Part shown: piece by piece, positions 1-32,000 of the stretch
Numbering within the stretch: position 1 is the stretch's first letter
How the letters are laid out: every line of letters starts with the position of its first letter
Assembly: GCF_000020025.1 (NCBI RefSeq)
Contig: NC_010628.1
Coordinates: forward strand, 4,560,001-4,592,000
Source: Nostoc punctiforme PCC 73102
GTDB taxonomy: Bacteria > Cyanobacteriota > Cyanobacteriia > Cyanobacteriales > Nostocaceae
Direction: 5' to 3'
DNA: 32,000 nucleotides
Notes under the pieces: generated by a model
What the model saw: the letters and a program-made list of their open reading frames with translations, nothing else
Told to the model about the DNA's origin: nothing
Databases searched by the model: none
Translations under genes and position numbers: made by a program

Positions 1-674
1 AATGTTTGCAGCCAGATAACAGCAGCCGTTGCCAACAGCCCTAAGTAGACAATCACTCCCCAGTGCTGGTGAATTACCTCAAATTGGTTAAGAATTTGGG
101 TATTATTCCAAAGCAGACCTAGCACCGCAATGAACAAAAGTTGAACACTGGTAAGCGTTAAGGTGGGGTGACGGGACGCAACCCGGTCTAGGAAAATTAT
201 GTAGCCTGCATAGACAAAAGCATCAACGAACATCAAAAGATCGCCAATTCCTAGTTCTCCCCCTTCCCAAAACATTACGCCAATACCGATCACAGCGACT
301 CCAGCGGCTAGGAAAGTTCTCAACGGTACGCGCTGACCACTCAGCCATGCTAGTAGCGGGACGATGAGTGCGTTCAAACTGCCAATGAATGCAGCCCGAT
401 TCGCTGGTATAGTCTTGAGTGCAATTGTTTCTATAGCTAAGAAAAAGAAAAGGAAAAGACCTAGTACTGTACCATCACGAAGTAAAAGTGCGTTAATATT
501 ACGTAAATTTACAGCAAAAACCGCTGCTGCTATGACAAAGCGTGTAGTAATCAATGCACTTGGTGGAAGACTACTAACGATGTCTTTAGTCAATGGAAAA
601 GTTGTAGCGCTAATTACATTAACAAGGATAAGCAGCATTATTCCTTTTAAACGTAACGTATTTTCAATTTGCAT
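1..674 (-). CDS. EamA/DMT-family membrane transporter; the 3' end runs off the window
   Basis: Not in the ORF track because it runs off the edge. The reverse complement from the ATG at 674..672 reads MQIENTLRLKGIMLLILVNVISATTFPLTKDIVSSLPPSALITTRFVIAAAVFA...AFIGSLNALIVPLLAW...LLATAAVIWLQT with no stop. It is a multi-helix hydrophobic protein with EamA-like segments. The + ORF 364..690 is its antisense shadow. Confidence 0.7.
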   Translation of the reverse strand, partial: MQIENTLRLKGIMLLILVNVISATTFPLTKDIVSSLPPSALITTRFVIAAAVFAVNLRNINALLLRDGTVLGLFLFFFLAIETIALKTIPANRAAFIGSLNALIVPLLAWLSGQRVPLRTFLAAGVAVIGIGVMFWEGGELGIGDLLMFVDAFVYAGYIIFLDRVASRHPTLTLTSVQLLFIAVLGLLWNNTQILNQFEVIHQHWGVIVYLGLLATAAVIWLQT

Positions 675-1271
675 CAAATTAATTGATTGAATAATGTTTC
701 TTTACATCCATAGAGAATGCGATCGCATAGAGAATGTTGGTTTTGCTGCATCCAGTCAGCGCCTTCTGAATTGAGGATTTTTAGTTGGGAAAGTTGTACG
801 AAGTAAGTTGGCACAATAAAATCAAACTATCTAAATAAAAATGAACTAGCCTAAAACCCTTATACCTATTGCCTGTTGCCTATTTTCTATTGCCTTATCC
901 CAACGACAATTATTCACGCCCACTTAACTTAATCTGATTTTGGTAATTTCATGTCTTTTTTCACATTGCAATTAAAAGGTAAAAGAAATTCGCATTAATC
1001 CAATCCAAATTGTATCATTTGCTGCATTATGTTTAAAATTTTTAATTACTAAAAATCTCCTATTCACAAAAATTATGTCACTAAGTAGATAGCGATAAAA
1101 TAATTACAAATGTTAGTAGACTGAAAATTTTTGCGATCGCCTACGGTGAGTGCTTCGTGCGATCCCTTGCTGATGAATACCTGCAAATCAGATTGTCTCG
1201 TACACTGCGGTAAGCCGCTACACATCATCTATGGATGCGATTATTTTGACATTGCTTCCATTCCTCTTTCC

Positions 1272-1367
1272 TAAAAGAAGAGAGGCTTTGAGGTCTAGAG
1301 CCACCAACGCTAGCAGAAAGGGGCTGTTCTTGTTCGGTCTGTATTCAATACAATTGAGAAACGCTAT
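1272..1367. repeat. Small dispersed repeat, family B (TAAAAG-A-GAGAGGCTTTGA ... CAATTGAGAAACGCTAT)
   Basis: Shares both ends with 6681..6747 (TAAAAGGAGAAAGGCTTTGA ... CAATTGAGAATCGCTAT). This copy has about 30 bp of extra internal sequence. A weaker relative lies near 19386..19432 (AAGGCTTTGAAG...TTCAATTGGTACAG). Confidence 0.5.
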
Positions 1368-1449
1368 TTATAATCTGGTGAAATACAAAAATAAATAATT
1401 TATACTTGCAAAAAGGCTTTAATTCCATAACTACTACAAGGATGTAGGT

Positions 1450-2289
1450 ATGAGAAAATTTTTTAATTTCTGCTTCGAAGTTGAATTTTATCTAAAGATT
1501 GCTATTACTTGCACCATTGTTCAGCAAATATTTTATTGGTTGTTGCACAATATAGAACTCAATTTTATAACTCAAGTGCTGTTATACTGGCTTGTTGGTT
1601 CTATTTCATTTTATAGCATTGGTCTTTTCATCGAAAAGGTAATTAAAAACAATGATAATTTGAGAGAGAAACTAACTGCCAGAGTTAAGAAAGTCAAAAC
1701 ACAACCATTTCCTTCCTTTACTGCGAAAGGTATCATTACTGGAGAAATCAAAAGTTTCATAGCAGCTTTAATTATTCTCTACTTAGCGCCAGAGGTAAAT
1801 AGAGGAAATAGTTTGCTCTCAAACCTTGGATGGTTTTTGATGAGAATAATTGTTGCTGATTTCTGTTTTTACGTTTCTCATTCGCTACTTCACAGAAAAT
1901 TTTTACAAAAAATACATTTAAAACATCATGAGTTTGCCGACTCATCAAGTTTTGTTGCTGGACATAAGAGTTTGACTGAATATATTATTGTTACTATTAC
2001 AGACCTTTTGCCTATCTTTATATTTGGGTATGACATCACCCAACTATGTGCTTGGACTATTATAGGTAATGCTTACAACCTTGAAGGTCATAGTTCTTTA
2101 TCAATATTTTTTGTTCCATCAGATTTTCACGATCTTCACCACAGTTGTTTCAAGAGAAACTATGGAATTCAAGGATTTTGGGACAGGTTATTCAACACAC
2201 TAAACCCTCCTACAAAGAAGCCAGGAATTATGTTCCCTGTAGCTTATTTGGAGCATATCACCATGAAGTTATCTAATCCTTTAAATTGA
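1450..2289 (+). CDS. Fatty acid hydroxylase / sterol desaturase superfamily membrane protein
   Basis: 279-aa ORF with an ATG start. It has hydrophobic N-terminal helices and three histidine boxes in the canonical order: HSLLH (HX3H), HLKHH (HX2HH) and HDLHH (HX2HH). Confidence 0.7.
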   Translation: MRKFFNFCFEVEFYLKIAITCTIVQQIFYWLLHNIELNFITQVLLYWLVGSISFYSIGLFIEKVIKNNDNLREKLTARVKKVKTQPFPSFTAKGIITGEIKSFIAALIILYLAPEVNRGNSLLSNLGWFLMRIIVADFCFYVSHSLLHRKFLQKIHLKHHEFADSSSFVAGHKSLTEYIIVTITDLLPIFIFGYDITQLCAWTIIGNAYNLEGHSSLSIFFVPSDFHDLHHSCFKRNYGIQGFWDRLFNTLNPPTKKPGIMFPVAYLEHITMKLSNPLN

Positions 2290-2330
2290 TTGAGAACTTT
2301 AAATCTAGAGAAACCCTCACTTGATTCTTG

Positions 2331-2492
2331 GCTACAGTGTACACAAGCCTTTTAAAGTTGTCACACAAGCTTTTTATTCCCCCAACTCCTCTTTTGAAGG
2401 GAAAAAATCTCTCAAAGTCCTTTAATTTATCAAAGGATTTAGGAGAATCTGGAATATTTTGGTTTTGTAGAGAGATGTGTGTACACCGTAGC
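2331..2492. mobile_element. MITE-like non-autonomous element (~162 bp) with terminal inverted repeats and a target-site duplication
   Basis: The left end GCTACAGTGTACACA (2331..2345) and right end TGTGTACACCGTAGC (2478..2492) are inverted repeats with one mismatch. The direct repeat TGATTCTTG(G) flanks both sides (2322..2331 and 2493..2502). There is no coding capacity. Confidence 0.65.
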
Positions 2493-2629
2493 TGATTCTT
2501 GGGGAGATAAAGTGTAGTTTGGCGGGGTTGGTTGCAATGAATCTAGGAAATTATAACTAATTATCTAAACTTCATATTCATGAGGCAAAATTGTCAATAA
2601 ATTCTGACTCATTAATTTTATGTCAAAAA

Positions 2630-3124
2630 TTACCACCCCATTGTTCCTGGACTACCTTTAAATGGCCCGACAATATCAGAGGTAATCCATCCGCCATAAA
2701 AATCACCGGGTTGAGACATAACTAGCTCATCATTTACATAGCAAGCATCCATTAAACTAGGGTAAAAAGCATAGTATTCTTGAATCGTTACAAAATCAGA
2801 TGTGGGGTCAAAATATCGCCAAGCAGCGTTATTTATATACTTATCACCGATGCTTATATCATAATACTGACACTTACCTTTCCATTCACACCAAGTTTTT
2901 TTAGGTGTTTCTATCAGATATTCTAGTTTAATATCTTCTGAAGGAATGTAATAAGAAGGAGGATGGCTAGTTTCTATGACTCTTTTAGCTTTACTTGTTT
3001 CTGCTAAAACAATATTATTAACAATAATCCGAATTGATTTTTTTGTATCTTCTAAACGGGCCGGACGCGGATAATCCCAAACTGACTCTTGACCGGGTTG
3101 TGGAGGAATAGGATTTGGTCTCAT
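2630..3124 (-). CDS. DUF427 domain-containing protein
   Basis: 164-aa ORF with an ATG start. Its landmarks are typical of DUF427: WDYPRPARLE, ETSHPPSYYIP, CEWKGKCQYYD and GGWITSDIVGPFKG. Confidence 0.75.
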   Translation of the reverse strand: MRPNPIPPQPGQESVWDYPRPARLEDTKKSIRIIVNNIVLAETSKAKRVIETSHPPSYYIPSEDIKLEYLIETPKKTWCEWKGKCQYYDISIGDKYINNAAWRYFDPTSDFVTIQEYYAFYPSLMDACYVNDELVMSQPGDFYGGWITSDIVGPFKGSPGTMGW

Positions 3125-3364
3125 GGTTAATAATTTCTTGTTTTTACTTTGCCATTAAAATGCAAAGGTAGTTCGCATTAATCTAATTCCATTCTAGATG
3201 ATTTTTTCGTACTATTACTCCTAGATTTTAGGCTAGTAATATGTTTGCTGTCTCAACGAAAATTGAACCTGGTCATTACAGGGAGAAATGGAAGATAAAA
3301 AAACTGCTATTCTGTAACTATTAGTATCCTGCAAAAATTATTTTTTTAAAAACTCATGTTGTGC

Positions 3365-4702
3365 TTAATGCTTCATATCTTGAACAATCCTAAAACCAGC
3401 GTGTTGATAAAAATTAGGACGGAACCAGTTGCGATAATATTTTAAAGCTTCTGTACCGTTAGTTATCCAGCATCCTCCTAACATCATCTGATGTTTATTA
3501 TCAAAAAATATTGCAGAATTATCTTCGTAAAGGAAATGAGGCTTATATCCTGGTAAAGGATTTAAATTATCACTCAAGTGTTCCCAAACATTTCCGCGTA
3601 AATCGTACAATCCAGAATAACTTTTGGCGGTTTCTAACATTCCTACTGGACTAGGCGAGCCAAATTTTAAATTGACATTGTAATTGTCTACATCTTCTAC
3701 CAAACCACTACCATAAGTTGCTAAATGATATTCGGCTTCACTCATTAAACGAGTATCTTTCCCTTGCCAACAACAGTAAGCCATCGCTTCATAATGATTG
3801 ACCTCTACAGGCCAATCTAAGGGTAAGTCGATTTCATCAAACATGGCTCGATACTTGTAAATGCCATTTTGATGTATCCAAAATTTGGGATATTGAATGT
3901 TATTTTCAGTTTTCCAATGCCAAGATTCTTCATCCCAATACGCTTGGTTTTCGTAGCCACCAGCCTTGACAAAATAACTAAAATCGGCATTAGTAATTAG
4001 ATATTTACTGGCTAAAAAAGGTTCTACTTCAACAGTGCGATCGCCATAATCAATATCCCACCCATAGGTCGGATCGTTAAAGGCTTTGCCAAGTTTGACT
4101 ACCCCACCTATAACTTGTATCATTTCGTTTTGAGCAGTGTAGCCATTAAAAGGGGCATATTGCCAGTTTTGGGGGCGTTTCACTCTCTCAATTGGTAGTT
4201 GGCGAATCAACATTGAAGAGGTTTCAATATGAATACGCTGATGTTCAATCCCCATCATTAAAGCCCAGAGGGGATGAGTAGGGTGAATTGGTAGAGTAAT
4301 CGGAGTAGTTTTAATTACTTCGGCAATTACCGTATATGCTTGTTTTCGATACTCCCAAGTTTGTGCAACTTGTGGCCATTCTAAATGAGCGATCGCTTGA
4401 TTTAATTCCTCTGGTACTTCTGGATCAACTCCAATTTCAAACAGAATTTCATAATCTGGATTAATCCTTTTTTCTAATAATCCAACGCTAATTAATTTAT
4501 TAATATAGAAAACAGCCGAGTGTCCTAGATAAAAAATTAGAGGGTTTCTCAAAGGATCGGGATTGAGATAAAATGTATCCTCCTCCACTAAAGTTTTCAT
4601 CAGCATATCTTCTAGCTGCCAAGCATTCTCAAAATAATCGAGGATAACTTGGCGATCGCAACTATTTAGTTTAGGTGGATGAGTAGATTGAAGACTGTTC
4701 AT
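3365..4702 (-). CDS. egtB: Sulfoxide synthase of the ergothioneine pathway (EgtB function, OvoA-like sequence type; DinB-like N-terminal half plus FGE-sulfatase-like C-terminal half)
   Basis: The track ORF starts at a TTG at 4714. The ATG at 4702 (MNSLQSTHPP...) is the more likely start. The N-terminal half contains LRNPLIFYLGHSAVFYINKL and the C-terminal half contains YDLRGNVWEH and LGGCW, both of the FGE-sulfatase type. It lies co-directional with and adjacent to egtD. Confidence 0.7.
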   Translation of the reverse strand: MNSLQSTHPPKLNSCDRQVILDYFENAWQLEDMLMKTLVEEDTFYLNPDPLRNPLIFYLGHSAVFYINKLISVGLLEKRINPDYEILFEIGVDPEVPEELNQAIAHLEWPQVAQTWEYRKQAYTVIAEVIKTTPITLPIHPTHPLWALMMGIEHQRIHIETSSMLIRQLPIERVKRPQNWQYAPFNGYTAQNEMIQVIGGVVKLGKAFNDPTYGWDIDYGDRTVEVEPFLASKYLITNADFSYFVKAGGYENQAYWDEESWHWKTENNIQYPKFWIHQNGIYKYRAMFDEIDLPLDWPVEVNHYEAMAYCCWQGKDTRLMSEAEYHLATYGSGLVEDVDNYNVNLKFGSPSPVGMLETAKSYSGLYDLRGNVWEHLSDNLNPLPGYKPHFLYEDNSAIFFDNKHQMMLGGCWITNGTEALKYYRNWFRPNFYQHAGFRIVQDMKH

Positions 4703-5046
4703 GATGTAACTCAATTGCTATTATAGAGACGATTAACCCTGGCTGATTTACTTGAAAAACTTAATCAAAAAAATTGCTAATGTTAATTGTTGATTGCATT
4801 CCAACTCTATTTATATTTTTCCAGATATGTTGAATCTTGCTAAATTAAACATATCCATGAACAAACAAATGCCGCTTCATTGGGCATTTATAAATGGCGA
4901 AAACTATTGATATACTGTAGGACGAACAAAATACCTACCTGCCTTAAGTAAGTGCCATTCATGAACAAACCATAAGCTTTGTAAGTTAAGGTTTAAAGCC
5001 TAATTCACGGATATGTCTATTTAAATTCGGCTTTGGGAAGCAAAAT

Positions 5047-6021
5047 TTAAGCTTGGCAAAGAATTAACCCAAACCACTGATTGGGATCTGTCCAAGTTTT
5101 CAGAGTCTTAAGTCCATGTGTCTCCAGTTGTTTTTGCATATTTACTAAATCAAACTTGCGAGAAATTTCGGTGAGAATGCTCTCTCCACCAGCAAAGCTA
5201 ACTTGTAAATCTAGCGCTTCTAAAGATACCTCATGACTCTTTTGGCAATGCAGATACATTTCAATTTGAGCATCATTTTCATTATAAATAGCTTGGTGAG
5301 TAAATAAGCTGAGGTCAAAATTACCTTGAAAACGCCAATTTAAATGAGAAAGGATATTTAAATTAAAAGCAGCTGTTACTCCCTGACTATCATTATAAGC
5401 TGGCTCCAAAATTTCCTTGGGTTTTTGTAAATCAATCCCCAAAAGAAAGTAGTCTCCTGCTTGCAAAGTCCTAGTAATTTGTCTTAAAAAATCATCGCAT
5501 TCTCGTGGGTTAAAATTCCCAAGAGAACTGCCTAAGAAAAAAATCATCCGTGATGCTGCAAATGTTGATTCTAGCTTTATCAACGCTTGTTCATAGGTTC
5601 CTATTAATCCCTCAACAAAGAAATTTGGATATTTCTGTTGTAGTTTAAGTACGCTAGATTTAAGGATGCCATGACTAACATCAATGGGTATATATCTACA
5701 GTGGCTGGCAATTTTTTGGTAAGCATCTAGCAAAAAAAGAGTTTTTGTAGAACTGCCACTGCCTAACTCTACAAGTTCACAATTACCTGTTATCTGAGCT
5801 ATTTCATCGGCATATTGGCGTAAAATCCATGCTTCTGTTCGTGTTGGGTAATATTCTGATAATTCACATATTTGTTCAAATAGTTCCGAGCCGTAATCAT
5901 CGTAAAAATATTTAGGGGGTAAAGTTTTGGGACTTTGAATTAATCCTTGGATGACATCTTCACCCTCATTGTAGAGAGATCGATCGTTCTCATTAAGAGA
6001 TTTTAGATATGTTGCTAACAT
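5047..6021 (-). CDS. egtD: L-histidine N-alpha-methyltransferase (ergothioneine biosynthesis EgtD)
   Basis: Motifs include PPKYFYDDYGSELFEQICELSEYYPTRTE and ELGSGSSTKT (SAM-binding), plus IPIDVS and FFLGSSLGNF. The track start at 6084 is a TTG. The ATG at 6021 (MLATYLKSL...) gives 324 aa, which is a typical EgtD length. Confidence 0.85.
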   Translation of the reverse strand: MLATYLKSLNENDRSLYNEGEDVIQGLIQSPKTLPPKYFYDDYGSELFEQICELSEYYPTRTEAWILRQYADEIAQITGNCELVELGSGSSTKTLFLLDAYQKIASHCRYIPIDVSHGILKSSVLKLQQKYPNFFVEGLIGTYEQALIKLESTFAASRMIFFLGSSLGNFNPRECDDFLRQITRTLQAGDYFLLGIDLQKPKEILEPAYNDSQGVTAAFNLNILSHLNWRFQGNFDLSLFTHQAIYNENDAQIEMYLHCQKSHEVSLEALDLQVSFAGGESILTEISRKFDLVNMQKQLETHGLKTLKTWTDPNQWFGLILCQA

Positions 6022-6523
6022 GATGTCAATATCTTTAGTTCTGAATGAAGTACTTAATATGACATATTTAGTATTTAATAGCAAGGCTTATTTCTAAGTG
6101 ATTAATAATAGATTAAAATACGAAAAACCCCTCGATTTAGTGTGGTATCCAAGCAGATTTTACTAATTTAATATTTGCTGGTTTATTCAAGTATGAATTA
6201 ATAAATAAGTCGCTAGGAATAGACGTTACTACATTATTAGAGGTAAACATTATCTACTACTGAAAAATGGCGAAGTTCATAAGTTACCTGTATTGATAAT
6301 AACTTATACTCTGGTTAAAAATCATTGGAGCTTTAGTAGCGATCGCAATGCCCAAAAATTCTTGTTTTTATTTCAATAGATAACTGAAGTTTATCGAAGT
6401 CTGAGTTAATCGCATAACAATTTATCATTTTTTTCATCAAAGTTAAATAATTTGCGATGGACTGACTCAAAAAAATTGTGTTTTTTATCCCGTTTTTTGC
6501 TTAACTTTTCTCCTGTCAAAGAC

Positions 6524-6679
6524 GCTATGCAAGGGTGTATATACAAGTATTTTAAAGTGGTTCCACAGGATTTAGATTCCCTCTACAGTAATAGGAGCCA
6601 AAGTCCCCGTTAAGAAGGGTAATTTAGAAGGATCTAAAGCCGTTTTGTACCTTGTACAGAGTTGTGTGTACACCGTAGC
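6524..6679. repeat. Degenerate second copy of the 2331..2492 MITE family
   Basis: The right end TGTGTACACCGTAGC (6665..6679) is identical to that of the first copy. The left end GCTATGCAAGGGTGTATATACAAG.TATTTTAAAGT resembles GCTACAGTGTACACAAGCCTTTTAAAGT, and the internal CAAAGTCC...TTTAG.AG.ATCT segment is shared. I saw no flanking duplication. Confidence 0.5.
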
Positions 6680-6680
6680 T

Positions 6681-6747
6681 TAAAAGGAGAAAGGCTTTGA
6701 ATTTTACTGCCCTTTCCTTCAATTTCAATGCAATTGAGAATCGCTAT
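6681..6747. repeat. Small dispersed repeat, family B, abutting the degenerate MITE
   Basis: See 1272..1367. The shared ends are TAAAAGGAGAAAGGCTTTGA and CAATTGAGAATCGCTAT. Confidence 0.5.
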
Positions 6748-6974
6748 ATGGTATTGAGTAGGTAGTTAAAATTAAACATAATAGTAAAATTAAACATAAA
6801 ATAAAATCCTACTTTTGAGGGATGAATCGCTCAAGACTAGGATTTTTAGGACTAAAGTCCTTACTACAAACTTTAATTTATTTAGGCTTAGTTACTTATC
6901 TTTTATAGTTATTAAAGAAATTTACAAGTATGAGTTTCAATAAATTTAGTGCAACTAGTTTCGAGAAGCATACG

Positions 6975-7025
6975 GCGATGCCTTCACAGTAGGCATCGCG
7001 GATTTTAGATTTTATTCTAAAATCC
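6975..7025 (-). terminator. Two perfect hairpins just downstream of the pnp stop (candidate terminator)
   Basis: GGATTTTAGA/TCTAAAATCC forms a 10-bp stem (7000..7025). GCGATGCCT/AGGCATCGC forms a 9-bp stem (6975..6999). Neither has a clean U-tract, so terminator function is an inference. Confidence 0.4.
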
Positions 7026-7034
7026 CAAATCGAG

Positions 7035-9191
7035 TTACCGATTCACCGCCGCAGCTTCTCTTGCTGCTGCTGCTTGATCTGGGTGGATACCCAAGCGGGT
7101 GAGATTAATCCGACCTTTGTTATCAATTTCACGGACTTTGATAATCACTTCATCGCCCACCGCTACTTCATCCTCAACTTTGCCAACGCGGTAGTCAGCT
7201 AGTTGTGAGATGTGGATCATCCCTTCTTTCCCAGGCAGAAATTCCACAAATGCACCTATCGGTATAATCCGAGTAATGCGTCCTGCATAGACATCTCCTT
7301 CGTGGAGTTTGCGGGTCATACCTTGGATGATGTTTCTGGCTCTCTTCGCCTTGTTCTCATCCACAGCCGAGATTGTCACGGTGCCATCATCTTCGATGTC
7401 AATTTTTGCACCAGTTTCCTCTGTGATGCCCTTAATAGTCTTGCCTCCAGGCCCGATGACTAAACCAATCATGTCTGAATCAATCTTGATTGTTAACAGA
7501 CGTGGGGCATAAGGTGAGGTTTCAATCCGTGGTGTATCAATGCAGGCGAGCATTTTCTCCAGAATGTGCAACCGGGCTGCTTTGGCTTGGTGGACAGCTT
7601 GGGAAATAACATCCAACGACAAACCGGGGATTTTCATATCCATTTGCAAGGCGGTAATTCCGGTATCCGTCCCGGCAACCTTGAAGTCCATATCGCCCAA
7701 AAAGTCTTCAATGCCCTGAATGTCGGTGAGGATTCGCACTTCGTCCCCATCCTTAATCAGACCCATTGCTGCGCCACTAACGGGTTTGAGAATTGGTACA
7801 CCAGCATCCATGAGGGCGAGAGTGGAACCGCAGACTGAACCCATTGAAGTGGAACCGTTGGAAGAAAGTACTTCTGATACGATGCGAATCACGTAGGGAA
7901 ATTGTTCTTTTGAGGGTAGCACAGGAATTAGCGATCGCTCTGCTAATGCCCCGTGACCGATTTCACGCCTTCCTGGAGAACGCATTGGCTTGGTTTCCCC
8001 GACTGAGAAAGGCGGGAAGTTGTAATGATGCAGATAACGCTTATGTTGGTCTAACTGCATATCATCGTTGAGGTTTTGAGCATCACCTGGTGTACCCAAA
8101 GTACAAGTGGATAATACCTGAGTTAGTTCCCGATTAAATAAACCGCTACCGTGGACTCGCTTTGGTAAGACACCAACTAAACAAGAAACACGTCGCACTT
8201 CATCGAGTTTACGACCATCAACGCGAACGTTATCTTCGATGATTTGCCGCCGCATGAAGTACTTAGTAATATCTTTGAAAGTGTTACCAAGTGCTTTGTT
8301 ATTTGCAGTTGCAGCAACTCGAATTGGGTCTTCTTCTGGCAGTTCTTTAATCGTCGTGGCAATTTCATCCTTGACGACATCTAAAGCTGCATCGCGTTCG
8401 GGTTTGGTGAAAGTAAATTGAGACAGGATTTTCTTAATCTGACCGCTAGCGCGATCGCGGATATAATTTTCTAGCGTCTGGTCTACTTCTGGTGGTGCTT
8501 CTTGCACTATCACTAAGCCCAGTTCTGCTACTAAATCTTGCTGCGCTTTGATTAAGTCCCGCACTGCTTCATAACCAAAGTCAATTGCCTCGATGATATC
8601 TCGCTCTGGCAACTGATTGGCTCCCGCCTCCACCATGATTACGCCATGTGGAGAACCGGCTACTACCAGATCCAAATCTCCGGCTTCAATTTCTGCATAA
8701 GTGGGGTTAATAATAAAATCATCTCCCACTAAACCAACGCGAACTGCTGCCATTGGCCCATTAAAAGGAATCTGGGCAATCAGGGTAGCGATGGAAGCGC
8801 CTGTAACTGCTAGCACATCGGGTGGAACCAACTCGTCCATCGATAGCGTTAAGGCGATAATTTGCAGGTCATCCCGTAACCATGAGGGGAACAAGGGACG
8901 CATGGGACGGTCTATAAGACGGCTAGTGAGAATTGTTTTTTCTGGTGGACGACCTTCCCGCCGCATGATCCCTCCGGGAATCCTACCAGCTGCATACAGT
9001 CTTTCTTCGTAATCTACAGTGAGGGGAAGAAAATCAATGCCTTCTCTGGCTTGCGATCGCGTAGCTGTCACTAAAACGGATGTGTCCCCTGATTCTATCA
9101 AAACCGACCCACCTGCCTGGGGAGCTAGTAAGCCTACTTTCAGTCGAATATCCCTTCCATCGAAGGATATTGACTTATCAACTTCTGCCAT
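7035..9191 (-). CDS. pnp: Polyribonucleotide nucleotidyltransferase (PNPase)
   Basis: 718 aa with an ATG start. It has two RNase PH-like halves, then KH ([10 protein letters not shown]) and S1 ([20 protein letters not shown]) domains. The N-terminus [23 protein letters not shown] is diagnostic. Confidence 0.97.
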
Positions 9192-9292
9192 TCAGTTCTT
9201 TTTCCTTCTCTTTCGCTATTCTCTTTCTGTGGCAATCCTAACATTTATGCACTAGGGCTGACTTCTAATACATACAAAGATAAGAGTTGTCT

Positions 9293-9838
9293 TCAACCCA
9301 AAGGACGATACATCATGAGCGCGTCTACCACTTGTTCATCCCCTAGCTTCGCCGCACGAGGAATTCGCCCAATAATCTCAAATCCTAACGACTGCCAAAG
9401 GGTAATTGAAGGTATATTAGTTTCAAAGACCAAATTGAACATTACTGCTTCGTAGCCTAGGTCTGCTGCTATCAAAAGCATAGCCTCCCCCATGAACCGC
9501 CCGATTCCCTGACCGCGCAACTCAGGTTGTACAATAAAACCAGCGTTGCAAATATGGCAACATTGACCGGGGAAGTTTGGTTTTAAATAAAACGCCCCTA
9601 ATATTTCTTTTGGCTTGTGTGTAGTATCCTTACCAGATGTCCTGACAACAAAGGCATCCTTGCTTAACCAGTAAGTTGAAAATTCTGCCTGAGATAGAGG
9701 TTGCCTTTGGGGATAAGTTTTACCTTCAACAATTACAACATTGAGTAATGTTCTTACAACCTCTTGTTCTTGAGGATGAATATAATCTAGTTCTACTGTT
9801 ATATTGTTTTTTATAACTTGAACCAGGGGTAAATCCAT
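9293..9838 (-). CDS. GNAT family N-acetyltransferase
   Basis: 181 aa. It has the acetyl-CoA binding segment QPELRGQGIGRFMGEAML followed by a conserved LVFETNIPSITLWQSLGFEIIGRIP tail. Confidence 0.75.
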   Translation of the reverse strand: MDLPLVQVIKNNITVELDYIHPQEQEVVRTLLNVVIVEGKTYPQRQPLSQAEFSTYWLSKDAFVVRTSGKDTTHKPKEILGAFYLKPNFPGQCCHICNAGFIVQPELRGQGIGRFMGEAMLLIAADLGYEAVMFNLVFETNIPSITLWQSLGFEIIGRIPRAAKLGDEQVVDALMMYRPLG

Positions 9839-10687
9839 TATTAATAATGTTGATATAGAATGATTATTTGAAAATTATTTGTATGCAATGATTTGATTAT
9901 AAATGCTATTGGGAAGATTTAATAGTTAGAGCTTTGCGAGTTAAATTATTTAATTTTACGAGAATCTGAGTAGTTAGCAAATGGCGATTTTACACAGTAA
10001 TTGGTTACTAAAAAGTCAAAAAGGTTGTTTATTTATTTGGGGAGAAACTTGGCGATCGCCACGAGTTAATTTCGAGTCTAATGGATCTGGAGATATCCCA
10101 CTAAATCCATTGGCAATGACATCACTAGAGTTGAGCGAGTGGTTGGTTTCCCAGAAGATGGCCATTACCAACTTTATCCAGCAACCCCAAATTGCCATCG
10201 CTACTACTGGGCGAACACGTAAAGCAGCCACTGCCACTGAGATAAACTTACCAACGCATTCACAAATAATTGCCTTACCAACTTATATTCCCGAAGAGAG
10301 TGCAGAAGGAACATCTGCAATTTTCCCTGTGCATTCTGCCAGCTTGAGACTAGAAACAGACTCTCCGCAATATTTGCAACCGTGGCTAGTTGAGGGTTTT
10401 TGTCTTAACCCCAGCGAAGCAGTAAAATTTCTCGCTGCTGTTCCCCTGAATGCTGCTAAAGGGGAAGATGCTTTTTTAGGAGGAGATTTACGTTTTTGGT
10501 CGCAAGTTTCCCGATGGAGTTTAGATTTAATCTCGCGGTGTAAGTTTTTACCAAGAATTGAACGGCAATCAGACGGTGCATTTGCTGCTAAATGGCAAGT
10601 ACTTCTAGACAGTGCTGTAGATGGAACTCGCCTAGAAAAGTTTTCTGCGGATATGCCGTTGGTTTGCCGCACTTATCAGGAGGGAGT

Positions 10688-10760
10688 GGGGACTGGGGAC
10701 TGGGGACTGAGGACTGGGGAGGAGTTTTCCCAATCCCTAATCCCTAATTCCCAATCCCTA
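10688..10760. repeat. STRR-type heptamer array pair (G-rich arm GGGGACT x3-4, C-rich arm [A/T]AATCCC x4) inside the SNF2 CDS
   Basis: GGGGACTGGGGACTGGGGACTGAGGACTGGGGA is followed by the spacer GGAGTTTT and then CCCAATCCCTAATCCCTAATTCCCAATCCCTA. It is read through in frame as GTGDWGLRTGEEFSQSLIPNSQSL. The reverse complement of GGGGACT is a rotation of the CCCCAGT heptamer. Confidence 0.8.
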
Positions 10761-12818
10761 CTTTATGTAAACTTCCCTACTGAACCTCAAGAATTGTTGC
10801 TGGGATTTCTCAACAGTACGATAGATGCCCAAGTGCGAGGGATGGTGGGTTCTCAGCCTCCAATGGAAGCTAAGGCAATGGCATCTTTACCATCTGGGGT
10901 GCGGCAGTGGTTGCAAGGCTTGACTAGTACATCTGGTACAGTTAACGCAGATGCCATTGAAGTGGAACGACTGGAAGCGGCACTGAAGGCTTGGATGATG
11001 CCGCTACAATACCAATTAACTCTTAAAACTCTATTTCGTACCTGTTTTCAACTGCGTTCTCCAGAAGCTGGCGAAACAGATTGGACATTGGCGTATTTTC
11101 TGCAAGCGGCTGACGATCCTGATTTTTTGGTGGATGCGGCAACTATTTGGAACAATCCAGTTGAACGTTTGGTTTATGAAAATCGAACAATTGAGCAACC
11201 ACAGGAAACATTTTTGCGAGGTTTAGGGGTAGCTTCCCGATTATATCCAGCGATCGCACCCAGTTTTGAAACCGAATATCCCCAATCTTCTCGGATCACA
11301 CCCATGCAAGCTTATGAGTTTATCAAGGCTGTAGCTTGGAGGTTGGAAGACAGTGGTTTGGGGGTAATTTTGCCTCCTAGTTTAGCGAACCGCGAAGGAT
11401 GGGCAAATCGTTTGGGTTTGAAAATTACTGCTGAAACCCCAAAGAAAAAGCAGGGACGTTTAGGGTTGCAAAGTCTGCTGAATTTCCAATGGCAATTGGC
11501 AATTGGCGGACAGACTATTTCCAAAGCTGAGTTTGATAAACTTGTGGCTTTAAATAGTCCACTAGTGGAAATTAACGGTGAGTGGGTAGAATTGCGGCCC
11601 CAAGATATCAAGACAGCCCAAACATTTTTTACCACTCGCAAAGACCAAATGGCGCTTTCCTTGGAAGATGCCTTGCGTTTCAGTACAGGAGATACCCAGG
11701 TAATTGAAAAATTACCAGTGGTCAGCTTTGAGGCATCTGGGGCATTGCAAGAGTTGATTGGGGCGCTAAATAATAATCAAGCGATCGCACCTTTACCGAC
11801 ACCAGTAGGCTTTAAAGGACAGTTGCGACCTTATCAAGAACGTGGTGCTGCTTGGCTGTCCTTCTTGGAACGTTGGGGCTTAGGCGCGTGTCTCGCCGAC
11901 GATATGGGACTCGGTAAAACTATTCAGTTTATTGCTTTTTTGCTACATCTTAAAGAACAGGATGCACTAGAAAATTCAACACTGCTAGTTTGTCCAACTT
12001 CTGTTTTAGGCAACTGGGAAAGGGAAGTCAATAAATTTGCACCAAGCCTGAAAATTTTGCAATATCACGGTGACAAACGTCCAAAAGGGAAAGCGTTTTT
12101 AGAAGCAGTGAAAAATCACGATTTAATCGTTACCAGCTACTCACTGCTTCATCGGGATATCAAGTCATTGCAAAGTGTTCCTTGGCAGATAATTGTTTTA
12201 GACGAAGCCCAGAATGTGAAAAATCCAGAGGCGAAGCAGTCAAAAGCTGTGCGGCAATTAGAAGCTACATTTCGCATTGCATTAACGGGGACACCAGTAG
12301 AAAATAGACTGCAAGAACTATGGTCTATTTTGGATTTTCTCAATCCAGGGTATTTAGGTAATAAGCAATTTTTCCAGCGGCGGTTTGCCATGCCAATTGA
12401 AAAGTATGGTGATACGGCTTCTTTGGGTCAATTACGTTCATTAGTTCAGCCATTTATACTGCGGCGATTAAAAAGCGATCGCGAAATTATTCAAGACTTG
12501 CCAGATAAGCAAGAGATGACCGTATTTTGCGGTTTAACTGCCGACCAAGCTGCACTTTATCAACAAGTTGTAGAACAATCTTTAGTAGAGATAGAATCTG
12601 CTGAAGGATTGCAACGTCGGGGGATGATTTTGGCTTTGCTAATCAAACTGAAGCAAATCTGCAATCATCCAGCCCAATATTTGAAACAGGCGACATTAGA
12701 GCAACATAATTCAGCCAAACTTCTGCGGCTAGAAGAAATGTTAGAAGAAGTTTTAGCAGAAAGTGACCGGGCTTTAATCTTTACACAATTTGCAGAGTGG
12801 GGTAAGTTACTTAAACCC

Positions 12819-14000
12819 AAAAGTGTTGAATGTTAAGAAAAATCCGATAAAAACAGCCCAAAATATGTTAAATTTTGGGCGGAAGATTAAAGTATATCTA
12901 TTTAATAGTGATTATAAATTCATTTCCCAAGATTGTCAAAGATATCTTGAGAGGACTGCCAAAAAACGATTATCCAGTATTGAACAGTCGTCTGTTCTTT
13001 GAGTGCTGGTTATCTTATGCTATGGATAACAGCTTAACAAGTATGCGAGATTTATTTAACAGATTAAACAACACAGGATTTCCGGTAGATATTTCTACTT
13101 TCTCTAAAGCAAACTTACATCGAAGTCAAAAACCTTTTCAAGAAATTTACCAAAAATTAAATGAATTAGTACAGAAGAAAGTTCAAAAAAAGTTACATGA
13201 TAAATATGCAATTTGTCCAATAGATTCAACAATTATTACTCTCACAAGTAAATTGTTATGGGTACTAGGACACCATCAAGTAAAACTTTTCAGTTCTCTA
13301 AATTTAGCTACTGGAAGTCCATCAGATAACTTCATAAACTTTGGACATGACCATGACTATAAATTTGGTTGTAAAATGATGTCTAGTCTACCAAATAATG
13401 CTGTTGGTGTAATGGATAGAGGTTTTGCTGGATTAAAATTTATCCAAGAATTAGTCCAAGAAAACAAATACTTTGTTTTGCGGGTAAAAAACAATTGGAA
13501 GTTAGAATTTGAGGAGCAAACTGGATTAATTAAAGTTGGTGCATCTAATGATGCTCAAGCCTATAGAGTGATTAATTTTTGTGATTTAGAAACGAAAACT
13601 GAGTTTCGATTAGTAACCAATTTACCAACATTAGGAGAGGCTGCCGTTAGTGATTATGAAATCAGGGATATTTATCGATTGCGTTGGGGAGTTGAATTGT
13701 TGTGGAAGTTTTTGAAAATGCACTTAAAACTTGACAAGTTAATTACTAAAAATGTTAATGGTATCACCATACAAATTTACGTTACTTTAATAGCTTATCT
13801 AATTTTACAGATATTATCTGTACCACAACAATGGGGACATACGCTATTAGATAAATTCCGCTATTTACAATCTTGTATGTGTCAGAAAATAAGTTATGTT
13901 CATTGGTTTGAAGAGATGATGTCATGTTGACTATTTTAGGCTTTTTAGAGTTAGTGTAACTAGATATGTAAACTTTTGTATCAGCATTCAACATTTCTGA
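12819..14000 (+). mobile_element. IS4-family insertion sequence (~1.18 kb)
   Basis: Flanked by the direct repeat (A)CTTAAACCC at 12809/12810..12818 and 14000/14001..14009. It has imperfect terminal inverted repeats sharing TGTTGAATG (12824..12832; reverse complement at 13985..13993). It contains a single transposase ORF and no HIP1 site. Confidence 0.85.
12875..13930 (+). CDS. IS4-family DDE transposase
   Basis: 351-aa ORF. It has PIDSTIITL (first D), GVMDRGFAG (second D) and the YREK-type signature IYRLRWGVELLWKFLK. The track start is a TTG; a GTG at 12908 (MIINSFPK...) is an alternative. Confidence 0.85.
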   Translation: MGGRLKYIYLIVIINSFPKIVKDILRGLPKNDYPVLNSRLFFECWLSYAMDNSLTSMRDLFNRLNNTGFPVDISTFSKANLHRSQKPFQEIYQKLNELVQKKVQKKLHDKYAICPIDSTIITLTSKLLWVLGHHQVKLFSSLNLATGSPSDNFINFGHDHDYKFGCKMMSSLPNNAVGVMDRGFAGLKFIQELVQENKYFVLRVKNNWKLEFEEQTGLIKVGASNDAQAYRVINFCDLETKTEFRLVTNLPTLGEAAVSDYEIRDIYRLRWGVELLWKFLKMHLKLDKLITKNVNGITIQIYVTLIAYLILQILSVPQQWGHTLLDKFRYLQSCMCQKISYVHWFEEMMSC

Positions 14001-14555
14001 CTTAAACCCTATTTAGAAAAACAGCTTGGGCGAGAAATATTCTTTTTATATGGCAGTACCAGTAAAAAACAAAGGGAGGAAATGATCGATCGTTTCCAAC
14101 ACGACCCCCAAGGCCCCCCGATTATGATTCTTTCTCTGAAAGCAGGTGGAGTAGGACTGAATTTAACACGAGCAAATCATGTATTCCACTTTGATAGATG
14201 GTGGAATCCAGCCGTGGAAAATCAAGCCACAGATAGAGTATTTCGGATTGGTCAAACCCGGAATGTGCAAGTACATAAATTTGTTTGTACAGGCACTTTA
14301 GAAGAAAAAATTCATGACATGATTGAAAGTAAGAAACAATTAGCTGAACAAGTTGTAGGTGCTGGTGAAGAATGGTTGACTGAACTGGATACAGACCAAC
14401 TTCGCAACTTACTAATACTTGATCGCAGTGCAGTAATTGACGATGATGCAGAATAAGTTCTTAGTAAGGACTTTCGTCTTTGATTTTAGCGCTAAAGCGC
14501 TCACTACTAACCCGTCAAAATTAGCACAGCGCATTACTAAGCTTTTGAATTAATT

Positions 14556-15392
14556 ATGACTAATTACACATTACAAGCAAGTCGAGAATGGTGGTCACAA
14601 CAATGGCTAGATTTGCTAGATTCCTATCGCTTTAAAAAGCGTTTAGAACGTGCGAGAAATTATGCTCGTCAAGGAAATGTTCTGAGTATCGAATTTAAAG
14701 GTGCAAAAGTATTGGCTAGGGTGCAAGGCAGTGAAGTTGAACCTTATAAAGTTTCCCTTTCCCTTGAACCATTTACTGATGAACAGTGGGGTTATGTAAT
14801 TGAAACCATGTCCCAAAGAGCAATTTTTGCTGCAAAATTACTAGCAGGAGAAATGCCACAAAATATAGAAGAAGTATTCACGGCAAATGGTCTTTCGATA
14901 TTTCCTTTTACCCTTGCTGATGTCCAGAGTAAATGCTCTTGTCCTGATAAAGCAAATCCCTGTAAACATATTGGTGCCCTGTACTATCAGTTAGGCGATC
15001 GCTTCAGTGAAGACCCCTTTGTACTATTTCAATTGCGCGGACGCACTAAAGAGCAAATTATCAGCGATTTACGACAATTACGTAGTACCAAGATTCAACC
15101 TAACACCACAGAAACGCCCGATATTCAACAATCAATTCCTAATAACAAATACTCAGTGAAAATTGACTCTTTCTGGCAATATAATGAGCCACTAGAGTCA
15201 TCCTTGGTAGTGATTGCGCCGTCCACTAGTGAGATGGTATTAGATGTATTAGGAGCAATTCCTCTAGCGAAGGAAGAGGAAAATACAGTAAATTCAACTT
15301 CGAGTGATCTGGTAATGAAGTATTTAAATACAGTTTACAGAGATGTGAGTCAGAAGGCTTTTTTAGCAGCAATGAATGTGGGAGAAAGCTGA
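14556..15392 (+). CDS. SWIM zinc-finger protein (partner of the SNF2 helicase)
   Basis: 278 aa. The CxC...CxH SWIM signature is CSCPDKANPCKH, followed by IGALYYQL. The N-terminus WWSQQWLDLL...RLERARNYARQGNV is typical of the SNF2-associated SWIM family. Confidence 0.85.
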   Translation: MTNYTLQASREWWSQQWLDLLDSYRFKKRLERARNYARQGNVLSIEFKGAKVLARVQGSEVEPYKVSLSLEPFTDEQWGYVIETMSQRAIFAAKLLAGEMPQNIEEVFTANGLSIFPFTLADVQSKCSCPDKANPCKHIGALYYQLGDRFSEDPFVLFQLRGRTKEQIISDLRQLRSTKIQPNTTETPDIQQSIPNNKYSVKIDSFWQYNEPLESSLVVIAPSTSEMVLDVLGAIPLAKEEENTVNSTSSDLVMKYLNTVYRDVSQKAFLAAMNVGES

Positions 15393-15397
15393 TAATA

Positions 15398-15486
15398 ATT
15401 CGTAATGACGCGACGCTCCTGCGTCGCTAACGCTTCGCTATCGCGGACTCGCTACCGCTACGCTAACGTAATTCGTAATTCGTAAT
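15398..15486. repeat. AATTCGT heptamer array carrying a nested ~59-bp GC-rich mini-insert
   Basis: AATTCGTAAT | GACGCGACGCTCCTGCGTCGCTAACGCTTCGCTATCGCGGACTCGCTACCGCTACGCTAAC | GTAATTCGTAATTCGTAATT. The insert (15408..15466) contains the hairpin GCGACGC-TCCT-GCGTCGC. Confidence 0.6.
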
Positions 15487-15505
15487 TATGAACTAGGTTG
15501 GGTAG

Positions 15506-15709
15506 TTCAATATTTACCCACTTCCGCACTGCCTAACGAATTGTCCGTCTGCCATTTGCCCGATTTTTATCAATGAGTTTTGGCAGATATCGAATTGCTA
15601 AAGTAGGAAATACTAAACTGTTCTCTAACTCGACATATTCCCCATTTTGTAGGTGGTAAATCTTTAGTTCACTGGAGTCATAACACCAGAGTTCTGGTAC
15701 TCCCAGCGC
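15506..15709 (-). pseudogene. Uma2-family (DUF820) endonuclease, C-terminal remnant
   Basis: The minus strand from 15709 reads ALGVPELWCYDSSELKIYHLQNGEYVELENSLVFPTLAIRYLPKLIDKNRANGRRTIR*AVRKWV. The GVPE.W.YD...L.IY.LQNGEY...S..FP pattern is typical of the Uma2 C-terminus. There is an internal TAG at 15535..15533, and homology stops abruptly at 15709 where the repeat begins. Confidence 0.7.
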
Positions 15710-15845
15710 GAATTTCTCACAAACAATAAAAAATCAATTCACATCACTTGATACAAGACATTTTTTGATACATCATCAATTGAAATTTATGAGACTAAAC
15801 AAAGTAAGTATAAATTAGCAATTATCAGGCTTCAAGCAATCAAAA
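15707..15845 (+). repeat. ~140-bp repeat, copy 1 (left boundary of the island)
   Basis: AATTTCTCACAAACAATAAAAAATC (15711..15735) is identical to 19650..19674. The remainder aligns with 19675..19750 plus 21489..21528 at roughly 70-75% identity by eye, with small indels. Confidence 0.7.
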
Positions 15846-16001
15846 TTTTACACAGTAAAATCAACTCTTTACCCCTTTCAGTACCTCAAGCTTGCCCATA
15901 AACAATCATTTTTGGTGATGTTTTCATCTTCAGTTGACATCAAAACCACGGTTTGAAACAACGCTAAATCAATGGTTTCAACTCTTTGAAGTTACAAAAC
16001 T

Positions 16002-16278
16002 TTACAACGTGTCCCAATTTACACGTATCCCGGCTGTACCCCATACCCGCTTAACTTCTACATAATCATTGCCAGTCACGACATTATATATGTCTGGATT
16101 TGTCAAACGCTGCCACTCAGCAAAACCTATTCTGCTGGTGGAAATGTTTTAATAGCACGGTCATTAAATTACCATGCGTGACAATAATCGTAGTCTTAGT
16201 ATCGTACAACAAAATTTTATTTACTACTGCAACTGCCCGTTGCATTGCGGCACGACTTGATTCACCACCTAACTCTCG
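16002..16278 (-). pseudogene. Histidine phosphatase (phosphoglycerate mutase-like) family remnant: C-terminal part only, with a frameshift
   Basis: The minus strand reads RELGGESSRAAMQRAVAVVNKILLYDTKTTIIVTHGNLMTVLLKHFHQQN, matching the GGES...R...V.HG pattern. After a frameshift near 16120..16128 it continues GFAEWQRLTNPDIYNVVTGNDYVEVKRVWG...*. The N-terminal catalytic RHG part is absent. Confidence 0.6.
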
Positions 16279-16625
16279 AAAAAAAATCTGCAAGTATGAT
16301 TATGATTTTATTTTGAAGCTGAGAGGAAAGGAAAGACATTTACCTCTTGGGATATATGTTTACTGTACAAAAAACGCGAAACTGATATATAAAGATGTAG
16401 CGGAAGTGAGCTTTGAATCTTTTTTCTTTCGCCCTCTTTCCTATCTTCTCTCCAGTGAATTGTTAAGTTCGCCAACAGTATCCATAAGCTTTTTTCAATG
16501 TGAAAGCTATACCCAGATAGCATTATACTCTTTTTTTACCTTCGATTTTGTTTAAGTCCCGATATCGCTTTTAGTTTAAATTCCAACCGAAAACTTCTCA
16601 AAACGCTAAAACTCACAAAGAAAAA

Positions 16626-19091
16626 ATGAAACTTTTAACGATTGACACCAAAAACAATTGTTACGTTATTGACGCTAATGCAATGAACCACCTGCAACAA
16701 GATGTTGCTAGCACTTTTACTTTGGAGAAAGGGACTTTTGATATAAGAATTACCAGTGGTCGCTATAGTTATGCTCAGAGCGAAACTGAAGGCGAACCTT
16801 TGGTTGTACTTTGGATATATGGGGCTGATAGCAGTACATTTATCAACAAAAACACAGGCACTGAAACAGGTGCAACTTGGACAACTTTAAACGGATACAA
16901 CAAGAAATTACAGTTGGAAGTCAAAGGAAAAACTGTTATTTGTGCTTTATTTTTTGATGTTAACAATAGTGAGAACAAAGGATCGATCAATCTTTTAGTT
17001 AGCAGCAATAAACCACATTTTAATCCTCAAACTATAACAGTTGACAGTAAGCAAAACTGTTATGTTCTTGATGAAAAAGTTATATCCAATCTGAAGCAAC
17101 CAAGTTCCAATTTTGTTGAATTGGAACCAGGCAATTACAAGATAAAGATTCGTGAAAGCAACGCTACTTATTGGTCTTCTGAGCAAAGATTTCAATTAGA
17201 GCCTTGGGCTTTGCTATGGATTAAAGATGGGAAATTTGTTTCTAACCTTACTGGTCTTGAAGTTAAAGAAACTTGGTGTTCGCTCAATGGATTACAAGAC
17301 GAATTCATTTTAGAAGTTAAAGAAAAAACCACTATTTTAGGATTTTTCTTTGATACCTACAAAGAAGATAACAAAGGACAAGTTGTTCTAGAAATTAACA
17401 CAGTGAGTCAGGCTGTAGTAACTACAGGCTATGACAATCAGCCGAAACCGCCAGTAACAGGAGTGCCAGACGGTAATGTGAATGAAGAAGGCAATGTCAC
17501 TGTTGTAAGCACTGGAGGAACAGGTTCTGCTATCAGTAGTGGAGGAGGAAGCTTCAGTGGAGGAAGTAGCTTCAGCGGAGAGAATGCTTTCAGCTTCAGT
17601 TTCGATCAAGATCAGATGGAGCGAATGTGGCAAGAGATGTCAGCCAGGCTCGAAAGCTCAGTAAGCGTAACGGCTCAAAAAGACGAAAATAAACAAGCCT
17701 ACTGGGAAGGTCTTGAAAAATCGATACTCAAAGGCTATCAAAGCCAAGCTAAGCAACTTGCCATGCAGGTAGCACGGCTTGAGTTCATGATGAAGACTCT
17801 GATACAACAAACGGAGGTAAATTTTAACCAAAGCTTCCAAGGTTGGTCTAGTTACTTTAATAAAAATCTCAATGACTTGTTTATTACGAGAATTCCCAGA
17901 ATAGTTAACGATCAGGTCCATCTGGCAATTACTGAACAAACCCAAGAAGTTAAAAACTTAGTAATTCAACAGATACAAACAGAACTCAATGAGCGTGTTG
18001 AGTCTGTAGTTAATCTGAAACTCACTAATCAAGCTCAAGAGATTAAGGCTTCAGTCGTTCAGCAAATGCAAACAGAACTGGAGCAACGGATAGAAAATGT
18101 CGTTAATGTCAAAATTGCTAATCAATCTCAACAGATCAGCAATCAAGTCATTAACCAGATATCAAATGACATTGACCAGCGCATTGAGAATGTGGTTAAT
18201 GTCAAAATTGCTAATCAATCTCAACAGATCAGCAATCAAGTAACTCAGCAGATACAATTTGACATCGATCAGCGTATTGATAATGTCGTCACCCTGAAAA
18301 TTTCTGATCACACCCAGGATGTCAATAATCTTGTGATTCAGCAAATGCAAACCTACATTGAGGAACGGATTGACAATGCAGTTAACATCAAAATTGCTAA
18401 TCAAGCCCAAGACATTACCACTCAAGTGGTTCAGCAGATCCAAATCAACATTGATAAGCGTATTGATGCGGTAGTTAACCTTAAAATCGCTAATCAAACC
18501 CAAAATATTAAGAGCCTGGTAGTCCAACAGATTGAAGCTGATTTCGATCAACGCATCAAGTCTGTCGTTAACCAATCTACCAATAACAATGTTCAGTTAG
18601 TCGTTAATAATGTCGCCAACGAGCTTGATAATCGCATCAATGTCAACTTAGACAATAAAATTGTCAACTTCCGCAATGAAGTATCTATGCTCGTTAACAA
18701 TGAGATTAACCAAAACTTCACGGAGTCTCTCAAAACGACGATTTTATCAGATATCAAAAAACAGCAGTTTTACATTGATATGCAGTCAATCAAAGCTGAG
18801 GTGGAGAACTTTTACGCCCGTTTAGGACAGTTTGAGAGTCAGTTATATTTTCGTATTGAACAGGGTGATACCCAACTTTATAATTGGACTCTCGAACAAC
18901 TTATTGCCCTTCAAGGTTGCTTAACCGATCGCCAAGCTCTGGTTGAGATTTTTGAGGTCTTCGCCTGTAACCTTAAAGACCAACTAAATGGTGCTGAATG
19001 TGTTCATCCTAATCGGTTTACCCCTTGGGTAAGAAGAACTTCGCAAGCACAATTTCAGCCTATGGAGCCTCAGCAACTGCCAAACGCTTAA
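16626..19091 (+). CDS. 821-aa modular repeat protein of unrecognised family
   Basis: Uninterrupted 2466-nt ORF with an ATG start. Residues 1-135 and 136-262 are paralogous domains. Residues 295-326 form a Gly/Ser-rich linker. Residues 436-652 are seven 31-aa repeats. The C-terminal ~170 aa look helical. I see no signal peptide, TM helix, lipobox or NTPase motif. Confidence 0.8.
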   Translation: MKLLTIDTKNNCYVIDANAMNHLQQDVASTFTLEKGTFDIRITSGRYSYAQSETEGEPLVVLWIYGADSSTFINKNTGTETGATWTTLNGYNKKLQLEVKGKTVICALFFDVNNSENKGSINLLVSSNKPHFNPQTITVDSKQNCYVLDEKVISNLKQPSSNFVELEPGNYKIKIRESNATYWSSEQRFQLEPWALLWIKDGKFVSNLTGLEVKETWCSLNGLQDEFILEVKEKTTILGFFFDTYKEDNKGQVVLEINTVSQAVVTTGYDNQPKPPVTGVPDGNVNEEGNVTVVSTGGTGSAISSGGGSFSGGSSFSGENAFSFSFDQDQMERMWQEMSARLESSVSVTAQKDENKQAYWEGLEKSILKGYQSQAKQLAMQVARLEFMMKTLIQQTEVNFNQSFQGWSSYFNKNLNDLFITRIPRIVNDQVHLAITEQTQEVKNLVIQQIQTELNERVESVVNLKLTNQAQEIKASVVQQMQTELEQRIENVVNVKIANQSQQISNQVINQISNDIDQRIENVVNVKIANQSQQISNQVTQQIQFDIDQRIDNVVTLKISDHTQDVNNLVIQQMQTYIEERIDNAVNIKIANQAQDITTQVVQQIQINIDKRIDAVVNLKIANQTQNIKSLVVQQIEADFDQRIKSVVNQSTNNNVQLVVNNVANELDNRINVNLDNKIVNFRNEVSMLVNNEINQNFTESLKTTILSDIKKQQFYIDMQSIKAEVENFYARLGQFESQLYFRIEQGDTQLYNWTLEQLIALQGCLTDRQALVEIFEVFACNLKDQLNGAECVHPNRFTPWVRRTSQAQFQPMEPQQLPNA
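17931..18581 (+). repeat. Seven tandem 93-bp (31-codon) coding repeats
   Basis: Units start at 17931, 18024, 18117, 18210, 18303, 18396 and 18489. The peptide consensus is [AT]NQ.Q.I...V.QQIQ..I[DE]QRI.NVVN.KI. Units 3 and 4 share a perfect 47-bp stretch (18102..18148 = 18195..18241). Confidence 0.9.
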
Positions 19092-19244
19092 TTATCCCAA
19101 CTACATATCTGACTTTTCACCCTACATTCCGCAGGTTAGTTAAGAAAGAAGATAATATTTTTGACAAGGAGCGCCAAAAAACTGGAGAATCCATCGCCGT
19201 TCATGAGTTTAGTTGGCAATTTGCTTTATTTGGGCGACGGGAAC

Positions 19245-19530
19245 GGGGTCAAATGAGCAACGGTACAGATACGCTAAGGCTGTAACCCTTACTGTACAAG
19301 CATTCTGCTAATCGATATTTTTGGCAATTCTCAATGTACCAATTAACCTATAGGCTATTTGGTGTAACCATTTAATACGGCACAGCAAGGCTTTGAAGCT
19401 CCTAAATTTCAGAGACTTCAATTGGTACAGTTTCATCCGTGGCGATGCCTGCGGCGGCAAGCTACGCAGTATTGAAAACAGCCTATTAATTCCTTAGCGT
19501 AACTTTCGGAATCACTGCTCATTTGACCCC
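19245..19530. repeat. 286-bp segment bounded by perfect 15-bp inverted repeats (possible MITE or long hairpin)
   Basis: GGGGTCAAATGAGCA (19245..19259) is the exact reverse complement of TGCTCATTTGACCCC (19516..19530). The interior contains family-B-like and GCTACGC-type repeat fragments. No target duplication is visible. Confidence 0.45.
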
Positions 19531-19645
19531 TAAAAGCAGCTAGGATTTTAGCGTCTGGTTAGCCTGATGAGCTTTTGACAGTTGATGAAATCAAGATTGT
19601 AAAAGAAGCTTGTAAAAAGTGTTCTGTTGAAAAGAAACGCATTAA

Positions 19646-19750
19646 CGCAAATTTCTCACAAACAATAAAAAATCGATTTATATGGACTGATATGAGATAT
19701 TTTTTCGATACATCACCCATTCAAATTGACGTAGATAAATAAACTAAGTA
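19646..19750 (+). repeat. ~140-bp repeat, copy 2, left part (interrupted by the IS5-type element)
   Basis: Aligns with 15707..15810 of copy 1, and the first 25 nt after CGC[A/G]A are identical. Confidence 0.7.
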
Positions 19751-21488
19751 GGGCTTGCTGAAAAAGTCATAAAAAAGCAATTCTTTTGGGTTGACTAGTT
19801 ATTTAAGCAAGGTCAAAGATAAGTTTTTGTTGCCTATAGCTAGCAAAATCATAATGCTTGGTTATGTCAATCGCTAAAAAATGTCTATTTTTCCAAAATA
19901 GACATAAAAAGGCACAAAAAAACCGTGACAGGTGAGTAGAAAGATTCATGACTAAAAAAGTAATAGCAATCACAGTTAGAGTTGTATGAGGAAGTTTCGC
20001 CATTACTCTACTCAAGCTAAATCTTCTTTTAGCTTGTCCAAATTTGCCTTCAATACAATTACGAATCCTCTCATCTTGTAAAGCTTGCTTCTTTTTTTCT
20101 TTACTCACATTTTTTGGCGGTCTTCCTAAAGGAACTCCACTGATTCTAATACCTCTTTCTTTGCACCAAGATCGGTTTTCTCGCTTTGCGATAAATTTTA
20201 TCAACATGAACAGATTCTGGATAATATCCAGTGTAGTTTTTAAAGGATTCTATTTGTGTTTTTAAGTCTCCTGATTCATTAAAGTTATCCCATCTAATAT
20301 GGTCTAAAAATGCATATCCATCAAAGTAACTAGCAGATAGTTTAGCGCCAAATTCCACGGCTTTACCCGCTTTTCCTCGGACAATTGGACGGATATGTGG
20401 TTGGCTTAAACTTACAATACGGTCATCAATGCTCTGCTTTTTATTTTCATACAGCCATAGTTGTTGACGATATACTTCTGCGACTACCAGCAACATCTTA
20501 TATTGTCTATTAGTTAAACTTTTTAGAGATGCTCCTGCTACAATTAGCTGGTCAATATAGGATAAGTTTCTTTTAATATATTGGAGTTGTTTTTTAATCG
20601 CTTTTCTCCTCTCTTTTTGAGATACACGACGTTTTTTAGCTACTTCTAAGTAGTCTTTCCTAGCTATTTCTCGGTAAGTCCTTGGTTTTTTCTCTAATAT
20701 TCCCTTTATCTGTTCATAAAGCAAGTCAATTATTCTTTCTGTCTGTTTTCTCGCTTGATTTAATAGGTTTAAATCTGTTGGATAGCTGATATCACTAGGC
20801 ACACAAGTCGCATCTAATATTAATTTCCCTCGATTTCTTAGCGTATTACCTTGTTCTGCTGCTTTTTCTGTCGATAGCGCAGCGTTAGCGAGTTCGCGAG
20901 CGTCTTCTGTTTTTTTTTCGGTGTCAATAGAAGATGCTAACTCTAGCATCTTCTTAACCATTTCTTGATTCACATTATTGACTAGTTCTGCACTGATTCT
21001 TTCTCGAAAATGTACTAACATGGATGCGTCAAATGGAGTTTTGTTACTATAAGATGACATCCCTATAAAGTACTGTAAATAAGATTCTCCTTGATTTGCT
21101 CTACTGTTTCCCTGTCGCTTATACCTAGTTTCTCTTTAATTATTAATGCACCTAACGCCATCCGAAATGACTTTGCTGGTGCCCCTATCTCTGCGGAGAA
21201 TCCGGCAGAATATTCCGACTCAAATTCTGTCCAGGGTATTAAATCGGCCATAATTACCCAACGATTATCTGATGATAACTTTCCCTCAAATGGAAGCTCA
21301 AAACTTTCTGCTGGAATTGGAGTTGATTCTTCTTTTCAGTACATAGTTAATAATGATACACTATGCTGCGACGAACCACTGTGATGCAAGGATTTTGGGC
21401 TATTTTACCTTCTTGTCTTGCACCTGAATATACTTCTTTGGTCTGAGAATCTAGAGACTGCAACCTTTTCTTTTTTTTCAGCAAGCCC
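19751..21488 (-). mobile_element. IS5-family insertion sequence (~1.74 kb), decayed
   Basis: The terminal inverted repeats are GGGCTTGCTGAAAAA (19751..19765) and TTTTTCAGCAAGCCC (21474..21488). TAAGTA is duplicated at both junctions (19745..19750 and 21489..21494). If the IRs instead include the flanking TA, the duplication is only AG. The uninterrupted copy 1 has a single TAAGTA at the equivalent site. Confidence 0.8.
19803..21251 (-). pseudogene. IS5-family transposase (DUF772 N-terminal domain plus DDE domain) broken into three ORFs by two frameshifts
   Basis: The ORFs are 21251..21063, 21060..20146 and 20207..19803. Break 1 is near 21080: the reading ...EQIKEN-LIYSTL* should continue as YLQYFIGMSSYSNKTPFDASMLVHFRERI in another frame, which looks like a 1-nt loss. 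Break 2 is near 20185: DKIYR then switches frame to RENRSWCKERGIRISGVPLGRP. The tail RNCIEGKFGQAKRRFSL is typical of IS5. Confidence 0.8.
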
Positions 21489-21528
21489 TAAGTATAAATT
21501 AGTATTTCTCAAGCTAAAACAATTACTC
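21489..21528 (+). repeat. ~140-bp repeat, copy 2, right part (right boundary of the island)
   Basis: TAAGTATAAATTAGTATTTCTCAAGCTAAAACAATT aligns with 15805..15845 of copy 1 (TAAGTATAAATTAGCAATTATCAGGCTTCAAGCAATCAAAATTT). Confidence 0.6.
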
Positions 21529-21624
21529 CCGATGCTCTCCCAAGTCTTTTAGAAGATTTTCAAACTGTTGCCAGCTAATGTCGTAAAGCATTACTCGGTC
21601 TGCTCGATTTTTAGCGACTGTCAT
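21523..21624 (-). pseudogene. Uma2-family endonuclease, N-terminal remnant (33 codons)
   Basis: The ATG at 21624 is preceded by GGAGG. The reading is MTVAKNRADRVMLYDISWQQFENLLKDLGEHRE*, matching the Uma2 N-terminal pattern L.nISW..[FY]E.LL.DLG. The reading frame ends exactly where the repeat begins. Confidence 0.65.
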
Positions 21625-21645
21625 TGTTACGACCTCCAGAATGTT

Positions 21646-21831
21646 TTATTGGCCAAACTCAAGCCTAGCCTGTTCTACCAAATCACCTGTAACAATCTCT
21701 TGACCTGCTTCACGAGCTAGCTGTTCAATTCTGGCTTTAGCTTGAGAGCGGACAAAAAAGGGAATATTTTGTAACTTTTCTTTAGCTTCTGGTGTCCACC
21801 GCAAAGCATCAATAAAATTAGAGTCGCTCAT
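21646..21831 (-). CDS. Small PCP_red-domain protein (related to the protochlorophyllide reductase 57-kDa subunit C-terminal domain)
   Basis: 61 aa with an ATG start. [51 protein letters not shown] matches the W..eA...L..IP.FVR......iE..Ar pattern. Confidence 0.7.
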
Positions 21832-21888
21832 AGTATTAATTCCTTTGGTAAGTCGCTGAGTTTAATCAATAGATTACTAATTTTCTTA

Positions 21889-21920
21889 TAAAAAAAGCCC
21901 TTGCTTTTACGCAAGAGCTT
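21889..21920 (-). terminator. Intrinsic terminator downstream of psbC
   Basis: The minus-strand RNA is GCUCUUGC-GUAAAA-GCAAGGGC followed by U7. This is an 8-bp stem with one G.U pair, about 45 nt after the psbC stop. Confidence 0.75.
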
Positions 21921-21961
21921 TTAAATTATTTAGTTGTCAGTGATGAAATAAACTTTATAAC

Positions 21962-23353
21962 CTAATCTAGGTCGTCCATGAACATCACTGGCTCAGTATC
22001 ACGGTTAATTCCTTTCTCAAAACCACCAGCCGCAGCCCGTGCGCGACCAGCGTGCCACAAGTGACCAACTAGGAAGAAGAATCCTAGTACGAAGTGAGAA
22101 GTTGCCAACCAAGCGCGAGGAGATACGTAGTTGAACGAGTTAATTTCGGTAGCCACACCACCCACGGAGTTCAGAGAACCCAGAGGAGCGTGGGTCATGT
22201 ATTCAGCAGCGCGACGAGCTTGCCAAGGCTGAATATCGTTCTTGATTTTTTCCAAGTCAAGACCATTGGGGCCACGTAGAGGCTCCAACCAAGGACCACG
22301 GAAATCCCAGAAGCGCATGGTTTCACCACCGAAGATGATTTCACCAGTTGGAGAGCGCATCAGGTATTTACCTAGACCTGTGGGGCCTTGGGCAGAACCA
22401 ACGTTAGCACCCAAGCGTTGGTCACGAATCAAGAAGGTCAAAGCTTGAGCTTGAGACGCTTCTGGACCGGTAGGGCCAAAGAATTCGCTAGGATAAACGG
22501 TGTTGTTGAACCAAACAAAGATCGAGGCAATAAAGCCCATCAACGACAGAGCGCCCAAGCTGTAGGAGAGGTAAGCCTCACCAGACCAGATGGATGCACG
22601 ACGTGACCAAGCAAAAGGCTTGGTAAGAATGTGGAAAATACCACCAGCAATACAGATGAAGGCAATCCAGATGTGACCACCGACCACATCTTCTAAGTTA
22701 TCAACGCTGACAATCCAGCCTTCACCACCGAAGGGAGACTTGATTACATAACCGAAGATAACTGCTGGGTTCAATGTGGGATTGGTAATAATCCGAACGT
22801 CACCACCGCCTGGTGCCCAGGTGTCATACAACCCACCGAAGAACATTGCTTTTGCTACCAATAGCAGCGCACCGAATCCCAAAATAATCAGATGGAATCC
22901 GATGATGTTGGTCATCTTGTTCTTGTCTTTCCAGTCGTAACCAAAGAAAGAAGAGTATTCTTCTAAGGTTTCTGGACCACGAACGGCATGATAAATACCG
23001 CCAAAGCCAAGAACGGCTGAGGAAATTAGGTGGAGTACACCGACAACAAAGTAGGGGAAGGTGTCGATGACTTCACCACCAGCACCAACGCCCCAACCCT
23101 GTGTAGCGAGGTGAGGTAACAGGATCAAGCCCTGTTCGTACATGGGTTTTTCAGGAACAAAGTGAGCGACTTCAAACAAAGTCATCGCTCCTGCCCAGAA
23201 TACAATCAAGCCAGCATGGGCAACGTGAGCGCCCAGAAGTTTGCCAGATAGATTGATTAAACGCGCATTACCAGACCACCAGGCAAAGCCAGTAGATTCT
23301 TGGTCGCGTCCAGTGCCGCCTAATATATTTGGTCTATTAGAGAGCGTTACCAC
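21962..23353 (-). CDS. psbC: Photosystem II CP43 chlorophyll apoprotein
   Basis: [41 protein letters not shown] and the rest of the sequence are unmistakable. The track start at 23380 is a TTG. The conserved N-terminus (M)[17 protein letters not shown] begins at the GTG at 23353, which overlaps the psbD 3' end. Confidence 0.95.
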
Positions 23354-24392
23354 GTGGTAATACCTCCTCAGGGAATACAAATTGTTCGTGGGGTTGATCT
23401 TGAGGAGCCATCCAAGCGCGGATACCCTCGTTCAGCAAAATGTTTTTGGTATAGAAGGTTTCAAACTCAGGGTCTTCCGCCGCCCGTAATTCTTGGGAGA
23501 CGAAATCATAAGCTCGCAGGTTGAGTGCTAAACCGACGATGCCGACGGCACTCATCCACAAACCTGTGACTGGCACGAACAACATAAAGAAGTGCAACCA
23601 GCGTTTGTTTGAGAAAGCAATCCCGAAAATCTGTGACCAGAAACGGTTTGCTGTCACCATTGAATAGGTTTCTTCAGACTGGGTTGGATTGAAGGCGCGG
23701 AAGGTGTTAGCTCCATCACCGTCTTCAAATAAGGTATTTTCAACTGTGGCACCGTGAATGGCGCATAATAATGCACCACCCAATACACCAGCAACACCCA
23801 TCATGTGGAAGGGGTTGAGTGTCCAGTTGTGGAAGCCTTGCAGGAATAGCAGGAACCGGAAAATTGCAGCCACCCCAAAGCTGGGTGCAAAGAACCAGCT
23901 TGATTGTCCCAAGGGGTACATCAGAAATACGCTGACGAATACTGCAATGGGAGCTGAGAAGGCGAGGGCGTTATAAGGACGGATTCCTACTAGACGCGCA
24001 ATTTCAAATTGCCGCAACATAAAGCCAATCAAACCAAAGGCTCCGTGTAGGGCAACGAATGGCCACAAGCCACCCAGTTGGAACCAACGGGTGAGGTCGC
24101 CTTGGGCTTCTGGTCCCCACAACAGCAATAGGGAATGTCCCATGCTGTCGGCGGGGGTGGATACTGCCACTGTTAGGAAGTTAGCACCTTCTAGGTAGGA
24201 GGAGGCTAATCCGTGGGTATACCAAGAGGTGACGAAGGTGGTGCCGGTCAGCCAACCGCCTAGTGCTAGGAAGGCGCAGGGGAACAACAGTATCCCTGAC
24301 CAACCTACGAATACGAAGCGATCGCGCTTGAGCCAGTCGTCTAGAACGTCAAACCACCCTCTACTGGGCGCACGTCCAACTGCGATGGTCAT
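23337..24392 (-). CDS. psbD: Photosystem II D2 protein
   Basis: 351 aa with an ATG start. It reads [41 protein letters not shown]...[12 protein letters not shown]. Confidence 0.98.
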
Positions 24393-25073
24393 CGGACTAA
24401 AATCCTCTTTTTTTACTAAAATTGCAACGTTTCTAAGGCAATACGGAGAGCCAATGTAACCGGCTGCCGTGAGGAATTAACGTTTTTTTTGACAATCTCA
24501 ACAGCTTAAAAGCGACTGAGATTCTGAGAAGTTGCTGACCTGTGAAATCAGCATTTGTCTTTCTTTATGCCATTACACGTACCATCGGCTAGTAATGTAG
24601 CTTGTGGTAACTTAATGATTCTTAACTTATCACACTACTCAGGGTTTTTGCCTGACACACAGAAGCAAATCAGGCATGAAACACGAACCTTATAAATAAT
24701 ATGAATATCAGAAATTTTACAATTTGACACAACTTTTCTCAGAAATGTAAGAAAATTTAGTCTAGATGGACGTAGGTAGGTAACTCATTCCCAAGAGGTC
24801 AAAAAGAGGTAGAGGGAAGGGAAGAAAGAATTTTTATCCGCCAGTGAGTAAATAAATCATATAATGTCCCCCTCACAAATAAATTATATGGGTGGCAGGA
24901 GGCAGGAGCGCAGCTGAGTTTTTGTCAACAATGTTTGGTAAAATAATCAAGCAGCAGACCCTCTAAAGTGTTCTTTAGTTGAATGACTAGCCTTCAATTT
25001 AGTCAAGTTCTGTCTAGTAGCATTCAGTGTGCGAGTATTTCACAGCGAGTATCTCACAGGCAATTGTAGTTCA

Positions 25074-25643
25074 ATGACGACATCAACAACGATTAACAAA
25101 GGCGATCGCCTCCTGCATCAAAATGTTCTCGGTTCTCGTCGGTTCAGTAACTACTGGTGGGCAACTATTGTTACCTTGGGAGCAAGCGGCTTTTTACTGG
25201 CTGGGATATCCAGCTACTTAAAAGTTAATTTACTCATAGTTTCCGATCCAACTCAACTAGTATTTGTCCCCCAAGGATTGGTGATGGGGTTATATGGTGC
25301 TGCTGGCTTGCTATTAGCCACATACCTATGGCTAGTGATTTTATTGGATGTGGGTGGCGGCTACAACGAATTTAATCAGGAAACTGGCACAATCAAAATC
25401 TTCCGTTGGGGTTTTCCGGGCAAAAACCGCCGAATTGAGATTGATAGCCGCATAGAAGATGTACAATCTGTACGAATAGCCGTCAAAGAAGGCCTTAATC
25501 CTATTCGCGCCCTCTATCTACGCATTAAGGGGCGGCGAGATATTCCCTTAACACGGGTTGGACAACCCTTATCTTTAACAGAGTTGGAAACAGAAGGTGC
25601 AAAGTTAGCCCGCTTTTTGGGAGTATCGTTAGAAGGACTTTAA
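25074..25643 (+). CDS. ycf4: Photosystem I assembly protein Ycf4
   Basis: It contains GSRRFSNYWWATIVTLGASGFLLAGISSYL and two TM helices, followed by FRWGFPGKNRRIEI. The track start at 25029 is a GTG. The ATG at 25074 (MTTSTTINKGD...) gives 189 aa, which is a typical length. Confidence 0.9.
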   Translation: MTTSTTINKGDRLLHQNVLGSRRFSNYWWATIVTLGASGFLLAGISSYLKVNLLIVSDPTQLVFVPQGLVMGLYGAAGLLLATYLWLVILLDVGGGYNEFNQETGTIKIFRWGFPGKNRRIEIDSRIEDVQSVRIAVKEGLNPIRALYLRIKGRRDIPLTRVGQPLSLTELETEGAKLARFLGVSLEGL

Positions 25644-25649
25644 GTGATA

Positions 25650-25766
25650 GGGCATAGGGCATGGGGTACAAAAGGCAGAGGTGCAAAGAGGCAGAGGGGA
25701 AAGACTTACTGTAACTTTTCCCCATTCCTCATTCCCCATTCCTCATTCCCCATTCCTCATTCCCTC
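25650..25766. repeat. Heptamer (STRR-like) array pair just after the ycf4 stop
   Basis: The G-rich arm is GGGCATAGGGCATGGGGTA...GGCAGAGGTGCAAAGAGGCAGAGGGGA. The C-rich arm is (CCCCATTCCTCATT) x3 plus CCCTC (25720..25766). The arms are imperfectly complementary. Confidence 0.7.
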
Positions 25767-25806
25767 TTGAAACGATAAGATACTCTGGTTAAATCAGTAA
25801 CTGGCA

Positions 25807-26592
25807 ATGCGGTTAAAAATTTCACAATTTTTGCTTTCTCTTGTGCTTATCAGTGCTGTGATGCTTGGAGGATGTTCAACACAGCAGGTAGCTTCTAATA
25901 CCTCTTCTCCAACCTCGACAGCTACCTCGACTACCCAGACGACTACTCAAGCAACATCTGTATCTCAAACTAGTAGTGAGAGTATTCCTGGAATCACTGG
26001 TTTACCACGTCTTGAAGGCAAGGCGACTGTGGTAATGACGGTTAAAGGTTCGCCCATTACTATCGAAGTAGACGGCACTGATGCCCCCATTACAGCTGGT
26101 AACTTCGTAGATTTAGTTCAAAAGGGCGTTTACGATGGTTTAGCTTTCCATCGAGTTGTACGCGAACCCCAACCGTTTGTAGTTCAAGGGGGCGATCCTC
26201 AAAGCAAAGACCCGAAAGTTCCAGCAGATCAGCTGGGAACGGGTAGCTATATTGACCCAAAAACGGGAAATGCTCGCTACATACCTTTAGAAGTTAAGCC
26301 AAAAGGTTCGGATACTCCGCTTTACAACAAACCATTTGATGCTACTGCTCAACCCGTTATATTGCCTCATAAACAGGGTGCAGTAGCGATGGCGCGATCG
26401 CAAGCACCAGATTCCGCTTCTGCTCAGTTTTACTTTGCTTTGGCGGATCTAGCCTTCTTGGATGGTAACTACGCCGTGTTTGGCAATGTCACTCAAGGCT
26501 TGGATGTAGTGAACAAAATTCAGCAAGGCGATCGCATTGACTCTGCTAAAGTCACCCAAGGGGCTGAAAATCTGAAAACAGCAGGGCAGTAG
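25807..26592 (+). CDS. Cyclophilin-type peptidyl-prolyl cis-trans isomerase, lipoprotein or lumenal form
   Basis: It has a signal peptide with the lipobox VMLGGC, then a Ser/Thr-rich linker. The cyclophilin core follows: [43 protein letters not shown] and [13 protein letters not shown]. Confidence 0.9.
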
Positions 26593-26615
26593 GAGGAAGA
26601 GAGCAGGGGGAGCAT

Positions 26616-26683
26616 ACTTCTCTACGAGAGGCTGCGCCCTAAGCGTAGCTATGCCGCAGGCTTTACGACTACGCTCAGTAACC
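26616..26683 (+). repeat. 68-bp GC-rich small dispersed repeat, copy 1 (nested in heptamer arrays)
   Basis: ACTTCTCTACGAGAGGCTGCGCCCTAAGCGTAGCTATGCCGCAGGCTTTACGACTACGCTCAGTAACC matches the reverse complement of 31509..31576 with about 8 mismatches. It is flanked by GAGGAAG..AGCAGGGGGAG on both sides, and the array TAACTCC TAACTTC TAACTCC follows at 26718..26742. Confidence 0.8.
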
Positions 26684-26747
26684 GGGGTAGGCAGAGGAAG
26701 CAGGGGGAGAATAACTACTAACTCCTAACTTCTAACTCCTAAATTTA

Positions 26748-27896
26748 GTGAAAGTTCTTGTCACTGGTATTGGCCTAGTTTCCGCCCTGGGTGGAAGTTT
26801 AGAGGATAGTTGGAAAAATCTGATAGCAGGTAAATCTGGAATTAGGTTACATCAACCATTTCCAGAAATAAAACCACTTCCTCTAGGTTTGATTGCTCAA
26901 CAACCATCTGAGTTGGCAATGTTAACTCAAATGGTTGTTACTTCTGCTTTACAAGATGCTGGGTTAGTTCCACCTTTAGCTGATTGTGCTGTCGTCATTG
27001 GATCTAGCCGCTCTTATCAAGCATCTTGGGAGATGCTGGCGCGGCAAATGTATAAAGATACAAAAAACTTGCCCGTTTCTAATTTTGGAAATTGGTTAGA
27101 TATATTACCTCATATCAATGCGATCGCAACTGCAAGACAAATCGGTGCAACAGGTATGGTTTTGGCACCGATGGCAGCTTGTGCAACTGGAATTTGGTCT
27201 ATCGCCCAAGCAGCCTTACTTATACAAACTGGGCAATGTCAACAGGCGATCGCAGGCGCAGTGGAAGCACCAATTACACCCCTAACTTTAGCTGGGTTTC
27301 AGCAGATGGGTGCTTTGGCGAAAACTGGGGCTTATCCCTTTGATTTGCAGCGAGAAGGCTTAGTTTTGGGCGAAGGTGCGGCTGTATTTGTCTTAGAATC
27401 CGCAGAGTTGGCAAAACAGCGTCAAGCAAAAGTGTATGGTGAAATTCTCGGTTTTGGCTTAACTAACGACGCATATCATAGTAATTCACCGGAACCTGAA
27501 GGGAAAAGTGCGATCGCAGCTATCAAACAATGTCTAGAACGTAGTTGTCTCTCACCAGCCGATATTGATTACATTCATGCTCATGGCACAGCAACCCAGC
27601 TAAATGACCAGATGGAGAGTATGGTAATCCAGCGCTTGTTTCCCCAAGGCGTGGCAGTTAGTTCTACCAAAGGAAGCACAGGTCATACACTAGGAGCATC
27701 GGGAGCATTAGGTGTAGCTTTTTCTCTCATGGCATTAAAGCATCAAATATTACCGCCTTGTGTAGGATTGCAGCAGCCAGAATTTGATTTAGAAATCGTT
27801 ACAGCAGCACGTCTAAGCAAAATTAGGCAGGTTTTATGCTTGAGTTTTGGCTTTGGTGGACAGAATGTCGCGATCGCGTTAGCTAAGTCCCCATAG
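26748..27896 (+). CDS. Beta-ketoacyl-ACP synthase family protein (KAS II-like)
   Basis: 382 aa with a GTG start. The catalytic triad contexts are MAACATG (Cys), IHAHGTAT (His) and STKGSTGHTLGASG (Lys/His). The C-terminus is SFGFGGQN. Confidence 0.85.
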   Translation: MKVLVTGIGLVSALGGSLEDSWKNLIAGKSGIRLHQPFPEIKPLPLGLIAQQPSELAMLTQMVVTSALQDAGLVPPLADCAVVIGSSRSYQASWEMLARQMYKDTKNLPVSNFGNWLDILPHINAIATARQIGATGMVLAPMAACATGIWSIAQAALLIQTGQCQQAIAGAVEAPITPLTLAGFQQMGALAKTGAYPFDLQREGLVLGEGAAVFVLESAELAKQRQAKVYGEILGFGLTNDAYHSNSPEPEGKSAIAAIKQCLERSCLSPADIDYIHAHGTATQLNDQMESMVIQRLFPQGVAVSSTKGSTGHTLGASGALGVAFSLMALKHQILPPCVGLQQPEFDLEIVTAARLSKIRQVLCLSFGFGGQNVAIALAKSP

Positions 27897-28034
27897 TACT
27901 TTGTACCTACAGCACAATATAAAATATAAAACTGTAACAAAAAATACAAAATTTTTATTTTTCTCAAAAAAAGGATAAGCTAGTTACAGAATGATATCCG
28001 GTTCGTAAAGATACCGTGATTAGGAGAAAATTTT

Positions 28035-29324
28035 ATGATTTCAAAATCACTACTACCGCTAGAACCTGCTTCTCCAGCGCATATATGCCCATTTGACCAA
28101 GCCTGTAGCTACTTAGAAGCGGCAGCTAAAGAATTAAATTTAAATCAAGGTTTGCTGGAAATCCTCAGCCATCCGCGTAAGGTTGTCACAGTTTCCATTC
28201 CAGTGAAACTAGATGATGGCGAAATACAAGTTCTTGCTGGACACCGTGTACAGCACTCCGATGTTTTAGGCCCCTACAAAGGTGGAATTCGTTACCATCC
28301 AGCTGTGACATTGCGCGAAGTATCGGCTTTGGCAATGCTGATGACCTGGAAATGTGCCTTGTTAGGTATTCCTTATGGTGGTGGGAAGGGTGGCATTCCT
28401 ATAGATCCAAAACGCTACAGTGTTGGCGAATTAGAGCGAATTAGCCGCCGTTATATCAGTGAGTTACTTAAAGATATTGGGCCTTCTGTAGATATTCCTG
28501 CGCCAGACATGGGTACTTCTGCTCGTGAAATGGCTTGGATGATGGACACTTACTCTGTAAATGTTGGTCATGCTGTACCAGGGGTTGTGACTGGCAAACC
28601 GCTTTCCATTGGTGGTTCTCTGGGGCGAGAAATGGCAACTGGACGTGGCACAATGATTATTGTGCGTGAGGCGCTAGCAGATCGAGGTAAATCCTTAGTA
28701 GGAGTGCGAGTAGCTATTCAGGGTTTTGGTAATGTCGGTGGTGCCGCAGCTGAATTACTCCATCAAGCAGGCGCGAAAATTATCGCTGTTTCAACAGGTG
28801 CTGGGGGAATATTTTCCGAAGCTGGTCTTGATATTCCCGCGTTGAAAATCTACGCTGCTGAAAATCGCAAGAGTATTGTAGGTTTCCCGCAATCTGTACC
28901 AATAAGTAATGCAGATTTATTAACTTTACCCTGCGATGTCTTAATACCAGCGGCTTTAGAAAACCAGATAACTGGAGAAAATGTGAATCAGGTGCAAGCG
29001 CAAATTGTCGCAGAAGCAGCTAACGGGCCGGTTACTCTTGAAGCTAACTTGGCATTAGAGGCGCGGGGTGTAACAGTGCTACCAGACATCTTGGCGAATG
29101 CTGGTGGTGTGGTAGTCAGTTATTTGGAGTGGGTGCAGGGTCTTTCTTACGTATTTTGGGATGAGGAGCGCGTTAACCGCGAAATGGAGCATTTGATGGT
29201 ACAAGCCTACCGTAAGGTGATTCAGCAATCTAATAAGCGGCAAATTTCTTTAAGATTAGCAGCTTACACTTTAGGCGTGGGTAGAGTTGCCCAGGCCCTG
29301 ACTGACAGAGGTCTTTATCCTTAA
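28035..29324 (+). CDS. gdhA: Glutamate dehydrogenase (Glu/Leu/Phe/Val dehydrogenase family)
   Basis: 429 aa. It has GPYKGGIRYHP and LLGIPYGGGKGG (catalytic Lys region), the dinucleotide fold VAIQGFGNVGG, and ANAGGVVVSYLEWVQ. Confidence 0.9.
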   Translation: MISKSLLPLEPASPAHICPFDQACSYLEAAAKELNLNQGLLEILSHPRKVVTVSIPVKLDDGEIQVLAGHRVQHSDVLGPYKGGIRYHPAVTLREVSALAMLMTWKCALLGIPYGGGKGGIPIDPKRYSVGELERISRRYISELLKDIGPSVDIPAPDMGTSAREMAWMMDTYSVNVGHAVPGVVTGKPLSIGGSLGREMATGRGTMIIVREALADRGKSLVGVRVAIQGFGNVGGAAAELLHQAGAKIIAVSTGAGGIFSEAGLDIPALKIYAAENRKSIVGFPQSVPISNADLLTLPCDVLIPAALENQITGENVNQVQAQIVAEAANGPVTLEANLALEARGVTVLPDILANAGGVVVSYLEWVQGLSYVFWDEERVNREMEHLMVQAYRKVIQQSNKRQISLRLAAYTLGVGRVAQALTDRGLYP

Positions 29325-29445
29325 TATTTAGGAAGATACAATATTTTGAATTGAATAGACCAGATGTTTAGGGGTGCGATATTATATTGTGCCCCTACAA
29401 TTACATAGCGATCGCTGCTAATATAACTTCGATTCAAGATACACC

Positions 29446-29479
29446 GTTAGGAGCGTAGAGCTAGCTTTACGCTCCTAAC
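29446..29479. terminator. Perfect 12-bp-stem hairpin between convergent genes (candidate bidirectional terminator)
   Basis: GTTAGGAGCGTA-GAGCTAGCTT-TACGCTCCTAAC lies between the gdhA stop (29324) and the oxidoreductase stop (29497). There is no strong U-tract. Confidence 0.5.
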
Positions 29480-29496
29480 AATGTATCTGTTATTAT

Positions 29497-30618
29497 TTAC
29501 GACTCACCAGAAGGGGAAGCAGCATGAATTAAATCTGGCTTCTTCTCAGCAGGAGGAAGTTCAATAGCTTGAGTCGATGTGGGACGTTGATGGCGAGCGC
29601 GAGTTTGGATCTGCACAGGTTTACCCATCTCAATTGACTGGTAAAGTGCTTGAATGATCGAAACATCAATCAACCCTTCTGTCCCAGATGGCTCAGGGTC
29701 TTTATCTTGCACAATACAATCAGAGAAGTAGGTAAATTCAGCTGCTAGTTGGTCATGATCCTCAAAGGTACGCTCTTGAGTTTCACCATTAATTGTCAAA
29801 TAATGCTTGATTTCTCCCTGCCAAGGATAGGCAGGTTCTACTCGTAAATCTCCTTTAGTACCTACAACCTGATAGGTTGAAACATTTGCCCCTCCAAAAC
29901 TACAGGTAAATGTTGCCAATCGCTCGTTGGGAAAACGCAAAGTGACACTAGTCATTTCTTCCACTTCGCTGAAACGTTGTTCTCCCTTATTGGCAGCTAC
30001 AGCAAATACTTCAATTGGTTCATCTTGAAATAGATAACGTACAGCATTAATGCAGTAAATGCCGATATCATAGAGCGTGCCACCACCAGTTACATTACGT
30101 AAACGAATATTGCCTTCTTCTACTTGTTGACTAAAAACCGAGTTAAAAACACGTGGTTCACCAATTTGCTTCGAGCGGATAATTTCGACTGCTTGTAAAT
30201 TGGCTTCTTCTAAATGTAAGCGATAGGCAATCATCAGCTTGACATTATTATCATTGGCAGCTTTAATCATTGCCTCACACTCTTCTTCTGTCACTGCCAT
30301 TGGCTTTTCACACAACACATGAATTGCCTGATTAGCAGCCCGCACAGTGTAGTCACAATGCAAGTGATTGGGCAAAGCAATATAAACTGCATCAATCTCG
30401 CCGCTTGCCAAACAGTCCTCATACTCCTCATAGGAGTAAGTATGCTCTATTCCATACTTTTTGCTCAGTTCTTCGCTTTTAATGGGGTCATCTGAAACCA
30501 GTGCCACTAATTCTGAGTTTTTGGCGTGGACAAAGGAAGGTAAGGCGGCTTCTTGAGCAAACCAACCTAAACCAACAACAGCATAACGAATTTTGCGCTT
30601 ACCATTTGTAGCAGTCAT
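29497..30618 (-). CDS. Gfo/Idh/MocA family oxidoreductase
   Basis: 373 aa. The N-terminal Rossmann fold is IRYAVVGLGWFAQEAALPSF. EKPMA is the family signature motif. Confidence 0.85.
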   Translation of the reverse strand: MTATNGKRKIRYAVVGLGWFAQEAALPSFVHAKNSELVALVSDDPIKSEELSKKYGIEHTYSYEEYEDCLASGEIDAVYIALPNHLHCDYTVRAANQAIHVLCEKPMAVTEEECEAMIKAANDNNVKLMIAYRLHLEEANLQAVEIIRSKQIGEPRVFNSVFSQQVEEGNIRLRNVTGGGTLYDIGIYCINAVRYLFQDEPIEVFAVAANKGEQRFSEVEEMTSVTLRFPNERLATFTCSFGGANVSTYQVVGTKGDLRVEPAYPWQGEIKHYLTINGETQERTFEDHDQLAAEFTYFSDCIVQDKDPEPSGTEGLIDVSIIQALYQSIEMGKPVQIQTRARHQRPTSTQAIELPPAEKKPDLIHAASPSGES

Positions 30619-30716
30619 TTTTCTCCTCTCTGATAAAGGAATATTTTGCTAAATGCACCAATTACCTTTGAATTAGGACTAACTGTTTATACAAATACTG
30701 AGAAGAAATTAGGTTC

Positions 30717-31205
30717 CTACATTGCTAATGCAGCTTCTACATTTGACACCAACTTAGCTTTGGTTTCCTGAAACTCCTGTCCCAATTCAGTTAGCTCTTT
30801 ATCACTCATACATTCGCGCACAGCATTAAAAATTTCGCTTTCTTCTTCTTCTGCATGATGCTCAAATGTTTCCTTCAATTCGCTCATTTTTTCTTTAAAC
30901 TCAGGATCGGTAGGTTTAAACGCCTTAATCTCTTCTAAAATAACTGAAACTTCTTCATGCTCTTCTTCAGCTTCTTCAACATATTGTTCAGTTTCTTCGT
31001 ATTCTCGCAAAGCTGGGTAGAAAACTAATTCTTCAGTTCTAGCATGTAATATCAACGCTACATAAATTTGATTGAATTGTTCAACTAATTTTGCACCCTT
31101 AGCTTTTTCTACTTCTGTAAAAAGCTTTTCAACTTGACGATGCTCTGCTTCAATTAATGCCAAAATGCCTGTTGCTTTATCTTTATTAGCTTTAGTTCTA
31201 GCCAT
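30717..31205 (-). CDS. Hemerythrin (HHE cation-binding) domain protein
   Basis: 162 aa and acidic. The H/E ligand pattern is EAEHRQVEKLF, LHARTEELVFYPAL, EEEHEEV and FEHHAEEEESEIF. Confidence 0.65.
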   Translation of the reverse strand: MARTKANKDKATGILALIEAEHRQVEKLFTEVEKAKGAKLVEQFNQIYVALILHARTEELVFYPALREYEETEQYVEEAEEEHEEVSVILEEIKAFKPTDPEFKEKMSELKETFEHHAEEEESEIFNAVRECMSDKELTELGQEFQETKAKLVSNVEAALAM

Positions 31206-31508
31206 TTCTTTTCCCCTTATTAATTAGAGATTTATAGGGCTGAGAATTTGGAGGTTGATGAATGAGAACTCGTATATTCTCAATGAATTGCTAAATTAAA
31301 ACCTCATTCTTTCAGTAAGCTTTAGTTTAGACTTAAGGAATATTTCCGCTATTGCAACCTAACTGAAATTCATAACCTCAGCATGATGGATACAGAGTAT
31401 GTAGCGTTAGCAGCCCAAGAATACGGCTCAATCATCAACCATACGACCTGTGAACGCCCAAAAAGTGGCTATGGCAGTAAGATGATGAATGCGATCGATG
31501 CCTGCGAC

Positions 31509-31576
31509 GGTCACTGAGCGCAGCCGTAAAGCCTGCGGCATAGCTACGCTTAACGCGGAGCGTCTCGTAGAGAAGT
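31509..31576 (-). repeat. 68-bp GC-rich small dispersed repeat, copy 2 (inverted relative to copy 1)
   Basis: The reverse complement ACTTCTCTACGAGACGCTCCGCGTTAAGCGTAGCTATGCCGCAGGCTTTACGGCTGCGCTCAGTGACC aligns with 26616..26683. Confidence 0.8.
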
Positions 31577-31723
31577 GCGGGCTACGCCTACGCCTCTGAA
31601 CTTGTAGATGGTGCATGGGAAATGTCAGCTTTGCCTGATGGACAAGTGCAAGTCACACTGAGTTGGCGTTTACCCTCAGTCGAGCTGGCTAAATTAAAAA
31701 AATAGTAGGAGTTCGGCTAGTCT

Positions 31724-32000
31724 ATGGTAAAACCAATAATCCAATCAGCAACTCAAACTTTATACAACGAAGATTATTACCTCTGGCTGAGGACAACTAT
31801 CAATCAACTTCGTGCTGGACAGTTTTCTGCTGTTGATTTAGATAATTTGTTAGAAGAATTAGAAACTATGGGTAGAAGGGAGAAGCGAGCAATTGAAAGT
31901 TTATTAATTAAGCTTCTTCAATATCTACTAAAACTCAAGTGTTGGGATGAAGAGCGAGAACGTAATCTAGGACATTGGAAAGGGGAAATCAGGACTTTTC
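31724..32000 (+). CDS. DUF29 domain-containing protein; the 3' end runs off the window
   Basis: Not in the ORF track because it runs off the edge. The ATG at 31724 reads MVKPIIQSATQTLYNEDYYLWLRTTINQLRAGQFSAVDLDNLLEELETMGRREKRAIESLLIKLLQYLLKLKCW. The LY..D[FY]Y.W......LR.G.F...D..NL.EE.E..GR.EKR pattern is typical of DUF29. Confidence 0.75.
   Translation, partial: MVKPIIQSATQTLYNEDYYLWLRTTINQLRAGQFSAVDLDNLLEELETMGRREKRAIESLLIKLLQYLLKLKCWDEERERNLGHWKGEIRTF

Follow-up and report, generated by a model that had tools for sequence, protein, structure and literature searches.

The window, a stretch of 32,000 nucleotides from Nostoc punctiforme PCC 73102, contains a 5.8-kb island between a SWIM gene and the PCP_red and psbC genes, next to genes of photosystem II, where it separates two remnants of a Uma2 gene. 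The features of this interval, with positions counted from the start of the window, are as follows.

15533..15706, minus strand: Uma2 C-terminal remnant, 57–58 codons plus a stop one codon early (translation, tblastn/blastn, and junction alignment)
15707..~15832, plus strand: R1, a solo right-end remnant of an IS1380-family element, IS positions 1 to ~126
15836..16046, unstranded: partial MITE-like element, the right ~210 bp of ~310 bp, with terminal inverted repeats of ~42 bp
16030..16293, minus strand: histidine-phosphatase pseudogene (PF00300, E = 8.5e-6), the C-terminal ~85 codons with one frameshift
16626..19091, plus strand: intact gene for an 821-aa protein (from the ORF list), the sole intact cargo gene
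19245..19530, unstranded: complete 286-bp MITE with 15-nt perfect terminal inverted repeats, GGGGTCAAATGAGCA
19646..19748/50, plus strand: R2, left part, an IS1380-family right-end remnant, IS positions 1–105, with its tip at 19646
19749..21490, minus strand: IS5-family element inside R2, bounded by 17-bp perfect inverted repeats, its 2–4 bp target duplication lying within AAGT
21489/91..~21524, plus strand: R2, right part, IS positions ~104–140 (from alignments), an internal IS breakpoint joined to Uma2
21528..21624, minus strand: Uma2 N-terminal remnant, 32 codons, with its ATG at 21624–21622 and GGAGG at 21637–21633

Neither Uma2 remnant was significant by itself in a Pfam search. Both aligned to one syntenic intact orthologue of 197 amino acids, which matched PF05685 (Uma2, putative restriction endonucleases; E = 1.5e-18) over residues 18–169. 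The remnants correspond to residues 1–32 and ~141–197 of this protein, and the 108 codons lost from the centre comprised most of the PF05685-matched Uma2 core. The DNA identity to the syntenic orthologue was 92–98% for the N-terminal part and 85–92% for the C-terminal part, and both values fall inside the range observed among the orthologues themselves. An intact 197-codon Uma2 gene was located between the SWIM gene and PCP_red/psbC in at least 20 related Nostoc genomes, and the same gene order was also found in Fortiea, Tolypothrix, and Stigonema-like MAGs. These comparisons show that the ancestral order was SWIM, intact Uma2, PCP_red, and psbC, and the fragment at 15533..15706 is a pseudogene fragment of the resident ancestral Uma2. 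In the alignment with the related locus L019, homology ended at window position 15705/6 and restarted at 21528, with 324 bp between these points in L019. The island breakpoints were thus located to the single-base level, and positions 15707..21527 stand in place of 324 bp (108 codons) of central Uma2. The original prediction, made from the letters of the window alone, had read the two minus-strand remnants as a single gene split by an insertion, given their order and orientation and the GGAGG and ATG retained by the N-terminal part, and had proposed that a deletion accompanied or followed the insertion. The empty sites in the Nostoc genomes, the match of both remnants to one syntenic orthologue rather than to different paralogues, and the loss of 324 bp of Uma2 bear this out, although its estimate of 85–90 missing codons was too low. 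Its reading of the interval as an acquired or rearranged accessory island is likewise supported by the empty sites, the remnant matches, and the HIP1 depletion described below. The contigs of close strains, obtained by exact protein look-up via SWIM and PCP_red, were 100% identical to the window and contained no empty site; they break in repeats at 15424 and 21465.

At each truncation point of Uma2, the original prediction had placed one copy of a direct repeat of about 140 bp, estimated by eye to be 70–75% identical. Two diverged copies are indeed present, and alignment raises their identity to 77–80% (BLAST E = 5e-20 within the window), but they are not duplicates of one sequence. Each copy was shown to be the outermost 126–140 bp of an IS right end, and the two copies come from different IS1380-family lineages. 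The 25-mer AATTTCTCACAAACAATAAAAAATC, correctly reported as identical in both copies, occurs exactly twice in the window, against 0 expected occurrences, and is the conserved terminal inverted repeat of these two lineages. Right here denotes the IRR side, which lies downstream of the transposase gene; R1 and R2 have the same orientation. When metagenomes were scanned with the 22-mer of the tip, it was detected in 58 loci, more than 40 of which lie ~96–117 bp from contig ends in one assembly; such clustering is the signature of a high-copy IS end. A complete 1,838-bp IS (L172), located on plasmid pNe_5 of Nostoc edaphicum, has an annotated intact IS1380 transposase and is flanked by a 4-bp target duplication, TGTG. 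A second full IS (L107) encodes an IS1380 transposase on the opposite strand (NF033539, 269 bits; PF13701, E = 2.5e-98). In both of these, R occupies the end on the downstream side of the transposase gene, and its tip starts with CGC. L172 and the high-copy JAESFO01 IS both have an IRR identical to the tip CGC(G/A)AATTTCTCACAAAC, and the left end of L172 carries CCCGGATTTCTCACC in inverted orientation. R2 was 93–98% identical to positions 1–140 of L172 (98% over positions 1–105), whereas R1 was only 80% identical to L172 and was 88–90% identical to copies of the high-copy IS from the metagenome (L137, L146, and L159). A local duplication was rejected as the source of R1 and R2 because R1 is nearer to IS copies of other samples than to R2. 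An origin of R in the middle of Uma2 or of a paralogue was rejected because BLAST detected no similarity to the intact orthologues, and an RNA was rejected because there was no Rfam match in 15300–21900.

The two borders of the island differ in kind. On the left, the tip of R1, CGCGAATTTCTCAC, directly adjoins Uma2, and because an exact IS tip is joined to the gene at 15706/15707, this border is a true transposition junction. On the right, at ~21524–21527, an internal IS position (~140 of 1,838) is joined to Uma2, which identifies a deletion junction. The window contained neither a transposase remnant, in tblastn searches with the L172 transposase, nor the left-end motif. R1 and R2 are therefore remnants and not functional ISs, since their full-length relatives encode a transposase of the NF033539/PF13701 type, and a target duplication is unreadable in the window because the left ends of both ISs are deleted.

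The interior of the island was shown to be a mosaic of a partial plasmid-type MITE, the histidine-phosphatase pseudogene, the intact 821-aa gene, and a complete MITE. The left third of the ~310-bp MITE-like element is gone at its junction with R1. Copies of the remaining part were detected in 42 cyanobacterial plasmid records at 69–91% identity, and five plasmid copies have, ~58 bp to the left of the matched stretch, an additional right end in inverted orientation, for which reason we read the element as a MITE and not as an RNA. This ~210-bp part had no match in Rfam, nor did it show a convincingly conserved RNA fold. A structured RNA was discarded as an explanation because RNAalifold, applied to nine copies, found almost no covariation and energies of −2.5 and −4.7 kcal/mol for the two strands; a short ORF within the element was not conserved. 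In tblastn searches, the pseudogene matched annotated histidine phosphatase genes at residues 8–85, and the frame translations agreed with the frameshift. The 286-bp MITE has many copies, at 76–87% identity, on plasmids of Nostoc, Tolypothrix, Microchaete, and Trichormus, and also occurs in loci L164 and L120. The truncated and frameshifted phosphatase remnant, the 286-bp segment bounded by inverted repeats, and the 821-aa ORF had all been recognized beforehand. Named cyanobacterial MITEs include Nezha, of 130–170 bp, and a ~224-bp Anabaena MITE (PMC3184786). Like these, the elements described here are short, non-coding, bounded by terminal inverted repeats, and multicopy in Nostocales, but their sizes differ, at 286 bp for one and ~310 bp for the other, whose inverted repeats measure 42 bp.

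The decayed element that had been predicted to lie within the second repeat copy is a member of the IS5 family, as indicated by its DDE transposase, its inverted repeats, its short duplication, and an empty site in the related contig L104, which reads AAACTAAGTATAAATT. Its transposase is broken into pieces of 62, 304, and 134 aa, which matched PF05598 and PF13586; the largest fragment scored 263.6 bits against NF033578, below the cutoff of 275 because the ORF is broken. The copy in the window has a private 1-nt deletion relative to L011. L104 carries the same island (96.9% identical) with the same R2/Uma2 junction and without the IS5 element, and in the right flank it is the nearest relative of the window (96.6% vs 95.1% for L019). 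Because L104 has both the island and this junction without the IS5 element, the island and the deletion came first and the IS5 element was inserted later. An IS4 element in the neighbouring SNF2 gene is strain-specific, whereas the IS5 element is common to the close-strain contigs. The IS4 element arrived after the IS5 element and is a very recent gain by the window strain.

HIP1 sites, GCGATCGC, numbered 23 in the window and 0 in the island, against 5.4 expected from the density in the rest (Poisson P ~0.005), and the HIP1 depletion of the island is real. Both observed counts had been given correctly in the original prediction, with an expected count of ~4 that falls short of the computed value, but the HIP1-free gap also covers native genes: it runs from 15003 to 24317 (9.3 kb) and includes 3.5 kb of native DNA, with psbC, in which 3.2 sites were expected (P ~0.04). 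Because the adjoining native psbC is also HIP1-free, the signal is weak alone at the 5-kb scale. Elhai et al. (2012) reported that anomalous octamer frequencies help to detect transposons and recent transfers (PMC3497702). The island resembles such HIP1-poor recent acquisitions in that neither it, nor both ISs, nor the 821-aa gene contains GCGATCGC, against a background of ~0.9 sites per kb, and differs from them in that native psbC next to it lacks the motif as well; the 821-aa gene was free of HIP1 in every context looked at. The absence of HIP1 is thus a usable yet weak flag of foreign DNA at this scale. The predicted AT-richness of the island did not prove to be a distinguishing mark. Its GC content (37.2%) is lower than that of the rest of the window (41.5%), but SWIM (39.2%) and positions 1–7000 (35.3%) show that such values are not distinctive, and GC was discarded as a sign of foreign DNA.

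We consider it moderately probable that an IS1380-bounded composite or ISEcp1-like unit landed in Uma2 and that one deletion followed. The segment would have moved as a single unit between IS1380 ends, either as a composite of two ISs in direct orientation or as an ISEcp1-like unit in which the transposase of the right-hand IS, of the R2 lineage, would have paired its own left end with the IRR of R1. In the latter case, R1 would be a decayed left-hand copy with a still-perfect IRR, and everything downstream of the right-hand IS's own IRR would have been carried along. After landing, a single deletion would have taken out ~320 bp of Uma2 and ~1.7 kb of the right-hand IS, everything from IS position ~141 to the left end, and so have fixed the island in place and erased any target duplication. 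The geometry fits such a course: the tip of R1 is oriented as suits an IRR role for an IS on its right, it points left as does the tip of R2, and the cargo (15833..19645) lies between the two, downstream of the R2 IRR. The island is now without a transposase and immobile. ISEcp1/ISEc9, of the IS1380 family, perform one-ended transposition, use alternative IRRs, and mobilise DNA downstream of the IRR, and they generate direct repeats of 4–5 bp (PMC12116815). Several points count against this reading. The demonstrations of one-ended transposition come from enterobacterial ISEcp1-type elements and would apply to the cyanobacterial relatives only by analogy. Searches of 80 related Nostocales loci and 72,556 plasmids turned up neither a donor copy of the unit nor a less-decayed version that retains a full IS, and the contexts of seven 821-aa homologues also contained no donor locus; elsewhere, homology to the island extended only to the 821-aa gene or to single MITEs and IS ends. 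The target duplication, which would have been the proof of a single transposition, was lost at the right junction. The R1/MITE junction requires an additional, earlier deletion, and the near-equal internal cuts in the two IS remnants (~126 and ~140) are unpredicted by transposition as a unit and count against it. The latter objection is only softened by other solo tips in metagenome loci, which are also short (38, 45, 48, 70, and 175 bp).

A possible but rather doubtful alternative is stepwise assembly in situ, in which a lone R1-type IS1380 element would have entered Uma2 first, and later insertions, recombination, and deletions would have brought in the MITEs, the phosphatase fragment, the 821-aa gene, and the second IS, and trimmed both ISs. 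The instability of the locus is in keeping with this: at least four other states of the SWIM–psbC interval occur in other Nostoc genomes, in which Uma2 is absent, is truncated at differing points, or has its C-terminal part replaced by a gene for a Gly-rich repeat protein, or in which an extra gene stands in place of PCP_red, making the interval a recurrently remodelled spot. Nested ISs are also frequent in these IS1380 right ends (IS5 here; IS982, IS630, and IS5 in L159, L148, and L122), and the very recent IS4 gain in the window strain points the same way. However, stepwise assembly requires more events than a single unit does. Because the tip of R2 adjoins DNA other than Uma2, it also demands that the first IS lost its body, and Uma2 its middle, in exchange for the 3.9 kb lying between R1 and R2. 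Moreover, no intermediate was present among the 80 related loci, none of which carried R, the 821-aa gene, or the MITEs at the Uma2 site.

It is improbable that the disrupted allele instead came in as a whole from a different Nostoc lineage, through homologous recombination via the SWIM/psbC flanks. In favour of such an import, the Uma2 C-terminal remnant is 92% identical to its best orthologue, compared with a mean of 96% between an orthologue and its nearest neighbour, but pseudogene drift accounts equally well for this extra divergence. Also in its favour, the island is common to L104, whose flank is only ~1.5% closer than those of genomes without the island, whereas the L104 island and flank (96.9% and 96.6%, over only 770 bp of flank) are about equally similar to the window, as vertical co-inheritance predicts. 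Such an import describes a route of arrival and is compatible with an IS-mediated origin in the donor. A site-specific integrative island with attL/attR repeats, or an ancestral split from which intact Uma2 was derived, had the direct repeats around the insert as its sole support and is already refuted, as R has no match in intact Uma2 and so is not target-derived, R1 and R2 are only 77–78% alike and each nearer to IS copies elsewhere, the left border is an IS tip, the window holds no integrase or recombinase among its ORFs or Pfam matches and no tRNA, and intact Uma2 occupies the same site across several genera.

Transposition as an IS1380-bounded unit has parallels in two known systems. The island agrees with ISEcp1/ISEc9 units in its IS family, as judged from the transposase HMM in full-length relatives, in cargo placed past the IRR on the downstream side of the transposase gene, and in a far boundary formed by a correctly oriented IRR-type sequence; the relative L172 also has a 4-bp target duplication. 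It departs from those units in that only 140 bp of the driving IS are left, it resides in a cyanobacterium, its cargo is something other than a resistance gene, and its alternative IRR is the genuine IRR of a decayed second IS rather than a weak chance match; the island has no intact IS or flanking duplication, and its transposition as a unit is inferred. Composite transposons of the Tn9 type consist of directly repeated ISs. The island resembles them in having related ISs in the same orientation around unrelated cargo and an outermost tip that forms the target junction, but its ISs belong to different lineages (77–78%), are cut to their outer 126–140 bp, and have no transposase. Only tentatively may the island be regarded as a relic of one-ended transposition in the ISEcp1 style, or of defective-composite transposition, carried out by an IS1380-family element of a cyanobacterium. 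It is an ordinary product of IS activity and not a new type of element, and it leaves the current view of transposition and cyanobacterial genome biology unaltered. It provides a base-resolved example of how ISs put together small accessory islands in Nostoc and later leave them stranded, here beside the core psbDC operon, and illustrates that direct repeats around an insert need not be a duplication or att sites, being here the solo IS ends of two lineages. ISEcp1-style capture of cargo is known mainly from the spread of beta-lactamase genes in enterobacteria; if it operated here, it would also move chromosomal and plasmid genes between Nostoc replicons.

The captured cargo would then be a widely conserved protein whose head is a beta-sandwich and whose body is a coiled coil. 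The 821-aa protein comprises two N-terminal beta-sandwich domains (AF2 pLDDT ~90 over residues 1–270), a Gly/Ser linker, and a helical region of ~450 residues with repeats of ~31 aa. Sequence searches of Pfam, NCBIfam, PHROGs, PADLOC, and PDB all returned no match, and a Foldseek search against PDB yielded weak bicupin- or adhesin-like beta-sandwich matches (probability ≤0.41) that we did not trust. The only plausible function of the island is that of this protein. Its 280 homologues are all annotated as hypothetical and occur in unrelated contexts, and the dN/dS of the gene relative to L104 is 0.37, which points to a conserved and selected gene of an unannotated cyanobacterial family that travels with mobile DNA.

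Using the SWIM protein as the query and one genome per species, 80 Nostocales loci with 10-kb flanks were collected as relatives of the region. The order SWIM, an intact 197-codon gene, PCP_red, and psbC was found in at least 20 Nostoc genomes, as well as in Fortiea, Tolypothrix, and Stigonema-like MAGs. The intact gene is a Uma2 gene (PF05685, E = 1.5e-18) that holds the sequences of both remnants in the window in the correct order and orientation, as anticipated by the original prediction that one minus-strand gene had been split and that related genomes would retain the empty site. The features of the region, including all the contents originally listed for the island, are as follows.

Features of the island and its surroundings (window coordinates)
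12819-13999: IS4-family element, 1,181 bp, with a 351-aa transposase (NF033592)
15533..15706, minus strand: Uma2 C-terminal remnant, translation ending in ...ALGVPELWCYDSSELKIYHLQNGEYVELENSLVFPTLAIRYLPKLIDKNRANGRRTIR and a stop
15707..~15832: R1, left copy of the flanking direct repeat
15836..16046: partial MITE, right two-thirds of a ~310-bp non-coding element
~16030..16293: histidine phosphatase fragment, C-terminal ~85 codons only, with one frameshift
16626..19091, plus strand: ORF821, an intact 821-aa gene
19245..19530: complete MITE, 286 bp, bounded by inverted repeats, with many plasmid copies
19646..19750 plus 21489..~21524: R2, right copy of the flanking direct repeat
19749-21490: nested IS5 element, within R2
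21624..21528, minus strand: Uma2 N-terminal remnant, translation MTVAKNRADRVMLYDISWQQFENLLKDLGEHR, with GGAGG ahead of the start

When the window was compared with L019, a Nostoc MAG sharing 99% SWIM protein identity, homology stopped at 15705/6 (L019 11160) and restarted at 21528 (L019 11485), indicating that 324 bp (108 codons) of Uma2 have been replaced by 5.82 kb. A central deletion is thus confirmed, although it is larger than the 85-90 codons first estimated. The N-terminal remnant shared 92-98% DNA identity with the Uma2 orthologues (pairwise mean among orthologues there, 94%) and the C-terminal remnant 85-92% (pairwise mean, 91%). Because these values are comparable to those between orthologues, the remnants derive from one split orthologue, and an origin from two paralogues was ruled out; the C-terminal remnant nevertheless appears to have undergone some extra drift. 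None of the 80 Nostocales loci contained the R sequence, ORF821, or the MITEs at this site.

Gene content in the SWIM-psbC interval changes repeatedly among Nostoc genomes, marking it as a hotspot (L021, L033, L034, L036, L041, L045, L028, L037, L027, L048, L049, and L052). In some genomes Uma2 is wholly absent, and in others only N-terminal pieces with differing breakpoints are present; in several, a gene for a 500-700-aa Gly-rich repeat protein (MPRFTVPPNFTGTAGSDTL...) replaces the C-terminal part of Uma2, and in one, PCP_red is replaced by a 248-aa gene. The SWIM-Uma2 spacer of the window contains a ~60-bp GC-rich insert (15407-15466; GACGCGACGCTCCTGCGTCGCTAACGCTTCGCTATCGCGGACTCGCTACCGCTACGCTAACG) between TAATTCGTAAT repeats, which is absent in L020, L024, and L039 and at which short-read contigs of sibling strains break. 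A 20-nt, 95% complementary copy lies within the IS5 element (20872-20891), and the insert looks like a candidate small dispersed repeat of Nostoc.

The direct repeat at the island edges is real: R1 and R2 were 77-80% identical (E about 5e-20 within the window), and their shared 25-mer occurred exactly twice in the window, with 0 expected. An exact scan of metagenome contigs for the tip 22-mer TTTCTCACAAACAATAAAAAAT identified 58 loci, more than 40 of which, all in assembly JAESFO01, matched ~96-117 bp from a contig end, with unique DNA extending up to ...(A)CGCAAATTTCTCAC; this pattern is that of a high-copy insertion sequence end. Contigs extending past the R sequence led into a transposase gene of the IS1380 family, encoded on the opposite strand (in L107, NF033539 at 269 bits and PF13701 at E = 2.5e-98), and a complete 1,838-bp copy with an annotated intact IS1380-family transposase was found on the Nostoc edaphicum plasmid pNe_5 (L172), with the right-end (IRR) tip CGCAAATTTCTCAC, the left end (IRL) CCCGGATTTCTCACC, and a 4-bp target duplication, TGTG. 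These two loci place R at the outermost IRR end, downstream of the transposase gene. R2 was 93-98% identical to positions 1 to ~140 of the L172 element, whereas R1 was only 80% identical to it and 86-90% identical to the ISs of JAESFO01, L159, and L107. Since R1 and R2 are closer to different ISs, they represent the ends of two IS lineages rather than diverged copies of one sequence as originally proposed, and a local duplication was rejected. Their identical first 25-29 nt represent the conserved transposase-binding terminal repeat. Neither a transposase remnant nor a left-end IS motif was found in the window. Other ISs have inserted time and again into the ~260-bp non-coding right end of these IS1380-family elements (IS982, IS630, and IS5 in L159, L148, and L122; IS5 in the window), which could be the reason that short solo tips are common.

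At the left border, the IS tip at 15707, CGCGAATTTC, lies directly against Uma2 ...CTCCCAG, which makes this border a transposition junction. At the right border, IS position ~140 (...AAAACAATTACTC) is joined to Uma2 ...CGATGCTCTCC, which makes this border a deletion junction; this position internal to the IS, together with the lost 324 bp, agrees with the predicted deletion during or after insertion. R1 itself ends at IS position ~126, abutting another repeat whose left side is truncated. What requires explanation, then, is two IRR ends in the same orientation, the left with its outer tip at a true junction and the right cut internally along with 324 bp of the target. In the simplest history, which we judge to be probable, if only just, an IS1380-bounded unit extending from the IRR tip of R1 (left) to the IRL of a full R2-lineage IS (right) would have transposed into Uma2, and a single deletion would then have removed the DNA from IS position ~141 through the IRL into Uma2. 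It may have been an ISEcp1-type transposition unit, or else a composite in which two ISs lie in direct orientation; elements of the IS1380 family are known to mobilise DNA beyond the IRR via alternative IRRs, producing 4-5 bp repeats (PMC12116815). This two-step history has weak points: a search for a donor copy of the unit found none, the target duplication is lost, and the truncation of R1 and R2 at nearly the same point (~126 and ~140) has no explanation. The last is less troubling because other solo tips (38, 45, 48, 70, and 175 bp in the metagenome loci) are short too and the right end is a frequent IS landing pad, where nested ISs would promote deletions. The main rival, stepwise assembly in situ, draws on the evident instability of the SWIM-psbC interval in other Nostoc genomes, but we regard it as rather unlikely. 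The island is an IS-built accessory islet, now immobile, and its predicted acquired or rearranged nature is supported by the empty sites and the breakpoints mapped against L019.

The JGI contig L104 shares the island, from window position 15997 on, with 96.9% identity and an identical R2/Uma2 junction. It lacks IS5, and across the IS5 insertion site its unbroken R2 has the sequence AAACTAAGTATAAATT. In the 770-bp right flank, L104 was the nearest to the window (96.6% versus 95.1% for L019). The island and the deletion therefore arose before the window and L104 split, and IS5 was inserted after. The IS5 copy in the window shows a 1-nt deletion private to it when compared with a sibling strain. 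The IS4-family element splits a DUF3670/SNF2 helicase gene and is flanked by a 10-bp target duplication (ACTTAAACCC). Sibling contigs from many sequencing runs, otherwise 100% identical, lack it and encode an intact 1,094-aa helicase, which makes the insertion strain-specific and very recent; it is the youngest event.

The HIP1 octamer GCGATCGC occurred at 23 sites in the window, as originally counted, with none between 15003 and 24317. The island contained 0 against 5.4 expected (P about 0.005), rather than the roughly 4 first estimated, but the gap reaches native psbC, and the adjacent native 3.5 kb including this gene also had 0 against 3.2 expected (P about 0.04). Outside the island, the window mean was 0.9 per kb; with the island and IS4 removed, the largest gap was 3.5 kb and the next largest 2.9 kb. 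HIP1 density in native genes is clearly non-uniform. The core genes psbC and most of psbD (21962-24317; 49-51% GC) were HIP1-free over about 2.4 kb. The ORF821 homologues were HIP1-free in every genome examined, and octamer anomalies are an accepted flag of recent transfer and transposons in cyanobacteria (PMC3497702). Taken together, the absence of HIP1 supports the conclusion of foreign DNA but does not carry it. The supposed AT-richness does not set the island apart, its GC content (37.2%) not being distinctive within the window.

The ~310-bp element was found in 42 cyanobacterial plasmid records (Nostoc, Calothrix, Planktothrix, Anabaena, Dolichospermum, and Gloeothece). Five plasmid copies had an inverted copy of the 42-bp right end ~58 bp left of the matched part, indicating a MITE with long (~42-bp) terminal inverted repeats (GGGGTACAGCCGGGATACGTG.AAATTGGGACACGTTGTAAAG; copies at L163 2901-3210 and L165-L168). 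An Rfam search gave no match, and a conserved fold was not convincing. On plasmids, the element was often located near par or mob genes.

ORF821 has at least 280 homologues, all annotated as hypothetical, and searches for family, defence-system, phage, and PDB matches returned none. In its AlphaFold model, residues 1-270 form two beta-sandwich domains with high confidence (pLDDT ~90), and long helices of low confidence come after them. Compared with the L104 copy, dN/dS was 0.37 overall and 0.15 in the N-terminal domains, indicating purifying selection. Proteins with 88-89% identity were encoded in Nostoc FACHB-133, Anabaena WFMT, and Trichocoleus FACHB-832, in a different genomic context in each and with DNA homology confined to the gene. 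A few genes from the homologue in FACHB-133, and likewise in a related metagenome contig, lie small phage-like ORFs and a protelomerase gene of the ResT/TelK type (L099 12309-13070; L100 8709-10559), which points to a linear plasmid or a prophage as the setting of these homologues. The protein was 86-89% identical across strains labelled Trichocoleus, Allocoleopsis, Anabaena, and Nostoc (P0003, P0005, P0006, and P0009), whereas the neighbouring SWIM protein is down to ~80% identity even when only Nostocales are compared, a contrast that hints at horizontal spread of the ORF821 family.

Follow-up and report, generated by a model that had tools for sequence, protein, structure and literature searches.

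The window analysed here, a 32-kb stretch of the Nostoc punctiforme PCC 73102 genome, carries on its forward strand a complete open reading frame (ORF) for a protein of 821 aa (16626-19091), which runs from an ATG start to a stop codon at 19089-19091 and is as clean and intact as an earlier, sequence-only reading had claimed. It is preceded by a leader of about 45 nt with a ribosome-binding site (16582-16625, forward strand), which different cyanobacterial orders share along with the ORF. Farther upstream, conservation extends to about 16490 within the Nostocales only. Atypical base composition of the gene was considered and rejected (GC 0.384 versus 0.404 for the window), and an Rfam scan of both flanks gave no match.

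Two insertion sequences (IS) lie outside the gene unit. One (12819-13999, forward strand) contains a DDE_Tnp_1 ORF at 12875-13930 and splits a SNF2 helicase gene; the other (19751-21488, reverse strand) contains DDE_Tnp_1_2 ORFs at 19803-20207 and 20146-21060. In Nostoc sp. LEGE 12447 the gene is found at the same locus with 96% nucleotide identity and neither IS is present. Thus, the IS copies are strain-specific insertions, and we read them as incidental to the gene. The gene had been described as the only functional-looking one in an island bounded by mobile elements; the syntenic LEGE 12447 locus does not support the second half of that description, nor does a neighbouring SWIM gene, which looks intact, support the first. 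A composite transposon or IS-bounded cargo was rejected on the same ground and because other hosts share only the ORF and about 100 bp on either side. The gene is also bracketed by a direct repeat of about 125 nt on the forward strand. Its upstream copy (15707-15831) is present in locus L023 too, while the downstream copy (19646-19750), 81% identical, is interrupted by the IS, resumes at 21489-21515 and is uninterrupted in L023.

The domain layout proposed earlier, with two heads, a linker, a helical segment, repeats, a degenerate continuation and a C-terminal region, could be recovered throughout the protein. The heads are two predicted beta-sandwich domains, the first at aa 1-134 (16626-17027, forward strand, as are all features of the protein; AF2 pLDDT about 90-97) and the second, packed against it, at aa 135-262 (17028-17411). 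For aa 1-269, AF2 predicts the tandem beta-sandwich confidently (pLDDT 92.7, pTM 0.90). The suggested paralogy of the two domains is confirmed by BLASTP of aa 1-135 against aa 136-269 (37% identity, E=2e-27) and by hhalign (probability 99.9). Foldseek returned only weak generic matches for the heads (jelly-roll, cupin and CUB-like, TM <= 0.33), so that this is a confidently predicted fold without a close structural relative. Cupin or bicupin, CUB and phage Dit galectin-like identities were dismissed, as they fall short of a TM score of about 0.5 or of the Pfam gathering threshold. PA14 (PF07691) was considered because PA14 genes adjoin remote homologues of the protein, and was likewise rejected, with no Pfam match at E<=1 and an hhalign probability of at most 1.9% between the heads and the PA14 proteins adjoining those homologues. 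The heads are followed by a predicted disordered linker rich in Gly, Ser and Pro (aa 271-327, 17436-17606; AF2 pLDDT 22-39; G 21%, S 19%), which varies in length and sequence among homologues and includes the Gly/Ser stretch reported at aa 295-326 (STGGTGSAISSGGGSFSGGSSFSGENAFSFSF).

The remainder of the protein is a helical core. Its conserved N-terminal helical segment (aa 328-436, 17607-17933) contains the motifs F.F(D/E)..QME.MWQ.M, W..LEK.ILKGYQ.QAK.LAMQVARLEFM and W..YF, and carries the family signature W..LE..LLKGY...K.LA.QVAR.EFM ... W..(Y/H)F with invariant columns between aa 345 and 411; against non-cyanobacterial core homologues this segment gives hhalign probabilities of 99.4-99.9. 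Seven Q/N-rich tandem repeats of 31 aa follow in register, as had been noted (aa 437-653, 17934-18584; consensus NQtQeIknlVIQQmQtdIdqRIdnVVNlKIa), with a tandem period of 93 nt visible in the DNA at 18025-18503 and degenerate copies in an N-rich continuation (aa 654-714, 18585-18767). Of 120 homologues, 103 have seven copies, and single repeats are individually orthologous among closer relatives. The 120 homologues yielded 553 ungapped repeat copies, in which R21 is invariant; R21, Q13 and V26 are all conserved at >=97%, and the features of the protein stand far above chance. The core ends in a conserved C-terminal domain (CTD; aa 715-800, 18768-19025; QGDTQLYNWTLEQLxALQGCLTDRQ...C(V)xP), in which a Cys pair (C765, C792) and the flanking motif GD.QLY.WTL.QL.AL.GCL.DRQ ... 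C(V).P are invariant across 40 aligned homologues. A search with the CTD among 1.84 billion proteins gave 41 clusters at 50% identity, about 39 of them genuine; the matches P0129 and P0153 were discarded as tandem-assembly artefacts.

The repeats have a dominant hydrophobic periodicity of 3.87 (31/8) rather than 3.5, in agreement with the non-heptad pattern described before; its power (367) is about 16 times that of the 3.46 harmonic (22), and a second peak at 2.07 derives from the alternating VVNxKIA segment. An alpha-helix has 3.6 residues per turn, well below 3.87, and the periodicities known for continuous coiled coils are below this value as well. Beyond the linker AF2 predicts helix over about 460 residues, broken exactly at the VVNxKIA segment. 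AF2 confidence is below 50 across aa 328-821, and rod geometry and oligomeric state are therefore guesses.

A self-assembling, coiled-coil-rich filament of the intermediate-filament type, acting in cell or trichome shape in filamentous cyanobacteria, was the leading idea of the sequence-only reading. The length of the predicted helical region and the restriction of the family to filamentous and baeocystous cyanobacteria speak for it, as does the observation that cyanobacterial coiled-coil-rich proteins of diverse sequence polymerise (PMC7002697). We nevertheless consider such a filament quite unlikely, since the periodicity of 3.87 fails the canonical criterion of about 3.5 for heptad coiled coils and intermediate-filament-like proteins, the gene occupies non-syntenic sites, and the recent transfer and patchy distribution described below would be unexpected for a core cytoskeletal element. 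Further, neither PCC 7120 nor N. punctiforme PCC 73102 contributes a family member to the listed homologues.

Pfam, NCBIfam, PADLOC, PHROGs and PDB sequences were searched both with the protein sequence alone and with a profile of 40 sequences. As the sequence-only reading had supposed, no named domain or catalytic motif was matched, all hits in Pfam, NCBIfam and PDB sequences being below threshold; PADLOC, PHROGs and Foldseek (PDB, BFVD) likewise placed no part of the protein. Sub-threshold hits to DUF826, SPP1_Dit, Sey1_3HB, arcadin-2, colicin E1 and MvaT were dismissed as noise. A phage or prophage structural gene was rejected, given that searches of IMG/VR and INPHARED yielded no relative, that PHROGs gave only E>=0.029 and that the neighbours are housekeeping genes. 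No paper on the family defined by the helical core and Cys-bearing CTD was found in the literature, and its members carry only the database names 'hypothetical', 'VWFA domain-containing' and 'YncE family', in keeping with the uncharacterised status assigned to it earlier. The last two names cover N-terminal modules of longer homologues that are missing in the window protein, and they leave the core, repeats and CTD without a name. This family is undescribed and almost cyanobacteria-specific, and its lack of Pfam, NCBIfam or PDB representation marks a blind spot in cyanobacterial cell biology.

More than 280 homologues and 77 loci were collected, with hundreds of members in the Nostocales, Oscillatoriales, Coleofasciculales and Pleurocapsales; every source that has a name is a filamentous or baeocystous cyanobacterium. 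Long forms add, at the N-terminus, a vWA-like region with DxSxS and a beta-propeller-like region, the latter being the only part matched by designed Pizza propellers; those inspected have no signal peptide. The 821-aa short form would correspond to an ancestral long form that lost this N-terminus; tblastn upstream of the ORF found no remnant of it. Genes downstream of Nostocales long forms resemble, on a reading of their sequences, DUF2235, haem-peroxidase and catalase-related genes, a lineage synteny that is absent at the window. Non-cyanobacterial core homologues have other fusions, namely an uncharacterised C-terminal extension, DUF4332 or about eight wHTH-like repeats. Remote homologues share operons with PA14 and Vps62 proteins or have TcA-like or MACPF/hemopexin proteins as neighbours.

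At 12 loci one or two paralogues with a transmembrane (TM)-like segment and the CTD come after the soluble gene, in the same orientation. In the TM paralogues inspected, an N-terminus resembling a signal peptide and a low-complexity region precede a TM helix, which is followed by RRRRQQQ, a helical region and the CTD; this recurrent pairing of soluble and membrane-anchored paralogues yields a concrete, testable interaction hypothesis. No membrane-anchored paralogue lies inside the 32-kb window, and the proposed partner may therefore be missing from the genome. The 821-aa protein itself has no TM segment (maximum 19-residue Kyte-Doolittle mean 0.83), and sequence checks bore out the reported lack of a signal peptide, lipobox and Walker A motif. 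From the topology of the paralogues and the absence of signal peptides we infer a cytoplasmic location for the protein.

Such a location bears on the earlier suggestion of a fibre- or adhesin-like protein, which would be secreted or surface-exposed through signal-peptide-independent export (e.g. type I secretion), with lectin-like heads and disulfides formed by the Cys pairs. The head-linker-rod build, the conserved Cys residues, the vWA-like and propeller-like modules of the long forms and the PA14 and Vps62 genes beside remote homologues would suit such a protein, as would a weak structural resemblance to the beta-sandwiches of lectins, CUB domains and phage distal tail proteins. It is disfavoured by the absence of export signals in the query and in the family N-termini inspected, and by the TM paralogues, whose rod and CTD lie on the positively charged, cytoplasmic side of the membrane; a tail-anchored beta-sandwich module found at one locus puts the heads in the cytoplasm too. 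Neither RTX nor another recognised secretion motif was found and no transporter adjoins the gene. An adhesin thus defined appears decidedly doubtful.

Short forms from different cyanobacterial orders share 82-93% nucleotide identity, with dS of 0.15-0.54 and dN/dS of 0.18-0.37, while long forms taken as a control within the Nostocales alone have dS of 0.64-1.09. The gene is intact in 13 short-form orthologues, with dN/dS of 0.13-0.37 against the window copy. Homology extends no farther than about 45-130 bp on the 5' side of the ORF and 15-80 bp on its 3' side, the neighbours are unrelated housekeeping genes in each genome examined, and in none of these genomes is there a conserved neighbourhood or partner gene beside the short form. 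Because homology does not continue beyond the gene and each genome has other genes beside it, we read the short form, on these sequence comparisons, as having probably undergone recent transfer as a single gene under purifying selection. Spread between orders under such selection implies a portable benefit, and a purely structural-looking single gene is thus seen, on clear evidence, to have moved recently between cyanobacterial orders. The transferred unit has a 5' leader and, in Oscillatoriales copies, also a terminator-like 3' hairpin; no convincing terminal inverted repeats were found on it. A phage or plasmid vector was rejected, as there is no viral match and the sole plasmid match is a fragmented copy with 41% identity, a degraded family member on a mobilisable Nostoc plasmid.

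The nearby IS elements, and the splitting of the homologous loci L012, L013, L017, L037 and L072 into two ORFs each, might suggest a decaying or functionless ORF riding on mobile DNA. Motifs are strongly conserved over the full length of the protein, the frame is intact here and in 12 other short forms of different orders, and the IS are absent from the syntenic relative. The selection signal effectively refutes decay, which we regard as extremely improbable.

A role in conflict would explain the solo horizontal spread of the gene. If this were an accessory gene for defence against phages, grazers or other bacteria, or for toxin delivery, its heads would recognise a foreign or envelope target while the rod and CTD would assemble or trigger a response. 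The recent inter-order transfer, the insertion site that differs from genome to genome, the patchy distribution and the degraded plasmid copy agree with this, and so does the exchange of heads on a constant core (vWA plus propeller, TPR in L076, wHTH-like repeats, DUF4332). The toxin-like neighbours of remote homologues (TcA-like, MACPF, PA14, Vps62) also hint at a conflict or secretion role over a housekeeping scaffold. On the other side, a PADLOC-DB 2.0 search of the query, of one TM paralogue and of the two long forms P0060 and the L057 protein gave no match at E<=0.1. An enzymatic or pore-forming effector domain is absent, no conserved partner adjoins the short form, dN/dS of 0.2-0.4 gives no sign of diversifying selection, and the gene is absent from the phage and viral collections searched. 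We consider a conflict role unlikely, though worth weighing.

The reading that we prefer, and would call possible rather than probable, is that the protein is a soluble cytoplasmic, oligomeric tether or scaffold of fixed length near the membrane, the short form of which spread horizontally. The helical core (segment, repeats and Cys-CTD) would be fused through the disordered linker to the two packed heads, which may bind some ligand. The repeat region would form an elongated, homo-oligomeric, non-heptad helical rod, broken every 31 residues at VVNxKIA and kept constant in length by its seven repeats, and rod and CTD could self-associate or bind membrane-anchored paralogues, placing the whole at the cytoplasmic face of the membrane. 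As one continuous helix, the seven repeats would measure about 30 nm. The short form would have crossed recently, on its own, from order to order among filamentous cyanobacteria, maintained by purifying selection. We infer the oligomeric rod, its contact with TM paralogues and its role as a tether. Counting against a tether, the CTD Cys pair and conserved Cys residues of the heads would equally fit an extracytoplasmic, disulfide-bonded protein. It may also be observed that vWA, propeller and beta-sandwich modules are what one typically finds in adhesins outside the cell, and that a structural scaffold would not usually spread horizontally or occur so patchily. A bolder form of the tether reading, speculative and rather improbable, would see a new type of rod: a 31-residue-periodic (3.875) helical assembly with beta-like breaks and exactly seven units, linking cytoplasmic beta-sandwich, vWA-like or propeller-like sensor heads to TM paralogues with long periplasmic low-complexity arms. 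This would be an envelope-associated tether specific to multicellular cyanobacteria, with the short form as a horizontally mobile, self-sufficient 'plug-in' head. The seven-fold, non-heptad repeat of 31 residues may indeed represent a new rod geometry. Even if the function proves mundane, a new domain family is defined, together with a neat example of a gene transferred between orders.

Comparison with known systems begins with the coiled-coil-rich and intermediate-filament-like proteins (crescentin, FilP/Scy and the cyanobacterial Fm7001, All4981 and HmpF; PMC7002697), which share with the window protein a long predicted helical region, non-helical ends, the lack of an enzymatic domain and morphologically complex cyanobacteria as hosts. 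The window protein differs from them in having no detected sequence similarity, a non-heptad periodicity of 3.87, two folded beta-sandwich heads in tandem and a CTD with Cys residues; its gene is horizontally mobile and has no conserved synteny. GvpC carries 33-aa repeats on gas vesicles, and tau and MAP2 carry repeats of 31-32 aa on microtubules. Like the window protein, all appear to have a repeat of about 31-33 residues that occurs in few copies, fixed in number and conserved one by one, which suggests that the length and count of the repeats match a periodic or fixed-length partner. The likeness is an analogy without homology, as the window protein has no Pfam match to any family of this kind; no gas-vesicle genes lie nearby, and a partner lattice is purely hypothetical. 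Hartmann, Lupas and co-workers reportedly described, in 2016, alpha/beta coiled coils in which nonad and MATKDD-type insertions form 'beta-layers'. The motif and 31-residue spacing of the window protein are unlike these insertions, and the comparison is a structural lead rather than a claim of membership; still, the two seem to share a helical spacing that does not fit a continuous coiled coil, with short strand-like interruptions at regular intervals (VVNxKIA in the window protein).

The target gene (window 16626-19091, forward strand) is a single unbroken ORF with an ATG start, encoding 821 amino acids. Its layout had been described accurately in the sequence-only reading as paralogous N-terminal domains, a Gly/Ser linker, seven 31-residue repeats and a degenerate N-rich continuation. 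Residues 1-135 and 136-269 are paralogous (37% identity, E=2e-27 by BLASTP; hhalign probability 99.9), the Gly/Ser stretch STGGTGSAISSGGGSFSGGSSFSGENAFSFSF spans residues 295-326, and the repeats run in register over residues 437-653, followed by degenerate N-rich copies; a 93-nt tandem period in the DNA matches them. As also read from the sequence, the protein lacks a TM segment (maximum 19-residue hydropathy 0.83), a Walker A motif and a lipobox. Profile and sequence searches gave nothing above threshold in Pfam, NCBIfam or PDB sequences, and a 40-sequence family profile matched nothing among PDB sequences except designed propellers, in a region that the target protein lacks. No entry for the family as a whole exists in Pfam, NCBIfam or PDB, and the literature searched does not describe it. 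The base composition of the gene is unremarkable. A 151-aa TTG-start ORF just upstream (window 16100-16555), common only to the same locus of Nostoc sp. LEGE 12447 and without a family match, is probably not a gene.

The LEGE 12447 locus is 96% identical to the window across the target gene and its flanks, and each strain has an SNF2/SWIM gene pair on one side of the gene and psbDC on the other. Two IS elements are confined to the window strain. One, of about 1.2 kb (about 12819-13999; DDE_Tnp_1 transposase ORF 12875-13930), splits an SNF2-family helicase gene (9981-12836 and 14082-14456) that is uninterrupted in LEGE 12447; the two LEGE 12447 matches around it overlap by about 10 bp, resembling a target-site duplication. 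The second (about 19751-21488), with ends GGGCTTGC/GCAAGCCC and flanked by TAAGTA, splits the downstream copy of a direct repeat. Because both elements are absent from LEGE 12447, the 'mobile-element-bounded island' described earlier is coincidental. The direct repeat itself, of about 125 nt and 81% identical (15707-15831 and 19646-19750 plus 21489-21515), brackets a 3.9-kb segment with the target gene in both strains and may be either an att-like scar or the product of local duplication. In LEGE 12447, a further 3.6 kb (L023:2322-5929; ORFs of 284 and 738 aa) separates SNF2 from SWIM; it is absent at window about 14489-14543 and is thus a second strain-specific indel at this locus.

The target gene belongs to a large undescribed family, with more than 280 homologues and 77 loci in one-per-species genomes. 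Every named source is a filamentous or baeocystous cyanobacterium; the genera include Nostoc, Anabaena, Scytonema, Stigonema, Calothrix, Rivularia, Microcoleus, Oscillatoria, Kamptonema, Planktothrix, Allocoleopsis, Trichocoleus, Pleurocapsa, Myxosarcina, Xenococcus and Hyella. Without exception, the homologues are named 'hypothetical', 'VWFA domain-containing' or 'YncE family' at source. Among those listed, PCC 7120 and N. punctiforme PCC 73102 are not named as sources, probably the reason why the family has gone unstudied. The short architecture of the target (805-845 aa) is conserved across many genera. In long forms (1070-1940 aa), two modules precede the conserved M(K/S)LLTIDTKNNCY start: one vWA-like with a DxSxS motif, assigned by eye and from source names without a Pfam match, and one beta-propeller-like, with weak DUF4394, DUF6923 and SGL matches. 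Neither carries a signal peptide, and no remnant of this extension was found upstream of the target gene. In Nostocales cyanobacterium HT-58-2 (L076:2817-9485), the N-terminus of a 2222-aa protein is 61% identical to query residues 1-266, and a long TPR array replaces the 31-residue-repeat core; thus, the family head can be recombined with other repeat scaffolds. Downstream of many Nostocales long forms lies a conserved gene trio (for example L057:12320-16422) that appears, by sequence reading, to resemble a DUF2235-type hydrolase, an animal haem peroxidase/cyclooxygenase and a catalase-related protein. The trio would be an oxylipin-type cluster, and its place beside the long forms is probably lineage synteny only.

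Short forms have moved recently between cyanobacterial orders as single genes. Nucleotide identity to the window gene is 82-93% in Anabaena, Atlanticothrix, Allocoleopsis, Trichocoleus, Kamptonema, Planktothrix FACHB-1355 and Phormidiaceae genomes, with dS of 0.15-0.54 and dN/dS of 0.18-0.37. As an in-family control, the dS of long-form orthologues was 0.26 for a pair of Nostoc strains and 0.64-1.09 when Nostoc was compared with Tolypothrix, Calothrix, Aetokthonos and strain HT-58-2, four further Nostocales genomes. Vertical descent therefore cannot explain inter-order short-form values as small as 0.23-0.26 (Allocoleopsis, Trichocoleus). Homology starts about 45 bp before the ATG (about 130 bp within Nostocales) and ends 15-80 bp past the stop codon, and the neighbours in each genome are unrelated housekeeping genes (in Kamptonema, for example, sbtA/glnB-like and rbcLXS). 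No copy of the target gene was found in the phage and viral collections searched. A fragmented relative of about 41% identity on the 58.7-kb, MOBF-mobilisable plasmid pNSMS103 of Nostoc sp. MS1 (L082:35163-36825) shows that plasmids can harbour members of the family. The target gene is intact and under selection, a signal that excludes a functionless ORF, to which we give almost no credence.

AlphaFold2, applied to the full protein with a 40-sequence alignment, modelled two beta-sandwich domains (pLDDT about 90), a disordered linker at residues 273-328 (pLDDT 22-39) and a nearly all-helical region at residues 328-790 (pLDDT below 50). The N-terminal 269 residues modelled alone reached a pLDDT of 92.7 and a pTM of 0.90, so the tandem beta-sandwich head is confidently predicted to fold, its two sandwiches packing as one rigid unit.

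The helical region has a strict seven-fold, 31-residue, non-heptad periodicity. A search of 120 homologues with an HMM of the target's seven repeats recovered 553 ungapped copies, and 103 of these proteins have exactly seven; across the copies R21 never varies, while Q13 and V26 reach 97% conservation. The hydrophobic positions of the repeat are 6, 10, 11, 14, 18, 22, 25, 26, 28 and 30. Hydropathy over residues 437-653 gave Fourier peaks at 3.87 (31/8) and 2.07 (31/15) residues, and the heptad-like harmonic of 3.46 is about 16 times weaker than the first, in agreement with the non-heptad pattern noted earlier. Since 3.87 is well above the alpha-helix turn of roughly 3.6 residues, we infer that the region does not form an unbroken coiled coil of the canonical type; helix breaks in the model, where pLDDT is below 50, coincide with the alternating VVNxKIA(N/D)Q segments. 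A cytoskeletal filament former is unlikely on the grounds of this periodicity and of the mobility of the gene. In closer relatives, each repeat most resembles the one at the same ordinal position, so the seven-unit array is old, stable and not rapidly expanding. Its constancy suggests selection on rod length.

The CTD alone (residues 690-821), searched against 1.84 billion representative proteins, gave only 41 clusters at E<=1e-3, two of them tandem-assembly artefacts. More distant core members are short and all-helical and have the N-terminal helical segment as well as the CTD (hhalign probability 99.4-99.9). Their appendages differ: a C-terminal extension of uncharacterised type in some, DUF4332 or about eight wHTH-like repeats in others. 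They are non-cyanobacterial wherever genomic context is available. One locus (L083:6351-12408; also L084) is a tight four-gene operon in the order core+DUF4332, core, PA14 and Vps62; another core gene adjoins a TcA-like ABC toxin gene (assembly GCA_000170895.1), and a third adjoins DUF697 and MACPF/hemopexin genes. These non-cyanobacterial loci (L083/L084, L086 and L087) may represent a toxin- or envelope-related system. Such toxin-like neighbours, together with head swapping and short-form mobility, would suit a conflict or defence accessory gene, an explanation that is doubtful given the absence of a PADLOC match, an effector domain and diversifying selection.

At 12 cyanobacterial loci (L015:11190-12896, L042, L043, L044, L045, L046, L055, L059, L063, L064, L065 and L074), one or two paralogues with a TM-like segment and the CTD come immediately after the soluble gene, in the same orientation; none occurs within the 32-kb window. 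The CTD, with its Cys residues, is thus common to the target protein and membrane-anchored paralogues. Those inspected have a signal-peptide-like N-terminus, a low-complexity Ser/Asn/Gly/Pro-rich region whose long repeats are periplasmic, a TM helix, RRRRQQQ, a helical region and the CTD. The helical region of the Cylindrospermum paralogue contains recognisable 31-residue repeats, and at one locus the family's tandem beta-sandwich module has a C-terminal TM anchor. By the positive-inside rule, and because the shared modules are cytoplasmic in every arrangement, heads, rod and CTD would act in the cytoplasm, close to a membrane. This topology and the absence of signal peptides make a non-classically secreted fibre or adhesin improbable.

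Our preferred, still tentative, reading is that the target protein is a cytoplasmic, oligomeric tether or scaffold of fixed length. Its heads would bind a ligand, and the rod and CTD, which we infer to be association elements common to soluble and anchored forms, would self-associate or dock to anchored paralogues. With its functional roles putative, the family is a well-delimited case for which a concrete interaction can be proposed and whose history of gene transfer is unusual. Modular head-linker-rod proteins are a familiar general kind; the novelty lies in the core, the repeat geometry and the CTD.
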